Assembly: GCF_044324875.1 (NCBI RefSeq) | Contig: NZ_CP172185.1 | Source: Escherichia coli | Lineage (GTDB): Bacteria; Pseudomonadota; Gammaproteobacteria; Enterobacterales; Enterobacteriaceae | Reading direction: 5' to 3' (one strand) | Length of the DNA: 64,000 nt | Part shown: positions 1-64,000 of the stretch, piece by piece | How positions within the stretch are numbered: the stretch's first letter is position 1 | How the letters are laid out: each line of letters opens with the position of its first letter | Position numbers and translations under genes: made by a program | Notes under the pieces: model-generated | What the model was told of the DNA's origin: nothing | Database searches by the model: none | The model's input: the letters and a program-made list of their open reading frames with translations, nothing else

Positions 1-430
1 AAGTTAATGGCACCTTACCGCTATGTAGGCTGTAGTCTTTACTCGCCTGGTTAAGCGGAATCAATATTTTCGCATCATCCAGAATCGCAATTGCCAGCCC
101 GCTGGCTGCATCCGTACCACTTTCAATGGACAGCATTTCGCTCTGCATTCCGTCGGGTGTTCCTGAAAAGGTAACGTCAACCGTGCTGACATCTGTTCCG
201 CAATCCTGCAAATTAATGATGAAAGATTTCTCCGGGCCATAGTTCCCATGAGAAAAACGTGTCAGCGAGACATCGCCTAACTGCACATTGATTTGCTTGC
301 TATCCTGTGCCAGCACGCATGTATTACGGCGAAACGATCCGCTGATGTTGACCGTGCCATCATGGGCAAATAGCTCACAACTCCCCGTTAAACCCAGTAA
401 GCACAGAATCCAGATTATCCGTTTCAACAT
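1..430 (-). CDS. ycbV: fimbrial-like protein YcbV (partial; 3' end lies beyond window start)
   Basis: Hand translation of minus strand from ATG at 428-430 gives MLKRIIWILCLLGLTGSCELFAHDGTVNISG... (signal peptide) with no stop down to position 1; sits directly downstream of ycbU as in the E. coli elf-ycbUVF cluster. The listed ORF 61..249 is in another frame. Confidence 0.7.
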   Translation of the reverse strand, partial: MLKRIIWILCLLGLTGSCELFAHDGTVNISGSFRRNTCVLAQDSKQINVQLGDVSLTRFSHGNYGPEKSFIINLQDCGTDVSTVDVTFSGTPDGMQSEMLSIESGTDAASGLAIAILDDAKILIPLNQASKDYSLHSGKVPLT

Positions 431-437
431 CACTCCT

Positions 438-980
438 TCACTGGTAAACCAGATCAAAATAGAGAACCGCCGTCGCATTACCGCCCGTAGCCCCCGCCTT
501 TGTGGACTTATAGCGAAGTTGATATTTGAGTGTGTTATCCCCCGCTTTTAAGGGCGTAAGAGGCTGGACCTGATTGAGCGGGATTTCTTGCTGACTTTGC
601 GCATCAAGAATTTGCACGGCAATCCCCGTTGCCATACCACCGCTTCCGCCTGTGTCAGTTAGTTTGAGTAGTGTCGGCGCAAGGGTGTCAGCCTCGCCGC
701 TAAAAAGGACGTCCGCGCCAGTAATACCAGCGGCACAACCGGTGATATCGATATTCAAATCAGCAGCTGTGCTTACGGTATTCGCAGCCTGAAAATCACT
801 GATATTAAAATCGCCAATATGAATATTTTGTAATGCGCTTTTGGTGGCAACATCACAGCCCTGATCGACCACATTACCATAAATATGCATACTGACTTGT
901 TCAGGCCCAGCCATCCCGACATGGGTGTTAAGAAAGCTAAAGAACAAGATAACGTACTGAAATATTGTTTTTTTCTTCAT
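438..980 (-). CDS. ycbU: fimbrial-like minor subunit
   Basis: 180 aa ORF with N-terminal signal peptide and fimbrial subunit-like C-terminus; position after elfG. Confidence 0.85.
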   Translation of the reverse strand: MKKKTIFQYVILFFSFLNTHVGMAGPEQVSMHIYGNVVDQGCDVATKSALQNIHIGDFNISDFQAANTVSTAADLNIDITGCAAGITGADVLFSGEADTLAPTLLKLTDTGGSGGMATGIAVQILDAQSQQEIPLNQVQPLTPLKAGDNTLKYQLRYKSTKAGATGGNATAVLYFDLVYQ

Positions 981-991
981 ACGTTCACGCG

Positions 992-4653
<3,662 letters not shown>

Positions 4654-4677
4654 CTCGCTCTCTTAACTGAAGACGGC

Positions 4678-5379
4678 TTACGATTTACAGTTGAGTTGCG
4701 GCGTTTCCGCCCCGTAGTCATTGATGGTTCGGTACGTTACGCTACTGTTTTGAGCACCCTTTGGCAGAGGGAATTGGTATTTATCAAAGGGGGAAATCAT
4801 TTGATTTTTAACTACTTTTCCACCTATTTTCAGGTCTGTCAGGGTAATGAAATAAGGTGTTGGGTTACTGACCGTAACCATGTCAGCTGACGAAGTGCAA
4901 CGCAGTTTCGCCGGAGCCTCGGCTAAGGGATACGCTAAACCTTTTGGTCGCCAGAAAAGTTTGATGACGCTTTGTGTGGCAATCTTCAGGGTATTGCCTT
5001 CTTCCCGCTTCGTTGTTGAAGGGACTGCCCGTACGCTGGTGAAGAAAAGAGTTTCTCTGTCTTTCGCCAACGGCGCGCCAATGTACATAATGCGTAACAA
5101 ATTCTCGTTTGCCGGATTCAGCACAAATAGCGGTGGTGTAATAATAAAGTCCGCTGATTTTTTATTATCTGGTGTCATCACCCATGACTGAATAAGATAA
5201 GGAACATCCGGACTGGTGTTACGTACACCCAGTGAAATTTGCTCTTCACCTTCCGAATAAACAAGACGTGTTGCTGCAAGTCCGACCCCACCTTTACCTG
5301 CCGCCCATGTGAACGAACAGCTGAGTAATATTGCCGTTAAACTTACGGTCACAATTCCCTTTGTTATGCAAGTTTTCAT
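4678..5379 (-). CDS. elfD: periplasmic fimbrial chaperone (PapD-like)
   Basis: 233 aa, signal peptide, chaperone-like sequence. Confidence 0.9.
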   Translation of the reverse strand: MKTCITKGIVTVSLTAILLSCSFTWAAGKGGVGLAATRLVYSEGEEQISLGVRNTSPDVPYLIQSWVMTPDNKKSADFIITPPLFVLNPANENLLRIMYIGAPLAKDRETLFFTSVRAVPSTTKREEGNTLKIATQSVIKLFWRPKGLAYPLAEAPAKLRCTSSADMVTVSNPTPYFITLTDLKIGGKVVKNQMISPFDKYQFPLPKGAQNSSVTYRTINDYGAETPQLNCKS

Positions 5380-5408
5380 AAATAGTCACTCTTAAAAAAT
5401 ATGGATAT

Positions 5409-5431
5409 CCCCTCCAGAACACTGGAGGGGG
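5409..5431 (-). terminator. GC-rich hairpin between elfA and elfD (intra-operon attenuator/terminator)
   Basis: Inverted repeat cccctccag...ctggagggg followed on the minus strand by a U-rich run; typical position after a major fimbrial subunit gene. Confidence 0.5.
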
Positions 5432-5461
5432 ACTAATTAATAAAACAATTAATGTGTTCTA

Positions 5462-6004
5462 TTAATAATAGTTAATATGAAAATCCGTTACCGCATTAAC
5501 ATTACCTGAAGTCGCTTTACCCGTAGCGATATAATCAACTTTAAAAGTCACTGTTTGCTCAGCGGAATCCGCTAACTGAATATTCGACGTTTCAATACCG
5601 GGAGTTACCGATGTAGAACCATCTGGCAGATACATTTGTAGAGCAACATTCGTCGCTGCATCGGTGGAAGCCTGGTTGGCAAATGCTGTAGGTTGCACTC
5701 CGTCAGCCGTACCACTGAAGGTAAAAGTCGCATTTTTAGTTACAGTAACATCACAGCCTTCTAAGGCAATTGGTACATCAGTTTTAACGCCAGAGACTGC
5801 ACCATTAGTTTGCAACTTGGTGGCGCTGACATTTGGCAATGTGACTACTGAATCTTTGGTCGCAGCTACCAGCGAACAAGCTGGAGCAATGACTTTACCA
5901 TTAAATGTTACTTTGCCATCCGTGATAGCATTATCATCAGCCGCCATAGCACTGGACGTTGCACATACCACAGTTATAAACGCCGTCAATACACTTTTTT
6001 TCAT
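5462..6004 (-). CDS. elfA: major fimbrial subunit ElfA
   Basis: ORF 5462..6013; preferred start MKKSVLTAFITVVCATSSAMA (signal peptide), alternative start 9 nt upstream. Confidence 0.85.
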   Translation of the reverse strand: MKKSVLTAFITVVCATSSAMAADDNAITDGKVTFNGKVIAPACSLVAATKDSVVTLPNVSATKLQTNGAVSGVKTDVPIALEGCDVTVTKNATFTFSGTADGVQPTAFANQASTDAATNVALQMYLPDGSTSVTPGIETSNIQLADSAEQTVTFKVDYIATGKATSGNVNAVTDFHINYY

Positions 6005-6360
6005 CGTTATCATCCTGATTTTTTCGTAAATATGATAATGCCTTTAAATGACATTGGACTTAATAATAACAACAATTGTCCGCCATTTAAATCAAGCATC
6101 CTTAATCCAATAAGTGACAAATCTTTAATTTATAGATTTCATGAATATTTTCTTATTACCTGAATGAGTAATTCATTGATTCAACATCGACTGAATATCC
6201 AATAAATAAATACACGTGATACATATCCCTCAATCCTTAGTTCATTTTTAGAAAAAGATACACAAAATTTATATTTGGCATTTTCTTGTCTCTCCGACAG
6301 ACTGACCGAATTGTTATCAATGTTAACAAAAAAAAGAACAATTGGTTATAAGGAGAGAGT

Positions 6361-6936
6361 ATGCGTGTCATCACCCTGGCGGGTAGTCCTCGCTTTCCTT
6401 CTCGCTCCAGCTCCTTGCTGGAATATGCGCGGGAAAAACTGAATGGCCTGGATGTAGAGGTTTATCACTGGAATCTGCAAAACTTTGCCCCGGAAGATCT
6501 GCTTTATGCTCGTTTCGATAGTCCGGCACTCAAGACCTTCACCGAACAGCTGCAACAGGCTGATGGACTGATAGTCGCTACACCTGTGTATAAAGCCGCC
6601 TATTCCGGCGCGCTGAAAACCCTGCTCGACCTGCTCCCAGAGCGCGCTTTGCAAGGCAAAGTGGTGCTGCCGCTGGCGACAGGCGGCACGGTGGCTCATC
6701 TTTTGGCGGTCGATTACGCCCTTAAACCAGTTTTAAGTGCGCTGAAAGCCCAGGAGATCCTGCACGGCGTGTTTGCCGATGACTCACAGGTGATTGATTA
6801 CCACCACAAGCCGCAGTTCACGCCGAATTTACAAACCCGTCTTGATACCGCGCTAGAAACTTTCTGGCAGGCATTGCACCGTCGGGATGTTCAGGTTCCT
6901 GACCTTCTGTCTCTGCGAGGTAATGCCCATGCGTAA
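6361..6936 (+). CDS. ssuE: NADPH-dependent FMN reductase
   Basis: 191 aa; first gene of ssuEADCB. Confidence 0.9.
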   Translation: MRVITLAGSPRFPSRSSSLLEYAREKLNGLDVEVYHWNLQNFAPEDLLYARFDSPALKTFTEQLQQADGLIVATPVYKAAYSGALKTLLDLLPERALQGKVVLPLATGGTVAHLLAVDYALKPVLSALKAQEILHGVFADDSQVIDYHHKPQFTPNLQTRLDTALETFWQALHRRDVQVPDLLSLRGNAHA

Positions 6937-7888
6937 GATCATTAAACTGGCGCTGGCGGGATTGCTTAGCGTCTCTACACTTGCTGTTGCCGCGGAGTCT
7001 TCGCCAGAGGCGTTACGGATTGGCTATCAGAAAAGCAACATCAGTTCGGTGCTGGCGAAAAATTACCAAATGCTGGAAAAACGCTATCCGCAAACAAAAA
7101 TCTCCTGGGTGGAGTTCCCGGCTGGCCCGCAGATGCTGGAGGCACTGAACGTCGGTAGTATCGATCTGGGTAGTACGGGAGATATTCCGCCAATCTTTGC
7201 TCAGGCCGCCGGGGCTGATTTGCTGTATGTGGGTGTCGAGCCACCGAAGCCCAAAGCCGAAGTGATTCTGGTGGCAGAAAATAGCCCGATCAAAACCGTA
7301 GCCGATCTTAAAGGTCACAAAGTTGCCTTTCAGAAAGGTTCCAGTTCGCACAATCTTTTACTACGCGCACTACGCCAGGCCGGGCTTAAGTTTACCGATA
7401 TACAACCCACTTACCTGACACCCGCTGATGCCCGCGCCGCGTTCCAGCTAGGTAACGTTGACGCCTGGGCTATCTGGGATCCCTACTACTCCGCTGCATT
7501 ATTACAGGGCGGCGTGCGGGTGTTGAAAGACGGCACCGATCTCAATCAAACCGGATCGTTTTATCTGGCAGCCCGTCCGTATGCAGAAAAAAACGGCGCA
7601 GTTATTCAGGGTGTACTGGCAACCTTTAGTGAGGCCGATGCGTTAACCCGCAGCCAGCGCGAGCAAAGCATCGCCTTATTGGCAAAAACGATGGGCTTAC
7701 CGGCCCCGGTGATTGCCTCGTATCTGGATCATCGCCCTCCCACCACCATCAAACCGGTTAACGCCGAAGTTGCCGCCTTACAGCAGCAAACGGCAGATCT
7801 GTTTTATGAAAACCGTCTGGTGCCGAAAAAAGTCGATATTCGCCAGCGTATCTGGCAGCCCACTCAACTGGAAGGAAAACAATTATGA
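6929..7888 (+). CDS. ssuA: aliphatic sulfonate ABC transporter substrate-binding protein
   Basis: Start taken at [21 protein letters not shown] (signal peptide) inside listed ORF 6887..7888; 319 aa. Confidence 0.9.
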
Positions 7889-9030
7889 GTCTGAATATGT
7901 TCTGGTTTTTACCGACCCACGGTGACGGGCATTATCTGGGAACGGAAGAAGGTTCACGCCCGGTTGATCACGGTTATCTGCAACAAATTGCGCAAGCGGC
8001 GGATCGCCTGGGCTATACCGGTGTGCTGATCCCAACGGGGCGCTCCTGCGAAGATGCGTGGCTGGTTGCCGCGTCGATGATCCCGGTGACGCAACGGCTG
8101 AAGTTTCTTGTCGCCCTGCGTCCCAGCGTAACCTCACCTACCGTTGCCGCCCGCCAGGCCGCCACGCTTGACCGTCTCTCGAATGGTCGTGCGTTGTTTA
8201 ATCTGGTCACAGGCAGCGATCCACAAGAGCTGGCAGGCGACGGCGTGTTCCTTGATCATAGCGAGCGCTACGAAGCCTCGGCGGAATTTACCCAGGTCTG
8301 GCGGCGCTTATTGCTGGGGGAAACCGTCAATTTCAACGGTAAACATATTCATGTGCGCGGAGCCAAACTGCTCTTCCCGCCGATTCAACAGCCGTATCCT
8401 CCGCTTTACTTTGGCGGATCGTCAGATGTCGCCCAGGAGCTGGCGGCAGAACAAGTTGATCTCTACCTCACCTGGGGCGAACCGCCGGAACTGGTTAAAG
8501 AGAAAATCGAACAAGTGCGGGCGAAAGCTGCCGCGCATGGACGCAAAATTCGTTTCGGTATTCGTCTGCATGTGATTGTTCGTGAAACCAACGACGAAGC
8601 GTGGCAGGCCGCCGAGCGGTTAATCTCGAATCTTGATGATGAGACTATCGCCAAAGCACAAGCCGCATTCGCCCGGACGGATTCCGTAGGACAACAGCGA
8701 ATGGCGGCGCTACATAACGGCAAGCGCGACAATCTGGAGATCAGCCCCAATTTATGGGCGGGTGTTGGCTTAGTGCGCGGCGGTGCCGGGACGGCACTGG
8801 TGGGCGATGGTCCGACGGTCGCTGCGCGAATCAACGAATACGCTGCACTTGGCATCGACAGTTTTGTGCTTTCGGGCTACCCGCATCTGGAAGAAGCGTA
8901 TCGGGTTGGCGAATTGCTGTTCCCGCATCTGGATGTCGCCATCCCGGAAATTCCGAAGCCGCAGCCGCTGAATCCGCAAGGCGAAGCGGTGGCAAATGAT
9001 TTTATCCCCCGTAAAGCCGCGCAAAGCTAA
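7885..9030 (+). CDS. ssuD: FMNH2-dependent alkanesulfonate monooxygenase
   Basis: 381 aa; 4-nt overlap with ssuA stop. Confidence 0.92.
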
Positions 9031-9040
9031 GGAATAAATA

Positions 9041-9832
9041 ATGGCAACGCCAGTGAAGAAGTGGTTATTGCGCGTTGCCCCCTGGTTTTTACCGGTGGGC
9101 ATCGTGGCGGTGTGGCAACTGGCCTCCTCAGTTGGCTGGCTGTCGACGCGTATTTTGCCCTCTCCGGAAGGAGTGGTGACGGCGTTCTGGACGCTCTCCG
9201 CCAGCGGCGAATTGTGGCAGCATCTGGCGATCAGCTCCTGGCGGGCGTTGATTGGCTTTTCAATTGGCGGATCGCTGGGGTTGATTTTGGGACTGATTAG
9301 CGGGCTATCTCGCTGGGGAGAACGGCTGCTGGATACCTCCATTCAGATGTTGCGTAACGTGCCGCATCTGGCGCTGATCCCGCTGGTGATTTTGTGGTTT
9401 GGCATTGATGAATCCGCAAAAATCTTTCTGGTGGCGCTCGGCACGCTATTCCCCATTTATATCAACACCTGGCACGGCATCCGTAATATCGATCGCGGTC
9501 TGGTGGAAATGGCGCGTAGCTATGGATTATCCGGCATCCCGCTGTTTATCCATGTGATCCTGCCTGGTGCCCTGCCCTCCATTATGGTCGGCGTGCGTTT
9601 TGCGTTGGGCCTGATGTGGCTGACGCTGATTGTTGCCGAAACCATTTCTGCCAATTCCGGCATTGGTTATCTGGCGATGAATGCGCGGGAGTTTCTGCAA
9701 ACGGACGTGGTGGTTGTCGCCATTATTCTTTACGCCCTGCTCGGCAAACTTGCTGACGTCAGCGCGCAGCTGTTAGAGCGCCTCTGGTTGCGCTGGAACC
9801 CGGCTTATCATTTGAAGGAGGCCACGGTATGA
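9041..9832 (+). CDS. ssuC: aliphatic sulfonate ABC transporter permease
   Basis: 263 aa hydrophobic permease-like ORF. Confidence 0.9.
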
Positions 9833-10596
9833 ATACTGCTCGTCTGAACCAGGGCACACCATTGTTGCTCAATGCAGTAAGCAAACATTACGCGGAAAAT
9901 ATCGTCCTGAACCAACTGGATTTACATATTCCGGCTGGTCAGTTTGTGGCGGTGGTGGGCCGCAGCGGTGGTGGCAAAAGTACCCTGCTGCGCCTGCTGG
10001 CAGGTCTGGAAACGCCAACCGCTGGCGATGTGTTAGCGGGCACCACACCGCTGGCTGAAATTCAGGAAGACACGCGAATGATGTTTCAGGATGCGCGTCT
10101 GCTGCCGTGGAAATCGGTGATTGATAACGTTGGGTTAGGCCTTAAAGGCCAGTGGCGCGATGCCGCGCGTCGGGCGTTGGCTGCAGTAGGACTGGAGAAT
10201 CGCGCGGGGGAATGGCCTGCCGCACTTTCTGGCGGGCAGAAACAGCGTGTGGCGCTGGCAAGAGCGTTGATTCATCGACCGGGTTTATTATTGCTTGATG
10301 AACCGCTCGGGGCGCTGGACGCCTTAACGCGACTCGAGATGCAGGATTTGATTGTGTCACTTTGGCAGGAGCACGACTTTACCGTACTGTTGGTGACGCA
10401 TGATGTGAGCGAAGCGGTAGCAATGGCTGACCGGGTGTTGTTAATTGAAGAGGGAAAAATTGGTCTGGATTTGACGGTGGATATCCCCCGTCCGCGCCGG
10501 TTAGGGTCGGTGCGATTAGCGGAGCTGGAAGCGGAAGTGTTGCAACGGGTGATGCAGCGTGGGCACTCTGAACAACCGATTCGGCGTCATGGTTAA
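9829..10596 (+). CDS. ssuB: aliphatic sulfonate ABC transporter ATP-binding protein
   Basis: 255 aa with Walker A (GRSGGGKST) and ABC signature (LSGGQKQR). Confidence 0.92.
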
Positions 10597-10599
10597 TAT

Positions 10600-10800
10600 G
10601 CCGGATGTGGCGCACAAAACCAGCAGTTTCAACGGATTGTAGGCCTGATAAGACGCGTCAAGCGTCGCATCAGGCATTTGGGCACGGCTGCCGGATGCGG
10701 CGTGAACGCCTTATCCAGCCTACAAAACCAGCATTTTCAACGGACTTGTAGGCCTGACAAGACGCGTCAAGCGTCGCATCCGGCATTTTGGCTCAAAAGT
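10600..10800. repeat. REP/BIME cluster (two ~100-bp near-identical units with REP palindromes)
   Basis: Two copies of ...gccggatg(c/t)ggcg...ttcaacgga(c)ttgtaggcctga(t/c)aagacgcgtcaagcgtcgcatc(a/c)ggca... containing the characteristic REP palindrome, between convergent ssuB and pepN. Confidence 0.8.
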
Positions 10801-10801
10801 A

Positions 10802-13414
10802 TCAAGCCAGTGCTTTAGTTATCTTCTCGTACAGATCGCCAGAGAGATTTTCCAGCCCTTTCAACTGCTCCAGCGCCGCGCGCATTTTCTCCTGACGTTT
10901 GGCATCGTAACGCTTCAGGCGAATCAGCGGTTCAATCAGACGTGAAGCCACCTGCGGGTTACGGCTGTTGAGATCGGTTAGCATTTCCACCAGGAACTGG
11001 TAACCGCTGCCATCTTCGGCATGGAACGCTGCCGGGTTGCTGCCCGCAAACGCACCAATCAACGAACGAATACGGTTCGGGTTGCTCATGGTAAATGAGC
11101 GATGCTGCAACAGGCCACGCACCGTCTCCAGCACATTCGCCGCCGGGCTGGTGGCTTGCAGGATAAACCATTTATCCATCACCAGACCATCCTGATGCCA
11201 CTTGTCGTCGTACTCCTGCATCAGCGCGTCACGGCAAGGCAGCTGTGCAGCAACCGCCGCAGAAAGCGCTGCCAGCGCATCGGTCATATTGTTTGCTTCA
11301 TGGTATTGCTTGCTCACCAGCACGTCAGCCAGATGCGTTTCACCAAAAGCAAGGAAGCGCAGGCAGGCATTACGCAGAGTGCGTTTTGCAATATCTTCAT
11401 GCTCAACACGGTACTCGCTCTGGTAATTCGCGTTGTAAATAGCCAGTAGCTCATCCGCCAGTTCAGTCGCCAGAGTACGAGTGAGTGCTTCGCGTACTTC
11501 AGCAATAGCAATCGGGTCGATGATATCGAACAGTTCTGCCATTTCATTGACGGAAGGCAGCGTCAGGATTTCTGCCGCCAGTGCCGGATCAATCTTCTCA
11601 TCAAGCAGTACCGCGCGGAAAGCATCAGCCACATGCACCGGCAGAGACAGCGGCTGACCTTGCTGATGACGCGCGACGTTCAGCTTGATGTAGGTTGCCA
11701 GCAGGCTTTGCGCCGCATCCCAGCGGGAGAAATCATTACGCGCATGACGCATCAGGAAGGTCAGTTGCTGATCGCTCCACTTATATTCCAGTTTCACTGG
11801 CGCAGAGAATTCGCACAGCAGCGCAGGCACCGGCTGGAAGTAGACATTATCAAAGACAAAGGTCTGTTCCGCCTGGGTGACGTTCAGCACCGAATTGACC
11901 GGATGACCGCCTTTCTGCAACGGGATCACTTTGCCTTCGTTATCATACAGTTCGATGGCAAACGGAATATGCAGCGGCTGTTTTTCTGCCTGATCCGGCG
12001 TAGCAGGCGTACGCTGGCTGATGGTCAGGGTGTACTGCTCGGTTTCCGGATTATAGTCGTCTTTGACGGTCACAACCGGCGTACCGGACTGGCTGTACCA
12101 ACGGCGGAAATGAGAGAGATCGACATTTGACGCATCTTCCATTGCCTGAACAAAATCGTCGCAGGTTGCCGCGCTGCCATCATGGCGCTCGAAATAAAGC
12201 TGCATCCCTTTCTGGAAGTTTTCTTCGCCCAGCAGGGTGTGGATCATGCGAATCACTTCCGCGCCCTTCTCGTAAACGGTCAGGGTGTAGAAGTTGTTCA
12301 TCTCAATGACCATATCCGGGCGGATCGGGTGCGCCATCGGGCTGGCGTCTTCTGCAAACTGCAATCCGCGCATGGTGCGCACATTATTGATGCGGTTAAC
12401 TGCGCGGGAACCAAGGTCAGAGCTGAACTCCTGATCGCGGAAGACGGTTAAACCTTCTTTCAGGCTGAGCTGGAACCAGTCGCGGCAAGTCACACGGTTA
12501 CCGGTCCAGTTATGGAAATATTCATGGCCGATAACACGCTCAATATCGAGGTAATCTTTATCGGTGGCGGTGTCGGTACGGGCCAGCACATATTTGGAGT
12601 TAAAGATATTCAGACCTTTATTCTCCATTGCGCCCATATTGAAGAAATCCACCGCGACGATCATATAGATGTCGAGGTCATACTCCAGGCCGAAGCGTTC
12701 TTCATCCCATTTCATGGAGTTTTTCAGCGAGGTCATCGCCCACGGCGCACGATCAAGGTTGCCGCGATCGACGTACAGCTCCAGCGCAACTTCGCGACCA
12801 GAACGCGTGGTGAAGGTGTCGCGCAGCACGTCGAAGTCGCCTGCCACCAGCGCAAACAGGTAGCACGGTTTCGGGAACGGGTCCTGCCACTGTACCCAGT
12901 GACGTCCGTTTTCCAGTTCGCCTTGCGCAACGCGGTTACCGTTGGAAAGCAGGAAGGGATATTTGGTTTTATCGGCAATAATTTTGGTGGTAAAACGCGC
13001 CAGCACGTCCGGGCGGTCAAGATAATACGTAATATGGCGGAAACCTTCGGCTTCACACTGAGTGCAAAGCGCATCGCCTGACTGATAAAGCCCTTCCAGC
13101 GCGGTATTCGTCGCCGGGCTAATTTCATTAACGATCTTAAGCGTAAAACGCTCCGGCAAATTACTGATGACCAGTGCGCCCTCTTCTTCTTTCCAGGCGG
13201 TCCACGGCTCATCATTAATATGAACAGAAACCAGTTTAAGATCTTCGCCATCAAGACGAAGCGGAGCATCTGATGCACCATGACGGACAGCCTGGCTGAC
13301 CGCGGTAACGACCGTCTTTTGCGCGTCCAGGTCAAAGGTCAAGTCAATATCAGTAATCTGGTAATCCGGCGCACGATAATCGTGACGGTATTTGGCTTGT
13401 GGCTGTTGAGTCAT
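10802..13414 (-). CDS. pepN: aminopeptidase N
   Basis: 870 aa; zinc-binding HEYFHNWTGN and downstream E motif present. Confidence 0.95.
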   Translation of the reverse strand: MTQQPQAKYRHDYRAPDYQITDIDLTFDLDAQKTVVTAVSQAVRHGASDAPLRLDGEDLKLVSVHINDEPWTAWKEEEGALVISNLPERFTLKIVNEISPATNTALEGLYQSGDALCTQCEAEGFRHITYYLDRPDVLARFTTKIIADKTKYPFLLSNGNRVAQGELENGRHWVQWQDPFPKPCYLFALVAGDFDVLRDTFTTRSGREVALELYVDRGNLDRAPWAMTSLKNSMKWDEERFGLEYDLDIYMIVAVDFFNMGAMENKGLNIFNSKYVLARTDTATDKDYLDIERVIGHEYFHNWTGNRVTCRDWFQLSLKEGLTVFRDQEFSSDLGSRAVNRINNVRTMRGLQFAEDASPMAHPIRPDMVIEMNNFYTLTVYEKGAEVIRMIHTLLGEENFQKGMQLYFERHDGSAATCDDFVQAMEDASNVDLSHFRRWYSQSGTPVVTVKDDYNPETEQYTLTISQRTPATPDQAEKQPLHIPFAIELYDNEGKVIPLQKGGHPVNSVLNVTQAEQTFVFDNVYFQPVPALLCEFSAPVKLEYKWSDQQLTFLMRHARNDFSRWDAAQSLLATYIKLNVARHQQGQPLSLPVHVADAFRAVLLDEKIDPALAAEILTLPSVNEMAELFDIIDPIAIAEVREALTRTLATELADELLAIYNANYQSEYRVEHEDIAKRTLRNACLRFLAFGETHLADVLVSKQYHEANNMTDALAALSAAVAAQLPCRDALMQEYDDKWHQDGLVMDKWFILQATSPAANVLETVRGLLQHRSFTMSNPNRIRSLIGAFAGSNPAAFHAEDGSGYQFLVEMLTDLNSRNPQVASRLIEPLIRLKRYDAKRQEKMRAALEQLKGLENLSGDLYEKITKALA

Positions 13415-13632
13415 AAATAACCTTTAGCATCTTTTATAGAGTCTGGTGTTCAGTCTATTCCTGTTGCGTAAATCGCGCTATGCAGAATCTTCATCTTTTC
13501 AGGTACAAACGCCTTTATTGCTACATTTTTATAACATACACCGCGTAATGCCATCGACCAGAAAGGTGGCATATGGTGTGATCGGGGTTCAATAAATTGC
13601 GAAACAAGGTATACTCCAGCAGTTCCTGAAGA

Positions 13633-13650
13633 TGTTTATTGTACTAAACG
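13633..13650 (+). promoter_or_regulatory. candidate NadR operator (TGTTTA-N6-TAAACg palindrome) upstream of pncB
   Basis: tgtttattgtactaaacg lies about 30 bp upstream of the pncB ATG; NadR is known to repress pncB; consensus is recalled from memory. Confidence 0.35.
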
Positions 13651-13679
13651 CTCCTGTACGAGGACGCTACTGCGCACCT

Positions 13680-14882
13680 ATGACACAATTCGCTTCTCCT
13701 GTTCTGCACTCGTTGCTGGATACAGATGCTTATAAGTTGCATATGCAGCAAGCCGTGTTTCATCACTATTACGATGTGCATGTCGCGGCGGAGTTTCGTT
13801 GCCGAGGTGACGATCTGCTGGGTATTTATGCCGATGCTATTCGTGAACAGGTTCAGGCGATGCAGCACCTGCGCCTGCAGGATGATGAATATCAATGGCT
13901 CTCAGCCCTGCCTTTCTTTAAGGCCGACTATCTTAACTGGCTACGCGAGTTCCGCTTTAACCCGGAACAAGTCACCGTGTCCAACGATAATGGCAAGCTG
14001 GATATTCGTTTAAGCGGCCCGTGGCGTGAAGTCATCCTCTGGGAAGTTCCTTTGCTGGCGGTTATCAGTGAAATGGTACATCGCTATCGCTCACCGCAGG
14101 CCGACGTTGCGCAAGCCCTCGACACGCTGGAAAGCAAATTAGCCGATTTCTCGGCATTAACCGCCGGTCTTGATATGTCGCGCTTCCATCTGATGGATTT
14201 TGGCACCCGCCGACGTTTTTCTCGTGAAGTACAAGAAACCATCGTGAAACGTCTGCAACAGGAATCCTGGTTCGTGGGCACCAGCAACTACGATCTGGCG
14301 CGTCGGCTTTCCCTCACGCCAATGGGAACACAAGCACACGAATGGTTCCAGGCGCATCAGCAAATCAGTCCGGATCTTGCCAACAGCCAGCGAGCTGCAC
14401 TTGCTGCCTGGCTGGAAGAATATCCCGACCAACTTGGCATTGCATTAACCGACTGCATCACTATGGATGCTTTCCTGCGTGATTTCGGTGTCGAGTTCGC
14501 CAGTCGCTATCAGGGCCTGCGTCATGACTCCGGCGACCCGGTTGAATGGGGTGAAAAAGCCATTGCACATTATGAGAAGCTGGGAATTGATCCACAGAGT
14601 AAAACGCTGGTTTTCTCTGACAATCTGGATTTACGCAAAGCGGTTGAGCTATACCGCCACTTCTCTTCCCGCGTGCAATTAAGTTTTGGTATTGGGACTC
14701 GCCTGACCTGCGATATCCCCCAGGTAAAACCCCTGAATATTGTCATTAAGTTGGTAGAGTGTAACGGTAAACCGGTGGCGAAACTTTCTGACAGCCCTGG
14801 CAAAACTATCTGCCATGATAAAGCGTTTGTTCGGGCGCTGCGCAAAGCGTTCGACCTTCCGCATATTAAAAAAGCCAGTTAA
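13680..14882 (+). CDS. pncB: nicotinate phosphoribosyltransferase
   Basis: Start taken at [25 protein letters not shown] inside listed ORF 13632..14882; 400 aa. Confidence 0.92.
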
Positions 14883-15050
14883 TATCATCAGGGAGCTAAT
14901 CGGCTCCCTTTTTTTACCTTTAATTCCGAAATCTTTCGCTGCATTTGCGAATTCTGCTTGTCTGATTGCAGATGCCAGGTAACATAGGTATCCCCCCATT
15001 TACGGGTGGACAAGTGTTTATTTTTTCCGACTATTAACAGAGAGAATATT

Positions 15051-16451
15051 ATGAGCGTTGTGCCTGTAGCCGACGTACTCCAGGGCCGCGTAGCCGTTGA
15101 CAGCGAAGTCACCGTGCGCGGATGGGTACGTACCCGCCGAGATTCAAAAGCTGGCATCTCCTTCCTCGCCGTTTATGACGGTTCCTGCTTTGATCCTGTA
15201 CAGGCTGTCATCAATAATTCTCTGCCCAATTACAATGAAGACGTCTTGCGTCTGACCACCGGCTGCTCGGTCATTGTGACGGGTAAAGTCGTGGCGTCGC
15301 CGGGCCAGGGGCAACAATTTGAAATTCAGGCCAGCAAGGTTGAAGTTGCTGGTTGGGTTGAAGATCCAGACACTTACCCGATGGCGGCAAAACGCCACAG
15401 CATTGAGTATCTGCGTGAAGTCGCTCACCTGCGTCCGCGCACAAACCTGATTGGTGCCGTCGCGCGCGTTCGCCATACGCTGGCGCAGGCGCTGCATCGC
15501 TTCTTTAACGAGCAGGGATTCTTCTGGGTTTCAACGCCACTGATTACTGCGTCTGATACCGAAGGGGCTGGCGAAATGTTCCGCGTTTCTACGCTGGATC
15601 TGGAAAACCTGCCGCGTAACGATCAGGGCAAAGTGGATTTCGACAAAGACTTCTTTGGTAAAGAGTCTTTCCTGACCGTATCTGGCCAGTTGAACGGCGA
15701 AACCTACGCTTGCGCATTGTCCAAAATTTATACCTTCGGCCCGACTTTCCGTGCTGAAAACTCCAACACCAGCCGTCACCTGGCGGAATTCTGGATGCTG
15801 GAGCCGGAAGTGGCGTTTGCTAACCTGAACGATATTGCGGGTCTGGCTGAAGCCATGCTGAAATATGTCTTCAAAGCGGTTCTCGAAGAACGCGCTGACG
15901 ACATGAAATTCTTCGCTGAACGCGTAGATAAAGATGCCGTTTCACGTCTGGAACGCTTTATTGAGGCCGATTTCGCGCAGGTGGATTACACCGACGCAGT
16001 GACCATTCTCGAAAACTGCGGCAGGAAGTTTGAAAACCCGGTTTACTGGGGCGTCGATCTCTCTTCTGAGCATGAGCGTTATCTGGCGGAAGAACACTTT
16101 AAAGCACCGGTAGTGGTTAAAAACTATCCGAAAGATATTAAAGCGTTCTATATGCGCCTTAACGAAGACGGTAAAACCGTTGCGGCTATGGACGTTCTGG
16201 CTCCGGGCATCGGTGAGATCATTGGTGGCTCCCAGCGTGAAGAGCGTCTGGACGTGCTGGACGAGCGTATGCTGGAAATGGGCCTGAACAAAGAAGATTA
16301 CTGGTGGTATCGCGATCTGCGTCGCTACGGTACTGTTCCGCATTCCGGTTTCGGTCTTGGTTTTGAACGCCTGATTGCTTACGTAACAGGCGTGCAAAAC
16401 GTGCGTGATGTGATTCCGTTCCCACGTACTCCACGTAACGCCAGCTTCTAA
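15051..16451 (+). CDS. asnS: asparagine--tRNA ligase
   Basis: Start taken at [13 protein letters not shown] inside listed ORF; 466 aa; class II aaRS C-terminus ([15 protein letters not shown]). Confidence 0.95.
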
Positions 16452-16464
16452 TTTAGCGTCTTCA

Positions 16465-16493
16465 AGAGCCAGCGCCCGCTGGCTCTTTTTTTA
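16465..16493 (+). terminator. rho-independent terminator of asnS
   Basis: Hairpin gagccagcgcccgctggctc followed by a T7 run. Confidence 0.7.
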
Positions 16494-16603
16494 TCCTTTC
16501 TGTCAAGTTATCTGTTTGTTAAGTCAAGCAATCTATTTGCAACCCCACCATAACGATCATCCTGTTACGGAATATTACACTGCAACATTTGCGCACAAAA
16601 AAT

Positions 16604-16634
16604 AATCCGCATTCTTATTGCGGATTAGTTTTTT
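16604..16634 (+). terminator. second hairpin plus T-run in asnS-ompF intergenic, immediately abutting IS200 left end
   Basis: aatccgca-ttcttat-tgcggatt (8-bp stem) followed by agtttttt; the IS200-shared sequence starts right after. Confidence 0.5.
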
Positions 16635-17346
16635 GTGCACAGAAAACCCCCAGCTAGGCTGGGGGTTCCGGAAAGCTTTCAGCTTTGAGCCAGTTATTAA
16701 AACCCCTTTTGATTTGTTAAAACACCTTGCGGTCTGGCAACTGCAAGTGTCAAACAAGAAATCAAAAGGGGGTCCCAATGGGGAACGAAAAGAGCTTAGC
16801 GCACACCCGATGGAACTGTAAATATCACATAGTATTTGCGCCAAAATACCGAAGACAGGTGTTCTACAGAGAGAAGCGTAGAGCAATAGGCTGTATTTTG
16901 AGAAAGCTGTGTGAGTGGAAAAGTGTACGGATTCTGGAAGCTGAATGCTGTGCAGATCATATCCATATGCTTGTGGAGATCCCGCCCAAAATGAGCGTAT
17001 CAGGCTTTATGGGATATCTGAAAGGGAAAAGCAGTCTGATGCTTTACGAGCAGTTTGGTGATTTGAAATTCAAATACAGGAACAGGGAGTTCTGGTGCAG
17101 AGGGTATTACGTCGATACGGTGGGTAAGAACACGGCGAAGATACAGGATTACATAAAGCACCAGCTTGAAGAGGATAAAATGGGAGAGCAGTTATCGATT
17201 CCCTATCCGGGCAGCCCGTTTACGGGCCGTAAGTAACGAAGTTGGATGCAAATGTCAGATCGTGTGCGCCTGTTAGGGCGCGGCTGGTAAGAGAGCCTTA
17301 TAGGCGCATTTGAAAAACCTCCGGCTATGCCGGAGGATATTTATTC
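16634..17346 (+). mobile_element. IS200 insertion sequence, copy 1 (IS200/IS605 family, about 713 bp)
   Basis: Limits set by where the sequence stops matching the second copy (23755..24469, inverted); contains tnpA, a left-end hairpin cccccagc-tag-gctggggg and an RBS-sequestering stem; ends are approximate to within 3 bp. Confidence 0.85.
16778..17236 (+). CDS. tnpA: IS200 transposase TnpA (HUH Y1 transposase)
   Basis: 152 aa from MGNEKSLAHTRWNCKYHIVFAPKYRR...; the HxH motif (ADHIHMLVEI) is visible and the protein closely resembles Salmonella IS200 TnpA as recalled from memory. Confidence 0.9.
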   Translation: MGNEKSLAHTRWNCKYHIVFAPKYRRQVFYREKRRAIGCILRKLCEWKSVRILEAECCADHIHMLVEIPPKMSVSGFMGYLKGKSSLMLYEQFGDLKFKYRNREFWCRGYYVDTVGKNTAKIQDYIKHQLEEDKMGEQLSIPYPGSPFTGRK

Positions 17347-17559
17347 TTAGCTGATAGCACAATTTTCATACTATTTTTTGGCGTTCTGGATGTCTGAACG
17401 AGGATTTAGTGCCAGGTCGATAAAGTTTCCATCAGAAACAAAATTTCCGTTTAGTTAATTTAAATATAATGAAATCATATAAATAGATAAATATTGCTGT
17501 AAATATCATCACGCTTCTATGGAAATATGACGGTGTTCACAAAGTTCCTTAAATTTTAC

Positions 17560-17764
17560 TTTTGGTTACATATTTTTTCTTTTTGAAACCAAACCTTTAT
17601 CTTTGTAGCACTTTCACGGTAGCGAAACGTTAGTTTGAATGGAAAGATGCCTGCAGACACATAAAGACACCAAACTCTCATCAATAGTTCCGTAAATTTT
17701 TATTGACAGAACTTATTGACGGCAGTGGCAGGTGTCATAAAAAAAACCATGAGGGTAATAAATA
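17560..17764 (+). promoter_or_regulatory. ompF promoter with OmpR-binding region and 5' UTR (micF target)
   Basis: Sequence ttttacttttggttacatattttttctttttgaaaccaaa...ttgacagaacttattgacggcagtggcaggtgtcataaaaaaaacc matches my recollection of the K-12 ompF promoter/OmpR F1-F3 region. Confidence 0.55.
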
Positions 17765-18853
17765 ATGATGAAGCGCAATATTCTGGCAGTGATCGTCCCT
17801 GCTCTGTTAGTAGCAGGTACTGCAAACGCTGCAGAAATCTATAACAAAGATGGCAACAAAGTAGATCTGTACGGTAAAGCTGTCGGTCTGCATTATTTCT
17901 CCAAGGGTAACGGTGAAAACAGTTACGGTGGCAATGGTGACATGACCTATGCCCGTCTTGGTTTTAAAGGGGAAACTCAAATCAATTCCGATCTGACCGG
18001 TTATGGTCAGTGGGAATATAACTTCCAGGGTAACAACTCTGAAGGCGCTGACGCTCAAACTGGTAACAAAACGCGTCTGGCATTCGCGGGTCTTAAATAC
18101 GCTGACGTTGGTTCTTTCGATTACGGCCGTAACTACGGTGTGGTTTATGATGCACTGGGTTACACCGATATGCTGCCAGAATTTGGTGGTGATACTGCAT
18201 ACAGCGATGACTTCTTCGTTGGTCGTGTTGGCGGCGTTGCTACCTATCGTAACTCCAACTTCTTTGGTCTGGTTGATGGCCTGAACTTCGCTGTTCAGTA
18301 CCTGGGTAAAAATGAGCGTGACACTGCACGCCGCTCTAACGGCGACGGTGTTGGCGGTTCTATCAGCTACGAATACGAAGGCTTTGGTATCGTTGGTGCT
18401 TATGGCGCCGCTGACCGTACCAACCTGCAAGAAGCTCAACCTCTTGGCAACGGTAAAAAAGCTGAACAGTGGGCTACTGGTCTGAAGTATGACGCGAACA
18501 ACATCTACCTGGCAGCGAACTACGGTGAAACCCGTAACGCTACGCCGATCACTAATAAATTTACAAACATCAGCGGCTTCGCCAACAAAACGCAAGACGT
18601 TCTGTTAGTTGCGCAATACCAGTTCGATTTCGGTCTGCGTCCGTCCATCGCTTACACCAAATCTAAAGCGAAAGACGTAGAAGGTATCGGTGATGTTGAT
18701 CTGGTGAACTACTTTGAAGTGGGAGCAACCTACTACTTCAACAAAAACATGTCCACCTATGTTGACTACATCATCAACCAGATCGATTCTGACAACAAAC
18801 TGGGCGTAGGTTCTGACGACACCGTTGCTGTGGGTATCGTTTACCAGTTCTAA
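17765..18853 (+). CDS. ompF: outer membrane porin F
   Basis: 362 aa, [22 protein letters not shown] signal peptide, C-terminal ...VGIVYQF. Confidence 0.95.
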
Positions 18854-18878
18854 TAGCACACCTCTTTGTTAAATGCCG

Positions 18879-18910
18879 AAAAAACAGGACTTTGGTCCTG
18901 TTTTTTTTAT
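18879..18910 (+). terminator. rho-independent terminator of ompF
   Basis: Hairpin aacaggactttggtcctgtt followed by a T8 run. Confidence 0.75.
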
Positions 18911-19037
18911 GCCTTCCAGAGCAATCTCACGTCTTGCAAAAACAGCCTGCGTTTTCATCAGTAATAGTTGGAATTTTGTAAATCTCCCGTTACCCTGATA
19001 GCGGACTTCCCTTCTGTAACCATAATGGAACCTCGTC

Positions 19038-20228
19038 ATGTTTGAGAACATTACCGCCGCTCCTGCCGACCCGATTCTGGGCCTGGCCGATCTGTTTCGT
19101 GCCGATGAACGTCCCGGCAAAATTAACCTCGGGATTGGTGTCTATAAAGATGAGACGGGCAAAACCCCGGTACTGACCAGTGTGAAAAAGGCTGAACAGT
19201 ATCTGCTCGAAAATGAAACCACCAAAAATTACCTCGGCATTGACGGCATCCCTGAATTTGGTCGCTGCACTCAGGAACTGCTGTTTGGTAAAGGTAGCGC
19301 CCTGATCAATGACAAACGTGCTCGCACGGCACAGACTCCGGGTGGCACTGGCGCACTACGCGTGGCTGCCGATTTCCTGGCAAAAAATACCAGCGTTAAG
19401 CGTGTGTGGGTGAGCAACCCAAGCTGGCCGAACCATAAGAGCGTCTTTAACTCTGCAGGTCTGGAAGTTCGTGAATACGCTTATTATGATGCGGAAAATC
19501 ACACCCTTGACTTCGATGCACTGATTAACAGCCTGAACGAAGCTCAGGCTGGCGACGTAGTGCTGTTCCATGGCTGCTGCCATAACCCAACCGGTATCGA
19601 CCCTACGCTGGAACAATGGCAGACACTGGCACAACTTTCCGTTGAGAAAGGCTGGTTACCGCTGTTTGACTTCGCTTACCAGGGTTTTGCCCGTGGTCTG
19701 GAAGAAGATGCTGAAGGACTGCGCGCTTTCGCGGCTATGCATAAAGAGCTGATTGTTGCCAGTTCCTACTCTAAAAACTTTGGCCTGTACAACGAGCGTG
19801 TTGGCGCTTGTACTCTGGTTGCTGCCGACAGTGAAACCGTTGATCGCGCATTCAGCCAAATGAAAGCGGCGATTCGCGCTAACTACTCTAACCCACCAGC
19901 ACACGGCGCTTCTGTTGTTGCCACCATCCTGAGCAACGATGCATTACGTGCGATTTGGGAACAAGAGCTGACTGATATGCGCCAGCGTATTCAGCGTATG
20001 CGTCAGTTGTTCGTCAATACGCTGCAGGAAAAAGGCGCAAACCGCGACTTCAGCTTTATCATCAAACAGAACGGCATGTTCTCCTTCAGTGGTCTGACAA
20101 AAGAACAAGTGCTGCGTCTGCGCGAAGAGTTTGGCGTGTATGCTGTTGCTTCTGGTCGTGTGAACGTAGCCGGGATGACACCAGATAACATGGCTCCGCT
20201 GTGCGAAGCGATTGTGGCAGTGCTGTAA
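19038..20228 (+). CDS. aspC: aspartate aminotransferase
   Basis: 396 aa; PLP lysine motif [14 protein letters not shown]. Confidence 0.95.
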
Positions 20229-20243
20229 GCGTTAAAAACAATG

Positions 20244-20272
20244 AAGCCCGCTTAAAAAGCGGGCTTTTTTAT
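20244..20272. terminator. bidirectional terminator between convergent aspC and ycbL
   Basis: Hairpin aagcccgcttaaaaagcgggctt flanked by A-run and T-run. Confidence 0.7.
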
Positions 20273-20278
20273 GCGCCT

Positions 20279-20926
20279 TTACCAGACGGGCATTTCGTCT
20301 TGCAGGAAGGGATTATGCAGGCGCTCATAACCAAGTGTGGATAATGGTCCGTGACCCGGAATAAATGTCACGTCATCCCCCAGTGGCAGCAATTTATCTT
20401 TGATTGAAGAAATCAGTTGATTATGATCGCCACGCGGGAAGTCACTGCGCCCTACTCCACCTTTGAAAATAACATCGCCAGAAATCAGCAGCTTTGCCCG
20501 ATCATCAAAAAATACGACATGACCCGGCGTATGCCCAGGGCAATGTAACACCTGTAAAGCCACATTCCCTATGCTGATGGTATCGCCTTCGTTCAGCCAA
20601 CGATCTGGCGTCAGCGGCTGGCACTCTTCCAGACCAAACATACGACTTTGCGCAGGCAAGCCTTGCAGCCAGAACTCATCTTCTTTTTCCGGGCCAAAAA
20701 CCGGCACGCCGTAATGTTGCGCCAGTTCCGCCGCTGCGCCAACGTGGTCCAGATGACCATGCGTCAGCAGGATCTGCATCAGTGTCAGGCCGCTGGCATC
20801 AACTTCCTGTTTGATTTTTTCCGCATCGCCGCCAGGATCGACCAGTGCGGCCAGTCGGGTTTGTTCACACCAGATCAATGAACAGTTCTGGGAGAATGCG
20901 GTGACCGGAATAATACGATAGTTCAT
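20279..20926 (-). CDS. ycbL: metallo-beta-lactamase fold hydrolase (glyoxalase II-like)
   Basis: 215 aa with THGHLDHVG metal-binding motif. Confidence 0.88.
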
Positions 20927-20952
20927 ACTGCCCCTGTTTCGTTAAGCGATTG

Positions 20953-21501
20953 CTACCAGTGCCGTGCTGGCCCGGTATCAATATGCACAAAGTTACTACG
21001 TGGGTAATATCCTACACCACCTGCGCGCATAGATAACGCGGCTTTGCGAATATTGCTTAACGCGATACCTTCAATATGGAAATCCATCGCCTGCCCTTTC
21101 GTGTGATAGCTTTTCTTCGCTACTCCACGGCTGCGGGCGCGTAGTTCATTGTTGGTATCAATGGAACGATAACCGGAAATGAGTTGCACCGGTTTGCGGG
21201 TGCCTAACAACCCTTGCAGGCGATACAACTGGTCGAATAATCCTGGGTCGATGGACTTTATTTTGTTCGCGCGGTAATCGCGGAAAAAATGGTTAAGTTT
21301 TGCCAATTCTTCCTGAATATAGCCTCTGCCATCGAAAAACTCCGCTTTGATTGACTCTCCGGTATGAAGATTATTGAGTGTCAAAATGCGCGGGCGTGGG
21401 GTAGAGAGTGTTGCAAACGCAGGGGTCGGCAGGATGGCGGCACCGAGTGCAACGCCACCAAGCGCCAGCAGTTTGCGGCGATTAGCGTCGAATTTGTCCA
21501 T
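20953..21501 (-). CDS. mepK: peptidoglycan LD-endopeptidase MepK (YcbK; Tat signal)
   Basis: Start taken at MDKFDANRRKLLALGGVALGAA (twin-arginine-like) inside listed ORF 20953..21510; 182 aa. Confidence 0.85.
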   Translation of the reverse strand: MDKFDANRRKLLALGGVALGAAILPTPAFATLSTPRPRILTLNNLHTGESIKAEFFDGRGYIQEELAKLNHFFRDYRANKIKSIDPGLFDQLYRLQGLLGTRKPVQLISGYRSIDTNNELRARSRGVAKKSYHTKGQAMDFHIEGIALSNIRKAALSMRAGGVGYYPRSNFVHIDTGPARHW

Positions 21502-21681
21502 GATAATCAAGTCTACAGGTCAATGTTATCGTTTATATGCACTTCTGGCGCACAAGAGGCACCTTAACCGTCAGTAAAGCTGACGTCAAGATGACTCAAC
21601 CCCAGCAGTGACGGGGGCTGCAGAGAATCGCCCCCGATCATGCTAATTATTACGACAACTGATTTCCCCGAACTGCTTCAT

Positions 21682-23529
21682 TTACCTGATTAATTGTTCC
21701 GCTTTCGATACGATTTGCGAGCTGGATCGCGCAGGCAGATCATAATTGTAAATATCTGTACGATACTGGGTACGACCATCTGCACCAACAAAGGCAGTCA
21801 GGTAGTAGAGATTCACCGGAATCGACTGCCGAATATTGACGTAACGCGTATCGCCCTGCTTCAGCGCATCAGAAATACGTTTGTCATTCCATCCTGCATC
21901 CTGCAACAGCATATTCGCCAGATCAGAAGCTTTATTCACTCGTACACAGCCTGAGCTCAATGCGCGTGTATCACGCTTGAACAGATTGTGGTTCGGCGTG
22001 TCATGCAAATAAATGGCCTCTGAACTCGGCATATTGAATTTATAGCGCCCCAGCGAGTTCCGTGGGCCTGGAGCCTGCTGGAAGCGAAACGGTAAATTCG
22101 AGGCCGTGATTGTAGACCAGTCAACCTGCCATGGGTCAATCGCTTCTCTGCTGTTCCAGCCGCGCATCACCGTATAGCCATGGCTTTCGAGATATCCCGG
22201 ATCGTTGCGCACTTTCGGCAGAATATCTTTGCGTGCCAGAGTTGGTGGTACGTTCCACGGCGGGTTTACCACTACGTTGTTAAGTGCACTGCTCATCATC
22301 GGCGTTTTGCGATCGGGGCGACCGACAATGACTCGCGAATCCAGCACCTGATTGCCGTTCTGATAGTAGACCAGCGAATAGGCCGGAATGTTAACCATGA
22401 TCCCGGTAGAAAGCTCTGTTGGCAGCAAGCGCAATCGCTGGATGTTGAGTGCCAACACGCCAGCACGCTGGGCGGGCGTTACGTTTAACCAGTCACGCGT
22501 TGCCGGGCCAATAGCGCCATCTGCTCCCAATCCTTGCCATGCCTGAAAACGTTTAACGGCTTCCACCAGTTCATTATCGTAGGCGGCACGAACGGCAGGC
22601 GCAGGTTTACTACGAGACGTCGTTTGCTTGTCCATCGGCTTAGTTTCTGCTGTTTCAACAGTAACAGCGGATGGGCTGACTACCGTGTCAGTTGGCGTGT
22701 CATCGCCAGGTAGAGTAATTTTCGGCCCCCCGTCCAACATGCCTGTGCGTTGCAATATTTCGCGCAACGCCGGTACGTCGTTACTCCACTGCCCTGGGCG
22801 CAACGTTGCTTTACCGGTCAGTTGAGGCCACGGTTTGGTGTCACTGAGTAAGGCCAGTAACGATTCATGCATCGCCGCATATTGCGGATGCTGCGGTGCC
22901 AGTCCTGCAACAAACGTCGGCAATTGACCTTTATCCAGCGCCAGCTGCCATTGGTTAATCACCGAAAGCGGCGGCGTTGCAAGCGCATAAGGTTTACTGC
23001 TATATAGCCAGCGAGTGCCTTTGACCGGAATATTTGCAATGAAATGGAGATAGCCCATCATCGCATCAGAGAGCACGACGTCGCGTGCCATCCCGTTAAC
23101 ACCAGGATCGGTCAGTAACTCTACCCATTTATTAAACTGCGGCTGGAAACCGGCAATCGCCACCTCGGCCAGCTGTTGCTGGAAGGCTTTAACAGCATCA
23201 CGGTTTTCCCACATGGGTTGCATATCGCGTGCGGCATACAACAGTTGAAGCTGGTTAAGATAAACCGGCTTGTAACCTGCGGGTAATTGAGATTCGATTT
23301 GCGTGCGGGCTTTTTCTGCCGCACCTTCAGGCAATGGCTGGATCCCCGCCATTATTGCCGTGGCTTGCGCCTGCGGCAGTGCCTCGCCCTGTTCACTGAC
23401 AGCCACCGGGCTGTCGCCAGGGATTACTTCAGGCTCATCGGCCTGCGCATTGAACAGTGGAGCGAATGTTACGGCCAGGCACAAACTGATTGCCGACAGC
23501 CGACGACCACACATCATATTAAGCAACAT
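21682..23529 (-). CDS. ldtD: L,D-transpeptidase LdtD (YcbB)
   Basis: 615 aa with signal peptide and YkuD-type catalytic region (HDTPNHNLF...SSGCVRV). Confidence 0.9.
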
Positions 23530-23754
23530 CCCTTGCCCCCTGTTTTTATCATACTCTGAATAGCCAGGCTGTTATTTTACGACTTACCTGTACAACGCCA
23601 ATACTCACGAAAGTATGACGAGCAAGCCTGTTACTCATCAGGCTTATCTTCAGTATATAAACGCCGATACGTTTTTACATAACCTAATGTAAAGAAGTTT
23701 AAAGAAAAGCGCGCCGTAATGTGCCACTTTTTTAGTGCAGAAACGGAGTTTTCG

Positions 23755-24469
23755 GAATAAATATCCTCCGGCATAGCCGGAGGTTTTTCAAATGCGCCTA
23801 TAAGGCTCTCTTACCAGCCGCGCCCTAACAGGCGCACACGATCTGACATTTGCATCCAACTTCGTTACTTACGGCCCGTAAACGGGCTGCCCGGATAGGG
23901 AATCGATAACTGCTCTCCCATTTTATCCTCTTCAAGCTGGTGCTTTATGTAATCCTGTATCTTCGCCGTGTTCTTACCCACCGTATCGACGTAATACCCT
24001 CTGCACCAGAACTCCCTGTTCCTGTATTTGAATTTCAAATCACCAAACTGCTCGTAAAGCATCAGACTGCTTTTCCCTTTCAGATATCCCATAAAGCCTG
24101 ATACGCTCATTTTGGGCGGGATCTCCACAAGCATATGGATATGATCTGCACAGCATTCAGCTTCCAGAATCCGTACACTTTTCCACTCACACAGCTTTCT
24201 CAAAATACAGCCTATTGCTCTACGCTTCTCTCTGTAGAACACCTGTCTTCGGTATTTTGGCGCAAATACTATGTGATATTTACAGTTCCATCGGGTGTGC
24301 GCTAAGCTCTTTTCGTTCCCCATTGGGACCCCCTTTTGATTTCTTGTTTGACACTTGCAGTTGCCAGACCGCAAGGTGTTTTAACAAATCAAAAGGGGTT
24401 TTAATAACTGGCTCAAAGCTGAAAGCTTTCCGGAACCCCCAGCCTAGCTGGGGGTTTTCTGTGCACAAA
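23755..24469 (-). mobile_element. IS200 insertion sequence, copy 2 (inverted relative to copy 1)
   Basis: Reverse complement matches copy 1 over the full element including tnpA (identical 169-aa ORF translation); ends set by loss of identity. Confidence 0.85.
23865..24323 (-). CDS. tnpA: IS200 transposase TnpA
   Basis: ORF translation identical to the copy-1 ORF; 152 aa from MGNEKSLAHT... Confidence 0.9.
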   Translation of the reverse strand: MGNEKSLAHTRWNCKYHIVFAPKYRRQVFYREKRRAIGCILRKLCEWKSVRILEAECCADHIHMLVEIPPKMSVSGFMGYLKGKSSLMLYEQFGDLKFKYRNREFWCRGYYVDTVGKNTAKIQDYIKHQLEEDKMGEQLSIPYPGSPFTGRK

Positions 24470-24492
24470 GAAAAGGCGGCATTGCTGCCGCC
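24470..24492 (-). terminator. rho-independent terminator of mukB, abutting IS200 copy 2 left end
   Basis: Hairpin ggcggcagcaatgccgcc followed on the minus strand by ttttcttt, 5 nt after the mukB stop. Confidence 0.65.
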
Positions 24493-24498
24493 TTCATT

Positions 24499-27400
24499 TT
24501 AACTCGCTTGGGAAGGCACTTCGTCACTTCCAGGAAGCGTTTCAGGGAGTTGCGGCGCAAATCCTCGCAGGCCGACGACGTGAACGTGTTCGGTATTCTG
24601 GAAGACTTTACGCACCAGTTTATAGGTGGTGCCTTTTTCCGGACTGATATTTTCCGGCGCTGCGATGATGAGCTGCATTTGCAAACGTTCACACAATTCA
24701 AACAGCGTGGCGATAGAACGAGCATCCAGTCGCGCTGCTTCATCGAGGAACAGCAGGCGGCAAGGAGAGATATCTTTACCGCGCAGGCGGCGAGATTCAT
24801 CTTCCCAGCTTTGTACCACCATCACCAGAATCGACATACCGGTACCAATCGCCTCACCGGTCGACAATGCACCAGACTCTGCGCGCAACCAGCCATCAGA
24901 ACCACGGTTAACCTCAACTTCCATTTCCAGATAGTTGCGGTAATCCAGCAGTTCTTCGCCAATGGTCTGCGGCGTGCGCTGCCCCATATCAATCTGCGGA
25001 TTAAGACGCTGATACAATTTCGCCAGCGCTTCCGAGAAGGTCAGACGGTTGCTGTTAAACAGATCCTGATGCTGCTCATGCTGTTCAGAGAGCACATCCA
25101 GCAGCATGGCGTGCGTTTCACGCACGTTCACGTTGAGGCGCACGCTGTTCACCTGACCAAACGATACGTTCTGCAACCCCTGGTTGAGCATACGGATACG
25201 GTTCTGCTCGCGCTGAATGGTTTTGCGAATGATGTTCGCCACGCTGCGGGAACTGATCGCCAGTTTCTGTTCGCGGGAGGTTAATTCTTCGGTCAGACGG
25301 CTAAGTTCGATCTCCATCTGTTCGATAGCTTCCACCGGATCATCGGTACGAATAATATCCTGACGAATACGTTCACGCAGATGCTGATAAACCGCCACGA
25401 AGAACTGAATTTTACGCTCCGGACGTTTCGGATCTTCCGACATGCGCAGCACGTCGCGCAGATGTTCGTTATCCGCCACCGCCAGACGCAGCGCACCTAA
25501 CGCCTTATCCGACATAGAGCGCAAATCATCAGCGGAGAGATAAGCCAGCTCACGACGGTGTAAGCGACGCTCAACGCCGTTATCTTTCACCATGCGCATG
25601 ACTGCACACCAGCCCGCTTTCGCGGTCACTACCTGCTCGCGCATCTCAAAGTAATCCCGCTCCAGCTTGCGCAGTTTGCGGGTCAGGTTGTCCATCTCTG
25701 CTTCGCAGAAGGTAAGCGCTTTTTCCAGTTGATTGCGGCGTGAACGGTTATTGCTCAGTTGCGCGTGCAACTCGTCACGGCGAATACGCGCCCGCTCTTC
25801 TGCCCCGCTATCAGCTCGCACGCCGATATCCTGCAATTCACGTTGCAGATCATTGAGTAGCTCTTTTTTGGTGTCGTAAGAACTTTTCAGCGAAGCCAGC
25901 ACCTGGTTGTACTGACTCAACTGCGCTGCGTGTCCGCGCAACGCTTCACGCGCGCGGGTACGCTCCGCTTCCGCCTGTTCCAGACGTTCACGCAGTTTTT
26001 CGTTGAGATCGCTGTTACCGCTAAGCATTTCTGCCGAGTCAGAGTAGCTAAAGTGCGCACGACGTTGCACCACTTCCGTCAGGGCAAACGCCTGCTGACG
26101 GGCATCGCGCTGCATCTGCTGAGAGTACGCGTAATCTTCTTTTAACTGTTCGAACTGTTCCGGGTCACTCTGCAATACCGAAACGATCGGTTCCAGTTTC
26201 GCCAGTTGATTACCGAACTGCTGAACAAAACGCGCGGCTTCCTGGGCTTCATCCAGACGTTCGCGGATTTCATCGACGCGATCCGCCAGGCTGTCATCAG
26301 CCAACAAGTTGAGACGCGGCAGAATGCGGTTCAGCGCCGTAACACCCTCTTTCGCCTGCTCAAACTGAATACGCTGCTGCTGGTTATCATTTTCATGATT
26401 ACTCAACGCCCGCTCCAGTTCGACGCGACGGCTGTTCAGTTGACGGATTTCTGCTTCCGGGTCAGACTCAAACGCCACCGCCAGATGACTACCTATAAAG
26501 CGGCTGAATGCCTGATGCAGACGCTGGGTTTTCTGTACATCAAAGGAGAGCGTGGCGAAGCGTTCGGAAAGCACTTCACGCTCGGCATGGAGGCTTTCAA
26601 TACGGCTTTCACGCGCAGCACGACCAAACAGCGGCACTTCCGGGAAACGTGAATAACGCCACTGACGATCGGCGATTTTCACCACTACCGCTTTTTCCAG
26701 CTCATCAACGCTGAACACGCTGTCATCGAATGACTGCGGATCCCCTTCGATCAGATAGAGATCTTCCGGGCAATCGGTCAAGCCTTCCAGGTGCTCGGTT
26801 ACCTGTGACAGATCTGGCACCACGATGGCGTGGCGTGACGGGCCATACAGTGCCGAGAAGTACGGCGCATCTTCCAGACTCACGTCGTCATAAATTTCGG
26901 ACAGCAGCACGCCGCCAAAACGCTCCGCCAGCGCATTCAAACGCTGGTCTTCAGAACCACCTGGCTGGCTTAAACGTTCGATCTCTTCATCGACGGCGTT
27001 TTTGCGCGCGCCTACTTCATCGCGTTCAACAATGGCTTCGCGCTCACGCTCCAGCAACTGTTGCAGATATTCGGTGACATCCTGGCTAGAGGAGAACTCT
27101 TCGCCGCACTGTTCGCTCAACTGGTTGAGGCTGTTTTGCGCAGCCAGCCAAACCGGCGCACGCTGCATCAAACTCTGAATGCGAGACTGCAGCTGTTCCT
27201 GTTCCTGGCGCAGAGCCATGCGCTCTTCACGGGCGTTAGACACGCTATCGGAAAGAGAGGCAATGCGTGCTTCCAGCTCCTGATGCAGAGCTTCCAGTTC
27301 ATCAATATCAAAATTCTTGCCCTGACGTTTGCAGAAATCTGCCAGCAGGCGTTCGGCTTCTTGCTGCTCGCGCAGACGCTGTTCCAGTTCGCTTAAGCGC

Positions 27401-28959
27401 ATCCGCAACGGTTGAACCTGCTCTGCCAGGTGACGCTGATCGACCCCTTCGCGCAATAGTTCGCGAGCGACATCCCACGCCTCGTTACGCGCCAGCGGGC
27501 CATTAATTGCCACCACCAGCTGATAAGCCTGCTCAAACTGGCTGTGTGCGGTTTGCGCCATGCTCATTTTCTGCTCAAGAGAGAGCATTTTTTCAGTCGC
27601 TTCCAGCTCTTTCGCCTGGAAGGTTTCCAGCCATTCGGCGGCGCTGTCGGCGGTTAAGTCCGGCAGATGGCACAGTTCTTTGGCACGATTAAGCGCAGCA
27701 ATCGCCTGGTTATACTGGATCGCGCGCGTTTGCTGGACGTCCAGCGCCTGCTGATAGTCAGCAAGCTGGCTTTTCAGCTCGTCCACTTCCAGTTCGGCAG
27801 CTTCCGCACGAGCCTCGTTCTCTTCCTGGCGTTCGATGGCTTCTGCCACCACTTCGTTTTGCTCTTCCAGACGGATCTGCAGCTCATCGAGATCCGCTTC
27901 GTAACGTTCGATCTTCTCCTGCTGACGCAGTGCGGTTTGCACCAGGTTCAGGTGATCGCTGGCCGCCTGATAATCTGCTTCCAGATCGCCTTCGGCACCG
28001 TTGTGCTCTGCCAGCTCACGCGCCATATCGACGTGTTTGTACTGCTCAGCCGCCAGTTGCTGACGCGAAGTGTGTAGCTCGCGACGAAATTCCAGGGCTT
28101 TGTCGAGATGGACACGGCGCTCGTTGGCGTGACGCATGTAGTCCGCCGCCACGTAGTTGGTGGCTTCGCTGATCAGATGCTTAAACAGGTCACGGTCCGA
28201 CTGGGTGACACGAATCGCTTCCAGCGTCATGCGGTTTTCGCGCAGCGCCGCTTCCATGTCCTGGAACGCTTTCCGCACGCCGCTGTTTTCCGGCAACAGG
28301 TAGTCGCGCAGAGAGCGCGTAATGGCGCTGGAGATCCCGCCGTACAGCGAAGCTTCGATCAGACGATAGAATTTGCTACGGTCAGACGCTGAGCGCAGAC
28401 GACGCGCGATGATGCCCAGATCGAACATCAGCGAGTGGTAATCGGTAATGGAGTTGAACTGCTTAAACTGCACGCCTTCCATCGCCTCGAGCTTGTCTTT
28501 CAGCTCGTTCAGCGGCAGTACACGCGCCTGGCGTTCGTTGAGGGTTTCGGTCACCAGCTGCGTCGGCAGCACCGACATCGGCAGGCCCTGAATGGCAAAC
28601 GGTTTGATATCGACTTTACGATCGCGTCCGGCAACCTGTTGCAAACGCACACCGACCACCACACGCTGGTGGCGCGAGTTAATGGTGTCGAGCATCGAAT
28701 AACAGACACCCGCTTTCAGCTTACCGTGCAGACCTTTATCGCGCGAACCGCTGGTGGCCCCGGCTTCCGTGGTGTTACGGAAATGCAGCAGGGTCAGGTC
28801 GGGGATCAGCGCCGTAACGAACGCCGCCATGGTGGTGGATTTACCCGCCCCGTTACCGCCGGAGAGCGTCGTAACCAGCTCATCGAGGTCAAAAGTTCGG
28901 GCAAAAAAGCCGTTCCAGTTAATCAGCGTCAGTGAGCGAAATTTACCGCGTTCAATCAT
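24499..28959 (-). CDS. mukB: chromosome partition protein MukB (SMC-like condensin)
   Basis: 1486 aa; N-terminal Walker A (GGNGAGKST), long coiled-coil middle, C-terminal ATPase tail. Confidence 0.95.
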
Positions 28960-29663
28960 TATTCTTCCTCTCCGCTATCTGGCTGACTCTCTTCGGTTTC
29001 ATCGTTGAGTTGCAGATGATTTTCAATCGGCATTGCTTCGCCATCACGAATCAGGCGACGCTGTGCTTCACGGGGATCGTCGCCAGCACGCACATCGGCT
29101 CCGAAGCGGAACACCGATTCGGTAATGCGGAACTTGCTGCTGTCGTGGCCCATAAACCACACCATACCCAAACGACGCAGACGGTTGAGCGAAGAACGTA
29201 CTTTTTCCTGCAACTTCTGGCGGTCAACGTCTGAACCGGTTGAACGGTTGTTCACCAGTTTCAGCAGTTTCGCTTCATCGGCCAGGGTGAGCAGTTCGTC
29301 GTACAGTTCCTGCTGGGTGAAAATCCCCTCGTTCGCCAGCCGTTCCGGGCTGAGATAGAGATAACAGAGGATTTTCCCGACCATCATATCCAGTTCCGAC
29401 AAGACGGAACGCGGGATAAGAGTGGTGGAACGTGGGCGTAAATAGAAGAACCCTTCCGGTGCACGAATAAGCTCAACGTTATAACGCGCGTAAAACTCTT
29501 CCAGATATTCCTGAAAATCCATCAGGAATGCATGATTATCCAGTTCGTCGAGGCCAATATGGCGGCCTGAACGTAAGGCGCTATCCAGCGCCGGAAATAA
29601 CGGATTCGCCAGCGCCTGCGCCAGCTTAACCGGCATCACTTGTTCAATATTTGTCGATGACAT
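28959..29663 (-). CDS. mukE: chromosome partition protein MukE
   Basis: Start taken at [16 protein letters not shown] inside listed ORF 28959..29690; 234 aa; its stop overlaps the mukB start by 1 nt. Confidence 0.88.
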
Positions 29664-30966
29664 GCGCCTGTACCTTGGCTCCGTAATCATTAATCGGCTG
29701 CCATTTCGCTGGCAGTCCGGTGAAATCTGCTTGCGCTACGCCAAGACGTACCGCCTGATCAATAACAATGCGCGCAACGTCAAAGTGACGTGCACGCGGA
29801 TACTGTGACAGATATTCGCGTACCACCAGACCAAGATCCAGCGGCACTTGTCTGGTTTTGTACACGGCGAGTTGTTCTTCGATGATCGCCGCCAGCTGTT
29901 CGCGGATCTCGTTAAACTCTTCGTACTCCAGATCCTCAGGAAGTTCTCCTGTCACTTCTTCATCGCGCAGAGCCATCTCTTCGTCACGCATATCCAACAG
30001 ACGATCGGCATTGGCATAAGTTAGCGCCCACGGCTCATCAAAATAGGTTTGTACCGACTGACGTAACCGCTGAGCAAAGACGCGGTTTTTATCCATATCG
30101 ATCGCAGTACGAATAAATTTGTGTACGTGGCGGTCGTAGCCAATCCACAAATCGATGGATTGCTGGCCCCAGCTGATAATACGGTCAAGTTTGCTCTGCA
30201 GATCGAATACCAGACGATCGACAAAATGCAGATCGTCATGGGTCATCGTCGCATCCTGAATGCGCAACAGATTAGCCTGCAATTTGTCGCCTGCCGCTTC
30301 CAGCGTATCCTGCAATTCACGCAGCGTTCCGGAAGTTTCCGAAAGCAACAATTCACAGCTGGAGATCGCCGCCCGCCAGTCTTTGTTCAGCAACTGGGCG
30401 ATATCGTCCTTCACCTGCTGCTGCTGTTCGTCCATCAGACGTTGCGTCAGGTCGATACTGTCGAAAATTTCTGCTACCGAATATTTCAGTGGCGCATAAA
30501 CATTACGGTGCCAGTGAAATTCATCACCGCCCTCTTCGGCGGCATCTGCCGCGCGTTTGAGCTCACCCGCCACAATCGACAACTGCATAGAAAGGCGCAG
30601 CGTAGAAAACTCGCGCTGACGGATGTAATAGTCAGTAATGCCGATGCCGAGCGGCGTCAGACGGTAAATTGCGTTCCCTTCCGCCTGCTCGCTGGTAAAG
30701 CGGTTCAGCAGACGTTGACGCACCATGTCGTTGATCGCGTTGTTGGCGCGCACGCCGATGGTTTCGCTGGTTTGCTCAAACGCATCACTCACATGGCGGA
30801 ATGCATCCACCAGCTCGCCTTCACTCATCTCACCATCCAGACGCTCGCCGTTCAGCGTGGCAACCGCCAGCAGAAAAGAGAGTCGGTCTACCGGCAGCGA
30901 GATGGAGAAGTCATTTTTTCTGGCCCAGGCAACCAGTTCGGGGACTGTCTGGGAAAATTCACTCAT
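29644..30966 (-). CDS. mukF: chromosome partition protein MukF (kleisin)
   Basis: 440 aa; overlaps the mukE start. Confidence 0.93.
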
Positions 30967-31748
30967 ACTTTATCCTTGCTCTGCGGTTTGCGCGCGGTGA
31001 CATGAATATAACGCCCCAGGGTAATATACGGTTCCTGACGGCAATAACGCGTTTCTAATTCAAGTAATGCTTCATAGCAGTCGCGCTGCTGGTGCTTCTC
31101 GCGCAGATAATCATGAAACACGCGAACGCCTGTCTTACCCATAATTTGCCAACCAGCTTCTTCCAGCCACAGATAAACCTGCGCCGGGTCGCGTGGATAA
31201 TCTGGCGAAAGCGTCCGTTTTTTCTTTTTCGGCATTCCCGCCTGCACGTAATCAAAATTCCCGGCGACCATGTTATGCATCAGCAAGCCGTGCGCATTGT
31301 AGAACATTAACGACAACACACCGCCTGGACGCAACACTGACCACAGGGTCTGTAATACGCTGCGGGGATCGGCCACCCACTCGAGCACCGCATGGAACAA
31401 TATCAGATCAACGGGCGTTTCCAAATGCGAAGCAACATCCTGAGCGGCGCAATGTATAAATTGCATGTTGTCGCTCACACCTTTTGCTTCTGCCGCCTGT
31501 TTTGCGCGGTCGATCATCTGCGCAGAAAGATCGCATAAAATGACCTGATGCCCACGCTCGGCCATTTTGATTGCGGTCTGCCCTTCTCCACCGCCAGCAT
31601 CCAGCACACGCAGTTTTTGCGGGCCCATTTCCGCCAGCACGCGATCGAGATCCTGCCACAGAATAGCCTGTCGAAGCTGCCCTTTGGTGGTGCCGTAAAT
31701 GTTACGGGAAAACTTTTCCGCAATATCATCAAAATTGCGATCCTGCAT
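30963..31748 (-). CDS. cmoM: SAM-dependent methyltransferase CmoM (SmtA)
   Basis: Start taken at [13 protein letters not shown] inside listed ORF; 261 aa; SAM-binding motif VLDAGGGEG; 4-nt overlap with mukF start. Confidence 0.88.
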
Positions 31749-31883
31749 TGCTTTCTCCACCGGTTGGCTAAGACGTTTTCTGATAAAGACGCTATTTTGT
31801 CACAGCCACGGCGAGAATGAACCCGTCTGGTGTAATATCGCTGGCGATCCCTTGCTATATGGTTAAAAAAGGAACCAGAAAGG

Positions 31884-32663
31884 ATGCTTTTTACACTGAA
31901 AAAAGTGATTGGCAATATGTTGCTGCCACTTCCGCTGATGTTGTTGATTATTGGCGCTGGCCTGGCGCTGCTGTGGTTTAGCCGTTTTCAAAAAACCGGG
32001 AAGATTTTTATTAGCATTGGGTGGCTGGCGCTCTTGTTATTGAGTTTGCAACCGGTAGCCGACCGCCTGCTGCGTCCCATCGAAAGCACCTATCCGACAT
32101 GGAATAATTCGCAAAAAGTGGACTATATCGTGGTGCTCGGAGGTGGTTATACCTGGAACCCGCAGTGGGCACCAAGCTCGAATTTAATCAATAACAGTCT
32201 GCCCCGCCTGAATGAAGGTATTCGCTTATGGCGCGAAAATCCGGGATCAAAACTGATCTTCACGGGAGGCGTAGCAAAAACCAATACGGTGAGTACAGCC
32301 GAAGTAGGTGCCCGAGTTGCGCAATCGCTGGGCGTGCCGCGCGAGCAAATTATCACTCTGGATTTGCCAAAAGATACCGAAGAAGAAGCTGCGGCAGTGA
32401 AACAGGCGATTGGTGACGCCCCTTTCCTGCTGGTGACATCCGCGTCTCATTTGCCGCGGGCGATGATCTTTTTTCAGCAGGAAGGGTTAAATCCGCTGCC
32501 AGCCCCGGCGAATCAGTTGGCCATCGACTCGCCGCTTAATCCGTGGGAACGGGCAATCCCTTCTCCGGTCTGGCTGATGCATAGCGATCGTGTTGGCTAT
32601 GAAACGCTTGGCCGCATCTGGCAGTGGCTGAAAGGTCCGTCAGGCAAGCCACGGCAAGAGTGA
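31884..32663 (+). CDS. elyC: envelope biogenesis factor ElyC (YcbC), DUF218
   Basis: 259 aa with N-terminal transmembrane segments. Confidence 0.88.
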   Translation: MLFTLKKVIGNMLLPLPLMLLIIGAGLALLWFSRFQKTGKIFISIGWLALLLLSLQPVADRLLRPIESTYPTWNNSQKVDYIVVLGGGYTWNPQWAPSSNLINNSLPRLNEGIRLWRENPGSKLIFTGGVAKTNTVSTAEVGARVAQSLGVPREQIITLDLPKDTEEEAAAVKQAIGDAPFLLVTSASHLPRAMIFFQQEGLNPLPAPANQLAIDSPLNPWERAIPSPVWLMHSDRVGYETLGRIWQWLKGPSGKPRQE

Positions 32664-33533
32664 TTTTGATGCCAGATCGAAGTTGCGCCGACTAAATCGT
32701 CCGGTATTAACCAGTTGCGCAACTTCATCCCATAACACATACAACCAACGCCGCCAGATGAACGACTCCGCCACTGGCGCGCGTTGCAGGTAGCTCCAGA
32801 GCAAATCTTCCGCCAGAGAATTATCCATTAGTCGGAACAGTTCGTATTCTCGCGGTGCCCAAAGCATTAGTCCCGGCCCGACCATCGCCAGTAACTGATC
32901 GCTGCGCGAATCTTTCAGCATGCTGCGTAAACAGAAGTTACCGTGAATCAGCACACAATTGTCGTTAAAGCCTTCAAATAATGCCGGAAGACATTCGCGA
33001 GTACGAAACAGGATCCGCTTATCCTGCATCGTTAGACCGGTGTTATTGAACTGATTGAGCGTGGTCCATAGCACTTCAACATGTTGCCGGTACCATGAGG
33101 GCCAGAAATTTTCCTGAGTATTGTCGACCGCACCGACGCAACCGCGACTGTCCTGACGGTGCCAGGCCAGTAAGGCTTCAACGATTTGATCTTTGAGTTG
33201 TTCCCAGCGTTCTGGTGTTCGGGCTGGTGCCTCCACCGAAACACCACGCATCCGCTCCAGTAGCAGGACATCGGGGCCGGGGTGTTCTTCATGCGTCATC
33301 ACACCATAAATAGTCGGCATACGGACAGTCCCACTTCTTGCCAGCATGGTGGTTTTCCATGCCAGTTGTCGGGCTTTTCCGGGCGTACTAAAGCTTCTTG
33401 CCATTAACGGCATTGGGTTTCCCTGGCTGTCATACAAAGCCCACAACGCCGTATCCGCTTTTTCATTGACGCACTCAATACGACTGAGTTTTTCGCCCAG
33501 TAAATGGCTTAATTCGGCACGCAGCTGTTCCAT
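32640..33533 (-). CDS. ycbJ: putative phosphotransferase/kinase-like protein YcbJ
   Basis: 297 aa; 3' end overlaps the elyC 3' end (convergent). Confidence 0.85.
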   Translation of the reverse strand: MEQLRAELSHLLGEKLSRIECVNEKADTALWALYDSQGNPMPLMARSFSTPGKARQLAWKTTMLARSGTVRMPTIYGVMTHEEHPGPDVLLLERMRGVSVEAPARTPERWEQLKDQIVEALLAWHRQDSRGCVGAVDNTQENFWPSWYRQHVEVLWTTLNQFNNTGLTMQDKRILFRTRECLPALFEGFNDNCVLIHGNFCLRSMLKDSRSDQLLAMVGPGLMLWAPREYELFRLMDNSLAEDLLWSYLQRAPVAESFIWRRWLYVLWDEVAQLVNTGRFSRRNFDLASKSLLPWLA

Positions 33534-33686
33534 TCAGATTACCCTCATAAAAGCTACTGCTTTCATAATGAGCGCCAATATAAAAGATGTCACCTGAATG
33601 AGATCAATTGTTGAAAAGAAAAATTGAGGAAAATCGTAACGGTACGACACTCCTCCCAAAATTGGCTGGAGTGTCGTGAAGTGAAA

Positions 33687-34612
<926 letters not shown>

Positions 34613-34663
34613 AGTTCCTCCAGATGGATCGGGTTATGAATGCATAAATCTTATCATAATCAT

Positions 34664-35896
34664 TTATGCGACGGGGTCTATTTCCCAGCCAGTGCGGCAA
34701 TCAGTAAAGAGGCCTTGCGGGCAGCGTCCTAATGTCACCCGCGTTGCCTGCTGCCAGTTAGCGAAATCAGTAATCGCCTGACGTAACCCTTTTTGCAGCG
34801 TTGTCGTTGGTTTAATGCCTTCCTGTAACCACAGAGAGATAACTTCAAGGATGCCTGTCTGGCGATGCATTTTGGCATCCATTCGCCCAACTAATTGCCC
34901 ACGATGTAATAACGGCAGAACAAAATAGCCATACTGGCGTTTCGGCGCTGGGGTATAGCACTCCAGCCGGTAGCTAAAATCAAAAAGCTGCTCTGCGCGT
35001 TTACGATCCCAGACAACAGGATCAAAAGGCGAAAGTACCGCGCTGTGCGTTGCAGTGAGCTTTCCGGCCAGCGCACGCTCGAGTAGCGGCAGCAAATCAG
35101 CATGCAGCCAAATATTGCCCAATTTTTCAACATGCACAGCAATGATTTGCCGCTGTTCAGCCCTCGCTTCGCGCCACGCTGCCAGTGCCGGACGTTTCAG
35201 CCGATAGTAATCTGCCAGCCACTGTTCGCGGAATATTCCCAGGCTACGCGCACTGTTATCCAGCATGATGATTTCTGCTTCTGTTTGCGAAACGAGATCG
35301 CGCTCATCATCCCAGTCAGGCATGACACGGTAGGTTAAATCATAAACGCGCTGGAAGTTGCGCCGTTCAATCACCATCACTTTCCCGGCAGTAAATAAAC
35401 CTTCCAGATGCCGTTTATGCGGCTTCCATTCCCACCAGCCGCTTGCACCTTTACGAGGATGCTCAAAATCGGCTGAACGTACCGGCCCCTTATCATGAAT
35501 ATGCTGAATTAACTGTGCAATTTCCGCCTCATGTTCCTGCATCCAGGCGTCATTGTATTTCCAGCCCATTTTTTCAGGTGCCAGCATGCGGTGGCGAATA
35601 AGACGAAAGTCGCTACGCGGCATAAAGCAGGCTTCATGCGCCCAGTATTCCATTAATTCGCCACGCGCCAGAGACTCATCCAGCCACTGGGCAGGATAAT
35701 TTCCCAGACGACTGAAAAGCACCAGATATGGACTACGGGCAACAATATTAATGGTATCGATTTGCAGCAAGGACATGCGGGAGATCGTTGCCGGAATATC
35801 CTCCAACGATGCTCGACGGCGGGGTTTGTTTAACAGGCCTTGCGCGGCGAGGTGAAGATTACGCGCATCAGCAAGAGAGAGGTGCGGCAGCGACAT
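34664..35896 (-). CDS. ycaQ: winged-helix DNA glycosylase YcaQ
   Basis: 410 aa; position between kdsB/ycaR and lpxK. Confidence 0.85.
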   Translation of the reverse strand: MSLPHLSLADARNLHLAAQGLLNKPRRRASLEDIPATISRMSLLQIDTINIVARSPYLVLFSRLGNYPAQWLDESLARGELMEYWAHEACFMPRSDFRLIRHRMLAPEKMGWKYNDAWMQEHEAEIAQLIQHIHDKGPVRSADFEHPRKGASGWWEWKPHKRHLEGLFTAGKVMVIERRNFQRVYDLTYRVMPDWDDERDLVSQTEAEIIMLDNSARSLGIFREQWLADYYRLKRPALAAWREARAEQRQIIAVHVEKLGNIWLHADLLPLLERALAGKLTATHSAVLSPFDPVVWDRKRAEQLFDFSYRLECYTPAPKRQYGYFVLPLLHRGQLVGRMDAKMHRQTGILEVISLWLQEGIKPTTTLQKGLRQAITDFANWQQATRVTLGRCPQGLFTDCRTGWEIDPVA

Positions 35897-35932
35897 TCAT
35901 GACTCCATCAATCGAACGCTGCCGCGGCGTAA

Positions 35933-36919
35933 CTAGTTGCCAGAAGCCAGCGAGGTTAGTTGCGCAAGCAGTTTCGCTGGTTCATCACCTGAAAGCTGTG
36001 CGTCTACAGGCAAATACCACCAATTTTCTTCTGCAAAGGCCCGGCATTTCACCGCATCTTTTTCAGTCATTACCAGCGTTTGCCCGGCGTTTACCAACGC
36101 GCTGACATCCGCATGGTTCAAAGACTGATGATCGGCCAGCGGTACACATTTTTCCGGTTGTACGCCGCACATCTTCAGCGTGGCAAAAAAGCGCGGCGGA
36201 TGTCCAATCCCCGCCATCGCCACTACATGTTCAAGCTGAGCAACGTCACAACGCGTACCGGTACGTAAATTCACCGCCTGACCCGGCAGCAGATGCATGG
36301 GGATTTCACCGCTGCGGGGGACACCGCCGTTGACGATTACCGCATCAACCGACTTTAAGCGCCCCGCTCGCTCACGCATTGGCCCCGCCGGCAACCACCA
36401 ACCATTGCCAAAGCGACGCACACCATCAATAACGACAATTTCCACATCACGCGCCAGACGGTAATGCTGTAAACCGTCGTCGGTTACGATGATCTGCACA
36501 TCAGGGTGTTGCGCCAGAATGGCTTTTACCGCATCAGAACGCACGGGAGAAACCGCAACGGGCGCGCCAGTGCGTTGATAAATCAACACAGGTTCATCAC
36601 CCGCCTGTGCTGTGGTGGTATCTGCCGACAATAACAGCGGATAAGATTCAGCCTTACCACCATATCCCCGCGATACGACCCCCACGCGAATACCGCGCTG
36701 TTGCAGCTGTTCCACCAGCCAGATAACGACCGGGGTTTTTCCGTTGCCGCCTGCGGTGAGATTACCAACCACGACAACCGGTACGGGGGCACGCCAGGCG
36801 CGCTTCAGTTTTAGTTTATAGCAAAGACGGATCGCGCCACTCACCAGGCCATACAACCAGGAGAGTGGCAGCAATAGCCGCCACAAAGGGGATTCACCAG
36901 ACCAGATTTTTTCGATCAT
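35933..36919 (-). CDS. lpxK: tetraacyldisaccharide 4'-kinase
   Basis: 328 aa; P-loop ([12 protein letters not shown]). Confidence 0.93.
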
Positions 36920-38664
36920 TGACCAAACTGCATTTTGTGAAGTTGCGCGTAAACGCCACGGTGCTCAAGCAAATCGTTATGCGTACCGCGTTCCACAATG
37001 ACACCATCCTCGACGACCACGATTTCGTCTGCCTTTTCAATGGTAGACAAGCGGTGGGCAATCACCAGAGAGGTACGGTTTTTCTGCAACTCATCCAGTG
37101 CCGCCTGAATCGCACGTTCGGATTCGGTATCCAACGCCGAGGTAGCTTCGTCCAGAATCAGAATCGGGCTATCACGCAACAAGGCTCGAGCGATGGCAAT
37201 ACGCTGACGCTGACCGCCAGAGAGCAGCACGCCGTTTTCACCAATCACTGTATCGAGACCGTTATCCATCTTATTGATGAAGTCCATGGCGTAGGCCATA
37301 CGCGCCGCTTCTTCAATTTGCTCACGGCTGTACTGTTCAGTCCGTGCGTAAGCAATGTTGTTGGCAACCGTATCGTTAAACAGATGGACATTCTGCGACA
37401 CCAGAGCAACCTGGTTACGTAACGACGCCAGGGTATACTCGCGCAGATCGTGACCATCCATCAGGATTTCGCCTTCATCAATATCGTAAAAACGTGTGAT
37501 TAGGCTGGCGATGGTTGATTTACCTGAACCAGAGCGTCCAACCAGAGCAACCGTCTTCCCTGCCGGAATTTTCAGGTTGATGTTACGCAATGCGGGCACG
37601 TCACGTCCCGGATAAGTAAAGGTGACATTGCGGAATTCCACGTCGCCAGTCGCACGCTCGATCACGCGCTTACCTTCGTCTTTCTCCTGCTCACTGTCCA
37701 GAATGGTAAACAGCGTCTGACAAGCCGCCATACCGCGCTGGAACTGGGCGTTAACGTTGGTCAGCGATTTCAGCGGACGCATCAGTGCAATCATTGAAGA
37801 GAAAACAACGGTAATCGTACCGGCAGTCAGGCTATCCATGACACTTGGGAAGCTCGCCGCATACAGAACAAACGCCAGCGCCAAAGAGGCGATCAGCTGA
37901 ATGATCGGATCAGAGATGGAAGAGGCTGAAACCATTTTCATCCCCTGAAGACGCATTCGGTTACTGACTTTATCGAAGCGTTTCGTTTCCACTTCCTGAC
38001 CACCGAAAATCAATACTTCTTTGTGGCCCTTCAGCATTTGTTCTGCGCTGGTGGTCACCTGCCCCATGGTGTTCTGCATGTTTTTACTGATGTTACGAAA
38101 ACGCTTCGATACAACGCGAATCGCAATCGAAACAATCGGTGCCAGCACAATCAAAATGATCGACAGTTGCCAGCTGTAATAGAACATCATGATGAACAGG
38201 CCGATGATCGACGCACCTTCACGCACAACAGTAATCAGTGCGCCGGAAGAAGAAGAAGCAACCTGTTCGGAATCGTAGGTGATACGTGACAACAGCGTAC
38301 CCGTTGACTGTTTGTCAAAAAATGAAACAGGCATTCCCATCATGTGACCAAACAGGCGGCGACGCATGGTCATTACCACCTTTCCTGATACCCAGGAGAT
38401 ACAGTAGCTGGAGACATAGCTGGTGATACCACGTAAAATCATCAGCCCGATCACCACCAGCGGCATCCACACCAGCACGGAGCGATCTGTTTTACCAAAG
38501 CCATCATCAAGAAGTGGCTTAAGGAGCGATAACATGAAGGTATCGCTGGCTGCGTTGAGGATTAACGCTACGCCCGCCACGATCAGACCCGCTTTAAAAG
38601 GCGCAATGGTTGGCCACAGTCGGCGGAACGTCTGCCACGTAGAGAGATCTTTGTCGTTATGCAT
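36916..38664 (-). CDS. msbA: lipid A/LPS flippase ABC transporter MsbA
   Basis: 582 aa; TMD plus NBD with Walker A (GRSGSGKST) and LSGGQRQR; 4-nt overlap with lpxK. Confidence 0.95.
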
Positions 38665-38700
38665 TCAAAAAACCAGCATTTGTTGAAATAGCCGCATATT

Positions 38701-40962
38701 CTACCCGTTATCCACTGGCACGCCAAACCACTGATGATACCAACGAGGTAAAATTTGCTCCCTGAGGCTGCTAATCCGCCAGCCTTGCGCTGAAAAATTG
38801 ACCGTTATTTGCCCCTGATGAGGAGTATCAAGCCACTTATAACCCTGTTGTTGATAGCGATGTTTAACTTTGCTTGAGGGCAGTCGCCATGCGTTATAGC
38901 GCGATGCCGATGCGAGTGCCACTTTTCCATTCACTCGCTGAATTAATGGCAACGATGATGAGGTATTACTGCCATGGTGAGGTATCTGAAGTAATGTTGC
39001 CTGCATTTGCTGCCAGTAACGGCTTAGCATCTTTTGTTCAGCGGGGGCTTCAATATCACCGGTTAGAAGAATGCTATTCGTCCCGTCATCAACCTTAACC
39101 ACACAGGAATGGTTATTTCCTTTATCGTTGCTACCTTGTAAAGGCCAGTGCGCGCTGAAACGCAATCCTTGCCATTGCCACGCTTCGCCACGCACACAGG
39201 GCTGATGATGTTCCCAGTTTAACGGACTTCTGATCCATAACATCGGCCATGTATGCAATATTGAGTCCAGCCCTCCCCGGTGATCCAGATGTTCATGACT
39301 CAGAATAACGCCTTCCGGTTCAAGATTATGCCAGTGGAGCCAGGGGATAATCAGTTGTTGCCCACTATCTCCTTCAGGCCAGGCCAGTCCCGTGTCATAG
39401 AGAATCGCTTTGCCGTTTCTGGCTATCACCATTGCCAGCCCTTGCCCGACATCAAGCATGTACACTTGCCACTCGTCAGGTCGAGGTTTTTGCCACAGCG
39501 GCCAGCACATCAGCAAGCCTCCAGCCACACACATTGCTGGCAACGTTCGCCAGGCGTTTAATCGCCATACCACCAGTAAGAACCATGGGGAAAATGATAG
39601 CCATTGCCAACGTTCAGCAATGTTGATCCACCCTTCCGGCAAACTCTTTAACCCCCAGAAAAGTAAAGCCAAAGACCGGTCGGCAAGAAAGCATAACCCC
39701 TGTTCCAGGATTAACGGCCCGCTTAAATGCACAACCATCGCGGCGAGGATTAATGGAACCGTGATAAATGTCACCAGGGGAATTGCAAAAAGATTTGCAA
39801 TAAACGAGGTCAGACTAATGCCATGAAATATGACGATTTGCACGGGCATAAGCAGGAGTGTGATTCCCAGTTGCAGATGGATGAGGGAAACAACCGCACG
39901 CAATACCGGCGGCAGCTGCCACTCAGGACAGGGAAACCACTGATACCAAAAAATCAGTGCCGCGACCGCAGCGGCAGAGAGCCATAAACTTTGCGAGAGA
40001 ATGGCAACAGGATCCATCAGCAAAATTGCCGCCAGACAACATATCCACACATCCCAGCCACTCCATTGTCGCCCACTTAACTTAAGCATTCCCCACATGG
40101 CAAGCGCCACCACGGTACGCAATGCAGGAGGTTGCATCCCAGTCAGCCAGGCATAAAAAGCAGCACAGCAGATTCCGCCAATTAATGGCATTTGCCAGTG
40201 GATCCAGCGCCCAGGCAGAAAAACTTGCCCACCGCGAATGAGTCCGGCAGCCAGCAACGCCGCAAAAGCGATATGCAATCCCGATATCGCCATTAAATGC
40301 GCCGTTCCAGTATCGCGCATGATATTTTTGATTTCTTTGGGAACGGATAACCGTTCCCCCATACCTAAACCAAGAATAACCGCATTCCACGGATAGGGTT
40401 GCAGCGTTGTTTGTAATGACGCCAGATACTGTGCACGCAAGCTACAATTCGGTTCAATGACACTTGCCTGCAGAAAGCGGCCGGTCAGCGGCTGATGCTG
40501 GGCAATGGCATAACGCTGGCTATCAAAGCTGCCATCATTAAGTTGGCCATGAACTGCACGAACTTTGAGTTTCATTGACCATAGTTGTCCGGCACAAACC
40601 GCTTGCGGGAGATATTCACCATACAGCACGAGGCCTGGCGCAGGGAATATACGTCGACCTTGTAGATGAGTGATTTGACCGTAATGAGTGGTCATGCCGT
40701 CAGTAGCAGTGATCTCAACTATTGCATCCTGCGTCGCGCCAGTTAAGGTTTCTCCTGCCCACAAAATTTGCTTTGCCGCTGATATGCCCCAAAGAAAAAA
40801 CAGCAACGTCAGCGCGATATAACGGACGGCTTTAACAGGAATAAATGCCAGTACGCAGGCGAAGACAGTCAGAAACGCAAGGGTTAATGTCCCAGGCAAT
40901 TGGGGCAAAACCAGCAACGGAAAAATTCCGCAAATTATGCATACGCCGACTGTCGTTATTTT
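38701..40962 (-). CDS. ycaI: ComEC/Rec2-family inner membrane protein YcaI
   Basis: Start taken at MKITTVGVCIICG inside listed ORF 38701..41043; 754 aa; polytopic membrane region plus C-terminal metallo-beta-lactamase-like domain (HEHLDHRGG). Confidence 0.85.
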   Translation of the reverse strand, partial: KITTVGVCIICGIFPLLVLPQLPGTLTLAFLTVFACVLAFIPVKAVRYIALTLLFFLWGISAAKQILWAGETLTGATQDAIVEITATDGMTTHYGQITHLQGRRIFPAPGLVLYGEYLPQAVCAGQLWSMKLKVRAVHGQLNDGSFDSQRYAIAQHQPLTGRFLQASVIEPNCSLRAQYLASLQTTLQPYPWNAVILGLGMGERLSVPKEIKNIMRDTGTAHLMAISGLHIAFAALLAAGLIRGGQVFLPGRWIHWQMPLIGGICCAAFYAWLTGMQPPALRTVVALAMWGMLKLSGRQWSGWDVWICCLAAILLMDPVAILSQSLWLSAAAVAALIFWYQWFPCPEWQLPPVLRAVVSLIHLQLGITLLLMPVQIVIFHGISLTSFIANLFAIPLVTFITVPLILAAMVVHLSGPLILEQGLCFLADRSLALLFWGLKSLPEGWINIAERWQWLSFSPWFLLVVWRLNAWRTLPAMCVAGGLLMCWPLWQKPRPDEWQVYMLDVGQGLAMVIARNGKAILYDTGLAWPEGDSGQQLIIPWLHWHNLEPEGVILSHEHLDHRGGLDSILHTWPMLWIRSPLNWEHHQPCVRGEAWQWQGLRFSAHWPLQGSNDKGNNHSCVVKVDDGTNSILLTGDIEAPAEQKMLSRYWQQMQATLLQIPHHGSNTSSSLPLIQRVNGKVALASASRYNAWRLPSSKVKHRYQQQGYKWLDTPHQGQITVNFSAQGWRISSLREQILPRWYHQWFGVPVDNG

Positions 40963-41120
40963 CATGCACCCCTCCCTGTTTATGGAAAGTGTGCAACTTT
41001 GTTGAGCGGTTGTCTGGTGGGAGTTTTGCGTTCCCCGAGGCACGTTCAGAAGAATTTAACGAGAGGGTGAAAACTGCTCAAAACTCTGCGAGGCAGCCTC
41101 CAGTTCCAGATTAGAGAAAT

Positions 41121-41147
41121 GAAAAAAGCACCCGACAGGTGCTTTTC
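41121..41147 (-). terminator. rho-independent terminator of ihfB
   Basis: On minus strand: hairpin aagcacctgtcgggtgctt followed by ttttttc. Confidence 0.7.
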
Positions 41148-41171
41148 TCGCGTTCAAGTTTGAGTAAAAAC

Positions 41172-41456
41172 TTAACCGTAAATATTGGCGCGATCGCGCA
41201 GTTCTTTACCTGGTTTAAAGTGAGGAACGTATTTTCCTTCCAGTTCTACTTTATCGCCAGTCTTCGGATTACGTCCGGTACGTGGTGCGCGGTAGTGCAA
41301 AGAGAAACTGCCGAAACCGCGGATTTCAATACGCTCGCCCTGCGCAAGAGTCGAGGCCATATGCTCCAGCATCTCTTTTACTGCATCTTCAACCGTCTTG
41401 GCGGGAATGTGCGATTGCTGGGTGGCAAGTCTTTCTATCAATTCTGACTTGGTCAT
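41172..41456 (-). CDS. ihfB: integration host factor subunit beta
   Basis: 94 aa from [34 protein letters not shown]... Confidence 0.95.
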
Positions 41457-41615
41457 GATTCCTCCGGTTCCTTAAAGGCAAATTTAGCGGCTGCTGTTGC
41501 TGCATTGATTAAGGGCGGCCGTAGCCGCCCTTAGTGCTTGATTACAGGACGAAACCTGCAATCTGTCAAGTAAACTCAACAAACTTCGGAATAAAAATCC
41601 CGAAGAGTCAGAGAA

Positions 41616-43289
41616 TTACTCGCCTTTAGCTGCTTTGAAAGCTTCAGCCATTGCGTTGTTGGAGAAGTTTGCATCTTCCTGTTTGTTAACAGTTGCGATT
41701 GCATCTTTCTCGTCAGCTTCGTCTTTCGCACGAACAGACAGGCTGATTGCGCGGTTTTTACGATCAACGCCGGTGAATTTAGCTTCAACTTCGTCGCCAA
41801 CGCTCAGAACCAGGGTAGCGTCTTCAACGCGGTCACGGGATGCTTCAGAAGCACGCAGGTAACCTTCAACGCCGTCAGCCAGTTCTACGGTTGCGCCTTT
41901 AGCGTCAACTGCAGTTACTTTACCGGTTACGATAGCGCCTTTCTTGTTCAGAGCAACCCAGTTGTTGAACGGATCTTCTGCGAGCTGTTTAACGCCCAGG
42001 GAGATACGTTCACGTTCTGCGTCAACCTGCAGAACAACTGCAGCGATTTCGTCGCCTTTTTTGTATTCACGAACTGCTTCTTCGCCTGCAACGTTCCAGG
42101 AGATGTCAGACAGGTGAACCAGGCCGTCGATGCCGCCGTCCAGGCCGATGAAGATACCGAAGTCAGTGATAGACTTGATTTTACCTTCAACACGGTCACC
42201 CTTGTTGTGGGTTTCCGCGAACTGCTGCCACGGGTTAGCTTTGCACTGTTTCAGACCCAGGGAGATACGACGACGTTCTTCGTCGATATCCAGAACCATA
42301 ACTTCCACTACATCGCCAACGTTAACAACTTTGGACGGGTGGATGTTTTTGTTGGTCCAATCCATTTCGGAAACGTGTACCAGGCCTTCAACGCCTTCTT
42401 CGATTTCAACGAAGCAGCCGTAGTCGGTCAGGTTGGTCACGCGACCAGTCAGTTTGGTACCTTCCGGATAACGTTTAGCGATAGCTACCCACGGATCTTC
42501 GCCCAGCTGTTTCAGGCCCAGGGATACACGGGTACGTTCGCGGTCGAACTTCAGCACTTTAACAGTGATTTCGTCGCCCACGTTGACGATTTCGCTCGGA
42601 TGCTTAACGCGTTTCCAGGCCATGTCAGTGATGTGCAGCAGGCCGTCAACGCCGCCCAGATCAACGAATGCACCGTAGTCAGTGAGGTTCTTAACGATAC
42701 CTTTAACTTCCATGCCTTCCTGCAGGTTTTCCAGCAGCTGATCGCGCTCTGCGCTGTTTTCGGATTCGATAACGGCACGACGAGAAACAACAACGTTGTT
42801 GCGCTTCTGATCCAGCTTGATTACTTTGAATTCAAGCTCTTTGCCTTCCAGGTGCAGAGTGTCACGCACCGGACGAACGTCTACCAGAGAACCTGGCAGG
42901 AACGCACGAATACCGTTCAGCTCAACAGTGAAGCCGCCCTTAACTTTGCCGTTGATAACACCGGTAACAGTTTCAGCATCTTCGTAAGCTTTTTCCAGCG
43001 TGATCCAGGCTTCGTGACGTTTAGCTTTCTCACGGGACAGCAGAGTTTCACCGAAGCCGTCTTCTACTGCGTCCAGAGCAACGTCAACTTCGTCACCTAC
43101 CTGGATTTCCAGCTCGCCCTGGGCGTTTTTGAACTGCTCAGCCGGGATGGCGGACTCAGATTTCAGACCAGCGTCAACCAGTACTACGTCTTTGTCGATA
43201 GCAACAACAACGCCACGAACGATAGAACCCGGGCGGGTTTCGATTTCTTTTAAGGACTCTTCAAAGAGTTGAGCAAAAGATTCAGTCAT
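41616..43289 (-). CDS. rpsA: 30S ribosomal protein S1
   Basis: 557 aa with repeated S1 domains. Confidence 0.97.
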
Positions 43290-43399
43290 GTTTAATCTTC
43301 AGGTTTATATTTAACGTCCACCTGGCTCCATGCCGGATGGGGTTGTTTAACATACCCGCTGTCATTCCATTGCAACGGGGGTACTGCAAATTCGGTCGC

Positions 43400-44083
43400 T
43401 TATGCGAGAGCCAATTTCTGGCGCGCGTATTGTAGCGCTTTTTCAATCACTTGCTCAATGCTTAAGGTGGTGGAATCCAACACTAAAGCATCGGCTGCCG
43501 GAACCAGTGGCGCTACCGCTCGGTTACGATCGCGGTCGTCGCGTTCTTTGATCTCGGCCAAAAGGCGCTCAAAGTTAACACTAAAGCCCTTCTCCTGCAA
43601 CTGTAGCATGCGGCGATGCGCACGTTCTTCCGAGGAGGCGTCAAGGAAAATTTTCACTGGCGCATCAGGGAATACCACCGTTCCCATGTCGCGGCCATCG
43701 GCAATCAAGCCTGGTAATTCGCGAAACGCGCGTTGGCGACGCAATAATGCTTCACGAACGCGTGGGAATGCCGCGACTTGTGAAGCAGCATTCGCCACTT
43801 CCTGAGTACGAATTTCGCCACTGACATCTTCCCCTTCGAGGATCACTTCCAGATTGCCATTGGTCGACACAAAACGTACATCCAGATGGGATGCCAGCGG
43901 CACAAGCGCATCTTCCGATGCAACATCAACATGGTGATGTAATGCCGCCAGTGCCAGTACGCGATAAATTGCACCCGAGTCCAGCAGATGCCATTGCAAC
44001 GCTTCCGCCATAGCCTTACACAAGGTGCCTTTCCCTGCACCGCTTGGGCCATCAATGGTAATAACCGGGGCAATTGCCGTCAT
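43400..44083 (-). CDS. cmk: cytidylate kinase
   Basis: 227 aa; P-loop GPSGAGKGT. Confidence 0.95.
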
Positions 44084-44255
44084 CTTTATCTCCTTAAAAC
44101 AGGCGTACCGTTAACATAACCGCGCGCATTATACGCGCCGACGCCACAAATCGTTAACGTTGTGTGCAAAAACCAGTTTTGTCTGTATTCAGATGGGGAT
44201 TTATTGCGCAATTATAGCGGGCTGGCAGAAGACCAGCCCGAAAGATGACAATGAT

Positions 44256-45020
44256 TTACTTACCAGAGGCGATACGATCACGGATGTGTTGCGCACGCTC
44301 TGTTGATGGTGGGTGAGAGTCAAACATGGACTGGGTACGACCGCCATCCAGGCTGGCCAATTTTTCAAAGCTGCCAACCAGCCCCTGGGTGCTGATGCCA
44401 CGTTTCTTCAACAGATCAAAGGAGAAATCATCTGCTTCGGACTCTTTATCGCGGGAGTATTTAGCATTGATCGCGCCTTCTGCGATATCACCTAATTGTG
44501 AGCGAGAAAGCTGGGAAGCCACACCGCTGGTAGCGGAAATCGCATCACGTGCGGCAACGATCGCATAAGAAGCTTTCATTTCAGCCAGCGAGTGACCCAA
44601 CGCGACGTGGCCCAGTTCATGACCCAGAACGCCTTCAATTTCGTTGTCGTTCATCATGTCCATCAGGCCACTGTAGACACGAACACAGCCGTTCGCCATC
44701 GCCCATGCGTTGACGTCGCTGGTCATATAAACCTTATAGTTGACCGGCGTGCCATTAATATTGTTACCCAATGCTTTGGCGATTTTTGCCAGACGTTTAC
44801 CGTACTTGCTGGATTTACTTGCGACTTTATTGCCGCTGTCCATTTCGACACAGCCCTGATTGGCGATTGCTTTAGCATCAGCATCGCTTAATGTTGCGGC
44901 TTTATAAGCATTCAGACCTGAGCTGATAGCCAAATCGGTATTAATACCGTGCGTATTCTGACATCCTGTCAGTAAGGCTGCAGAGGTCGCAATCGCCAGC
45001 AATAATTTAGTATTCTTCAT
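44256..45020 (-). CDS. ycaL: M48-family metallopeptidase lipoprotein YcaL
   Basis: Start taken at MKNTKLLLAIATSAALLTGC (lipobox) inside listed ORF; HELGH zinc motif present. Confidence 0.88.
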   Translation of the reverse strand: MKNTKLLLAIATSAALLTGCQNTHGINTDLAISSGLNAYKAATLSDADAKAIANQGCVEMDSGNKVASKSSKYGKRLAKIAKALGNNINGTPVNYKVYMTSDVNAWAMANGCVRVYSGLMDMMNDNEIEGVLGHELGHVALGHSLAEMKASYAIVAARDAISATSGVASQLSRSQLGDIAEGAINAKYSRDKESEADDFSFDLLKKRGISTQGLVGSFEKLASLDGGRTQSMFDSHPPSTERAQHIRDRIASGK

Positions 45021-45189
45021 GTGAATCATCCGTTGATTAATTATATATAAACATTATGTATCAATAAGTTACATTGATAATTAACGCTACCATTAATAAA
45101 AATACCCCACAAGGTCCGAAAAAAAACGCCGGCAATGTGCCGACGTCTTTGAAAAGAAAGGATTGTCTATGTTATCGCCCGTTATTCAT

Positions 45190-46473
45190 TCAGCCGGGTT
45201 GACTTATCCGCGCCAATTGCTCGAAATAGTCTGGAAAAGTTTTAGCGGTACATTTTGGATCAAGAATCGTCACAGCCGTATCTGACAACGCCACCAGCGA
45301 GAAACACATCGCCATCCGGTGATCATTGTATGTTGCGATCTCGGCAAAGTTCAGTTTTTCCGGTGGAGTGATACGAATGTAATCGTGCCCCTCTTCTACT
45401 TCCGCACCAACTTTACGCAGTTCTGTTGCCATCGCAAACAGGCGATCGGTCTCTTTAACACGCCAGTTATAGATATTGCGCAGCGTGGTGGTGCCTTTTG
45501 CAAATAACGCCGCCGTGGCAATGGTCATCGCCGCATCAGGAATATGGTTCATATCCATATCAATAGCGTTCAGTTCACCCCGCGTGCAGGAAATATAATC
45601 ATCGCCCCAGCAAATGGTCGCGCCCATTTTTTCCAGCACATCAGCAAAGCGAATATCACCCTGCATACTGTTGCGTCCAATGCCGGTCACTTTTACAGTG
45701 CCGCCTTTGATTGCTGCTGCTGCCAGGAAGTAAGAAGCCGAAGATGCATCGCCTTCGACCAAATAAGTACCCGGAGACTGATAAGACTGCCCGCCTTTTA
45801 CGACAAATTGTTGATAGTGCTGATTTTCAATTTCAACACCAAACGTCTTCATCAGATTGAGTGTGATGTCGATATAAGGTTTAGAAACCAGATCGCCTTT
45901 AATACGAATAACCGTATCTTCCGGCGCAAGAGGCGCAGTCATTAATAGTGCGGTGAGGAACTGGCTGGAAACGGAGCCATCAACGTCAACGTTGCCGCCA
46001 GTAAAGCCGCCCTGTAAACGCAATGGTGGATAATTTTCTTGTTCCAGGTAAGTGATCTTCGCCCCGCCCAGGCGCAGCGCATCCACCAGATGACCAATCG
46101 GGCGCTCTTTCATACGCGGCTCACCAGTCAGCACAATATCATTGCTACCCAGACAAAGAGCTGCCGCCAGCGGGCGCATTGCCGTTCCGGCGTTTCCGAG
46201 GAACAACTCCAGGGCACCTTCTGCGTGTAATGGACCGCCGTTACCGATAATTTCGCAACGCGTACGATCAGCTGAAAGCGTATAGCTTACCCCTAACGCT
46301 GCTAATGCATTCAGCATATGGCGCACGTCATCGCTATCCAGCAGATTGGTTAATACTGTTTTGCCGTGTGCTAATGCCGCCAGCAATAAAGCGCGGTTAG
46401 AAACGCTCTTGGAACCGGGCAGATTAATAGTGCCATCGACACGAGCGATGGGTTGTAACGTCAGGGATTCCAT
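45190..46473 (-). CDS. aroA: 3-phosphoshikimate 1-carboxyvinyltransferase (EPSP synthase)
   Basis: 427 aa from [35 protein letters not shown]... Confidence 0.96.
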
Positions 46474-46494
46474 GAACTCAACTCTCTACAACAG

Positions 46495-46524
46495 AAATAA
46501 AAACCCCACAGGCTGACTGTGGGG
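46495..46524 (-). terminator. hairpin terminator/attenuator between serC and aroA
   Basis: On minus strand: ccccacagtcagcctgtgggg followed by tttttatttctg. Confidence 0.65.
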
Positions 46525-46543
46525 ATTAAGCAAAATTTCGGCA

Positions 46544-47632
46544 TTAGCCGTGACGGCGTTCGAACTCAATCATGAAGTCTGTCAGCGCTTTAACGCCTTC
46601 CAGTGGCATGGCGTTATAAATGGACGCGCGCATTCCGCCGACCACACGGTGACCTTTCAGTGCATGAAGGCCAGCAGCAAAAGACTCTTCAAGGAACAAT
46701 TTGTCAAGCGCACTGTCCGCCAACTGGAACGGCACGTTCATCCGCGAACGGTTAGCTTTCGCCACGTCATTGCGGTAGAAATCGCTGTTATCAATCACCC
46801 CATACAGCAGTTCTGCTTTTTGCTGATTGATTTTATCCATTGCAGCTACACCGCCGTTCGCTTTCAGCCATTTAAAGACCAGACCAGACAGATACCAGGC
46901 AAATGTCGGCGGCGTGTTAAACATGGAGTCGTTATCGTTGAGAATGGAATAATCCAGAATCGACGGACACGCGATATTCGCTTTGCCCAGCAAATCTTCA
47001 CGAACGATGACGATTGTCAGGCCAGCCGGGCCGATATTTTTCTGCGCGCCAGCGTAAATTACACCATAACGGCTGACGTCAATCGGACGGGAAAGAATGG
47101 TTGAAGAGAAGTCGGCGGCGACCACCACATCTTTGCCGAAGTCTGGCGTTTCGTCGATAGCGATACCGTCGATGGTTTCATTCGGGCAGTAATGCATATA
47201 AGCAGCATTATCAGAGAGTTGCCATTCGCGCATTGGCTTAACCGCGCGCAGACCATCAACAGTCACTTTGGCGTCGAAGACATTAGGCGCGCAATATTTT
47301 TTCGCTTCTTTAATGGCACTTGCCGCCCAGTAACCAGCATCAACATAATCTGCGGTGGTTTTATCACCAAGAATATTCAGCGGTACAGCAGCAAACTGAC
47401 CACGACCGCCGCCGTGGCAGAACAATACTTTGTAGTTGGAGGGGATGTTAAGAAGATCGCGAAAATCCTTCTCGGCTTCCTCTGCAACCTGAATGAACTC
47501 TTTGCCACGGTGACTCACTTCCATCACCGACGTACCAAGACCGTTCCAGTCGCGCAGTTCCTGTTGAGCCTGTTTAAGCACCTCTGCCGGTAGCATTGCC
47601 GGACCAGAACTAAAATTGAAGATTTGAGCCAT
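46544..47632 (-). CDS. serC: phosphoserine aminotransferase
   Basis: 362 aa from [26 protein letters not shown]... Confidence 0.96.
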
Positions 47633-47830
47633 TTCCCCTCACCACGTTGCGTTGCTATTAACCTGCGGTCAATCGATTGCGACCACAGGTAATACATTAT
47701 TCCTGTGGCTATCGGTTTTATCATTCAGTGACACACATCGCAATGAGTAAAACCGTTGAGGGCAAAAATGTGGCTTGCATCACACAAAAGAATCTCTCGG
47801 ATTATTAGCAAAAAGCCGATGTTTTTACTG

Positions 47831-48523
47831 TCACGTCACCCGTTTTGCCCGACTTGCCTTCGTCCATTCTGGATTTGCACAGCGCGGACATAATTGTTTT
47901 TCCCCCGCGTTCATATGAATGATTTCACTGCAACGAATGCAGGCATAGTCCGCCGACTCGGGTACCACTTTGTAACGCTGAGTACAGTCACTGGGTAAAA
48001 TAAGTAAGCCCGGTTTCACCTTGTCATCTTCAAAGAAATAGACACTGATTTGCCCGTTGGTTTCGAGAATCGCCAGACGTACTTGCCCCAACTGCTCTAC
48101 ACCGCGCAATCGTAGCTCCATAAAGAACTCAAATTCCGTCATGTTGGAGTTATTGAGTTTTGACCAGGCCAGCTCGCCATCTTCAATAATGACAACCGGC
48201 TTGCCTTCCAGAAGATCTTCCAGTTTTTCACTGTGCGCCATCAACCACATTACCAGGCGGTATAACAACGCCAGAGTAATAAAGACGATAAGTACCGGGA
48301 CCATCGGCACATCATCATAAAACGCCACATCTCCCGCCGCTGATCCCAGCGTCAGAATGATTAACACTTCAAAAAGCGACATCTGCCGCACACCGCGTCT
48401 TCCGGTCATTTTGAGGAACAAAAAAACCAGTACAAAGGTATAAAGACTACGTAGTGCCACTTCGCCAAGGAAATCAAAAGGCACTTTATCAAATGCCATA
48501 CGGTGGAGATCGAACGCCTTCAT
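47831..48523 (-). CDS. ycaP: DUF421 inner membrane protein YcaP
   Basis: 230 aa with transmembrane segments. Confidence 0.85.
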   Translation of the reverse strand: MKAFDLHRMAFDKVPFDFLGEVALRSLYTFVLVFLFLKMTGRRGVRQMSLFEVLIILTLGSAAGDVAFYDDVPMVPVLIVFITLALLYRLVMWLMAHSEKLEDLLEGKPVVIIEDGELAWSKLNNSNMTEFEFFMELRLRGVEQLGQVRLAILETNGQISVYFFEDDKVKPGLLILPSDCTQRYKVVPESADYACIRCSEIIHMNAGEKQLCPRCANPEWTKASRAKRVT

Positions 48524-48652
48524 TTTTATGCTCTTATCGTGGTTTATCCACTAAAAGCATAGTCAACAGTTCATCGGCATGGCGGCGGTGATAGTGCCTT
48601 TGAGATAAAACCCGTATTATTGCGCGCTTTCCGTACGACTAAAGTGATTTTC

Positions 48653-50413
48653 ATGACGCAAACATTTATCCCCGGCAAAGATGCCGCACTGGAAGATTCC
48701 ATCGCTCGCTTCCAGCAAAAACTTTCAGACCTCGGCTTTCAGATTGAAGAGGCCTCCTGGCTGAATCCGGTGCCTAACGTCTGGTCTGTACATATTCGCG
48801 ACAAAGAGTGCGCACTGTGTTTTACCAACGGTAAAGGCGCAACCAAAAAAGCGGCGCTGGCTTCTGCACTCGGTGAATATTTCGAGCGTCTCTCAACCAA
48901 CTACTTTTTTGCTGATTTCTGGCTGGGCGAAACCATCGCCAACGGTCCGTTCGTGCATTATCCCAACGAAAAATGGTTCCCACTGAGCGAAAATGACGAT
49001 GTGCCAGAAGGGCTGCTCGATGACCGTCTGCGCGCATTTTACGATCCGGAGAATGAACTGGCCGGCAGTATGCTGATTGACCTGCAATCCGGTAACGAAG
49101 ATCGTGGTATTTGCGGTCTGCCGTTTACGCGTCAGTCTGATAATCAGACCGTTTATATTCCGATGAATATCATTGGTAACCTGTATGTTTCTAACGGTAT
49201 GTCCGCTGGCAATACCCGTAACGAAGCACGCGTTCAGGGGTTGTCCGAAGTTTTCGAACGCTACGTGAAAAACCGCATTATTGCTGAAAGCATCAGCTTG
49301 CCGGAAATCCCGGCAGACGTGCTGGCGCGTTACCCAGCGGTGGTTGAAGCCATCGAAACGCTGGAAGCAGAAGGTTTCCCAATCTTTGCTTATGATGGTT
49401 CGCTTGGCGGTCAGTATCCGGTGATTTGCGTGGTACTGTTCAATCCTGCTAACGGTACCTGCTTTGCCTCTTTCGGTGCGCATCCTGATTTTGGCGTAGC
49501 ACTGGAACGTACCGTGACCGAGCTGCTGCAAGGTCGTGGCCTGAAAGATTTGGATGTGTTTACTCCGCCAACCTTCGATGATGAAGAAGTTGCTGAACAT
49601 ACCAACCTCGAAACGCACTTTATCGATTCCAGCGGTTTAATCTCCTGGGACCTGTTCAAGCAGGATGCCGATTATCCGTTTGTGGACTGGAATTTCTCCG
49701 GCACTACGGAAGAAGAGTTTGCTACGCTGATGGCTATCTTCAACAAAGAAGATAAAGAAGTTTATATTGCCGATTACGAGCATCTGGGCGTTTATGCATG
49801 CCGAATTATCGTACCTGGCATGTCCGATATTTATCCGGCTGAAGATCTGTGGCTGGCGAATAACAGTATGGGCAGCCATTTACGTGAAACGATTCTTTCG
49901 TTACCAGGCAGCGAGTGGGAAAAAGAAGATTACCTGAACCTCATTGAGCAACTGGATGAAGAAGGTTTTGATGACTTTACCCGCGTGCGTGAGCTGTTGG
50001 GTCTGGCGACCGGGTCGGATAACGGTTGGTACACCCTGCGTATCGGAGAATTAAAAGCCATGCTGGCGCTGGCTGGTGGCGATCTGGAACAGGCTCTGGT
50101 CTGGACCGAATGGACGATGGAGTTTAACTCATCGGTATTCAGCCCGGAACGCGCCAACTATTATCGCTGCCTGCAAACGTTGTTATTACTGGCGCAGGAA
50201 GAAGATCGCCAGCCGCTGCAATATCTGAATGCGTTTGTTCGCATGTACGGCGCAGATGCCGTGGAAGCCGCCAGTGCGGCAATGAGCGGCGAAGCGGCGT
50301 TTTATGGCTTGCAACCAGTAGATAGCGATCTGCACGCGTTTGCTGCACATCAGTCGTTGTTGAAGGCCTACGAAAAGCTGCAGCGCGCCAAAGCAGCATT
50401 CTGGGCAAAATAA
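48653..50413 (+). CDS. ycaO: YcaO-domain protein (partner of RimO in ribosomal protein uS12 methylthiolation)
   Basis: Start taken at MTQTFIPGKDAALEDSIARF inside listed ORF 48620..50413; 586 aa. Confidence 0.88.
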   Translation: MTQTFIPGKDAALEDSIARFQQKLSDLGFQIEEASWLNPVPNVWSVHIRDKECALCFTNGKGATKKAALASALGEYFERLSTNYFFADFWLGETIANGPFVHYPNEKWFPLSENDDVPEGLLDDRLRAFYDPENELAGSMLIDLQSGNEDRGICGLPFTRQSDNQTVYIPMNIIGNLYVSNGMSAGNTRNEARVQGLSEVFERYVKNRIIAESISLPEIPADVLARYPAVVEAIETLEAEGFPIFAYDGSLGGQYPVICVVLFNPANGTCFASFGAHPDFGVALERTVTELLQGRGLKDLDVFTPPTFDDEEVAEHTNLETHFIDSSGLISWDLFKQDADYPFVDWNFSGTTEEEFATLMAIFNKEDKEVYIADYEHLGVYACRIIVPGMSDIYPAEDLWLANNSMGSHLRETILSLPGSEWEKEDYLNLIEQLDEEGFDDFTRVRELLGLATGSDNGWYTLRIGELKAMLALAGGDLEQALVWTEWTMEFNSSVFSPERANYYRCLQTLLLLAQEEDRQPLQYLNAFVRMYGADAVEAASAAMSGEAAFYGLQPVDSDLHAFAAHQSLLKAYEKLQRAKAAFWAK

Positions 50414-50818
50414 AATCAAATAGCCTACGCAATGTAGGCTTAATGATTCGTCTGAGTTATATTACGGGGCGTTTTTTTAATGCCCCGCTTTACATATATT
50501 TGCATTAATAAAATAATTGTAATTATAAAGTTAAATATCGGTAATTTATATTTAATAAATACGATCGATATTGTTACTTTATTCGCCTGATGCTCCCTTT
50601 TAATTAACTGTTTTAGCGGAGGATGCGGAAAAAATTCAACTCATTTGTTAATTTTTAAAATTTATTTTTATTTGGATAATCAAATATTTACTCCGTATTT
50701 GCATAAAAACCATGCGAGTTACGGGCCTATAAGCCAGGCGAGATATGATCTATATCAATTTCTCATCTATAATGCTTTGTTAGTATCTCGTCGCCGACTT
50801 AATAAAGAGAGAGTTAGT
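50414..50818 (+). promoter_or_regulatory. AT-rich focA-pflB upstream regulatory region (multiple promoters; FNR/ArcA/IHF-regulated in K-12)
   Basis: About 400 bp AT-rich non-coding stretch upstream of focA; the regulatory roles are established knowledge for this operon, and individual sites were not mapped here. Confidence 0.5.
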
Positions 50819-60412: not shown

Positions 60413-62857
60413 TTACACCTTTTCAACCTGAACAAGGTTTGTATGTGACGGATTCCCCTTAGCGAGAGGAGACGGACGTTGAGTGGTCAGTACATTGATA
60501 CAACCGCCCTTATCGACACGTTTTGCATCCGGGTCATACCAGGCACCTTCACCCAGTGCGACCACACCCGGCATCATTCGTGGCGTCACTTTCGCCTCAA
60601 TATGAACCTCACCACGATCGTTAAAGATCCTGACTTTATCGCCGTTGTTGATACCGCGTTTTTGCGCATCAAGCGGGTTGATCCACATTTCCTGACGGCA
60701 AGCCGCTTTCAGCACATCAACGTTGCCGTAAGTTGAGTGAACGCGAGATTTATAGTGGAAACCCGTAAGCTGCAGCGGATATTGTTTGTTCAGCGGATCC
60801 TGATAACTTTCAAAGCCCGGCGTATAGATCGGCAGTGGATCGATCACATCGCCTTCTGGCAATTCCCAAGTCGCGGCAATGTCAGCCAGCGCCTGCGAAT
60901 AAATCTCAATTTTACCCGATGGCGTGGTCAGTGGATTTGCCTGAGGATCTTCACGGAAAGCTTTATAAGCAACGTGGTGCCCTTGTGGGTCGCGCTTTTT
61001 AAAGATCCCCTGCTTGCGGAACTCTTCAAACGTTGGCAGTTCAGGAATCGCTTCCCGCGACTGGGCATACAGATGCCGCATCCACTCTTCCTGTGTACGG
61101 CCTTCAGTAAACTGTTGCTCAACGCCAAGACGTTTTGCCAGTTCGCTGGTCATTTCATAGATGGTCTTACATTCAAAGCGCGGTTTAATCACCTGATCGT
61201 TGAAAATCACGTAAGACATATTCCCGCAGGATGCATCCAGTGCAAAGTCCATCTGTTCGGAAGCGGTGCAGTCAGGCAGCAGGATGTCAGCATATTTCGC
61301 TGATGAGGTCATGTGGCAGTCGATAACCACAATCAGCTCGCACTTCTTATCATCCTGAAGGATTTCATGGGTACGGTTGATTTCAGAATGCTGGTTAATC
61401 AGGCAGTTACCGGCATAGTTCCAGATCATTTTGATCGGCACATCCAGCTTATCTTTCCCGCGCACACCATCACGCAGCGCTGTCATTTCCGGGCCACGTT
61501 CAATGGCATCGGTCCACATAAACATCGAAATGCTGGTCTGGATCGGGTTTTCGAGGGTCGGCATACGGACAAACGGTAAGCTGTATGAACCTTCACGCGC
61601 GCCGCTGTTGCCTCCGTTAATACCAACGTTACCGGTCAGAATCGCCAGCATCGAGATAGCACGGGTTGCGATTTCACCGTTAGCGTGACGCTGCGGGCCC
61701 CATCCCTGGCTGATAAACGCCGGTTTGGTACTACCGATTTCACGAGCCAATTTGATGATTTTGTCTGCCGGAACACCGGTGATTTGCGAGGCCCATTCCG
61801 GCGTTTTAGCCACGCCATCTGGCCCTTCACCCAGAATATAAGCTTTATAGTGACCATTTTTCGGCGCACTGGCTGGCAGTGTTTTCTCGTCGTAGCCAAC
61901 GCAATATTTATCGAGGAATGCCTGATCCACCAGGTTTTCGGTGATCATGACATACGCCAGACCGTTAACCAGTGCGGCATCTGTTCCTGGACGAATAGGG
62001 ATCCACTCATCTTCGCGCCCGGCACCGGTGTCGGTATAGCGCGGATCGATGATGATCATGCGGGCATTAGATTTCTGACGCGCCTGTTCAAGATAGTAAG
62101 TCACCCCACCGCCACTCATTCGCGTTTCGCCAGGGTTATTACCAAACAGCACTACCAGCTTACTGTTTTCGATATCCGACGGGCTGTTACCATCTGCCCA
62201 GCCGCCATAGGTATAGTTCAAACCTTCCGCAATTTGCGCGGAAGAGTAGTCACCGTAATGGTTCAGATAACCGCCGCAGCAGTTCATCAGGCGAGCGACC
62301 AGGGTATTTCCCGGCGGCCAGGAGCGGGTCATGGTGCCGCCCAGCGTACCGGTACCATAGTTCAGATAGATAGACTCGTTGCCGTACTCTTTGATCAGGC
62401 GCTGCATATTGGTCGCGATGATGTCGTAGGCTTCTTCCCAGCTAATGCGCTCGAATTTGCCTTCACCGCGCGCCCCGACTCGTTTCATCGGATATTTCAG
62501 GCGGTCCGGATTGTAGACACGGCGACGCATGGAACGCCCACGCAGACAGGCGCGCACCTGGTGCAGGCCGTCATAGTTGTCATCGCCGGTATTATCCGTT
62601 TCAACATATTTAATTTCACCGTCCACAACGTGCATACGTAGCGGGCAGCGACTACCACAGTTAACTGTACAGGCGCTCCAGATAACCTTTTCGTCTGATT
62701 TTGCCGGAAGGGCACTATCAACAGCGTGCGCAATCCGACTAAAAGGTAATGTTAACGCGCTGCTTGCCATTGCCAGGCCGCCGATCGCTGTCGTTTTTAC
62801 CAAACCACGGCGACTCACCTCAGCAGCCAATACCGCATCAGGGATTTTCGTTTTCAT
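60413..62857 (-). CDS. dmsA: DMSO reductase catalytic molybdopterin subunit (Tat signal)
   Basis: 814 aa; twin-arginine leader (SRRGLVKTTAIGG), CTVNCGSRCP Fe-S motif. Confidence 0.95.
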   Translation of the reverse strand: MKTKIPDAVLAAEVSRRGLVKTTAIGGLAMASSALTLPFSRIAHAVDSALPAKSDEKVIWSACTVNCGSRCPLRMHVVDGEIKYVETDNTGDDNYDGLHQVRACLRGRSMRRRVYNPDRLKYPMKRVGARGEGKFERISWEEAYDIIATNMQRLIKEYGNESIYLNYGTGTLGGTMTRSWPPGNTLVARLMNCCGGYLNHYGDYSSAQIAEGLNYTYGGWADGNSPSDIENSKLVVLFGNNPGETRMSGGGVTYYLEQARQKSNARMIIIDPRYTDTGAGREDEWIPIRPGTDAALVNGLAYVMITENLVDQAFLDKYCVGYDEKTLPASAPKNGHYKAYILGEGPDGVAKTPEWASQITGVPADKIIKLAREIGSTKPAFISQGWGPQRHANGEIATRAISMLAILTGNVGINGGNSGAREGSYSLPFVRMPTLENPIQTSISMFMWTDAIERGPEMTALRDGVRGKDKLDVPIKMIWNYAGNCLINQHSEINRTHEILQDDKKCELIVVIDCHMTSSAKYADILLPDCTASEQMDFALDASCGNMSYVIFNDQVIKPRFECKTIYEMTSELAKRLGVEQQFTEGRTQEEWMRHLYAQSREAIPELPTFEEFRKQGIFKKRDPQGHHVAYKAFREDPQANPLTTPSGKIEIYSQALADIAATWELPEGDVIDPLPIYTPGFESYQDPLNKQYPLQLTGFHYKSRVHSTYGNVDVLKAACRQEMWINPLDAQKRGINNGDKVRIFNDRGEVHIEAKVTPRMMPGVVALGEGAWYDPDAKRVDKGGCINVLTTQRPSPLAKGNPSHTNLVQVEKV

Positions 62858-63153
62858 AATGGCTCACTCAAGCTTGCTCACGATTGATTCCAGTAACAAA
62901 CCGTATTGTGTAATTATTTCTATAGCAGTTCGCTATATAGGCTTGTATACATCGAATAATTTGAAAATCAAAGAGATAGGTAGATTTTCACTCGAAAGTA
63001 GTATTACGTGTAAGTGAGGAGTAATTATTGTTCGGTATCAAAGGGAGACAAAAAAAGCGCCCGCAGGAGATTTAACGGTACTTACTCCTCTTGCTGATTT
63101 CCTTATTTTTCAATAAGTAAACAAAAACAAGGGGAGCAAATTATCACAAATAA

Positions 63154-64000
63154 TTACTGGTCGATGGACAGTTTATGGACACTTTCAGCCAGCGGATTAA
63201 AGCTGATCGCATCCTGTAAAAAGTCCGGTGAAAAATGCGCATACGTCATCGTTTGCTGAATCGTGGCGTGACCCAGGATCCTCTGCAACGTGACGATGTT
63301 CCCGCCGTTCATCATGAAATGCGTGGCGAACGTGTGCCGCATGACATGCGTGGCCTGCCCTTTGGGTAAGTCGGGCTTCACCTCCTGAAGGATCTCCCTG
63401 AAACTGAGATAATCAACCTGATATAACAGGCCGGTCCGGCGGGTTTTAATTAACGGCACAACGGAATCAGCTACAGGAACCGAGCGCGATTTCCCGTTCT
63501 TTGTGTTAAAGAACGTCACCCTGTTACCCACGATGTGTTCCCCGCGAAGCGTTGACGCCTCTTTCCATCTGGCCCCGGTCGAAAGGCACAGAATGGCAAT
63601 GCGTCGTGCATCACCCTCAAGCCGTTTCAGAAGGCGATCAATCTCGTCATCTGAAAGAAAGGCCATTTCTGTATTCTGAACCTTGAGTTTACGTATTCCG
63701 CGCACAGGGTTTTCGTTATGATAAACCTCCGCGTCAATTAACAACGAAAACATCGCAGATAAGGCGCACAGGTCGCGATTGATACTGGACGGCATCAGTC
63801 CCGCCTGCAACTTATCCGAGCGATACTCAATCACGAATTTTCGTGTCATCTGGCTGGCGCGCGGGTCCCCCATTTCACGTATCACCTTCTCCAGTCTGGT
63901 TCTGTAGGTATCACCATATGCCTGATTACGACCATCAAGCATCCACCACACCTCAATCAGTTCTGATAACCGCCGTTGATCGGCGGGCCTTGCCTGCCAC
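63154..64000 (-). CDS. int: P2-family phage tyrosine integrase (partial; N-terminus beyond window end)
   Basis: Frame is open on the minus strand from the stop at 63154 through 64000 (...WQARPADQRRLSELIEVWWMLDGR...); tyrosine-recombinase motifs ILCLSTGARW, HVMRHTFATHF, LGHATIQQTMTYAHF; strongly resembles P2 Int as recalled from memory; the listed ORF start at 63951 is an internal GTG. Confidence 0.8.
   Translation of the reverse strand, partial: WQARPADQRRLSELIEVWWMLDGRNQAYGDTYRTRLEKVIREMGDPRASQMTRKFVIEYRSDKLQAGLMPSSINRDLCALSAMFSLLIDAEVYHNENPVRGIRKLKVQNTEMAFLSDDEIDRLLKRLEGDARRIAILCLSTGARWKEASTLRGEHIVGNRVTFFNTKNGKSRSVPVADSVVPLIKTRRTGLLYQVDYLSFREILQEVKPDLPKGQATHVMRHTFATHFMMNGGNIVTLQRILGHATIQQTMTYAHFSPDFLQDAISFNPLAESVHKLSIDQ

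What the first reader, a model, noticed from the sequence alone, without database searches (positions are those of the whole stretch)
10597..10800. Tandem REP/BIME units between convergent ssuB and pepN
Two near-identical units of about 100 bp with REP palindromes fill the convergent intergenic space. BIMEs are known to bind IHF and gyrase, stabilise upstream mRNA, and act as targets for some IS elements and RAYT transposases. Copy number at such loci varies between strains.
Basis: partly seen in the sequence, partly recalled or inferred. Interest (0 to 1): 0.15.

Follow-up and report, generated by a model that had tools for sequence, protein, structure and literature searches.

The report
Ordinary REP/BIME-2 repeat between ssuB and pepN
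The 205-base gap between the convergent genes ssuB and pepN holds a textbook E. coli REP/BIME-2 palindrome cluster, a well-known repeat family, which is present in about 41% of complete E. coli genomes and replaced by a plain hairpin in the rest.

Summary
The intergenic space 10597-10801 lies between ssuB (+) and pepN (-). It holds four REP-derived palindromes in alternating orientation: a Y remnant lacking 18 nt, then Z2, Y and Z2. These form two direct units of 90 and 109 nt, about 93% identical over their shared part. REP2-linker-REP3 aligns almost base for base with the Y/Z2 units of K-12 REP325 and passes the Rfam naRNA4 threshold (82 bits against 59.5). This is a BIME-2-type element, not the IHF-binding BIME-1 type. 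The only IHF-consensus match is at chance level.

Among 5426 complete E. coli genomes:
- 2062 carry the uninterrupted BIME.
- 3166, including K-12 and O157:H7, have a 42-nt spacer with one perfect hairpin and different last seven ssuB codons.
- 186 carry IS1397 in the loop of REP4. The two orientations and two target duplications indicate two independent insertions.
- 36 carry an extra REP.

The most likely role is a pair of bidirectional RNA 3'-end hairpins that attenuate read-through and protect the mRNA. It is probably also a gyrase site and a RAYT/IS1397 substrate. These roles are inferred, not shown. The element is already known and of low interest.

The parts
9829..10596 (+). ssuB (aliphatic sulfonate ABC transporter ATPase), upstream gene on the + strand; stop codon TAA at 10594-10596
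   Evidence: ORF. NF008420 at 496 bits, cut-off 395. The last 7 codons (QPIRRHG) differ from K-12 (TRLRKQG) and match Citrobacter werkmanii.
10599..10613 (+). REP1: remnant of a Y-type REP. Only the head half (TGCCGGATGTGGCGC) remains; 18 nt are missing relative to REP3. No local hairpin forms.
   Evidence: Repeat D6 (13/14 identical to 10689-10702). DNA fold z = 0.05. The same deletion is present in all BIME-allele strains examined.
10614..10638 (.). Spacer 1 (ACAAAACCAGCAGTTTCAACGGATT), a copy of spacer 2. Contains a 1-mismatch IHF-consensus match at chance level.
   Evidence: Repeat D4 (23 nt, 96%, spacing 108). IHF scan.
10639..10676 (+). REP2: Z2-type REP with 5' GTAG on the + strand. It is the best-preserved palindrome of the four.
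   Evidence: Alignment to K-12 REP325 Z2 (37 of 38 positions). RNA hairpin -21.8 kcal/mol (+ strand) and -21.3 kcal/mol (- strand), z -5.7 and -6.8.
10677..10688 (.). Short head-to-head linker (TTTGGGCACGGC), the equivalent of the REP325/naRNA linker
   Evidence: It shares the GGCAC core with REP325 linkers.
10689..10723 (-). REP3: Y-type REP. GTAG is on the - strand and CTAC is at 10720-10723 on the + strand.
   Evidence: 33 of 35 positions identical to K-12 REP325 Y. RNA hairpin -18.7 kcal/mol (- strand) and -15.1 kcal/mol (+ strand).
10642..10720 (-). Rfam RF02564 (naRNA4) match: the Y-linker-Z2 unit read in the pepN sense direction
   Evidence: 82.2 bits against a gathering score of 59.5, E = 4e-13. 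The + strand scores 52 bits, below threshold.
10724..10747 (.). Spacer 2 (AAAACCAGCATTTTCAACGGACTT), the tail-to-tail spacer; locus-specific sequence
   Evidence: Found at one place per genome, at this locus in the rows listed. Unrelated to the REP325 tail-to-tail spacer.
10748..10785 (+). REP4: Z2-derived REP with 5' GTAG on the + strand. Two substitutions (GACAAG, ATCCGGC) weaken its stem. It is the IS1397 insertion site in other strains.
   Evidence: RNA hairpin -15.3 kcal/mol (+ strand) and -15.6 kcal/mol (- strand), z -1.2 and -1.8. IS1397 lies between GACGCGTCA and AGCGTC in L002 and L003.
10786..10801 (.). 16-nt tail (TTTTGGCTCAAAAGTA) between REP4 and the pepN stop codon
   Evidence: Sequence.
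10802..13414 (-). pepN (aminopeptidase N), the convergent gene on the - strand; stop codon at 10802-10804
   Evidence: ORF. TIGR02414 at 1257 bits, cut-off 718.

Best explanation
This is a BIME-2-type cluster of REP (palindromic unit) sequences. Two tandem units were made by a local duplication of a [Y REP - spacer - Z2 REP] block, and the first Y later lost 18 nt.

It is non-coding and lies in the shared 3' region of two convergent transcription units. Read as RNA in either direction it gives a series of stable hairpins.
- The ssuB transcript meets REP2, then REP3, then REP4.
- The pepN transcript meets REP4, then REP3, then REP2.

By analogy with characterised REPs, these hairpins most likely (i) attenuate read-through into the antisense strand of the opposite gene, partly through Rho because no U-tract terminator is present, and (ii) block 3'-to-5' exonucleases and so stabilise the upstream mRNA.

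As DNA, the element is probably a gyrase cleavage site. It is a substrate or product of the REP-associated tyrosine transposase (RAYT, TnpA-REP), which would account for its duplication and turnover. It is demonstrably a landing site for IS1397.

Shown here: identity, anatomy, predicted folding, population polymorphism and IS1397 targeting. Inferred: termination and stabilisation, gyrase binding and RAYT involvement.
For: Identity.
- The REP2-linker-REP3 stretch aligns to three K-12 REP325 units almost base for base.
- The Rfam naRNA4 model, which is a Y-linker-Z2 unit, scores 82.2 bits against a gathering score of 59.5.
- GTAG/CTAC tails are present on REP2-4.
- The stems carry the internal mismatch typical of REPs.
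- The element is extragenic between two CDS.
- The query matches a median of 34 places per genome, that is, dispersed REPs.

BIME-2 definition: y + z2, short linker, tandem copies, copy number variable between strains (PMC3333891). All of these are seen here.

Local duplication: the 24-nt spacer occurs only at this locus but twice within it.

Structure: fold z = -6.4 and -7.2 for the whole spacer. Individual RNA hairpins range from -15 to -22 kcal/mol.

Functional analogy.
- The allele that lacks the BIME has a single perfect 12-13-bp hairpin at the same position (RNA -25 to -27 kcal/mol). Some 3' hairpin is therefore kept at this junction in all of the sequences examined.
- C. werkmanii has a terminator-like hairpin plus one Y REP at the same junction.
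- REP325 acts as a partly Rho-dependent terminator and an mRNA stabiliser, and REPs between convergent genes correlate with higher expression of both genes (bioRxiv 10.64898/2026.03.23.713779).
- Gyrase cleavage sites are over-represented in BIME-2, mostly in y REPs (PMC6379681).

IS1397 is inserted in the REP4 loop in 146 + 40 genomes. The opposite orientations and different target duplications (GTCA and TCA) indicate two independent events.
Against: No expression, 3'-end or protein-binding data exist for this locus.

No intrinsic terminator (stem plus U-run) is predicted on either strand.

58% of complete E. coli genomes lack the element, so any function is dispensable or replaceable.

The element shows decay:
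- REP1 is a half-palindrome.
- REP4 in this window has two stem-weakening substitutions (z only -1.2 to -1.8).
- Strain Trh52 has lost 12 nt of REP4.
- IS1397 insertion is tolerated.

Confidence: 0.85

Rival explanations
1. Neutral or selfish DNA. The cluster is a RAYT-dispersed and locally duplicated repeat that merely persists in a permissive convergent intergenic site and has no host function at this locus.
For: It is absent from 3166 of 5426 genomes. It shows decay: the REP1 deletion, the REP4 substitutions and the 12-nt deletion in Trh52. IS1397 insertion splitting REP4 is tolerated in 186 genomes. Variable copy number is typical of BIME-2 (PMC3333891).
Against: The alternative allele still carries a strong hairpin at the same place, and so does Citrobacter. 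This suggests that a 3' hairpin is needed here and that the REPs can supply it. REPs between convergent genes correlate with higher expression. This rival is not mutually exclusive with the main explanation.
Confidence: 0.3
2. naRNA4-like nucleoid-associated RNA. The Y-linker-Z2 unit, transcribed as part of the pepN 3' UTR, binds HU and helps condense the chromosome, as proposed for REP325.
For: The Rfam RF02564 match is above the gathering score on the pepN-sense strand. The sequence is near-identical to REP325 units.
Against: The Rfam model is simply a generic BIME-2 unit, so a match says nothing about function. There is only one complete unit here against six in REP325. Harris et al. 2026 report no effect of REP325 deletion or overexpression on nucleoid volume and no stable HU-DNA-naRNA4 complex. 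K-12 and most other E. coli lack this copy.
Confidence: 0.05
3. IHF-binding BIME-1 (RIB/RIP) element, as implied by the first reader's mention of IHF.
For: A 12-of-13 match to WATCAANNNNTTR lies in spacer 1 at 10627-10639.
Against: That match class is at chance frequency: 60 observed against 56.6 expected. The second spacer copy has a further mismatch caused by the 1-nt insertion. There is no z1 REP, since both Z-type REPs align to z2. The y/z2 composition defines BIME-2, and the conserved L linker with an IHF site belongs to BIME-1 (PMC3333891).
Confidence: 0.03
4. Chance palindromes or an assembly artefact.
For: Tandem Repeats Finder gives no array.
Against: Motif enrichment. Fold z-scores. 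The same structure is present in more than 2000 independent complete genomes.
Confidence: 0.01

Closest known systems
BIME-2 family of E. coli (Gilson/Bachellier/Hofnung nomenclature, as summarised in Ton-Hoang et al. 2012, PMC3333891); type example REP325 between yjdM and yjdN of K-12
   Same: Alternating Y and Z2 REPs. A short head-to-head linker with a GGCAC core. Tandem units. GTAG tails. Stem mismatches. A 3'-UTR or intergenic position. Copy-number variation between strains. REP2-linker-REP3 is about 90% identical to a REP325 unit.
   Different: Only two units, the first damaged, against six in REP325. The period is 108-109 nt against 100 nt. The tail-to-tail spacer (24 nt, AAAACCAGCATTTTCAACGGACTT) is unrelated to that of REP325 and is unique to this locus. 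The element lies between convergent genes rather than inside an operon. It is absent from K-12 at this position.
Rfam RF02564 naRNA4 (CssrE)
   Same: Passes the gathering threshold over the full 77-position model on the - strand.
   Different: The model describes a generic Y-linker-Z2 BIME-2 unit. Transcription, processing into a discrete RNA and HU binding are untested here, and the proposed nucleoid function is itself disputed (Harris et al. 2026).
BIME-1 / RIB-RIP elements (Y + Z1 + L linker with an IHF site)
   Same: [quoted passage not shown]
   Different: No Z1, no conserved L linker, and an IHF motif only at chance level.
IS1397 target sites (IS3 family; reported to insert specifically into E. 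coli palindromic units, cited in PMC1525189 and PMC3333891)
   Same: In 186 complete genomes IS1397 sits in the loop of REP4 of this very BIME. It occurs in both orientations, with 4-bp (GTCA) and 3-bp (TCA) target duplications.
   Different: The window itself carries no IS1397 at this site.
REPINs / RAYT-associated REP doublets (Bertels and Rainey 2011, PMC3116915; Nunvar et al. 2010, PMC2817692)
   Same: Two inverted REPs (REP3 and REP4) can pair into one long imperfect hairpin, as in the - strand minimum-free-energy fold.
   Different: No RAYT gene was noticed in the 64-kb window, and it was not systematically searched. Mobility of this doublet as a unit is not supported, because its spacer is single-locus.
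K-12-type ssuB-pepN spacer (42 nt with one perfect hairpin)
   Same: Same position and same presumed role as a 3' hairpin for both convergent transcripts.
   Different: A single 12-13-bp perfect stem (CCGAATGGCGGC / GCCGCCATTCGG). No GTAG tail and no REP consensus. It comes with seven different C-terminal codons of ssuB.

Membership tests
REP / palindromic unit (E. coli y, z1, z2) | Imperfect palindrome of 30-40 nt able to form a stem-loop, with an internal stem mismatch | tested here: met
   REP2, REP3 and REP4 fold as 7 bp + internal loop + 4-5 bp stems. REP2 has z -5.5 to -6.8. REP3 and REP4 are weaker. REP1 does not fold (z = 0.05) and is only a remnant.
REP / palindromic unit (E. coli y, z1, z2) | Conserved GTAG tetranucleotide 5' of the stem foot | tested here: met
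   GTAG lies at 10639-10642 (+), 10720-10723 (-) and 10748-10751 (+). It is lost from REP1.
REP / palindromic unit (E. coli y, z1, z2) | Sequence match to the y or z2 consensus | tested here: met
   Alignment to K-12 REP325 Y and Z2 units: Z2 37 of 38, Y 33 of 35. Rfam RF02564 at 82.2 bits.
REP / palindromic unit (E. coli y, z1, z2) | Extragenic location and many dispersed copies per genome | tested here: met
   Lies between the two stop codons. The 501-nt query hits a median of 34 places per genome; this is a lower bound because of the limit of 40 pieces per record.
BIME-2 | Composed of y and z2 REPs in alternating orientation | tested here: met
   The order is Y(remnant, +) - Z2 - Y - Z2, with heads and tails facing alternately.
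BIME-2 | Short linker between the paired REPs, and tandem repetition of the unit | tested here: met
   A 12-nt head-to-head linker similar to that of REP325. Two units at 108-109-nt spacing.
BIME-2 | Copy number at a locus varies between strains | tested here: met
   0 REPs in 3166 genomes, the 4-REP form in 2062, a 5-REP form in 36, and a 12-nt deletion in Trh52.
BIME-2 | In vivo gyrase binding and cleavage | not testable with these tools
   Known for the family only (PMC6379681). K-12, the strain background used there (W3110 derivative), lacks this copy.
BIME-1 (RIB/RIP) | z1 REP plus a conserved long L linker carrying an IHF site | tested here: not met
   Both Z REPs are of z2 length and sequence. 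The IHF consensus is matched only with 1 mismatch, at background frequency.
Rfam RF02564 naRNA4 | Covariance-model score at or above the gathering threshold | tested here: met
   82.2 bits against 59.5, full-length match, - strand.
Rfam RF02564 naRNA4 | Expressed as a discrete HU-associated RNA | not testable with these tools
   No expression data. The function is disputed in the literature.
Intrinsic (Rho-independent) terminator | G+C-rich stem-loop followed by a U-run | tested here: not met
   0 sites in 10300-11100 on either strand. REP4 is followed by only TTTT on the + strand.
REPIN / RAYT system | A cognate RAYT (tnpA-REP) gene in the genome, flanked by REPs | not tested
   Only 64 kb of the genome is available. 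The two Y1 transposase genes seen are IS200C tnpA, not RAYT.

The most novel reading that the evidence does not exclude
The ssuB-pepN junction is a natural allelic series within one species: a plain hairpin, about 3.5 REPs, about 4.5 REPs, and the BIME split by IS1397 in either orientation. The boundary of the polymorphic block lies inside ssuB, whose last 7 codons are replaced. If the alleles differ measurably in pepN or ssuB 3'-end formation, mRNA level or antisense read-through, the locus would be a ready-made natural experiment on what REPs do between convergent genes. It would also illustrate BIMEs marking recombination or replacement breakpoints.
Probability: 0.25. Interest if true: 0.2.

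Novelty: already known. Interest (0 to 1): 0.08.

Why it matters
It matters little beyond correct annotation. REP/BIME elements have been described since the 1980s, and several hundred are annotated in the E. coli genome (355 REP elements in PMC4550694; about 300 BIMEs in PMC10592627).

The useful by-products are:
- a clean census showing that this particular BIME is a presence/absence polymorphism (about 41% against 58% of complete genomes);
- two independent IS1397 insertions in the same REP loop, which confirm the known target specificity in natural populations;
- the practical warning that an Rfam naRNA4 hit only means a Y-Z2 BIME-2 unit.

The allelic series could serve anyone testing the role of REPs as terminators and mRNA stabilisers between convergent genes.

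Tried and rejected
1. Tandem Repeats Finder at minimum score 30 found no array. The repeat had to be shown with the repeat finder.

2. MAFFT placed the 18-nt gap at the start of unit 1. I prefer the internal-deletion reading because the 14-nt head matches REP3 at 13 of 14 positions (repeat D6).

3. The genome-contig scan with SsuB was swamped by generic ABC-ATPase motifs. Only one informative relative came back, Citrobacter werkmanii, so the cross-species history of the junction rests on a single outgroup.

4. The left-junction IS1397 queries gave 146 and 182 genomes. Together with the other classes this exceeds 5426. I could not explain the overlap, so I used the cleaner right-junction queries, which gave 146 and 40. 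The classes then sum to 5414 of 5426.

5. IHF site: chance level.

6. Intrinsic terminator: none found.

7. Other REP-head hits in the window: the two I read (45529 and 54293) are unstructured sequence that reads as coding, and 11988 lies within the pepN ORF; none was taken as a REP.

8. I checked whether the 222-bp RRS elements, which came up in the BIME-2 literature search, could be relevant. They lie near lysO and dusC and I estimate them to be outside this window.

9. The primary IS1397 papers (PMC94167, PMC169884) are not held. The statement that IS1397 makes 3-4-bp duplications in the REP loop rests on what the sequences show here plus my own recollection.

10. No paper mentioning pepN, ssuB and REP together was found.

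Full report
**What is there.** The window encodes ssuD, ssuC and ssuB on the + strand. ssuB is 9829-10596 and matches NF008420 at 496 bits. pepN is on the - strand at 10802-13414 and matches TIGR02414 at 1257 bits. The two stop codons face each other across 205 nt, 10597-10801. This spacer contains four REP-derived segments:
- REP1, 10599-10613: the head half of a Y REP only.
- REP2, 10639-10676: Z2, with GTAG on the + strand.
- REP3, 10689-10723: Y, with GTAG on the - strand.
- REP4, 10748-10785: Z2-derived, with GTAG on the + strand.

The segments are separated by two copies of a 24-nt spacer (10614-10638 and 10724-10747) and by a 12-nt head-to-head linker (10677-10688). A further 16 nt separate REP4 from the pepN stop codon.

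**Is the repeat real?** The repeat finder gives three families in register: 47 nt at 94% with spacing 109, 23 nt at 96% with spacing 108, and 14 nt at 93% with spacing 90. The units are therefore about 90 and 109 nt long. The first has lost 18 nt from inside its Y palindrome. Tandem Repeats Finder misses the array.

The REP head motif occurs 7 times in the window against 0.92 expected, and four of those lie in this spacer. Two of the other three (45529, 54293) were read and are unstructured sequence that reads as coding; the third (11988) falls inside the pepN ORF. The GTAG-tail motif occurs only in this spacer. The spacer folds much better than shuffled sequence on both strands, with z = -6.4 and -7.2. 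Single RNA hairpins range from -15 to -22 kcal/mol. REP1 does not fold on its own.

**What kind of repeat?** REP2-linker-REP3 aligns to three units of K-12 REP325, the reference Y/Z2 array. Z2 matches at 37 of 38 positions, Y at 33 of 35, and the linker shares a GGCAC core. The Rfam model built on that unit (RF02564, naRNA4) matches 10642-10720 on the - strand at 82.2 bits against a gathering score of 59.5.

By the published definition, BIME-2 consists of y + z2 with a short linker, in tandem copies whose number varies between strains (PMC3333891). This element is BIME-2-like. It is not BIME-1: there is no z1 REP, and the only IHF-consensus match has one mismatch at background frequency, 60 observed against 56.6 expected.

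The tail-to-tail spacer is unrelated to that of REP325. It occurs at one place per genome, at this locus in the rows listed. The two units therefore arose by a local duplication and not by insertion of a dispersed composite.

Among 5426 complete genomes:

| Allele at the ssuB-pepN junction | Genomes |
|---|---|
| Uninterrupted BIME | 2062 |
| K-12-type 42-nt spacer | 3166 |
| IS1397 in REP4, one orientation, duplication GTCA | 146 |
| IS1397 in REP4, other orientation, duplication TCA | 40 |
| Unresolved | 12 |

- The K-12-type spacer contains one perfect hairpin, CCGAATGGCGGC-gctatt-GCCGCCATTCGG, and no REP.
- The IS1397 copies sit exactly in the loop of REP4, in both orientations and with different target duplications, so they represent two independent events.
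- 36 genomes carry an extra, degenerate Y-like REP plus linker after REP2.
- Strain Trh52 has lost 12 nt of REP4.
- The 18-nt deletion in REP1 is shared by every BIME allele I looked at, so it is old.
- REP4 in this window carries two substitutions that weaken its stem relative to strains such as NWU_1.

**The polymorphic block reaches into ssuB.** The last seven codons read QPIRRHG in the window and TRLRKQG in K-12, and the protein length is unchanged. Citrobacter werkmanii has QPIRRHG. At the same junction it has a terminator-like hairpin followed by a single Y REP. This suggests that the BIME-linked ssuB end is the older one and that the K-12 block is a replacement. That inference rests on one outgroup.

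**How it most likely works.** No intrinsic terminator is predicted on either strand, yet the sequences examined (both E. coli alleles and Citrobacter) keep at least one strong hairpin here. Two lines of published work bear on this:
- REP325 is a partly Rho-dependent terminator and an mRNA stabiliser. REPs between convergent genes are associated with higher expression of both genes, and about 40% of such REPs coincide with predicted bidirectional terminators (bioRxiv 10.64898/2026.03.23.713779).
- Gyrase cleavage is enriched in BIME-2, chiefly in y REPs (PMC6379681).

I therefore take the element to be a bidirectional 3'-end hairpin array, and probably also a gyrase site. It would be created and remodelled by the REP-associated transposase and used as a target by IS1397. 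Only the IS1397 part is directly shown here.

The naRNA4/HU nucleoid reading is unlikely. The Rfam match merely recognises a BIME-2 unit, and the function is disputed. A purely neutral reading cannot be excluded, given that 58% of genomes lack the element and that it shows decay.

**Verdict.** The element is already known in kind and is of low interest.

Noticed in passing
window 16629-17346 (+) and 23755-24472 (-): Two 718-nt, 100% identical copies of IS200C lie in inverted orientation, one between asnS and ompF and one between ldtD and mukB. They bracket ompF-aspC-gloC-mepK-ldtD, with 6408 nt between the arms. They are the source of the two Rfam STnc490 hits. Most complete E. coli genomes cover only 95% of this 14-kb stretch. 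Strain E300010 has both copies. Such a pair could mediate inversion of the enclosed segment.
   Followed up: partly
window 10573-10596 versus L001 (K-12-like strain 6FA) 524-547: The last seven codons of ssuB differ completely between the BIME allele (QPIRRHG) and the K-12 allele (TRLRKQG), with the same protein length. Citrobacter werkmanii shares the window's version. The allelic block boundary therefore lies inside the coding sequence, which suggests replacement by recombination with a diverged donor.
   Followed up: partly
window 62948-63082 (+): Rfam STnc130 (enterobacterial sRNA) match at 125.8 bits, full length.
   Followed up: no
NZ_AKBV01000001.1 (a K-12 MG1655 assembly) 3394925-3394999; hit H105: K-12 is not known to carry IS1397. 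It nevertheless has two unannotated places matching positions 3-78 of the junction query (IS1397 end plus REP half) at 90.8%. This may be an IS1397-like end remnant in a REP.
   Followed up: no
whole window; No complete RefSeq E. coli genome is identical to the window. The best match is 99.4% over the 501-nt locus (strain PT62) and 98.9% over 14 kb (strain E300010). E300010, unlike the window, carries IS1397 and the 5-REP form at ssuB-pepN. The source appears to be an E. coli lineage not represented among the complete genomes.
   Followed up: no
The left-junction IS1397 queries count 146 and 182 genomes, whereas the right-junction queries count 146 and 40. The excess is unexplained. It may be a coverage-threshold effect.
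   Followed up: partly

Follow-up and report, generated by a model that had tools for sequence, protein, structure and literature searches.

Two identical IS200C copies in inverted orientation behind terminator-like sequences on either side of the ompF–ldtD segment of Escherichia coli

The 64-kb stretch of Escherichia coli DNA analysed here (hereafter "the window") harbors two copies of the insertion sequence IS200C in inverted orientation, which very probably represent two genuine insertions behind terminator-like T-runs, their inverted layout being a by-product of target choice. Copy 1, a strain-specific insertion between asnS and ompF, occupies positions 16635..17345 on the + strand; copy 2 is located in the ldtD–mukB intergenic region at 23756..24466 on the – strand. 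Each comprises 711 bp, and no further IS200C copy occurs elsewhere in the 64-kb window. A repeat search returned one inverted repeat pair, 16629-17346 versus 23755-24472 (718 nt, with 6408 nt between). Base-by-base comparison identified 16632-17346 as the reverse complement of 23755-24469 (715/715 nt, 100%); going outward, the first mismatched pair is 16631 and 24470. This exact alignment bears out the two identical inverted IS200 copies described in a first-pass annotation of this DNA, the coordinates of which were off by only 1–3 nt, and assigns the element to IS200C. The limits of the element proper, GTGCAC...ATATTTATT, were derived from unoccupied sites in K-12 and further strains and leave a 2-nt T ambiguity in the copy boundaries. 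Both tnpA genes (16778..17236 on the + strand and 23865..24323 on the – strand) read inward, toward the bracketed genes, as had been recognized before.

The name IS200C rests on the RefSeq annotation of identical copies; the window's element is 100% identical over 715 nt to copies annotated as "IS200/IS605-like element IS200C family transposase" in no fewer than 30 RefSeq genomes. Its sole gene, tnpA, is a 152-aa ORF coding for a Y1 (HUH) transposase which scores 145.9 bits against the NF033573 equivalog (cutoff 55) and matches Pfam PF01797 (Y1_Tnp) with 1.9e-37. TnpA aligns to the solved structures 2ec2, 2a6m, 2vhg and 2xm3, and the TnpA proteins of ISHp608 and ISDra2 are homologous; the alignment with structural homologues indicates conservation of the HIH motif and of the C-terminal YI tyrosine. 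In copy 1, a left-end hairpin is formed by 16645-16667 (dG -11.7) and a right-end hairpin, CCTCCGGCTATGCCGGAGG, by 17318-17336 (dG -10.0, z -3.5), the latter together with the ATATTTATT tail covering 17318..17345 on the + strand. The element has no terminal inverted repeats: its termini, GTGCAC... and ...TTTATT, do not match in inverted orientation. Occupied sites, compared with empty ones at the two loci here and in five further strains, have contiguous flanks and lack a target-site duplication. The left-end hairpin and the tnpA 5'UTR stem-loop of copy 1 (16645..16768, + strand) match Rfam STnc490 (RF01405), as does 24333..24456 (– strand) of copy 2; both matches are full-length and on the tnpA-sense strand, with 146.4 bits versus a gathering score of 56. 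Functions of the STnc490/art200 region and the left-end hairpin have been described for IS200, which is transcriptionally insulated via its end hairpins (PMC4513863).

Apart from one TnpA residue that differs from WP_000526135.1, the element is the same as IS200C of E. coli, with which it shares the 152-aa Y1 transposase, the left-end terminator hairpin, the 5'UTR stem-loop, the right-end hairpin, and the absence of terminal inverted repeats and target duplication. Salmonella IS200 and Yersinia pestis IS1541 share this architecture as well as the 23-nt left-end hairpin, also contain the STnc490/art200 region (PMC4513863), and likewise have their left end after a hairpin and T-run. The terminal bases differ, being GTGCACAG in the window's IS200C and GTGCCCAG in IS1541, and the length stated for Salmonella IS200 is 707 bp, as compared to 711 bp here with the boundary convention applied. 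The element is already known and its arrangement as a pair is strain-specific, the sole novelty being the position of copy 1.

The left end of copy 1 begins directly after the T-run of a bidirectional terminator-like hairpin with T6, the second one downstream of asnS and termed hairpin 2 (16603..16634, + strand; dG -12.5, z -6.0); in L002 and K-12, the empty site reads GGATTAGTTTTTT followed by CTTAGC. The target of copy 2 is the mukB terminator, a hairpin with TTTTCTTT (24467..24495, – strand; dG -11.8, z -3.8), which is also bidirectional and whose other face is occupied in the opposite orientation in GCA_024766655.1. The rho-independent terminator of asnS (hairpin and T7; 16464..16492, + strand; dG -10.8, z -5.4) is empty in the window, whereas strains E300010 and MEW have IS200C inserted there. 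A left end placed after a hairpin and T-run is common to the window's two copies and five other E. coli insertions in the region, with five insertion points at four terminators in different strains. [quoted passage not shown] Insertion by the IS200 group is oriented, with the left end 3' of a short, specific target on the same strand. We propose that each copy landed with its left end immediately behind the T-run of a same-strand terminator-like hairpin. Since the asnS-side hairpin and the mukB terminator face each other, elements inserted in this manner would necessarily be inverted, with tnpA reading inward. The layout is a by-product of target choice and does not constitute a functional unit. 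It provides a base-resolved case of IS200-group elements landing directly behind intrinsic terminators, a mode of insertion that fixes the orientation of the element relative to neighbouring genes and keeps it transcriptionally silent, and is ordinary mobile-element biology with a possible minor effect on ompF regulation.

Members of the IS200/IS605 family transpose as single strands by a replication-coupled "peel and paste" mechanism (PMC5371812). Judging from the GC skew (+ strand negative), the tnpA-sense strand of copy 2 is on the lagging-strand template and that of copy 1 on the leading-strand template, which by analogy to IS608 would be the less favoured orientation for the active strand of copy 1 in the replication-coupled model (PMC5371812).

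Occupancy of the two sites was assessed in 5426 complete E. coli genomes. Full-length IS200C was present in 2063 of these (38%), at up to 35 places per genome, and the window's allele recurs with 100% identity in many copies at unrelated loci; identity alone is therefore weak evidence of anything special. The earlier view that an identical pair is uncommon because IS200 moves rarely holds with respect to double occupancy, as only one other genome of the set, E300010, carries IS200C in both intergenic regions, but is at odds with the presence of the element in 38% of the genomes. The asnS-side copy of E300010 is 143 bp away from the window's copy 1, and its pair, while internally identical, differs from the window's pair at seven positions. 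As to whether both copies are lineage-specific, a comparison suggested in the first-pass annotation, the ldtD–mukB site is occupied by IS200C in 97 of the 5426 genomes, whereas the exact asnS–ompF insertion of copy 1 with ompF intact was found in none. A junction-spanning query detected the asnS flank joined to IS200C in only five genomes, two with another insertion point and three with ompF deletions. Overall, the asnS–ompF region has received IS200C in at least three lineages. The mukB-site junctions vary among strains (T3-IS-CCG, T3-IS-TTCCG and T5-IS-CCG), which may point to repeated insertion at this site; whether copy 2 is ancestral is thus uncertain. Given the 100% identity, we infer that copy 1 is recent and derives from an identical IS200C of the same genome, or else that the copies were homogenised. 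The mukB-side neighbour is a plausible, albeit not demonstrable, donor.

The perfect identity or the second copy itself might also result from reuse or misplacement of a repeat contig, as filling of repeats from a collapsed consensus would force the copies to be identical. The absence of the copy 1 junction from the complete genomes, among which the window's lineage is not represented, the best identity being 99.0–99.1%, and of its right junction from JGI metagenome contigs would be in line with such an error. Moreover, drafts of the lineage break at IS200: an independent assembly that is 99.993% identical (L134) breaks inside copy 2, which also speaks for the presence of that copy, and contigs carrying the lineage-specific MukB and ElfC alleles break at IS200 or REP repeats, while LdtD, OmpF and PepN, in exact-protein look-ups, are common alleles and uninformative. 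Nevertheless, we consider an assembly artefact highly improbable, because both junctions of copy 1 are base-exact relative to the empty site, with flanking sequence neither lost nor duplicated, and lie at a canonical IS200 target, a configuration that a misplaced contig would not reproduce; in addition, other complete genomes have independent insertions a few bases from the copy 1 site and at the neighbouring terminator. A gene block between two identical IS copies is also reminiscent of a composite transposon mobilising ompF–ldtD. Transfer as a single strand, however, requires that one strand carry both a left and a right end (PMC5371812), and inverted copies provide no left-end–cargo–right-end combination on either strand; moreover, the segment is at its conserved chromosomal locus in each of the 5425 genomes that gave a match. 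We regard this explanation as extremely improbable. When the pair was compared with composite transposons as a class, no competent outer end pair was found around the cargo. A further alternative is a role of the pair as an invertible cassette. The bracketed genes ompF (17765..18853, + strand; intact, a common allele), aspC (19038-20228, +), gloC (ycbL; 20279-20926, –), mepK (20953-21501, –) and ldtD (21682-23529, –) are arranged as in K-12, so that the segment is indeed uninverted, as stated previously. Recombination between inverted IS copies is expected to invert the intervening segment, an event invisible to short reads, and in mutation-accumulation lines of E. coli, homologous recombination between copies of IS1 or of IS5 gave rise to rearrangements (PMC5009759). 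As in these cases, inverted copies are potential inversion substrates, whereas direct copies delete the DNA between them and leave one copy; unlike in these cases, the window is not rearranged, and inversion is hypothetical. The perfect 711-bp inverted repeats, 6.4 kb apart, could possibly mediate RecA-dependent inversion of the segment, which should be tolerated because both elements are intergenic and the promoters are part of the segment itself, with about 308 bp in front of the ompF start site and 226 bp in front of ldtD. The mechanism put forward in the first-pass annotation is thus sound, but a junction-spanning query found no inverted isomer of the ompF–ldtD segment in the 5426 genomes: an asnS flank with IS200C that does not continue into the ompF flank occurs only in the three ompF deletions. 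The analogous identical pair of E300010 is in K-12 orientation as well, and the segment lacks a site-specific recombinase gene. That the pair acts as a RecA-dependent cassette flipping all five genes, with the population being a mixture of two isomers, therefore appears doubtful. A site-specific invertible switch was rejected, as the segment consists of ompF, aspC, gloC, mepK and ldtD only, the repeats are whole insertion sequences, and the alternative orientation occurs in none of the 5426 genomes.

The remaining alternative, that copy 1 is a selected regulatory insertion, concerns the ompF promoter, in which the OmpR sites F1-F2-F3 occupy 17555..17617 on the + strand (established knowledge and PMC1489923), with transcription presumably starting at about 17655. 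Copy 1 lies between the distal OmpR repressor site F4 and the ompF core promoter: 209 bp separate its end from F1, and the sequence at the computed F4 position, GTTACGGAATATTACACTGCAACATTTGCG (16564..16593), is found 42 bp beyond its other end; without the element, this sequence would be about 260 bp upstream of F1. The coordinates of F4 are reportedly -380 to -351 (Huang, Schieberl and Igo 1994). F4, located 260 bp upstream of F1–F3, acts through looping (PMC3050692). With copy 1, the repression loop between F4 and F1–F3 would measure about 970 bp instead of about 260 bp, a lengthening that might weaken ompF repression at high osmolarity. Selection for cutting off F4 from F1–F3, with derepression of ompF at high osmolarity or otherwise altered porin expression, would also be consistent with the repeated IS200C insertion into the asnS–ompF region. 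However, this recurrence is accounted for by the presence of two suitable terminators, loops of about 1 kb of DNA are tolerable, and IS200 is insulated by its end hairpins (PMC4513863). Besides, E300010 and MEW have their insertion upstream of F4, with the loop undisturbed. An adaptive origin of copy 1 is thus unlikely, and we favour two target-directed insertions. Irrespective of its origin, the natural allele, in which the F4 site is shifted by about 0.7 kb from the ompF promoter, offers a ready test of the looping model.

Three clinical genomes, those of isolates P31_YH1_02.21, 98205 and OZ121091, were observed to lack ompF. The right junction of IS200C in these genomes is within the T-run of the ompF terminator (hairpin and T8; 18879..18908, + strand; dG -11.8, z -7.3), and the gene was apparently lost when two IS200C copies in direct orientation, at the asnS-side and ompF terminators, recombined with each other. 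Two of the ompF-deleted genomes, L004 and L005, fit the direct-copy deletion pattern of IS-mediated rearrangements; the proposed deletion intermediate, with IS200C behind the ompF terminator and ompF intact, was not present among the 5426 genomes. A more far-reaching reading would be that copy 1, lying between F4 and the activator sites F1–F3, uncouples ompF from high-osmolarity repression in this lineage and, together with copy 2, may form an invertible ompF–ldtD segment, the insertions at terminators being a recurrent route of porin remodelling with the three deletions as its end point; we regard this combination as quite unlikely. The terminators around ompF are, in any case, recurrent IS200C targets, and complete porin loss in three clinical isolates, as the apparent end result, bears on antibiotic permeability.

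A repeat search over positions 15500–25500 returned one inverted pair only, with arms of 718 nt (16629–17346 and 23755–24472) lying 6408 nt apart. Base-by-base comparison of both arms showed exact identity over 715 nt (16632–17346 versus the reverse complement of 23755–24469), the first mismatch on the outer side being 16631 versus 24470. The first-pass annotation had reported two identical IS200 copies in inverted orientation and proposed a pairwise alignment of them; its coordinates and the identity were correct, and the inverted IS200 pair is confirmed. A third IS200C copy was not found within the 64-kb window. The ends of the element were set by comparison with strains without one or other insertion, namely K-12 and GMF065. 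Strains without copy 1 read ...GCGGATTAGTTTTTT/CTTAGCTGATAGC... between asnS and ompF (slashes denote junctions), and the window reads ...GTTTTTT/GTGCACAG...GATATTTATT/CTTAGC...; the empty ldtD–mukB site of K-12, ...GCCGCCTTTTCTTTTT/CCGAAAAC..., corresponds to ...GCCGCCTTTTCTTT/GTGCACAG...ATATTTATT/CCGAAAAC... in the window. From the comparison of empty and occupied sites, the element therefore comprises 711 bp (copy 1, 16635–17345, + strand; copy 2, 23756–24466, − strand), with two T residues ambiguous at the ends. It lacks terminal inverted repeats, and neither copy is flanked by a target duplication.

Many RefSeq E. coli genomes contain copies that match the 715-nt block at 100% identity and are annotated as "IS200/IS605-like element IS200C"; the element is an already known IS. 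Full-length IS200C is present in 2063 of 5426 complete E. coli genomes, at up to 35 places per genome. Each copy contains a 152-aa tnpA ORF (16778–17236, +; 23865–24323, −) recognized by the curated NCBIfam IS200 transposase equivalog (145.9 bits; cutoff, 55). The transposase TnpA also matches Pfam Y1_Tnp (1.9e-37), and its alignment to solved Y1 transposases, including those of ISHp608 and ISDra2, shows that the HIH motif and C-terminal tyrosine are conserved. At the left end are the known terminator hairpin and the 5'UTR stem-loop, Rfam STnc490 was detected in both copies (146.4 bits; gathering score, 56), and the right end consists of a GC-rich hairpin followed by ATATTTATT. IS200 is nearly dormant, its transposase being limited by a weak promoter, the left-end terminator, mRNA structure, art200 and Hfq (PMC4513863); the features described there are likewise present in the window's element, which belongs to the IS200 group by every feature tested.

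Occupancy of each site was queried as flank, IS and flank in the 5426 complete genomes. The ldtD–mukB site holds IS200C in 97 of them and the asnS–ompF site in only five, none of which matches the window's exact insertion. In E300010 and MEW, IS200C is located 143 bp to the left of copy 1, directly behind the asnS terminator T7; in P31_YH1_02.21, 98205 and OZ121091, which lack ompF, it is located about 3 nt from the window's position, at a terminator-like hairpin downstream of asnS (hairpin 2). The copy 2 site is therefore commonly occupied, and copy 1 is specific to this strain or lineage; its junction was found neither in these genomes nor in JGI metagenome contigs. The window's strain diverges by at least 1% from all 5426 complete RefSeq genomes, the closest being 99.0–99.1% identical (97.7% over window positions 1–16000). 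A draft contig of GCA_040716805.1, 99.993% identical to the window over 14.7 kb, terminates 239 nt inside copy 2, and the exact MukB of the window occurs in about 205 assembly blocks, nearly all on contigs of 20–50 kb. This contig end and the short contigs provide independent support for copy 2, and the MukB matches indicate a sampled lineage without a closed genome in that collection. E300010 (2362–3072 and 9624–10334 of its locus) is a second genome with inverted IS200C copies on both sides of a non-inverted ompF–ldtD segment.

All IS200C left ends in this region, in the window and in other strains, are directly preceded, on the same strand, by a terminator-like hairpin and its T-run. The targets are the asnS terminator (E300010, MEW), the bidirectional hairpin 2 with its T6 (16603–16634; window, P31_YH1_02.21, 98205), the mukB terminator (window and loci L001–L003) and, by inference, the ompF terminator. 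In GCA_024766655.1 the opposite face of the mukB terminator was used: IS200C (12111–12821 of its locus, −) directly follows the mukB stop codon in the orientation opposite to copy 2, an independent strike on the same bidirectional hairpin. With the asnS-side hairpin on the + strand and the mukB terminator on the − strand, the two targets converge on the bracketed segment, so that a pair of IS200C copies inserted at them is necessarily in inverted orientation, with inward-reading tnpA genes. No functional explanation of this geometry is needed, and the pair, though rare, is an unremarkable outcome of terminator-directed insertion.

For a broader sample, loci with the exact 23-nt left-end hairpin were collected from one genome per species (L008–L127), which gave 118 different left flanks (Yersinia pestis IS1541, Vibrio ruber, Mailhella, Bacillota and other MAGs). 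A hairpin and T-run ending at the IS, as strictly defined, preceded the element in 84 of the 118, versus 0.9% of 20,000 positions drawn at random from these loci. The same holds for nine of ten additional E. coli contexts in which the window's exact TnpA is encoded; the hairpin of the tenth has a 9-nt loop, outside the definition. In most further contexts examined, the left end lies about 40 nt past the end of a co-directional gene. The identical 23-nt hairpin in MAGs of distant phyla (Bacillota, Desulfovibrionaceae such as Mailhella, Saccharibacteria, Elusimicrobia, Oxalobacter) reflects either wide horizontal spread or binning contamination. Head-to-tail IS1541 tandems, with the right end of one copy abutting the left end of the next, were observed in L074 and L076 (hairpin matches 710 bp apart) and in L073 and L120 (Y. 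pestis NCTC5923); the right-end hairpin with its ATATTTATT tail resembles the preferred target, which may explain such dimers. At three loci of GCA_900149875.1 (LT903847.1; L155, L156, L159), a gene for a 457-aa Tn5-like DDE transposase lies in or adjoins IS200C, at two of them between the IS200 left end and tnpA, which suggests another IS targeting IS200 hairpins.

The first-pass annotation had also viewed the pair as a substrate for RecA-dependent inversion of the ompF–ldtD segment, a reading that is plausible but unsupported. It is sound in principle, as recombining inverted IS copies invert the intervening DNA, an event invisible to short reads (PMC5009759); moreover, both copies are intergenic and the segment keeps its own promoters, so an inversion should be viable. 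However, gene order is that of K-12 in both the window, as the first-pass annotation had stated, and E300010, and among the 5426 genomes an asnS flank and IS without the ompF flank next to it occurred only in three ompF deletions. No inverted isomer was found among these genomes. A composite transposon is ruled out because elements of this family require their left and right ends on the same strand, and a site-specific switch is ruled out by the gene content of the segment.

Nine IS200C copies compared differ at 14 variable positions. The window's two copies are identical, as are those at the asnS and mukB terminators of E300010; the two pairs differ at 7 positions, and the bracketed DNA of the two strains differs by 0.7%. 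The simplest reading of these sequences is that in each lineage the resident allele was recently copied into the asnS–ompF region. The donor of copy 1 may have been its neighbour 6.4 kb away or an identical copy elsewhere; many RefSeq E. coli genomes have the window's allele at loci unrelated to this one. Junctions at the mukB site vary by strain (T3/IS/CCG, T3/IS/TTCCG, T5/IS/CCG), so the site was perhaps struck more than once, or the T-run slipped. If the source assembly consensus-filled repeats, the perfect identity would be partly technical.

Copy 1 ends 209 bp upstream of F1, the first of the OmpR sites F1–F3 of the ompF promoter, which we take to be 17555–17617; the inferred transcription start, at about 17655, precedes the ATG (17765) by 110 nt. 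F4, described as a weak distal OmpR site 260 bp upstream of F1–F3, represses ompF through looping at high osmolarity (PMC3050692; PMC543474). At the F4 position the window has GTTACGGAATATTACACTGCAACATTTGCG (16564–16593), 42 bp beyond the other end of copy 1. Lying between F4 and F1, copy 1 widens their spacing to about 970 bp, as against about 260 bp without it, with a possible effect on ompF. Looping over about 970 bp is feasible, and the end hairpins of IS200 insulate it. The ldtD start codon lies 226 bp downstream of copy 2, an insertion that 97 genomes tolerate. Over 16564–16600 two bases differ from K-12 (ATTACACTGCAACATTTGCG versus ATTACATTGCAACATTTACG); the same variant in P31_YH1_02.21 and 98205 indicates natural variation not linked to the IS. 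The main value of the locus lies in a natural F4-displaced ompF promoter and a further example of IS200 target choice.

The + strand of the window shows negative GC skew, in keeping with a sequence that is the reverse complement of the K-12 right replichore. In the replication-coupled model, the lagging-strand template gives the favoured IS orientation (PMC5371812). If the active strand is the tnpA-sense strand as in IS608, copy 2 would be on the lagging-strand template, and the leading-strand template would carry copy 1 as well as the insertions of E300010 and MEW, which would suggest that a suitable hairpin and T-run can override strand preference.

In P31_YH1_02.21, 98205 and OZ121091, ompF and its promoter are deleted and a single IS200C is present (10405–11115 in the loci of the first two), with the left junction at hairpin 2 (...TTTTTTCTTT/GTGCAC) and the right junction within the T-run of the ompF terminator (...TTTATT/TTATACCTTCC). 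Recombination between direct IS copies deletes the intervening DNA (PMC5009759); two direct IS200C copies, one behind each terminator, would thereby delete ompF and leave one copy. Judged from junction geometry alone, the observed arrangement would be the product expected; the two-copy intermediate was absent from the 5426 genomes. In GCA_054047545.1 no ompF was called in the 1.9-kb aspC–asnS gap (1099–2964 of its locus), and the gene may be disrupted. A REP/BIME-type palindromic cluster between ssuB and pepN (10600–10790) accounts for the many scattered matches of window positions 1–16000 elsewhere. Short-read contigs with the window's exact ElfC stop at this cluster, and in many other strains an IS3-family (IS1397-like) element occupies this position.

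Follow-up and report, generated by a model that had tools for sequence, protein, structure and literature searches.

Introduction

The closest described systems to IS200 are IS608 and ISDra2, with which it shares a transposase family (NF033573, DHIHM motif, structures 2a6m and 2xm3), the absence of terminal inverted repeats, subterminal hairpins at both ends, the lack of a target duplication, and insertion 3' of a short motif that is kept in the left flank. IS200 is among the most widespread and smallest autonomous insertion sequences and, unlike IS608 and ISDra2, has no tnpB; compared with these two, its target choice has seemed undefined. Bacterial class C (IIC) group II introns are similar in occupying a safe site behind genes, and a link to replication as the supplier of single-stranded DNA has been reported for them, but they have a ribozyme and a reverse transcriptase and move by reverse splicing/retrohoming. 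IS200 has neither, and its target would be read by a 152-aa HUH transposase together with the element's own DNA ends. The REP-linked elements (IS1397, ISKpn1, ISPpu9, ISPpu10; TnpA-REP/RAYT) use extragenic, hairpin-forming host repeats as landmarks, and the RAYTs are Y1 relatives of IS200 TnpA (PMC1525189, PMC3333891). REP targets, however, belong to one repeated sequence family, whereas the hairpins beside IS200 all differ and have structure and a T-tail as their common features.

A statistical association of IS200 with terminators is already known from a 2025-26 preprint, 'Unwelcome guests' (doi 10.1101/2025.07.22.666184), in which a terminator lies upstream of and outside the element in 40.2% of 20,314 IS200-family copies (Supplementary Table 1), against at most 7.1% in other families. 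In the portions of the preprint available to us this is read as a regulatory niche limiting transposase expression, the experimental support cited being the element's internal terminator, and these portions give no precise junction, empty sites, recurrent hits, right-end mimicry or targeting mechanism. Apart from this preprint, the full-text literature searched held no explicit claim of terminator targeting by IS200 or IS1541; an earlier description may exist in the classic IS200 papers.

The two IS200C copies

The window, a 64,000 nt stretch of E. coli-like DNA, carries two copies of a 711 bp element in inverted orientation, identical in sequence over their whole length, and the same element is named IS200C by PGAP in E. 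coli genomes. The coordinates of both copies, their subterminal structures and the neighboring host features are given in Table 1.

Table 1. Features of the two IS200C copies and their target sites in the window.
Feature	Position	Strand	Details
asnS terminator	16464..16492	+	hairpin and T7; unoccupied in the window
Host hairpin, asnS-ompF spacer	16603..16627	+	TAATCCGCA-TTCTTAT-TGCGGATTA; 9-bp stem, 7-nt loop; target of copy 1
Host tail GTTTTTT	16628..16634	+	element joined directly after the last T
IS200C copy 1	16635-17345	+	GTGCACAG...GGATATTTATT, 711 bp; starts at G16635
Left-end subterminal hairpin, copy 1	16645..16667	+	AACCCCCAGC-TAG-GCTGGGGGTT, element nt 11-33
tnpA, copy 1	16778..17236	+	152-aa Y1 HUH transposase; PF01797, NF033573
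Right end, copy 1	17318..17345	+	hairpin CCTCCGGC-TAT-GCCGGAGG, then 9-nt T-rich tail ATATTTATT
IS200C copy 2	23756-24466	-	identical to copy 1; element nt 1 = 24466
Right-end hairpin, copy 2	23765-23783	-	within IS200C copy 2
tnpA, copy 2	23865-24323	-	within IS200C copy 2
Left-end hairpin, copy 2	24434-24456	-	within IS200C copy 2
mukB host T-run	24467..24474	-	TTTTCTTT; 2 nt shorter than TTTTCTTTTT of empty sites
mukB terminator hairpin	24475..24492	-	GGCGGCAGCAATGCCGCC (24492-24475), extendable to 24495-24472; target of copy 2

The encoded TnpA scores 145.9 bits against NF033573 transpos_IS200 (cut-off 55), an identical TnpA protein matches PF01797, and the HUH motif (DHIHM) and the region of the conserved Tyr align with the solved TnpA structures 2ec2, 2a6m and 2xm3. 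With 711 bp, a single 152-codon ORF and no tnpB, the element follows the plan of the IS200 group (about 0.7 kb). It has no terminal inverted repeats, and DNA folds place subterminal hairpins at both ends, at nt 11-33 on the left and 9 nt from the tip on the right. Its family membership suggests that IS200C moves by peel and paste via single-stranded DNA intermediates. The ribozyme and reverse transcriptase of a group IIC intron were absent, the only ORF being the Y1 transposase and STnc490 being the only Rfam match in 16000-25000, and TnpA scored 31.4 bits against the REP_Tyr_transpos model (cut-off 80), which places it outside the REP-associated (RAYT/TnpA-REP) transposases. The right end is itself terminator-like, with a hairpin and a T-rich tail ending in TT, and its layout (GAAAAA, an 8-bp stem, then AT(A/T)TTTATT) is conserved across the group with compensatory changes in the stem.

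The left ends of both copies adjoin a host hairpin and T-run (16603-16634, plus strand, and 24467-24492, minus strand), with one polarity relative to the hairpin, as an earlier note on this DNA had claimed. That note had the element beginning 1-3 nt after the T-run, the last Ts having been counted as shared sequence, and the left end of copy 2 near 24469; the gap is in fact 0 nt, and that left end lies at 24466. The hairpin used by copy 1 is weak and A/T-rich, with only four G:C pairs, and lies about 135 nt past the asnS terminator. It has an A-run on its 5' side and a T-run on its 3' side, folds as DNA at -11.8 kcal/mol (z = -7.2 versus shuffles), and is a putative, terminator-like structure only. 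The structure used by copy 2 also folds at -11.8 kcal/mol (z = -4.4) and has the layout predicted for an intrinsic terminator, with a stem beginning 6 nt after the mukB stop codon (24499-24501) and followed by a T-run. The asnS terminator is filled in E. coli strain MEW, where IS200C lies directly after T7, and in strain E300010 tnpA lies 185 nt from the asnS stop, just as in MEW.

Filled and empty sites

The empty state is known at five sites, namely the asnS-ompF hairpin, the asnS terminator, mukB, htpX and rnb, and at all five the comparison of filled and empty alleles revealed no target-site duplication. At copy 1 the filled site reads ...AGTTTTTT|GTGCAC...TTTATT|CTTAGCT and the empty site ...AGTTTTTT|CTTAGCT, and the hairpin with an uninterrupted T6 (...GCGGATTAGTTTTTT|CTTAGC) was present in each of the 10 loci that lack the IS. 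In K-12 the mukB hairpin occurs with TTTTCTTTTT and without the IS, and a query made of the joined mukB flanks gave one continuous match in 5,307 RefSeq E. coli genomes. A 30-mer search of K-12 found no empty luxS site. Since the hairpins and T-runs are intact in empty sites, the hairpins are host DNA, as the earlier note had proposed, and nothing is duplicated on insertion. The left flank ends in TT(T/A/G)TT and stays outside the element, as expected of an IS200/IS605 target motif. The junction is nucleotide-precise and of a single polarity, with a pre-existing hairpin and T-run, and, as flank and element both end in TT, the cut can be placed only to within 2 nt.

At three of the five sites (asnS-ompF hairpin, asnS terminator and htpX) the length of the T-run does not differ between the filled and the empty allele, and the sole irregularities were one extra T at locus L011 and the mukB T-run of the window, which is 2 nt shorter. 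A 709-bp element ending in ...TTTA was considered; it fits the mukB allele of the window against the K-12 empty site, but is contradicted by two other mukB alleles and by the sites at htpX, the asnS terminator and the asnS-ompF hairpin. For this reason 711 bp was kept as the element length, and the short mukB T-run is treated as slippage or an imprecise event.

Other IS200 insertions

A survey of other IS200 copies added about 120 further independent junctions that share the order of hairpin, T-run and left end, as well as the polarity, and together with the empty sites they support the earlier proposal of insertion immediately 3' of terminator-like structures. Among 104 non-redundant left junctions a hairpin is present in 96 when the loop is limited to 9 nt and in 102 when it may reach 12 nt (92-98%), and a T-rich tail (4 or more Ts among the final 6 nt) is likewise found at 102; the association is thus nearly obligatory. 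The tail follows the consensus TTTNTT (97% T at both -5 and -2, 88% T at -1), and the flanking hairpins at more than 100 junctions all differ in sequence. From the last G:C pair to the junction the median distance is 7 nt (6-8 nt in 75/102); the spacing between hairpin and junction is variable, mostly 5-10 nt, and one T-run can be cut at different Ts. Loci L121 and L025 are exceptions without a convincing hairpin, and that of L061 is weak. Tandem dimers joining a right end to a left end, in which the element's own right end would have been the target, were absent by eye among the listed junctions.

The pattern was seen at nine of nine intact E. coli junctions with an identical TnpA, and at least 11 of 13 intact left ends among the matches listed from genome contigs are clear cases, these spanning Vibrio, Edwardsiella, Budvicia, Erwinia, Sutterella, Bacillota and Saccharibacteria. 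Two other TnpA variants, taken from metagenome contigs (mostly short for one of them, with three lacking the left-end motif), gave 15 further junctions, all of which fit. Salmonella IS200F, Y. pestis IS1541A, C. perfringens IS200S and the S. warneri element also fit (4/4), the Salmonella and Yersinia loci coming from a plasmid collection and being absent from the matches listed from genome contigs. In 62 divergent loci, terminator-like structures cluster upstream of tnpA such that their T-runs end between -160 and -131 relative to the ATG, with almost none elsewhere in the region -450 to 0. The rule thus holds from Enterobacterales to Bacillota.

For comparison, one fixed hairpin criterion was applied to matched TTTNTT sites across 1.08 Mb of the contigs that supplied the junctions. 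Hairpins accompanied 11.9% of such sites in coding sequence, 11.0% in non-coding sequence (137/1242), and 29.5% of those within 100 nt after a co-oriented ORF. The difference between junctions (96/104) and non-coding sites (137/1242) is highly significant (Fisher p = 3e-71), and a second control comparison gave p = 4e-24. Flanks of the right end had a hairpin in 5 of 36 cases and were T-rich in 1 of 36. A co-oriented ORF ends within 120 nt upstream of 56 of 96 junctions, the nearest ORF being assigned by a longest-ORF rule, as shadow ORFs on the opposite strand distort a plain nearest-ORF analysis.

Different strains carry independent insertions at the mukB terminator and in the asnS-ompF spacer. 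The mukB T-run has at least two and probably three insertion points, after T2 (EC2257), T5 (E300010) and T3 (window), and within the asnS-ompF spacer the hairpin used in the window is not the one used in MEW and E300010. The luxS terminator is occupied not only in E. coli but in another genome as well, where both the hairpin sequence and the TnpA variant differ.

In 56 of 73 copies (77%) the top strand of the IS coincides with the G-rich strand of the flanking host DNA, compared with 61% for ordinary genes (p = 0.003). The excess is modest, though in the direction expected for the family, and was measured with local GC skew, which is a noisy proxy. Nine E. coli sites, seven of which we take from K-12 gene positions to lie on the lagging-strand template, were set aside as too few, and the GC-skew test was used instead.

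Target selection

We consider it likely that IS200 actively targets a hairpin followed by a T-tract in single-stranded DNA, its left end being joined to the 3' end of the tail. IS608 and ISDra2 need only a short motif (TTAC and TTGAT, respectively), with no target structure described, whereas IS200 has a 5' hairpin in 92-98% of cases and a motif that is a degenerate T-tract, cut at varying Ts and more degenerate than either.

A different explanation is that TnpA recognizes sequence only, inserting 3' of any TTTNTT-like motif much as IS608 does with TTAC, and that selection retains only the copies behind terminators. The preference for T-tracts is indeed very strong, as the canonical model of guide and cleavage site predicts (PMC5934647), an insertion behind a terminator spares both genes and terminators, and 56/96 junctions lie no more than 120 nt downstream of a co-oriented ORF. 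However, non-coding T-runs lacking a hairpin outnumber hairpin-associated ones by about 8:1 in the same contigs (1105 vs 137), and in the presumably neutral 100 nt behind co-oriented genes a hairpin is found at only 30% of sites, against 92-98% of IS junctions. One terminator has been targeted independently at different Ts, orthologous terminators in two genomes have been targeted by different element variants, and the arrangement is kept across phyla of very different genome architecture. Targeting by sequence with selection as the sole filter is therefore unlikely, but as survivors alone are observed, selection must contribute to some degree.

Insertion could also be coupled to termination, the target being the non-template strand at a paused or terminating RNA polymerase, so that the hairpin matters as a functional terminator. 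The insertion point coincides with the usual point of RNA release at the end of the U-tract, 6-8 nt past the stem, the element has the same strand as the transcript, and most targets coincide with genuine 3' ends of genes or RNAs in the same orientation. Coupling to transcription alone would not produce the modest excess on the G-rich strand, presumably the lagging-strand template, and little transcription would be expected at the weak hairpin of copy 1, well past the asnS terminator; the family is, moreover, known to use single-stranded DNA of the replication fork (PMC5027513). We regard this explanation as quite improbable. That the hairpin and T-run are part of, carried by or made by the element, and form the true IS200 left terminus, has practically no chance of being correct: the two copies do share a few extra Ts beyond GTGCAC and the element's own ends are rich in hairpins, but empty sites with intact hairpin and T-run at five loci, over 100 flanking hairpins of differing sequence, and an unchanged T-run length at three of five sites refute it.

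Under active targeting of hairpin and T-tract, IS200-group elements, having only tnpA (Y1/HUH), would move by single-strand 'peel and paste' into a composite target, a stable G+C-rich hairpin with a T-rich tail of about 6-8 nt, which in practice would be the DNA image of an intrinsic terminator. The left end would be joined to the 3' end of the tail, on the strand that reads hairpin and then Ts. The T-tract is probably read through base pairing with a conserved AAAA (element nt 9-12) on the 5' side of the left-end hairpin, and at copy 1 the A-rich stretch AGAAAA at this place is a candidate guide. An A-rich tetranucleotide lies 5' of each IS200 hairpin, at the guide positions of IS608, in which AAAG reads the TTAC target (PMC5934647). 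By the local GC-skew proxy IS200 may share with IS608 and ISDra2 a lean towards the lagging-strand template, and the single-stranded target would probably be mainly this template. The distance from cleavage site to left-end hairpin is about 10 nt in IS200, and about 19 nt in IS608.

The hairpin itself is presumably recognized as a structure in single-stranded DNA, where it would act as a structural determinant. As the right end of IS200 is also a hairpin with a T-rich tail, the target resembles the element's own right end, and the hairpin and T-tail may mimic it (hairpin, ATATTTATT, cut), in which case the left junction, after insertion, would copy the geometry of the right-end/left-end junction of the excised circle. 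Alternatively, the folded hairpin may serve to keep the neighboring T-tract accessible. We put forward only tentatively, as a possibility we rather doubt, that TnpA binds the host hairpin and T-tail as a surrogate right end and so recreates the circle junction. Against active targeting of the composite site is the spacing of hairpin and junction, which is not fixed. In the canonical model of IS608 integration the element ends already occupy the two hairpin-binding sites of the TnpA dimer (PMC5934647), which leaves no obvious place for a target hairpin.

Implications

If surrogate-right-end capture does occur, it would be a structure-directed choice of target by a 152-aa protein without an RNA guide, new for the IS200/IS605 family and, working from Proteobacteria to Firmicutes, a natural, compact safe-harbour integrase for single-stranded DNA. 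More generally, the preference for terminators raises the question of DNA structure recognition by a minimal HUH enzyme, might be put to use for site-directed single-strand DNA integration behind genes, and would represent convergent evolution with group IIC introns. The founding insertion, hisD984, sits inside coding sequence, so the terminator rule is not absolute.

A rule of insertion after the last Ts of a terminator would explain why IS200 copies are nearly always intergenic and harmless, and why they persist at moderate copy number. It offers annotators a simple aid for predicting insertion hot spots and defining element ends. Terminators can be recurrent, homoplasic insertion sites, which calls for caution when IS200 or IS1541 is used for strain typing or phylogeny. 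Because insertion follows the tail, the terminator of the upstream gene is left whole and the element comes to lie in an insulated, low-cost site, which fits the reputation of IS200 as benign and quiescent. The rule would also explain its transcriptional insulation, the host terminator lying upstream and, next to it, the left-end hairpin of the element itself. The IS200 left-end hairpin has been described as a bidirectional terminator (nt 12-34; PMC4513863), and that of copy 1 lies within the Rfam STnc490 match at 16645-16768.

The Two IS200C Copies and Their Surroundings

The window is E. coli-like (98–99.7% identity to RefSeq E. coli), with the gene order pncB, asnS, ompF, aspC, ycbL, ycbK, ldtD, mukB, and carries two copies of an element that PGAP names IS200C in E. 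coli genomes. The copies are identical across 711 bp and mutually inverted, start with GTGCACAG and finish with GGATATTTATT, and code for a single 152-aa Y1 HUH transposase (TnpA; NF033573, 145.9 bits against a cut-off of 55; PF01797), the PDB relatives of which include the TnpA of IS608 and of ISDra2. The IS200 sRNA family STnc490 (Rfam) was matched in both copies. The element is a bona fide member of the IS200 group and shows all of the defining features that can be tested.

The inverted, 100% identical copies flank 6.4 kb containing ompF, aspC, ycbL, ycbK and ldtD, and are a substrate for inversion via homologous recombination; no inversion has occurred between them, since gene order and orientation in the window are as in K-12. 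Copy 1 has landed in the extended regulatory region of ompF, some 420 nt before the start codon (ATG at 17765). The distal OmpR site F4, at about -380 to -350 relative to the transcription start, would probably sit immediately to the left of copy 1; in that case, the insertion has moved it 711 bp away from the promoter-proximal sites, which could change ompF osmoregulation.

Coordinates of the two IS200C copies, the adjoining host structures and neighboring genes in NZ_CP172185.1
Feature	Position	Strand	Remarks
asnS	end at 16451	+	
Copy 1 host hairpin, TAATCCGCA-TTCTTAT-TGCGGATTA	16603-16627	+	with its tail, directly before left end
Copy 1 host tail, GTTTTTT	16628-16634	+	adjoins left end
IS200C copy 1	16635-17345	+	711 bp
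ompF	17765-18853	+	
ldtD	21682-23529	-	
IS200C copy 2	23756-24466	-	711 bp
mukB T-run, TTTTCTTT	24474-24467	-	adjoins copy 2 left end
mukB terminator hairpin, GGCGGCAGCAATGCCGCC	24492-24475	-	precedes copy 2 left end
mukB	24499-28959	-	

Left Junctions and Empty Sites

An earlier note on this DNA had claimed that both left ends adjoin a terminator-like host hairpin plus T-run, and window coordinates and DNA folds confirm this, bar small slips: the gap between T-run and element is 0 nt rather than 1–3 nt, and copy 2 ends at 24466, not near 24469. Because TT ends both flank and element, the cut can be placed only to within 2 nt. Relative to dinucleotide shuffles, the copy 1 hairpin (-11.8 kcal/mol) has z = -7.2, and the mukB hairpin (also -11.8 kcal/mol), the stem of which begins 6 nt past the mukB stop codon, has z = -4.4.

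That the hairpins are host sequence was borne out by empty sites, in which hairpin and T-run are present without the element; the same sites refute the alternative, in which the hairpins would be part of the element. The asnS-ompF site is uninterrupted (...GCGGATTAGTTTTTT/CTTAGCT, where the slash marks the junction point) in 10/10 IS-free loci encoding an identical AsnS, which assigns hairpin and T6 to the host DNA and makes the insert exactly 711 bp, with no duplication. At mukB, K-12 has the hairpin, then TTTTCTTTTT, then CCGAAA, and a query of the joined flanks gave one continuous match in 5,307 of 5,425 genomes. Exact empty sites are also present in K-12 at htpX (T7/ATGCCC) and rnb (TTTATT/T), and a fifth is the asnS terminator, unoccupied in the window itself.

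The window's mukB T-run is TTTTCTTT on the left of copy 2, with no T remaining on the right; it is 2 T shorter than the TTTTCTTTTT of K-12, and other full-length empty-site matches are likewise 2 nt longer than the joined flanks, which reflects either loss of T by slippage after insertion or an imprecise event. At the htpX/yebQ site of another E. coli (L020, compared with K-12 locus L250), the element lies within the TAA stop codon of the convergent yebQ, whose final bases overlap the T-run of the terminator shared with htpX; yebQ is unchanged, because the terminal TT of the element restores the stop codon.

Several terminators have been used repeatedly. The mukB site is occupied in 97 of 5,426 genomes, and since the element sits after T2 in strain EC2257 (TT/IS/TTT), T5 in E300010 and T3 in the window, there were at least two independent events, probably three. 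In the asnS-ompF spacer, copy 1 occupies the second hairpin, a position with no insertion in any of the 5,426 complete RefSeq E. coli genomes; in strain MEW, the asnS terminator, which lies 143 nt further upstream, has IS200C directly after its T7, and tnpA of E300010 has the same offset from the asnS stop codon as that of MEW. The luxS terminator is occupied both in E. coli and in a second genome, where hairpin sequence and TnpA variant are both different. Survivorship alone would not yield such repeated, precise insertions.

Junctions beyond the Window

Other copies show the same context. Contigs encoding an identical TnpA supplied seven more distinct intact junctions, all running from hairpin to T-run to GTGCAC, with a co-oriented upstream gene ending about 35–80 nt before the element. 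Among species-representative genomes, a protein-based scan recovered at least 13 left ends that are intact and can be aligned to IS200C, no fewer than 11 of them clear cases; they belong to Vibrio, Edwardsiella, Budvicia, Erwinia, Brenneria, Sutterella, Bacillota MAGs, Marasmitruncus and a Saccharibacteria MAG. A left-end motif scan of metagenome contigs brought the total to 133 junctions, 104 of them non-redundant. Scored by one set criterion (5 bp or more, including 3 or more G:C pairs, a loop of 3–9, no more than one mismatch, and a 3' arm no further than 14 nt from the junction), a hairpin is present in 96/104, or 102/104 once loops of up to 12 nt are permitted. At least four of the last six flank positions are T in 102/104, with the consensus T T T (T/a/g) T T and T at 97% at -5 and -2.

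All 15 junctions of two more TnpA variants fit, as do 4/4 from Salmonella IS200F, Y. pestis pMT IS1541A, C. perfringens IS200S and an S. warneri element. At 62 divergent loci (66–92% aa identity), strict terminator-like structures cluster with the end of the T-run 131–160 nt before the tnpA start codon and are nearly absent elsewhere in the 450 nt upstream; 25 loci miss the strict definition, but by eye most of these show a hairpin with a shorter T-run.

Element Ends and Target Selection

The left-end hairpin (element nt 11–33) lies 10 nt from the tip and is preceded by AGAAAA; the AAAA immediately 5' of its C-rich stem is kept in nearly all relatives. The right end, flagged as terminator-like by a terminator scan, has a conserved arrangement of GAAAAA, an 8-bp G+C stem and the 9-nt tail AT(A/T)TTTATT, with stems that vary by compensatory changes (CCTCCGGC, CCACCGGC, CCCCCGGC, CCGCCGGC and others). 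The target resembles this right end in being a hairpin with a T-tail that closes on TT. The median distance between the final G:C pair of a target and the junction is 7 nt (6–8 nt in 75/102). After insertion, the host hairpin is followed by about 7 nt, the cut, a further 10 nt and then the left-end hairpin, which is almost the geometry of the right-end/left-end junction of the excised circle. In IS608, the guide tetranucleotide AAAG 5' of the hairpin base-pairs with the cleavage sites and the target TTAC (PMC5934647); by analogy, the AAAA of IS200 would read TT(N)T.

The best-supported explanation for the precision and polarity of the junctions, their pre-existing host structures, the lack of duplication, the recurrence, the phylogenetic breadth and the strong enrichment over matched controls is that IS200 actively selects a composite target, in which a hairpin and a T-tract occur together in single-stranded DNA. 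The left end would be joined at the 3' end of the T-tract. The T-tract may be read by guide pairing, and the hairpin through mimicry of the right end, accessibility of the T-tract beside the folded stem, or a termination complex; the source of the single-stranded DNA is likewise something we infer. The structure-guided targeting proposed in the earlier note is supported, and the left-junction pattern extends from two copies in the window to a family-wide rule.

Among the 96 junctions with enough flank, 56 have a co-oriented ORF of 150 aa or more that ends no further than 120 nt upstream, and the remainder follow short genes, RNA genes or, as copy 1 does, some other intergenic hairpin. By local GC skew, a noisy proxy, the top strand of the element is the G-rich strand of the host flanks in 56/73 cases (77%), and in 45/51 where absolute skew exceeds 0.02, compared with 61% of ordinary genes on the same contigs (binomial p = 0.003), which argues mildly against purely transcription-coupled targeting. 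Within the noise of the proxy, the bias agrees with the lagging-strand template use known for the IS200/IS605 family (PMC5027513).

A T-tract preference combined with selection is disfavoured as the source of the hairpin association, both by the recurrent precise insertions at the same terminators and by matched controls: TTTNTT run-end sites across 1.08 Mb of host sequence on the junction-bearing contigs have a hairpin, by the same criterion, at only 11.9% of coding and 11.0% of non-coding sites, and at 29.5% of those where a co-oriented ORF ends no more than 100 nt upstream, far under the 96/104 of IS200 junctions (Fisher p = 3e-71 and 4e-24). Right-end flanks are without such structure (hairpin 5/36, T-richness 1/36).

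Relation to Known Systems and Further Observations

Class C group II introns likewise target terminator stem-loops with a short T-rich motif behind them (PMC7923331); they are a functional analogue of IS200, but as elements the two are unrelated. REP-targeting ISs and RAYTs use one particular family of repeats, whereas IS200 targets are arbitrary hairpins, and the window TnpA fails the RAYT model. The terminator association is partly anticipated by statistics in a 2025-26 preprint, which gives a terminator-like sequence upstream of and outside the element in 40.2% of 20,314 IS200-family copies, and in no more than 7.1% for other IS families, and interprets it as a regulatory niche, citing the internal terminator. 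No description of a precise junction rule or targeting mechanism for IS200 was found in the literature searched, which had the classic IS200/IS1541 papers and the 2015 family review outside its scope.

On one metagenome contig (L108), the insertion lies past a terminator directly downstream of an apparent tRNA 3' end (...TTCAAGTCCCGCCCTGGGCACCA), from which it appears that terminators of RNA genes may be used besides those of protein genes. Two IS200C copies in E. coli LT903847.1 (L014 and L018) are without a normal left end and abut a gene for a 457-aa DDE transposase (domains Tnp_DNA_bind and DDE_Tnp_1); the same kind of gene is found at the right end of L015, and another IS may have inserted into or beside IS200 at these loci. 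IS200C matches occur in 1,653 plasmid records, mostly E. coli plasmids, just 175 of them with at least 80% of the element; most have the same truncated parts (nt 1–337 or 571–711), a pattern suggestive of fragments fixed long ago in common plasmid backbones.

Follow-up and report, generated by a model that had tools for sequence, protein, structure and literature searches.

The left end of the insertion sequence IS200 has been dissected experimentally, and several of its elements act on the transposase gene tnpA. The inverted repeat at nt 12–34 has been described as a bidirectional terminator against read-in transcription, and a stem-loop at nt 69–138 sequesters the Shine–Dalgarno (SD) sequence of tnpA, the transcription of which starts near nt 40 from a weak and undefined promoter (PMC4513863). 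Mutations in the lower part of that stem, at −69 to −75 from the ATG, raised tnpA–lacZ expression 50-fold and the 30S toeprint 20-fold (Ellis et al. 2015, PMC4513863). The antisense RNA art200 has its 5′ ends at nt 153/154 and a promoter with a good −35 element and a −10 element described as ‘almost unrecognizable’ (PMC4513863), and relieving both the stem and the art200 controls raises transposition (Ellis et al.). The leading ~110 nt of the tnpA mRNA further constitute a stable trans-acting sRNA in Salmonella, 5′tnpA (bioRxiv 10.1101/2024.06.26.600842).

We analysed a 64 000 nt stretch of the Escherichia coli contig NZ_CP172185.1, referred to here as the window, which carries two copies of this element of the IS200C type. 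Both copies are the well-studied IS200, with control hairpins that were already known, and our analysis adds nothing on IS200 control itself. The left end of each copy almost certainly keeps tnpA expression very low by means of stacked controls, leaving elements that are repressed but competent, because tnpA, its catalytic residues and the hairpins at both ends are all intact. Our direct observations concern the control structures (that they are present, where exactly they lie, how stable their folds are and how well conserved they are), the integrity of tnpA and of the element ends, and insertion without target duplication.

Copy A occupies 16635..17345 on the plus strand, in the asnS/ompF interval, and copy B lies at 23756..24466 on the minus strand, in the mukB/ldtD interval. 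Each is 711 bp long, running from GTGCACAG to TATTTATT, and copy B matches the reverse complement of copy A at every position (711/711), with position x mapping to 41101 − x. The neighbouring genes are asnS (15006..16451, +), ompF (17765..18853, +), ldtD (21682..23529, −) and mukB (24499..28959, −). A 718 nt inverted repeat scored as ‘100 %’ identical (16629–17346 / 23755–24472) was rejected as the extent of the element: it contains a mismatch at 16631, exact identity between the inverted copies spans 16632–17346 on direct reading, and comparison with an empty site gives 711 bp. That empty asnS–ompF site comes from a different E. coli assembly (L003). Its sequence is ...GATTAGTTTTTT|CTTAGCTG..., also given as ...GCGGATTAGTTTTTT|CTTAGCTGATAGC..., and relative to it copy A is a 711 bp insert without target duplication, with a boundary that is ambiguous by 2 nt (TT). 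The empty mukB–ldtD spacer of K-12 (L040), ...GCCGCCTTTTCTTTTT|CCGAAAAC..., shows that copy B was likewise inserted without target duplication.

The element ends lack terminal inverted repeats, and each carries a subterminal hairpin instead. Apart from overlapping out-of-frame ORFs, the single substantial ORF inside the element is tnpA, and tnpB is absent. A Y1 TnpA of ~150 aa, a length of ~700–710 bp, the absence of terminal inverted repeats, and duplication-free insertion 3′ of a short target together place the element in the IS200 group of the IS200/IS605 family. The sequence prerequisites for strand-specific ‘peel and paste’ transposition of ssDNA by TnpA appear to be in place.

The tnpA gene, 152 codons plus stop in each copy (16778..17236, + in copy A; 23865..24323, − in copy B, identical to copy A), encodes a Y1 HUH transposase. 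The protein matches Pfam Y1_Tnp (PF01797) with an E-value of 1.7e-37 in both copies, scoring 128.7 bits where the cutoff is 23, and reaches 145.9 bits (cutoff 55) with the NCBIfam equivalog transpos_IS200 (NF033573). Its relatives in the PDB (2ec2, 2f5g, 2a6m and 2xm3) include the IS608 and ISDra2 transposases. The catalytic residues comprise the HUH motif H61-I-H63 and Y125 (-x3-Q129), Y125 being the residue that was mutated to obtain a catalytically dead TnpA in Ellis et al. (PMC4513863). Public collections list the identical protein under the name ‘IS200/IS605-like element IS200C family transposase [E. coli]’, with occurrences on at least 1000 contigs. Codon 3 encodes Asn rather than the Asp of most relatives, owing to a G-to-A change at 16784 that also alters base +3/+4 of art200. 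A first-pass annotation had called the copies probably tightly repressed but potentially functional. No mutation disrupting tnpA was found, each copy having a full-length 152 aa ORF, and with the HUH motif, Y125 and both end hairpins retained in each copy, that description is probably right.

The hairpin nearest the left end, hairpin 1, corresponds to IS200 nt 12–34 and lies at 16645..16667 (+) in copy A and, as an exact sequence match, at 24434..24456 (−) in copy B, a placement that agrees with the folds, with the consensus of Rfam family RF01405 and with the published coordinates. The first-pass annotation had correctly described its core, cccccagc-tag-gctggggg, in both copies, but had put it at 16650..16668; the real position is 16647..16665, 3 nt lower. 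With the flanking A–U pairs included, the stem has 10 bp (16645–16654 with 16658–16667). It is stable as RNA (−18.7 kcal/mol, z = −3.45, with 2 of 200 shuffles equally stable) and as DNA (−11.7 kcal/mol, z = −3.1), and its 23 nt sequence occurs at two sites in the window, one per copy, where 0 would be expected by chance. On the tnpA strand the hairpin is followed by UUCCGG instead of a U-run, and a consensus terminator scan made no call there, so its role as a terminator rests on the literature. The earlier identification of this hairpin as the IS200 read-through terminator therefore holds for its position, which is that of the published nt 12–34 repeat, with the terminator function being taken from the published work and not from this sequence.

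The second structure is a 69 nt stem-loop in the tnpA 5′UTR (IS200 nt 69–138), found at 16703..16771 (+) in copy A and identically at 24330..24398 (−) in copy B, where it occludes the SD at 24328–24335. Its base is a 13 bp lower stem between ccccttttgattt (16703..16715) and aaatcaaaagggg (16759..16771), exactly where the first-pass annotation had placed it, in both copies. Folding of 16634–16800 as RNA gave a minimum free energy (MFE) of −61.9 kcal/mol (z = −4.1), matched by 0 of 200 shuffles. The MFE and centroid structures of that region both contain hairpin 1 and the long stem, and the stem-loop has pairing probabilities ≥0.98. The transcript from the published start folds at −42.7 kcal/mol (z = −4.0). 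The SD of copy A, read from the sequence as AAGGGGGT (AAGGGGGU) at 16766..16773 (+), is the one quoted in PMC4513863. It lies partly within the 3′ arm of the stem, upstream of the tnpA ATG at 16778, which bears out the suggestion that the stem occludes the ribosome-binding site.

The first six bases of the SD (16766–16771) are paired with a probability of at least 0.99 in the ensemble for three choices of transcript ends, and complementing 16703–16709 in silico frees them, with pairing dropping to 0.00–0.38. Those seven positions are where the published lower-stem mutations (−69 to −75) fall in the window. On our mapping of the literature coordinates, IS200 nt 1 is window position 16634, nt 12–34 are 16645–16667 and nt 69–138 are 16702–16771, and the element proposed as the translation-repressing stem agrees position for position with the published nt 69–138 structure.

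This stem-loop also makes up the body of the 5′tnpA sRNA described in Salmonella. By literature mapping, the tnpA 5′UTR, or 5′tnpA sRNA, would cover 16674..16783 (+), i.e. the first ~110 nt from a start at about IS200 nt 40–41. A putative art200 (STnc490) antisense RNA gene of ~90 nt is mapped in the same way to 16697..16787 (−). The published 5′ ends at nt 153/154 are 16786/7 in the window, which is where codon 3 ends, and the RNA would there be complementary to the first three tnpA codons. The minus strand of 16698–16787 adopts, when folded, a stem-loop with a trailing UUUUA (−35.5 kcal/mol, z = −5.2), as expected for art200, and the promoter region at 16788–16825 has exactly the sequence seen in a Salmonella IS200F copy (L036). 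By eye, a candidate art200 promoter has a −35 TTTACA (16822–16817) and a poor −10 TAAGCT (16798–16793); a scan for consensus sigma-70 promoters found none for tnpA or art200, which fits the weak or atypical promoters reported. This antisense RNA is a published, independent third layer of control that the first-pass annotation had not included.

Both copies match Rfam family RF01405 (STnc490) over its full length (1–124 of 124; 24333–24456 in copy B), scoring 146.4 bits where the gathering score is 56. Weak matches to Ysr202, STnc240 and mir-28 were dismissed as far below their gathering scores. The RF01405 consensus structure consists of hairpin 1, a small hairpin and the long stem, and model positions 1–23 form standard pairs throughout. 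The Rfam names (STnc490, STnc130) come from Salmonella, whereas the host here is E. coli; for annotation purposes, 16635–17345 and 23756–24466 are two complete IS200C elements, and the ‘STnc490’ matches are their left ends.

Conservation was assessed in 13 diverse IS200 left ends, five from a plasmid search and eight from a genome scan, including sequences from Brenneria, Citrobacter, Kluyvera, Entomohabitans, Yersinia (IS1541) and Salmonella (IS200F), among others. Across these, 95.5 % of cells were paired, against 36–58 % with slid partners, rising to 98.4 % in the lower helix, and most changes in the stem were from U–A to U–G. Pairs changed on both sides numbered 2, a figure matched by 41 of 500 shuffles, and the sequences, with a mean column identity of 92 %, are too similar for covariation to be judged. 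At this level of identity, the stems could also be conserved because the DNA itself or the antisense RNA is constrained.

Our data are consistent with a model in which several obstacles stand between the host's transcription and TnpA synthesis. Transcription entering from the neighbouring host gene would be halted by the hairpin at nt 12–34, backed up in both copies by a host terminator just outside the element, leaving tnpA to its own weak promoter with a start near nt 40. In the resulting mRNA, the 5′ arm CCCCUUUUGAUUU would pair with AAAUCAAAAGGGG and bury the SD in the long stem-loop, so that 30S subunits could not bind. An abundant art200 of ~90 nt, transcribed from the opposite strand with its start within tnpA codon 3, would pair with the upper stem-loop and again block 30S binding, and Hfq may impose a further block on tnpA. 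Termination, SD sequestration, antisense control and competence for transposition are transferred to these copies from published experiments on near-identical Salmonella IS200 elements.

The palindromes at the element ends could also be read as DNA signals. The right end carries a hairpin, CCTCCGGC-TAT-GCCGGAGG, at 17318..17336 (+) in copy A, 9 nt before the right end, and identically at 23765..23783 (−) in copy B; it is terminator-like on both strands and stable as DNA (−10.0 kcal/mol, z = −3.5) and as RNA (−15.9 kcal/mol, z = −4.2). We consider it about an even bet that the end hairpins, hairpin 1 above all, serve chiefly as ssDNA signals bound by TnpA, with GAAAA as a guide and termination as a secondary effect, which would be compatible with the repression described above. 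Each end has a perfect GC hairpin with GAAAA(A) in front of it, 10 nt inside the left end and 9 nt before the right, and the element ends in TATT while the left host flank reads T(T/A/C)TT in 30/30 flanks. This is the layout of cleavage sites and guides of the IS608/ISDra2 type, the TnpA proteins of which are related, and hairpin 1 is probably also a left-end ssDNA signal for TnpA on account of that likeness. The missing U-run on the sense strand of hairpin 1 points the same way. However, the nt 12–34 repeat has been reported as a terminator (cited in PMC4513863), and the pairing of guide and target in IS200 is an analogy. That the end hairpins probably have this second role is a further point that the first-pass annotation did not contain.

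Two other readings of the copies as a whole bear on whether they are live elements. It is unlikely that the stem-loop region is kept mainly for sRNAs that serve the host (5′tnpA and art200), which would make the copies domesticated loci with a regulatory function and not a live transposon. Such a role has a precedent in Salmonella, where invF and more than 200 genes are under the control of the 5′tnpA sRNA and IS200 has been called apparently immobile (bioRxiv 10.1101/2024.06.26.600842), and the left end shows extreme conservation from genus to genus. Yet the known sRNA targets (invF, SPI-1) are Salmonella genes, and the intact tnpA and both intact ends seen here would not be needed for domestication of the 5′ end alone. 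Moreover, IS200 is plainly mobile in E. coli on population timescales, with 1–36 places per genome, 97 genomes occupied at site B (mukB–ldtD), three at site A (asnS–ompF), and an independent insertion in strain E300010.

That copies A and B are inactive relics, with palindromes that are leftovers or chance, is very improbable, even if laboratory detection of IS200 transposition is notoriously difficult and decay can be seen among relatives, three of which (L022, L023 and L034) have a 1 nt deletion in the G-run after the ATG and two others (L032 and L033) are truncated relics. Both copies have a full-length ORF with its catalytic residues, complete ends and 711/711 mutual identity, the folds are 3–5 SD better than shuffles, and chance alone would give 0 occurrences of the hairpin sequence. 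The reading of two repressed but competent elements accommodates these observations and is the one we retain.

The population data behind this reading come from 5426 complete E. coli genomes, of which 4262 carry IS200C, at roughly 14,000 places in total; the element is also present on many plasmids. The sequences flanking the element match 5425 of the 5426 genomes and the OmpF sequence is of the E. coli type, and an exact-pattern scan of species-representative genomes gave no Salmonella match. The mukB–ldtD site is occupied in 97/5426 genomes, and site A with ompF intact was found in 0/5426 complete E. coli genomes. Three genomes (H63–65) match the asnS flank and the whole element in one piece without matching the right flank of copy A. 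L037, the one of these three that was inspected, lacks ompF, and its right flank picks up after the ompF terminator. In strain E300010, the independent insertion lies 145 bp away, directly after the asnS terminator. The range of copy numbers, the site occupancy and this independent insertion show that the element has been mobile, which supports the view that the copies are potentially functional.

The surroundings of the left ends show a pattern of their own. Copy A adjoins a terminator-like host hairpin and T-tract at 16603..16634 (+), consisting of a 9 bp stem (16603–16627) followed by GTTTTTT, which folds as DNA at −13.8 kcal/mol (z = −7.2). Copy B adjoins the mukB terminator at 24467..24494 (−), identified by comparison with K-12, with the hairpin at 24473–24494 (−11.8 kcal/mol as DNA, z = −3.4) and the T-tract at 24467–24472. 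We compiled 30 distinct left flanks, from the two window copies and from copies in Brenneria, Citrobacter, Kluyvera, Entomohabitans, Yersinia, Kosakonia, Raoultella, Salmonella and E. coli. The IS200 left end directly abuts a GC hairpin and T-tract, i.e. an intrinsic terminator co-oriented with tnpA, in 26/30 of them, and a 27th (L009) has a hairpin and T-run too but failed the tail rule; 69 of 3000 control positions after TTT (2.3 %) scored as terminator-adjacent.

It is possible, if rather doubtful, that IS200 chooses its sites by structure, recognizing a hairpin and T-run in ssDNA, perhaps with pairing of its own GAAAA to the T-run. If it does, structure-based targeting would explain the harmlessness of IS200, its insulation from host transcription and its apparently ‘ancestral’ stability, and identical copies would at the same time be substrates for recombination, an example being the loss of ompF in three clinical E. 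coli genomes (H63–65, with L037 inspected). Bulk statistics in a 2025–26 preprint report that terminator-like sequences lie upstream of IS200/IS605 elements, so the pattern is at least partly known, while the mechanism may not be. A literature search for a terminator-targeting rule of IS200 or IS1541, which left older non-open-access papers aside, brought up only that preprint and an incidental note that IS1541 sits in the pheL–pheA attenuator region of Yersinia.

The identical, inverted 711 bp repeats bracket ompF–aspC–gloC–mepK–ldtD and could invert this 6.4 kb segment by homologous recombination. The gene order between the copies is ancestral, so no inversion has occurred in the window. The IS200-associated loss of the porin gene ompF in related strains bears on antibiotic permeability.

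Compared with the closest described systems, the window copies have exactly the TnpA of the IS200C elements of E. coli and 99–100 % nucleotide identity to thousands of chromosomal and plasmid copies; only the location differs. IS200F of Salmonella enterica is built in the same way and has nearly the same control-region sequence, with the hairpin, stem-loop, SD AAGGGGGU and art200 promoter and start (Lam & Roth; Beuzon & Casadesus 1999; PMC4513863). A Salmonella plasmid copy of IS200F (L036) shows a handful of differences from the window in the first 160 nt and also has a single 152 aa TnpA. IS200C in the window differs from Salmonella IS200F in the first 8 nt (GTGCACAG versus GTCTATGG), in a few bases of the upper stem, in codon 3 (Asn versus Asp) and in its E. 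coli host. IS1541 of Yersinia pestis and Yersinia pseudotuberculosis has ~92 % identity at the left end and has both structures and the terminator-adjacent insertion (L035) in common with the window copies, but differs by a few upper-stem substitutions, including one compensatory change from a C–G to a U–A pair, and bears another TnpA subfamily name.

IS608 of Helicobacter pylori and ISDra2 of Deinococcus radiodurans, on which the mechanism of the IS200/IS605 family has been modelled, encode homologous Y1 HUH transposases (2a6m, 1.1e-18; 2xm3, 4e-16), and share with IS200 the subterminal hairpins at both ends and duplication-free insertion 3′ of a short specific sequence. Those elements carry tnpB and target TTAC and TTGAT, respectively, whereas IS200 has tnpA only and a T-rich target beside host terminators. 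To our knowledge, neither IS608 nor ISDra2 has been reported to have a terminator hairpin, an SD-occluding stem or an art200. A parallel to art200 is the RNA-IN/RNA-OUT system of IS10, in which a cis-encoded antisense RNA likewise blocks ribosome binding to the transposase mRNA; IS10, however, is an unrelated DDE transposon, and its pairing is assisted by Hfq, whereas art200 acts without Hfq (PMC4513863).

The two IS200C copies of the window lie in inverted orientation, one in the asnS–ompF spacer (16635–17345, + strand; copy A, site A) and one in the mukB–ldtD spacer (23756–24466, − strand; copy B, site B), and are identical to one another. Together these 711-bp elements flank a 6.4 kb segment (17347–23755) that carries ompF, aspC, gloC, mepK and ldtD, which homologous recombination between the copies could invert. 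The gene order from ompF to ldtD in the window is the same as in IS-free genomes. As measured by GC skew, which is −0.038 overall for the + strand (window 1–64000), the top strand of copy B is on the lagging-strand template and copy A has the opposite arrangement. Members of the IS200/IS605 family prefer the lagging-strand template for their top strand.

The asnS–ompF spacer has been struck at least twice, since E. coli strain E300010 carries an independent IS200 (L038:9143–9860) directly after the T-run of the asnS terminator (window 16464–16494), 145 bp upstream of site A. The same region is altered in three clinical E. coli genomes, which match the asnS flank and the entire IS200 in one piece and have lost the right flank seen in the window. 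In the one of these that was inspected (NZ_CP085063.1), the IS200 is located essentially at site A, with a left junction that is longer by CTTT; ompF is absent from the region that corresponds to window 17346–18908, and to the right of the element the sequence resumes just past the T-run of the ompF terminator. This loss of a porin gene looks as if two IS200 copies in direct orientation had recombined and deleted it.

Strain E300010 also has an IS200 at site B, and its two copies are likewise identical to one another. Because the copies match within each genome yet differ between genomes, with seven differing positions between the window and E300010 elements even at the shared site B, the pattern points either to copies being homogenised by gene conversion or to IS200 having inserted repeatedly at the mukB terminator. 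At the left junction of copy B (window 24467–24472) the T-tract reads CTTT, two T shorter than the CTTTTT of both E300010 and the empty site of K-12 (L040:160–172); together with the additional CTTT at site A in NZ_CP085063.1, this shows that the length of the junction T-run differs among strains.

The Rfam family RF01405 is named STnc490, which in the literature is art200, the antisense RNA to the transposase gene tnpA. The model nevertheless matches the tnpA sense strand, at IS200 nt 12–135 (window 16645–16768, +, and 24333–24456, −), and the match includes the terminator hairpin, a part of IS200 that art200 does not cover. Run against the antisense strand, the model picks up nothing but the palindromic hairpin (19.5 bits). 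The Rfam match therefore does not tell which strand is expressed. The right-end hairpin of IS200 (17313–17345, −) gave a sub-threshold match to the 3′ end of the Yersinia sRNA Ysr202, scoring 27 bits where the gathering score is 315, and Ysr202 may overlap the right end of an IS1541. Unrelated to IS200, the window also contains STnc130 (62948–63082, +; 125.8 bits) and naRNA4/CssrE (10642–10720, −; 82.2 bits), both above their gathering scores.

In three relatives (L022, L023 and L034), the beginning of tnpA reads ATGGGGACG in place of ATGGGGGACG, and one nucleotide is missing from the G-run immediately after the start codon; this would shift the tnpA frame, and may reflect either genuine loss of function or a sequencing artefact in the homopolymer. 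There are also two truncated left-end relics of IS200 with approximately 75% identity to the window. One (L032:894–1060) is found on an IncF plasmid of E. coli, adjacent to iss, and the other (L033:894–1010) on a Klebsiella plasmid, next to a histidine decarboxylase gene. The left-end GC hairpin is altered to CACCAGC...GCTGGTTGG, with pairing retained.

Across the window flanks (16603–16634 and 24467–24494) and loci L009–L038, 30 distinct left flanks from about eight genera were compared. In 26 of them IS200 begins directly after the last T of a co-oriented host intrinsic-terminator T-tract, compared with 69 of 3000 control positions after TTT. [quoted passage not shown] The final four flank bases at the left end are T(T/A/C)TT, a motif that resembles the 3′ end of IS200 itself, TATT.

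Follow-up and report, generated by a model that had tools for sequence, protein, structure and literature searches.

In the stretch of Escherichia coli DNA analysed here (henceforth the window; 64,000 nucleotides of contig NZ_CP172185.1), a copy of the insertion sequence IS200 (copy 1) separates asnS from the porin gene ompF. The question that this locus raises is whether an insertion lying between two genes affects the osmoregulation of ompF, the expression level of which sets the permeability of the outer membrane to nutrients, bile salts and beta-lactams. The original prediction, made from the sequence, was that the element could alter ompF expression, either by changing the distal upstream DNA or by transcription reading out of the element. 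The explanation that we favour, with slightly better than even confidence, is that copy 1 inserted recently, is rare, splits the ompF control region and displaces the distal OmpR site F4, which would weaken the repression that depends on looping between F4 and the proximal OmpR sites F1-F3. Its recency, its donor and above all its regulatory consequence are the parts of this explanation that we infer.

A discrete IS200 insertion in the asnS-ompF spacer

The order of genes in this part of the window is pncB-asnS-IS200-ompF-aspC-gloC-mepK-ldtD-IS200-mukB, and their order and orientation are those of K-12. Alignment to K-12 MG1655, in which the asnS-ompF spacer is 602 bp long, showed that the spacer is split by a single 711-bp block, which starts with GTGCACAG and finishes with GGAGGATATTTATT. 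Since T residues border both ends, the boundaries of the block (16635-17345) are uncertain by 1-2 nt (±2 nt). Removal of the block restored the empty site exactly (…GATTAGTTTTTT/CTTAGC, or in its longer form …GCGGATTAGTTTTTT/CTTAGCT, where the slash marks the junction) and, because the flanks rejoin exactly as in the K-12 empty site, copy 1 is present without a target duplication. The arrangement is no chance pattern: compared with the empty site seen in thousands of genomes, copy 1 is a discrete insertion. The right end of copy 1 lies 419 nt from the ompF ATG (17765), in agreement with the distance of about 420 bp originally predicted, and the right end that had been placed at 17346 was correct to within 1 nt (17345 by the K-12 alignment). 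The orientation of tnpA toward ompF was likewise borne out by the open reading frame at 16778-17236 on the + strand. Relative to the ompF transcription start the insertion point is at about -310/-309, such that the first base past the element is -309.

As judged from its sequence, copy 1 is a standard and apparently functional element (Table 1). TnpA matched the Pfam family PF01797 (Y1_Tnp) with E=1.7e-37 over profile positions 2-121 of 121, and the tnpA 5' UTR matched the Rfam family RF01405 (STnc490) with 146.4 bits (gathering score 56) over model positions 1-124 of 124. The left-end region has a predicted fold of -60.5 kcal/mol (z=-4.5), and the stem of the left-end terminator hairpin occupies 16647-16665, which corresponds to IS nt 13-31; the published IS200 layout has a terminator at nt 12-34 and a stem-loop at nt 69-138, and the left end of IS200 is described as a bidirectional terminator. 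At the right end, an 8-bp stem with 7 GC pairs (17318-17336) is followed by ATATTTATTC (17318-17346 overall), and this hairpin was terminator-like on both strands in the terminator scan and the fold. By analogy with the mechanism of the IS200/IS605 family, it presumably serves as the recognition hairpin of TnpA. Both IS200 hairpins are preceded by GAAAA(A) (e.g. window 17311-17345), which, by analogy with IS608, could be a guide that pairs with the T-rich cleavage or target site.

In common with E. coli IS200C, Salmonella IS200 and Yersinia IS1541, copy 1 is about 0.7 kb long and has one Y1/HUH transposase gene. As in the wider IS200/IS605 family, it has no inverted repeats, no target duplication and subterminal hairpins at both ends. 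The predicted left-end terminator stem at nt 13-31, the stem-loop in the tnpA 5' UTR with the antisense art200/STnc490 region, and the insertion beside a terminator-like sequence are all as in IS200. Copy 1 shows no structural difference from these elements; its length is 711 bp, compared with the 707 bp given for Salmonella IS200. Copy 1 was 98.6-99.3% identical to three E. coli IS200 copies annotated as IS200C (9, 9 and 5 mismatches in 711 nt), from which the copies in the window differ by four SNPs that are confined to them. One of these, an A>T at IS nt 258 in both window copies (window 16892 and 24209), changes TnpA from ...AIGSIL... to ...AIGCIL... (S-to-C) and is absent in the IS200 copies of strains MEW, P31 and 104; the three others, likewise restricted to the two window copies, are at IS nt 200, 368 and 473.

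Table 1. Features of the asnS-ompF region and of the second IS200 copy in the window
Feature	Position	Strand	Description and basis
asnS intrinsic terminator	16464..16494	+	hairpin AAGAGCCAGCGCCCGCTGGCTCTT and T-run; terminator scan, alignment and junction reads; target of IS200 in MEW and E300010
OmpR site F4	16564..16594	+	GTTACGGAATATTACACTGCAACATTTGCGC; native -380..-350; coordinates from secondary papers, mapped in the IS-free frame
Native bidirectional terminator-like hairpin	16603..16634	+	TAATCCGCATTCTTATTGCGGATTA, then G and a six-T run (16629-16634), the end of which is the target of IS200 copy 1; terminator scan and fold
IS200 copy 1	16635..17345	+	711 bp, complete, no terminal inverted repeats, no target duplication; alignment to the empty site
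IS200 left-end RNA elements, art200/STnc490 region	16645..16768	+	Rfam RF01405; fold
tnpA	16778..17236	+	152-aa Y1 (HUH) transposase; ORF list, Pfam
IS200 right-end hairpin	17318..17345	+	CCTCCGGCTATGCCGGAGG, then ATATTTATT; terminator scan and fold
Native ompF upstream DNA, -309 to -101	17346..17554	+	joined to the promoter, collinear with K-12 (alignment)
OmpR activation sites F1-F3	17555..17616	+	F1 17555-17574, F2 17575-17594, F3 17595/7-17616; sequence match and A4C5/A14C15/A34C35/C53 signature
ompF transcription unit	17655..18853	+	inferred start ~17655; CDS 17765-18853, intact, 362 aa
IS200 copy 2	23756..24466	-	inverted relative to copy 1; between ldtD and the T-run of the mukB terminator

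The OmpR sites of ompF and the displacement of F4

To place the regulatory sites of ompF we take its leader to be 110 nt long, which puts the transcription start at about 17655. With this start F1 (TTTACTTTTGGTTACATATT), which bears A4C5/A14C15, falls at -100 to -81, consistent with a 110-nt leader, and F2 bears A34C35. Between -309 and the ATG the DNA runs collinear with K-12 and differs from it by SNPs only, with no indels. Between -100 and +110 there is a single substitution compared with K-12, at 17594 (-61 T>C), the last base of F2. The view in the original prediction that the promoter and F1-F3 (17555-17616) are intact therefore holds with this one substitution, although the interval given for them (17560..17764) spans the promoter and the 110-nt leader as well as the F1-F3 region. 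Because of -61 T>C, the 60-mer 17565-17624 (F1b-F3) was matched exactly in none of 5,256 complete E. coli genomes; the best match was 98.3%, with one mismatch. Two further SNPs, at 17470 (-185) and 17492 (-163), were private to the strain among the 13 sequences compared. The substitutions at 17594, 17470 and 17492 could represent either real divergence of a lineage that is about 1% away from the nearest genomes or sequencing error.

In the literature, F4 is a weak OmpR site at -380 to -350, located 260 bp upstream of F1-F2-F3. The check proposed with the original prediction was to map F4 and the IHF sites onto 17347-17560; F4, however, is outside this interval and maps to 16564-16594, which is upstream of the element. 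At this position F4 starts exactly at GTTAC and has AC at positions 4-5 and 14-15, as does F1, and in the IS-free frame its first 20 nt stop exactly 260 bp before F1, a criterion that does not rely on the assumed transcription start. F4 is thus on the far side of IS200 and therefore 711 bp further from F1-F3: it is now at about -1091 to -1061, and the gap between F4 and F1 has increased from 260 to 971 bp, a shift of 711 bp or about 67.7 helical turns. Since the hairpin that was the target of copy 1 sits between F4 and the remainder of the ompF control region, the control region has been cut in two. Consequently, the expectation that the element alters the distal upstream context of ompF was correct, and the outcome that would have spoken against it, namely that all cis-elements lie downstream of 17346 at unchanged spacing, is not what we found. 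We state the insertion point, the splitting of the control region and the displacement of F4 with high confidence.

F4 itself differs from that of K-12 at two positions (-364 T>C and -353 A>G). This two-SNP haplotype is common and was also seen in P31 and in IS-free genomes (L006, L011 and L012), and because IS-free genomes have it too, it is not tied to the insertion. With a matrix built from the six half-sites of F1-F3, F4 ranked outside the top 25, a result to be read in the light of the small size of the matrix and of F4 being a weak site. The same half-site matrix detected no strong OmpR-like site inside IS200, where the best score was 8.3 bits compared with 12-20 bits for F1-F3. With respect to IHF, the consensus WATCAANNNNTTR matched the window 60 times when 56.6 matches were expected, which is chance frequency; the single match in the control region, at 17587-17599 within F2/F3, is to be read against that window-wide frequency. 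We assume that the upstream IHF site lies within 17346..17554, and that the IHF sites, being well downstream of -309, would be unaffected by the insertion. A literature search with the F4 sequence string returned no match.

Compared with the four-site OmpR system of K-12, all four sites are thus present with K-12-like sequence, and the geometry of F1-F3 and the promoter is unchanged. What differs is the F4-F1 gap (971 bp versus 260 bp), within which there is now an IS and its three strong hairpins, and, within the sites, the two common-haplotype SNPs of F4 and the -61 T>C of F2, which was present in 0 of 5,256 complete genomes. The exact OmpF protein of this strain is very common in public assemblies, and IS200 was absent upstream of its gene at 10 of the 10 loci listed.

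Target choice, donor and age of the insertion

The native hairpin behind which copy 1 is inserted has a predicted fold of -16.6 kcal/mol (z=-5.4) and is uninterrupted in K-12, where it lies at about -340 to -310. Copy 2 has its left junction after the mukB terminator (…GCCGCCTTTTCTTT/GTGCAC). All five independent junctions examined, which is a small sample, adjoin the T-run of a terminator hairpin (TTTT or CTTT at the left ends); they comprised the left end of each of the two window copies, those of the MEW and P31_YH1 copies, and the right end in P31_YH1. In each of the left junctions inspected (window 16629-16646 and 24460-24480; L001, L002 and L014) the terminator hairpin and T-run are followed directly by the same IS200 start as in copy 1. 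Terminators have been reported to be over-represented upstream of IS200/IS605 elements. MEW (L001 8966-10278) and E300010 carry an independent IS200 that abuts the seven Ts closing the asnS terminator; it lies 143 bp upstream of the site used in the window, and the spacing of F4 in these genomes is native. In the human isolates P31_YH1_02.21 (L002 9001-10029), 98205 and OZ121091, ompF is deleted and the order is asnS - hairpin - IS200 - aspC; the left end of IS200 in these three isolates is 3-4 nt from the site in the window, at the same hairpin T-run, and its right end adjoins the last Ts of the T-run of the ompF terminator. That three independent insertions lie no more than a few bases from one of two T-runs in a spacer of 602 bp is far from random. 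Copy 1 is probably at this spot because IS200 targets T-runs behind terminator hairpins, and the direction of tnpA toward ompF would then follow from the strand that carries the T-run rather than from any link to ompF. Mechanistically, copy 1 would have entered by the single-strand ('peel and paste') route, behind the last T of the hairpin T-run.

Copy 1 and copy 2 had 0 mismatches in 711 nt and share the four SNPs that are absent from the three other E. coli copies. Because of this identity copy 1 is probably the product of a recent transposition, of which copy 2 is the probable donor or a sibling. The junction of copy 2 on the mukB side was found in 97 of the 5,426 complete E. coli genomes (e.g. 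strain 104) and the right junction of copy 1 in none of the 5,426, which indicates that copy 1 is the younger of the two. Two full-coverage matches in the search with the copy 1 junction were MEW-type insertions aligned in two pieces, and the junction also had no exact match in GTDB species representatives or in JGI metagenome contigs.

The rarity of the allele has to be read against the sampling of the lineage. Over 25 kb of the window (25000-49999) the closest of the 5,426 complete genomes was only 99.0% identical, and the ompF-ldtD segment was 99.7% identical to strain MEW. The E. coli lineage of the window is sparsely sampled, mosaic or both, and the 'private' status of the copy 1 allele is partly due to this poor sampling, which weakens the count of 0 in 5,426. 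Literature searches that combined IS200 and ompF, or that asked for any IS element upstream of this gene, returned nothing relevant. The allele thus appears to be undescribed, although IS insertion in porin regulatory regions is a familiar class of event.

Consequences for ompF regulation and competing explanations

Repression of ompF in E. coli K-12 by a loop between F4 and F1-F3 is said to have been worked out by Huang, Schieberl & Igo in 1994 and Bergstrom et al. in 1998. In the K-12 model, a loop from OmpR-P on the weak F4 site to F1-F3 shuts off ompF at high osmolarity, and the secondary literature treats F4 as the key element of ompF repression under these conditions. In Y. pestis, which is described as being without F4, ompF expression goes up with osmolarity. 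For the strain studied here, in which F1-F3, the promoter, the leader and the DNA from -309 to -101 stay put, OmpR-dependent activation would be expected to be normal. The F4-F1 loop is 3.7 times longer and its helical phase is altered, which would be expected to lower the effective local concentration and hence to weaken F4-dependent repression. The transcriptional share of high-osmolarity repression would then be weakened, and micF and the other post-transcriptional layers would be untouched.

How large the effect might be is a separate matter. By analogy with the K-12 system, we put a measurable loss of ompF repression at high osmolarity at clearly below an even chance. The weakness of the F4 site and the redundancy that micF adds to ompF repression argue against a strong effect of F4, and some models of ompF repression, reportedly from the Kenney laboratory, need no F4 at all. 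In other systems DNA still loops in vivo over about 1 kb, and the effect of the 971-bp spacing could therefore be small; we know of no measurement of the distance dependence of the OmpR loop. The arrangement resembles the classical experiments in which operator spacing was varied in the DNA loops of the lac, ara, gal and deo systems, in that a weak auxiliary operator, acting by looping to promoter-proximal sites, has been moved further off, and is unlike them in being a natural rather than an engineered allele. In its strongest form the proposal would be that the strain is a natural operator-spacing mutant in which the shift of F4, perhaps together with -61 T>C in F2, frees ompF from repression by the OmpR-P loop such that OmpF stays high at high osmolarity, and that the T-run targeting of IS200 turns the asnS-ompF spacer into a place where variation in porin regulation and porin loss arises recurrently; we regard this form as unlikely.

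If the displacement of F4 does weaken repression, the strain would offer a ready-made in vivo test of the OmpR loop model, with the same sites at another spacing. It would also be a case in which an IS produces an expression phenotype while gene, promoter and activator sites all stay unchanged, that is, one in which a 'silent' intergenic IS acts as a means of retuning a gene. If there is no phenotype, copy 1 would be one more neutral IS200 sitting behind a terminator.

The latter is the main rival to the explanation that we favour, and we consider its chances to fall only a little short of even. It holds that copy 1 is a passenger, that a hairpin T-run is simply a preferred and harmless target, and that osmoregulation of ompF is unchanged because F1-F3, micF, other layers or F4 looping over 971 bp suffice. 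At least three independent IS200 insertions have occurred in the asnS-ompF spacer, each of them at a terminator T-run, and these repeated hits therefore point to target preference and not to selection on ompF. IS200/IS605 elements typically occupy niches next to terminators, the DNA between -309 and the ATG is entirely intact, and a private allele fits a recent event on which selection has yet to act. What a neutral reading has to accommodate, however, is the key role given to F4 in high-osmolarity repression by the secondary literature, as well as the occupancy that a 3.7-fold longer loop to a weak F4 would be expected to cost.

We consider it improbable that the main significance of copy 1 is structural and not regulatory, that is, that it matters as a recombination substrate and maybe as a first step towards inversion of the 6.4-kb ompF-ldtD segment or towards loss of ompF. 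The two identical, inverted IS200 copies flank 6.4 kb that contain ompF-aspC-gloC-mepK-ldtD, and this segment could invert between them; moreover, the three human isolates described above have IS200 at the very joint where ompF is gone. Nevertheless, gene order and orientation in the window are still those of K-12, inverted copies would yield an inversion and not a deletion, and we found no sibling of the strain with a rearrangement. The idea that the ompF-ldtD segment is already inverted was rejected, as its order and orientation equal those of both K-12 and MEW.

The loss of ompF in the three isolates is best accounted for if two IS200 copies in direct orientation formerly flanked the gene and recombined. 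Clinical E. coli can lose porin genes, or have them silenced, through IS insertions and deletions, and the repeated strikes of IS200 at the terminator T-runs around ompF look like a route to porin loss that starts from two 'harmless' intergenic insertions. The strain studied here shares with P31_YH1_02.21, 98205 and OZ121091 the type of IS and the hairpin target upstream of ompF. Unlike in those isolates, ompF, its promoter and its proximal operators are intact, and the change is one of long-range operator spacing and not a knockout.

The remaining alternative takes up the read-through raised by the original prediction and adds to it an outward promoter: transcripts that start in IS200 (tnpA) would cross the ompF control region, where they would either drive the promoter of ompF or occlude it. 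We consider this very improbable: tnpA is co-oriented with ompF, and termination may leak at the imperfect U-tract past the right-end hairpin, but the tnpA promoter is reported to be intrinsically weak with expression further repressed at multiple levels, the right-end hairpin with its 7 GC pairs scores as terminator-like, and the end of the element is 309 bp from the ompF start, beyond the reach of a hybrid promoter. Transcription leaving IS200 into ompF would thus be expected to be negligible. A scan of the + strand in 17238-17654 found no sigma-70-like site, and on this ground, together with the 309-bp distance, we rejected the idea that IS200 brings a promoter toward ompF.

A minor feature of copy 2 concerns its right junction (window 23750-23760), which has two fewer Ts than either the empty site (CTTTTTCCG in MEW and P31) or the orthologous insertion in strain 104; the two missing Ts point to slippage in the T-run or to an independent insertion at that terminator.

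Follow-up and report, generated by a model that had tools for sequence, protein, structure and literature searches.

An IS200C copy in the mukB terminator T-run of Escherichia coli, oriented by its target site and probably near-neutral for ldtD

IS608 and ISDra2 are the mechanistic paradigm for the single-strand 'peel and paste' transposition carried out by Y1 transposases. Throughout the IS200/IS605 family, the left end of an element always lies 3ʹ of an element-specific tetra- or pentanucleotide (PMC5027513). Functional work on IS200 itself, covering terminator efficiency, the antisense RNA art200 and the trans-acting 5ʹtnpA sRNA, comes from the Salmonella enterica element and would extend to E. 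coli copies by analogy. IS200 was first found as a polar insertion, and at nt 12-34 of its left end lies a rho-independent terminator that works in both directions, shielding tnpA from transcription entering the element (PMC4513863) and stopping about 85% of incoming transcripts (PMC5435999). Transcription of tnpA starts near nt 40 from an intrinsically weak promoter, a stem-loop in the 5ʹUTR masks the Shine-Dalgarno sequence, art200 acts as an antisense RNA, and the tnpA transcript is processed to a small 5ʹ RNA (PMC4513863, PMC5435999, PMC12594629). As to the sites occupied, the IS200C copies of one E. coli isolate lie in T-rich regions with TTTT at their flanks (PMC6963479), a copy of Yersinia pestis IS1541 lies between pheL and pheA just after the attenuator terminator (PMC3082878), and terminator-like sequences are enriched just upstream of insertion sequences (ISs), most strongly for IS200/IS605 (bioRxiv 10.1101/2025.07.22.666184).

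Here, we analysed a window of 64,000 nucleotides from E. coli (contig NZ_CP172185.1 of assembly GCF_044324875.1), which contains two copies of IS200C (Table 1). On the minus strand, the sequence and its open reading frames (ORFs) gave the order mukB, an intrinsic terminator, a complete IS200C (copy 2), a spacer of 226-228 bp, and ldtD with its ATG at 23529. A first-pass annotation of this DNA had already noted an IS200 copy upstream of ldtD, inserted past the mukB terminator and before the ldtD promoter region, its tnpA sharing a strand with ldtD and reading toward it. The sequence, the ORFs and the alignment to the empty site of K-12 bore this out, with tnpA at 24323..23865 and ldtD at 23529..21682, both on the minus strand. 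The distance of 225 bp given there, with 23754 as the end of the interval, was approximately right and off by 1-3 bp, the boundary being ambiguous within the T-run: the spacer 23757..23530 measures 228 bp with a 709-bp IS and 226 bp with the 711-bp boundary. We consider it likely that copy 2 is a potentially mobile IS200C that inserted into the T-run of the mukB terminator in an orientation set by targeting, and that it is self-contained and leaves ldtD nearly unaffected.

Copy 2 extends from G24466 to A23758 (709 bp), or over 711 bp when the invariant terminal TT (23757-23756) is counted. It starts with GTGCACAGAAAACCCCCAGCTAGGCTGGGGGTT at 24466 and ends with ...CCTCCGGCTATGCCGGAGGATATTTA at 23758, and all 709 bp were identical to the annotated IS200C of E. 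coli 042 and of many other RefSeq E. coli genomes, where the copies are labelled 'IS200/IS605-like element IS200C family transposase'. Copies 1 and 2 were likewise 100% identical over 709 bp. The ends, GTGCACAG... and ...GGATATTTATT, form no terminal inverted repeats, and subterminal hairpins are present at both ends. The tnpA product matched Pfam PF01797 (Y1_Tnp) with E=1.7e-37 over profile positions 2-121 of 121, its translation shows the HIH motif and the C-terminal Tyr, and 151 of its 152 residues were identical to RefSeq WP_000526135.1, the IS200C transposase. The ORF list contained no second ORF of at least 50 aa with family support inside IS200C, which is without tnpB, unlike IS608 and ISDra2.

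The regulatory module of the left end was present in full, as judged from Rfam and folding: a terminator hairpin equivalent to that published for nt 12-34 (PMC4513863), a structured tnpA 5ʹUTR, and the antisense art200/STnc490. Both the STnc490 match and the left-end fold agree with the structures published for Salmonella IS200. The right-end hairpin, located after tnpA, has 8 bp, 7 of them GC, with a centroid energy of -15.9 kcal/mol and the tail AUAUUUAUU. The left end lies 3ʹ of a short target and there is no target duplication, as in the IS200 group. As far as can be assessed from sequence, copy 2 is an IS200C (IS200/IS605 family, IS200 group) in every respect, and it would be a complete, potentially mobile element. 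Two identical copies in the window and the polymorphism of the site among genomes are indirect signs of mobility.

Table 1. Features of the mukB-ldtD locus and of IS200C copy 1 in the window, with junctions of IS200C at the mukB terminator
Feature	Coordinates	Strand	Evidence or sequence
mukB CDS	24499..28959	-	1486-aa ORF; mukB annotation in matching RefSeq loci
mukB stop TAA	24501..24499	-	
mukB intrinsic terminator, hairpin GAAGGCGGCAGCAATGCCGCCTT and T-run TTTTCTTT	24467..24495	-	terminator scan, RNA fold, K-12 empty site
IS200C copy 2	23756..24466	-	alignment to IS-free K-12 and IS-carrying genomes
Left-end perfect hairpin, IS nt 11-33	24434..24456	-	fold; equivalent to published bidirectional terminator
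STnc490 (Rfam RF01405)	24333..24456	-	146.4 bits vs gathering score 56, E=8.9e-31, full length 1-124
tnpA, intact 152-aa Y1 (HUH) transposase	23865..24323	-	Pfam PF01797
Right-end subterminal hairpin CCTCCGGCTATGCCGGAGG, then ATATTTATT	23765..23783	-	fold, scan; terminator-like on both strands
Native mukB-ldtD intergenic DNA 3ʹ of the IS	23530..23755	-	alignment to K-12; interval of the first-pass annotation
CpxR-consensus-like box GTAAAGAAGTTTAAA, inferred site	23689..23703	+	pattern scan, 1 mismatch to GTAAA-N5-GTAAA
All sigma-70-like ldtD promoter candidates	23548..23680	-	23680..23652, 23601..23574, 23575..23548; native DNA only
ldtD (ycbB), intact 615-aa L,D-transpeptidase	21682..23529	-	ORF, Pfam, annotation of matching loci
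IS200C copy 1, end of asnS terminator T6 run, upstream of ompF	16635..17345	+	K-12 comparison; 709 bp = 16635..17343
Junction, EC2257			CTT-IS-TTTTTCCG (CTT-IS-TTTTT)
Junction, strain 104			CTTT-IS-TTTTCCG
Junction, E300010			CTTTTT-IS-TTCCG
Junction, 2012C-4502			CTT-IS-TTTTCCG
Junction, window			CTTT-IS-TTCCG

The 3ʹ end of mukB has the form of a rho-independent terminator, with a GC-rich hairpin and then a U-run past the stop codon. It starts 4 nt after the TAA; the hairpin (24495..24472) has 10 pairs, 6 of them GC, folds stably, and is followed by the tail TCTTTGTGCA, the T-run reaching 24467. The IS-free locus of K-12 reads GCCGCCTTTTCTTTTTCCGAAAAC, and the empty site is GCCGCCTTTTCTTTTT/CCGAAAAC, that is, CCTTTTCTTTTT/CCG. 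In the window, the same stretch reads ...TTTTCTTT, then the IS, then TTCCGAAAAC... toward the ldtD ATG, so that the IS splits the T-run, which is TTTTCTTT in the window and TTTTCTTTTT in K-12. The insertion lies at the 3ʹ end of the terminator T-run and leaves the hairpin as it was, together with the first 8 nt of the U-tract. In K-12, the DNA that precedes this point is the mukB terminator and coding sequence; in the window it is now about 710 bp further from ldtD, and the interval from the terminator to ldtD has lost no sequence. At its junction, CTTT-IS-TTCCG (23756..23758 and 24467..24469), copy 2 has two T fewer than a clean insertion into the T5 of K-12, and slippage, a shorter (T3) ancestral site or a homopolymer sequencing error are possible sources of this shortfall. 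Copy 1 followed the same targeting rule at the asnS terminator, its junction being GCGGATTAGTTTTTT-IS-TTCTTAGC compared with ...TTTTTTCTTAGC in K-12, or, in a longer reading, AATCCGCATTCTTATTGCGGATTAGTTTTTT-IS-TTCTTAGC compared with ...AGTTTTTTCTTAGC.

To describe target choice over the IS200 group, one genome per species was scanned for the 25-nt left-end hairpin, which yielded 118 non-redundant left-end junctions. In the flank before the element, T was found at position -5 in 113 junctions, at -4 in 100, at -2 in 116 and at -1 in 105, and T or A at -3 in 96, giving TT(T/A)TT as the consensus end of the flank. We then looked for hairpins that end within 11 nt of the junction and have a stem of 5 bp or more, including 3 or more GC pairs, and used as controls 894 TT[TA]TT sites outside long ORFs of the same loci. 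Such a hairpin was present at 99 of the 118 junctions (84%) but at only 97 of the 894 controls (11%), corresponding to an odds ratio of 43 (p=1e-61), and the 40 nt upstream folded with a median MFE of -18.2 kcal/mol at junctions compared with -3.8 kcal/mol at controls. The pattern appeared in each sub-variant, including Y. pestis IS1541 (45/57), Vibrio (16/17), Mailhella/Desulfovibrio (11/12) and others. A stricter terminator detector, which required a tail of 60% T after maximal stem extension, recovered 69 of the 118 junctions and was replaced by the hairpin-distance criterion. IS1541 has a 25-nt left-end hairpin identical to that of IS200C and the same flank of hairpin plus T-run; it differs in its first 8 nt (GTGCCCAG vs GTGCACAG in IS200C) and in a far higher copy number.

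These junctions show that the left end of IS200-group elements inserts directly 3ʹ of TT(T/A)TT behind a GC hairpin, which in practice is the end of an intrinsic terminator. Because the strand of the T-run is the target strand and fixes the orientation, tnpA is co-directional with the terminated gene, here mukB, and points toward ldtD. An orientation set by targeting provides no evidence of selection on ldtD, and a co-directional IS200 just past a terminator is best taken as the default outcome of targeting rather than a sign of regulatory rewiring. The locus is a clean illustration of how IS200C chooses its site.

IS200C shares with IS608 and ISDra2 a left end 3ʹ of a short element-specific target, the lack of inverted repeats, and subterminal hairpins at both ends (PMC5027513), but IS608 requires only TTAC, whereas the IS200-group target almost always comes with a GC hairpin. 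In IS200C, AAAA stands just 5ʹ of the foot of both hairpins, and the cleavage sites are T-rich (TT(T/A)TT at the target and TTATT at the right end), an arrangement that would fit guide and cleavage-site pairing of the IS608 type. It is a tentative proposal, which we rate slightly below even, that IS200-group transposases recognise the whole terminator, GC hairpin and T-run, as single-stranded DNA that mimics the element's own right end (hairpin plus ATATTTATT). If so, terminator T-runs would be structural hot spots, and the proposal would explain both the repeated insertions in the same orientation into a 5-nt run behind mukB and the tandem copies in which a left end abuts the right end of another copy (L071, L118). 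Part of the hairpin association could also arise with no active recognition, through survivorship, insertions behind terminators being the least harmful.

In the tandem IS1541 copies of Y. pestis (L071 around 337; L118), the left end lies directly against ...CCGGAGGATATTTATT(T) of another copy, which means that the element's own right end was used as a target, consistent with recognition of a hairpin and a T-rich tail. The exact enterobacterial-type 25-mer of the IS200 left end also turned up in the scan on numerous contigs from metagenome-assembled genomes (MAGs; L009-L027, L031-L038, L058-L069), where the first 8 nt are distinct. These contigs are labelled Bacillota, Peptococcaceae, Saccharibacteria, Oxalobacter, Mailhella/Desulfovibrio and Elusimicrobiaceae, and the 25-mer is mostly at contig ends; either the conserved left-end hairpin is very widely spread or the contigs were mis-binned.

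The element is a known one at a typical site, as NCBI already annotates IS200C between mukB and ldtD in 97 genomes. Among 5426 complete E. coli genomes, these 97 carried IS200C at the mukB terminator, collinear with the window, and the site was empty in 98%. The junctions differed between genomes (Table 1). EC2257, strain 104 and E300010 each have a T total of 7, equal to the T5 of K-12 plus the terminal TT of the IS, split as 2+5, 3+4 and 5+2, respectively. Taking the element as 711 bp, removal of the IS restored the exact empty site for copy 1 and, at the mukB terminator, for three other genomes; compared with the IS200C insertions of other genomes at this site, the window junction has two T fewer and its IS variant is 5-9 SNPs apart. 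Between genomes, 4-9 SNPs distinguish the variants at the mukB site. Within the window, and likewise within E300010, both copies have the same sequence, but the copies of one genome differ from those of the other by 7 SNPs, and this speaks for a recent insertion in each genome by the variant it already carried. Taken together, the insertions at the mukB terminator occupy at least three junction positions and involve several IS variants, which points to recurrent insertion.

A single ancient insertion, spread vertically or by recombination and with junction differences due to slippage or sequencing error, would be the competing account of these data, and we regard it as unlikely. Between genomes, the ISs diverge by 0.6-1.3% and the flanks by a comparable 0.2-2.3%, so IS divergence alone is no proof of independent insertions, and 73 records have the exact left junction that strain 104 shares with the window. 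Slippage or error does occur: the IS and flanks of 2012C-4502 are identical to those of strain 104 with one T fewer at the left junction, which looks like a one-T slip or a sequencing error. However, slippage would need paired compensating indels to keep the T total constant at 7 over three junction types, a result that exact insertion at three places within one run would produce, and both the identity of copies within genomes against 7 SNPs between them and the emptiness of the site in nearly all genomes argue against a single event.

Recurrent insertion, the reading we prefer, comes with no sign of special enrichment at this site. Of roughly 9,459 chromosomal IS200C places, about 1% are at the mukB terminator, an unremarkable share for one terminator among many that suggests no selection through ldtD. 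As sites recur independently across lineages, shared IS200 positions are weak phylogenetic markers.

The product of ldtD has YkuD, Scaffold and PG_binding_1 domains according to Pfam. That ldtD is stress-regulated in K-12, as the first-pass annotation stated, agrees with published work: the gene is induced by envelope stress and Cpx (PMC6428754) and is listed among the known CpxR targets (PMC7657598). Without stress, ldtD promoter activity in K-12 is low, and expression is driven by the gene's own stress-responsive promoter (PMC6428754). From the insertion point to the ldtD ATG, the window is identical to K-12 except for one SNP at 23586, and the spacer had no Rfam match. The SNP is a C to T change on the ldtD sense strand (GGCAAG in K-12, GGTAAG in the window) and affects the promoter-like site 23601..23574 in its spacer; at this position, EC2257 agrees with K-12. 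The candidate CpxR box was called by its resemblance to GTAAA-N5-GTAAA, which we take to be the CpxR consensus. It lies 54 nt downstream of the IS end, is the sole such box in the retained stretch, and stands immediately upstream of the promoter-like site 23680..23652, both being downstream of the IS. The first-pass annotation had suggested that the IS might displace upstream regulatory sites, and within the intergenic region this was not so: none was displaced, since the 226-228 bp match K-12 bar the one SNP and the CpxR-like box and promoter candidates are kept.

Outward transcription from the IS, also raised there, found no support either. A scan based on the sigma-70 consensus only detected no promoter-like site scoring at least 8/12 in the last 200 bp of the IS (23960..23758) or across the junction, and the right end thus showed neither the outward nor the hybrid promoter typical of gene-activating ISs. 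The likeness to activators of the IS1, IS2, IS5 and IS10 pOUT type is that an IS lies upstream of, and co-directional with, a stress gene. Unlike those elements, IS200C has no outward -35 or complete promoter at its right end, which is closed by a terminator-like hairpin, and it is positioned 226-228 bp from the ATG, upstream of the native ldtD promoter candidates.

Considering the anatomy of copy 2, IS200C would be transcriptionally self-contained, its tnpA promoter being weak, its 5ʹUTR structured and processed, and its ends bearing a bidirectional terminator on the left and a hairpin with a U-rich tail on the right. With no DNA lost between the terminator and ldtD, the consequence for ldtD would be close to nil, and at most two terminator-like hairpins would have been added between the mukFEB operon and ldtD. 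We infer that an effect on ldtD expression is unlikely and that the insertion is probably near-neutral. The regulatory interpretation of the first-pass annotation therefore stands in its geometry but probably not in its consequences, read-through being limited by the weak promoter and the hairpins; we do not discard it entirely because a small read-through contribution could still be made. Should the IS have any effect, insulation of ldtD from mukFEB read-through is as plausible as activation.

The IS might nevertheless raise ldtD if tnpA transcripts, or mukB transcripts escaping three hairpins, passed an imperfect right-end terminator and added a Cpx-independent basal level, an outcome that we judge improbable. 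The two genes are co-directional with only 335 nt from the tnpA stop to the ldtD ATG, and the U-tract in the right-end tail AUAUUUAUUCC falls short of a canonical terminator's; with A residues breaking up the tail AUAUUUAUU, termination may be incomplete, so that some tnpA transcripts could run on into ldtD. Still, the flux from the IS into ldtD is expected to be small, given the weak tnpA promoter and the right-end hairpin, whose predicted stability speaks against this outcome together with the lack of a predicted outward promoter in the scan. The left-end terminator, which in Salmonella stops most incoming transcripts (PMC4513863, PMC5435999), the discovery of IS200 as a polar insertion (PMC4513863), and the low occupancy of the site, which suggests no selection, also weigh against it. 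If read-through does occur, it would be relevant, as the LdtD level limits 3-3 cross-linking under outer-membrane stress (PMC6428754); that partial read-through raises basal ldtD and could thereby ease LdtD-dependent bypass of penicillin-binding proteins seems doubtful, at roughly one chance in ten by our own estimate.

Even less probable, in our view, is that the IS acts as an insulator that lowers ldtD, the extra hairpins behind the mukB terminator removing a mukFEB read-through contribution to basal expression. The sense strand between mukB and ldtD now has three terminator-like hairpins compared with one in K-12, and the left-end terminator is experimentally strong (PMC5435999). However, the mukB terminator was already a strong hairpin with an 8-nt U-rich tract, which is intact beside the IS, and ldtD in K-12 is low without stress and has its own stress-responsive promoter (PMC6428754), so mukFEB read-through was probably negligible from the start. 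It is very hard to credit that a distal regulatory element beyond -228, located in the terminator or the mukB 3ʹ end, has been parted from ldtD by the IS: the published ldtD-lacZ fusion spans -579 to +232 and so includes 579 bp upstream, a span too wide to delimit the minimal region (PMC6428754, supplement), but the K-12 DNA in question is terminator and coding sequence, and the IS lies upstream of the one CpxR-like box as well as of every promoter-like site.

Near-neutrality of copy 2 for ldtD remains the reading we favour, and several further observations concern the window as a whole. Copies 1 and 2, identical and inverted, surround a 6.4-kb segment (ompF-aspC-gloC-mepK-ldtD) and are a substrate for inversion by homologous recombination. 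Such an inversion of the segment was considered and rejected, gene order and orientation being collinear with K-12. In K-12 geometry, the active strand of copy 2 is on the lagging-strand template and that of copy 1 is not, and with n=2 this permits no conclusion on strand bias. An Rfam Trp_leader candidate between aspC and gloC (20185..20272, plus strand) was also set aside: with 32 bits (E=0.0019) it stayed short of the gathering score, 41, and a terminator-like hairpin that matched by chance probably accounts for it.

Copy 1 is more interesting than copy 2, because it separates a candidate F4 from F1-F3 of ompF. F4 is described as an OmpR site 260 bp upstream of F1-F3 that loops and represses ompF at high osmolarity (PMC3050692, PMC1489923). 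In the window (region 16564..17575), copy 1 has the candidate distal OmpR site F4 (GTTACGGAATATTACA, 16564), assigned by position and sequence resemblance, on one side and F1 (TTTACTTTTGGTTACATATT, 17555) on the other, and the F4-F1 distance increased from 280 bp in K-12 to 991 bp. Judged from this arrangement, copy 1 could weaken the osmotic repression of OmpF. In E300010 and MEW, the asnS-ompF intergenic region is another allele whose terminator also differs, GAGCCAGCACCCGCTGGCTC plus T7 (L005 1277..1985; L006 9094..9802), and IS200C sits at the end of that T-run as GAGCCAGCACCCGCTGGCTCTTTTTTT-IS, an independent insertion at an analogous place in non-homologous sequence.

Follow-up and report, generated by a model that had tools for sequence, protein, structure and literature searches.

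In an Escherichia coli genome (RefSeq assembly GCF_044324875.1, contig NZ_CP172185.1), a stretch of 64,000 nucleotides that was analysed as a whole (referred to here as the window) ends in a phage-type integrase gene lying immediately upstream of dmsA. An earlier note on this DNA, made from the sequence alone, took the gene as the mark of a probable prophage or island boundary and pointed out that the neighbouring FNR-controlled promoter of dmsA, and with it the regulation of the anaerobic DMSO reductase, could be affected. The locus raises the questions of what kind of element the integrase belongs to, at which base the foreign DNA begins, and what is left of the dmsA promoter region beside it.

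The explanation that best accounts for the data is that positions 63053-64000 represent the integrase-proximal junction (of the B-O-P' type) of a P2-family (Peduoviridae) prophage lying in the terminator hairpin of serS, and we consider this to be very probably correct. The element beyond the end of the window is likely to be the modal 37-kb prophage found in related genomes; otherwise, it would be a deletion derivative of that prophage.

The integrase gene and its junction with the host chromosome

The minus-strand gene dmsA occupies 60413..62857 and starts with an ATG at 62857-62855. A frame check of the adjacent DNA showed a minus-strand open reading frame with its stop codon at 63154-63156, which stays open to 64000 and comprises 281 codons in the window. 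The non-coding gap between dmsA and this frame is 296 bp long (62858..63153), and the coordinates of the earlier note, which let the integrase end at 63154, 296 bp from the dmsA start, and run open past the window end, hold. The frame represents the 3' 846 nt of a P2-family int gene (63154..64000, minus strand), namely the stop codon and codons 51-331 of a protein of 331 aa. Its translation in the window (281 aa) has hits to integrase families of PHROG (phrog_1, E 1e-62) and scores below the cut-offs of the NCBIfam Xer and integron recombinase models, which together indicate a tyrosine recombinase that is not a Xer protein.

The complete protein could be read from eight records of complete E. 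coli genomes that match the window at all 1,143 bases of 62858-64000 (100% identity); their int gene measures 996 nt and encodes 331 aa (WP_029399967.1). An Int_N domain (PF24624, E 3.8e-30) and two stretches of Phage_integrase (PF00589, E 4.5e-9 and 1.2e-5) were detected in this protein by Pfam. It has the same length as P2 Int (AF063097) and is 51% identical to it from end to end (334 aa, E 1e-133), and a tblastn comparison gave 55.6% identity to Peduovirus integrases. The catalytic residues R194, K217/K220, H268-x-x-R271, H294, and Y303 are identical in P2 Int, and all of them are encoded in 63154-64000. The identity to P2 Int, the Pfam domains, and the PHROG match bear out the assignment of the gene, made earlier from the sequence alone, to the P2-Int-like tyrosine integrases.

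In K-12, the same position is taken up by a serS-dmsA spacer of 238 bp with no gene, as the earlier note had stated. The comparison of the dmsA upstream region with K-12, which the note had proposed as a way of finding the junction, located it: the alignment shows the window to be identical to K-12 from dmsA to 63067 and unrelated to K-12 from 63068 on. Collinearity breaks within the hairpin of the serS terminator. Strains LH10-b-1 and 135 have the same integrase, and in them K-12 sequence restarts beside serS; the K-12 stretches on the serS and dmsA sides have 15 bp in common, so that AAAAGCGCCCGCAGG stands at both ends of the insert in these two strains. A second copy of AAAAGCGCCCGCAGG adjoins serS in every related genome examined. 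The att core was accordingly placed at 63053-63067, 15 bp that are identical in attB (K-12), in the window junction, and in the serS-side junction of the relatives; this lies within 62858..63153, the interval in which an attachment site had been suspected. Identity of the core to attB reaches 63073 (21 bp) if two mismatches are allowed, and the window has a single copy of an extended 23-mer (63050-63072), where chance would predict 0. By folding, the core in K-12 corresponds to the left half and the loop of the serS terminator hairpin, AAAAAGCGCC-UGCG-GGCGCUUUUUUU on the serS strand.

The attachment site compared with that of P2

A predicted attP was built by joining the phage-side flanks of both junctions, with the serS-side flank taken from the relatives LH10-b-1 and 135. 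Its parts follow one another in the order hairpin terminator, P arm, AT-rich tract, core, AT-rich spacer, and P' repeats. The P arm, which lies beside ogr in the two relatives, contains TGGACA twice, 11 bp apart, and the AT-rich tract AAATAAAATCCATTTATTTTCA resembles the IHF site annotated in P2. The predicted junction contains TACCATGCAAAAGCGCCCGCAGGAGATTTAACGG; its core ends in GGAGATTT / GGAGATTTA and is followed by an AT-rich spacer of 86 bp. In the window, this spacer is the non-coding arm of phage origin that separates the core from int (63068..63153); it has a GC content of 30% and is unrelated to K-12. On the int strand, it folds into a long imperfect hairpin (z -2.25) with no U-run behind it. 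Two copies of ATGGACA, 11 bp apart, lie at 63164..63181 within the last int codons and are candidate Int-binding repeats of the P' arm type.

The annotated attP of P2 (AF063097) is built up in the same order, with comparable distances between its parts. In the P' arm of P2, CTGTGGACACTGTGTGGACAC (AF063097 24470-24496), the TGGACA pair recurs at an equal spacing and, as in the window, within the 3' end of int; the P2 core AAAAAATAAGCCCGTGTAAGGGAGATTT resembles the core of the window and shares the ending GGAGATTT; and in both elements some 80-86 bp separate the core from the stop codon of int. Judged by this likeness, the window holds the B-O-P' junction of a P2-type site. By analogy, Int, IHF, and Cox would bind to the parts of this site; the repeats at 63164-63181 may serve as the Int-binding sites of the P' arm and the arm at 63068-63153 may correspond to the Cox-binding stretch of P2 attP. 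The attB is different, however: the element of the window uses the serS terminator, unlike P2, and its identity with attB measures 15 bp as against the 27-bp core of P2.

The prophage most probably entered by Int-mediated site-specific recombination in the serS terminator hairpin. Further steps can be outlined by analogy with P2, in which C and int are co-transcribed from the Pc promoter. Int would bind the core and the arm repeats, and IHF would bend the P arm. Excision would be directed by the Cox homologue through the arm at 63068-63153, and C and int would be transcribed together toward dmsA from a promoter of the Pc type.

The element in genomes with the same integrase allele

The window ends 846 nt into int, and the content of the element was therefore read from relatives with the same integrase allele. 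Among complete genomes, strain 135 gives the best backbone match to the last 25 kb of the window (99.1%), and its element is 37.3 kb long. The element starts with int, a helix-turn-helix repressor of the C type, a Cox-family gene, small early genes, and the gpA replication endonuclease. These are followed by the portal, terminase, scaffold, capsid, and gpM genes, then by head completion, X, and lysis genes (Q, P, O, N, M, and L among them), and then by R, S, V, W, J, I, H, and G. The far end is made up of an inverted FI-FII-E-E'-T-U block, D, ogr, 3.7 kb of repeat-rich DNA, the P arm, and the core beside serS. C and int lie on the same strand in the relatives, 69 bp apart. Both the int-C / cox order and the position of D-ogr beside attP are shared by P2 and the relatives. 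Thus, the P2-like prophage or remnant that the earlier note had expected to extend rightward was found in relatives with the identical allele, complete with C, cox, gpA, head, lysis, and tail genes, ogr, and a second core; for the genome of the window itself, it is deduced from these relatives.

Several features set the relatives apart from P2. The Cox-family protein of the LH10-b-1 locus (local 1807-2328) has 173 aa and matches phrog_23196 (E 2e-92), whereas P2 Cox has about 91 aa. The FI-FII-E-E'-T-U block, which lies between G and D, is inverted relative to P2 in both the 37-kb and the 21-kb form of the element (strain 135 local 8967-15040; LH10-b-1 local 11233-16241). Also unlike P2, the relatives carry about 3.7 kb without long open reading frames between ogr and the P arm (LH10-b-1 local 17900-21100; strain 135 local 3700-7400). 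This stretch consists of two to four diverged direct repeats; it contains a single gene annotated as Hok/Gef and a pair of sok matches (48.1 and 46.2 bits, below the gathering score of 59), and from its sequence it looks like tandem hok/sok-like cargo at the prophage end. In another extracted locus of LH10-b-1 (L001, local 12300-13730), the annotation lists ycaM as a pseudogene because of a stop codon inside it.

Element sizes were obtained by combining integrase coordinates with the coordinates of the serS-side arm in 26 records. They fall mostly between 36 and 40 kb: 37.3-37.4 kb in at least ten distinct genomes, 40.0 kb in two, and 36.0 kb in one. Shortened elements are present in four of the approximately 17 distinct genomes with the window allele, namely GF4 (29.9 kb), LH10-b-1 (21.3 kb; NZ_CP100530.1 3140110-3161418), F11 (17.8 kb, with IS5, in two records of one genome), and LR-31 (12.8 kb). 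The LH10-b-1 form has lost the replication, head, and lysis genes, and what remains of it is int-C-cox together with the tail genes, D, and ogr. The elements of F11, LR-31, and GF4 look like separate deletions. A tailocin-like element, considered on account of the LH10-b-1 form, was rejected as an explanation because this form was found in one genome only and, in other genomes, a 37-kb prophage begins with the same allele.

These shortened forms bear on the question of whether the genome of the window carries a decayed remnant, with the same junction and large internal deletions, instead of an inducible prophage. Three of the four deletion genomes are 100% identical to the window over 62858-64000, and the tape-measure gene is annotated as disrupted in strains 135 and LH10-b-1, all of which would agree with a remnant. 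However, each deletion form is restricted to a single strain, and the modal size is shared by the genomes noted above, including strain 135 as the closest backbone match. A remnant is therefore possible but clearly the less likely state of the element, and the modal prophage remains our preferred reading.

Far less probable is a second alternative, in which the integrase would belong to some other island (a satellite or an integrative element) or would be an orphan gene resembling P2 Int. The window itself would allow for it, as it shows only the integrase and the downstream arm. Against it, P2-type C-cox genes follow int directly in LH10-b-1, 135, STEC2018-607, ON470599, and an IMG/VR contig, and the serS-side arm, with its P-arm repeats of the P2 type, is present in 26/26 records with the window allele. 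We consider this alternative very improbable, and the P2-family prophage junction is retained.

Distribution of the integrase at the serS-dmsA site

A survey of 5,426 complete E. coli genomes showed how widely the site is occupied. The host part of the query, which is proximal to dmsA, matches 5,424 of these genomes, and the integrase is found at the serS-dmsA site in 350 (approximately 6%), an occupied site being counted as a match to at least 80% of the query 62858-64000. The condition under which the earlier note would have given up the boundary, namely the same integrase forming part of the conserved core of all E. coli, is excluded by these counts. Nothing was found in favour of the reading that the integrase is a conserved chromosomal gene marking no boundary, and it can, with 350 of 5,426 genomes matching at least 80% of the query, 5,424 matching its host part, and a geneless spacer in K-12, be dismissed as next to impossible.

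The window allele (at least 99% identity) accounts for about 26 records, or approximately 17 distinct genomes. A sister integrase allele, with approximately 85% DNA identity and 90% protein identity, is present in 324 genomes and heads full P2-like prophages at the same core, as in STEC2018-607, ON470599, ON470623, and one IMG/VR contig. Two of these P2-like prophages were deposited as phage records, ON470599 (vB_EcoM-569R5) and ON470623 (vB_EcoM-705R2). They have the same integration site and core as the window, and both records take in host flank as far as ycaO (ycaO..dmsA in ON470599). Prophages with the sister allele share the int-C-cox organisation and the P' arm repeats, but their early-region genes differ from those of the element with the window allele.

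Searches for close relatives among sequenced phages returned none near the 37-kb form, the best match having 78% identity over 29% of the query. Escherichia phage P88 and Xuanwuvirus (Peduoviridae) are nearest to the head module of this form (78-79% identity over 21-29%). This distance is too great for them to belong to one species with it, and their integrases are approximately 53% identical to that of the window. A free attP or circular junction was found neither in IMG/VR (0) nor in JGI metagenome contigs (0), and a search of GenBank phage records with the predicted attP gave integrated junctions only. With no free attP found and no close sequenced phage, the activity of this lineage is unproven. 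No description of prophage integration at serS/dmsA was found in the literature searched.

The dmsA promoter and the serS terminator hairpin

The host DNA between the core and dmsA (62858..63052, minus strand) contains the dmsA promoter and 5' leader and is identical to K-12. Within the leader, a ModE-like palindrome, CGCTATATAGGCTTGTATACATCG, lies at 62931..62954 and is untouched by the insertion; from its resemblance to the ModE consensus, it is a candidate ModE site. On the dmsA strand, an FNR box, TTGATaccgAACAA, is located at 63041-63028 by its motif position. The FNR site of dmsABC has been placed at -41.5 (Myers et al. 2013, PMC3688515), from which, together with the position of the box, a probable dmsA transcription start close to 62993 and a leader of approximately 136 nt were calculated. 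On this scale, the core extends from -60 to -74, that is, the insertion point lies 60-74 bp upstream of the predicted FNR-dependent start, and the first phage-specific base is at -75. The promoter from about -74 downstream, including the FNR box, is identical to K-12.

What the insertion changes is the DNA above the promoter. In K-12, the serS hairpin stands directly upstream of the dmsA promoter; in the window, it is no longer between int and the promoter. Folding of the strand that leads from int to the dmsA promoter showed the serS-type hairpin to be gone (z +0.44 vs shuffles), and a terminator scan detected no terminator-like site between int and dmsA in the window. The scan, a simple one, missed the K-12 serS hairpin too, probably because A/U extensions use up the U-run, and folding was used instead. 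At the serS-side junction of the relatives, the hairpin is kept and is followed by U4 in place of U7, and a phage terminator lies approximately 90 nt beyond it.

The two integrase alleles differ at this point. The phage arm beside the core reads CGCTTT in ON470599 (local 11579-11599) vs AGATTT in the window (63053-63073). With the CGCTTT arm, identity to attB reaches 21 bp and the terminator hairpin is re-formed between int and dmsA; with the AGATTT arm, it is not.

The expectation that the integrase insertion could affect FNR control of dmsA is no more than a geometric possibility, with the FNR box itself unchanged. The recombination would take place inside a bidirectional terminator hairpin, which the int-side junction loses. 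If C and int are transcribed toward dmsA as in P2, lysogenic transcription may then run unterminated across the FNR box into dmsABC in the allele with the AGATTT arm only. It would lead to oxygen-independent read-through expression of DMSO reductase or to occlusion of the FNR promoter, and either outcome would amount to a lysogenic conversion of anaerobic respiration. We rate this reading as distinctly unlikely.

The same region also gave a full-length match to Rfam RF02084 (STnc130), a predicted small RNA antisense to the dmsA leader, at 62948..63082 on the plus strand (125.8 bits, gathering threshold 55). The score is 140.1 bits in K-12 vs 125.8 bits in the window, and the lower value is explained by the breaking of two of the eight terminator-stem pairs, the 3' half being phage DNA. 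The STnc130 terminator hairpin is the attB hairpin, which is intact in K-12 and absent from the fold of the window; read literally, the match would mean that the phage has a small-RNA terminator for its attB. In Salmonella, STnc130 (serS/dmsA, antisense) was listed among the class V predictions, its cDNA read count being 0 and its Northern entry 'nd' (Sittka et al. 2008 supplement), and it is still termed putative in a later paper. No promoter-like site for STnc130 was found on the plus strand. The idea that the integration disrupts a small RNA was downgraded because the RNA is a prediction undetected in Salmonella with no promoter-like site on its strand, and conservation of the dmsA promoter and of the serS terminator, rather than of an RNA gene, is the most likely source of the RF02084 match.

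With this analysis, one prophage boundary is known to the exact base, and the hairpin of the serS terminator emerges as an attachment site of a P2-like phage family, which occupies the serS-dmsA site in approximately 6% of complete E. coli genomes. As E. coli prophage junctions go, the one in the window is of an ordinary, if variable, kind. These results can be used in genome annotation and in the comparison of strains at the serS-dmsA locus. Moreover, the site provides a natural experiment, in which two integrase/arm alleles are found at one position, one keeping and one removing the terminator before the dmsA promoter.
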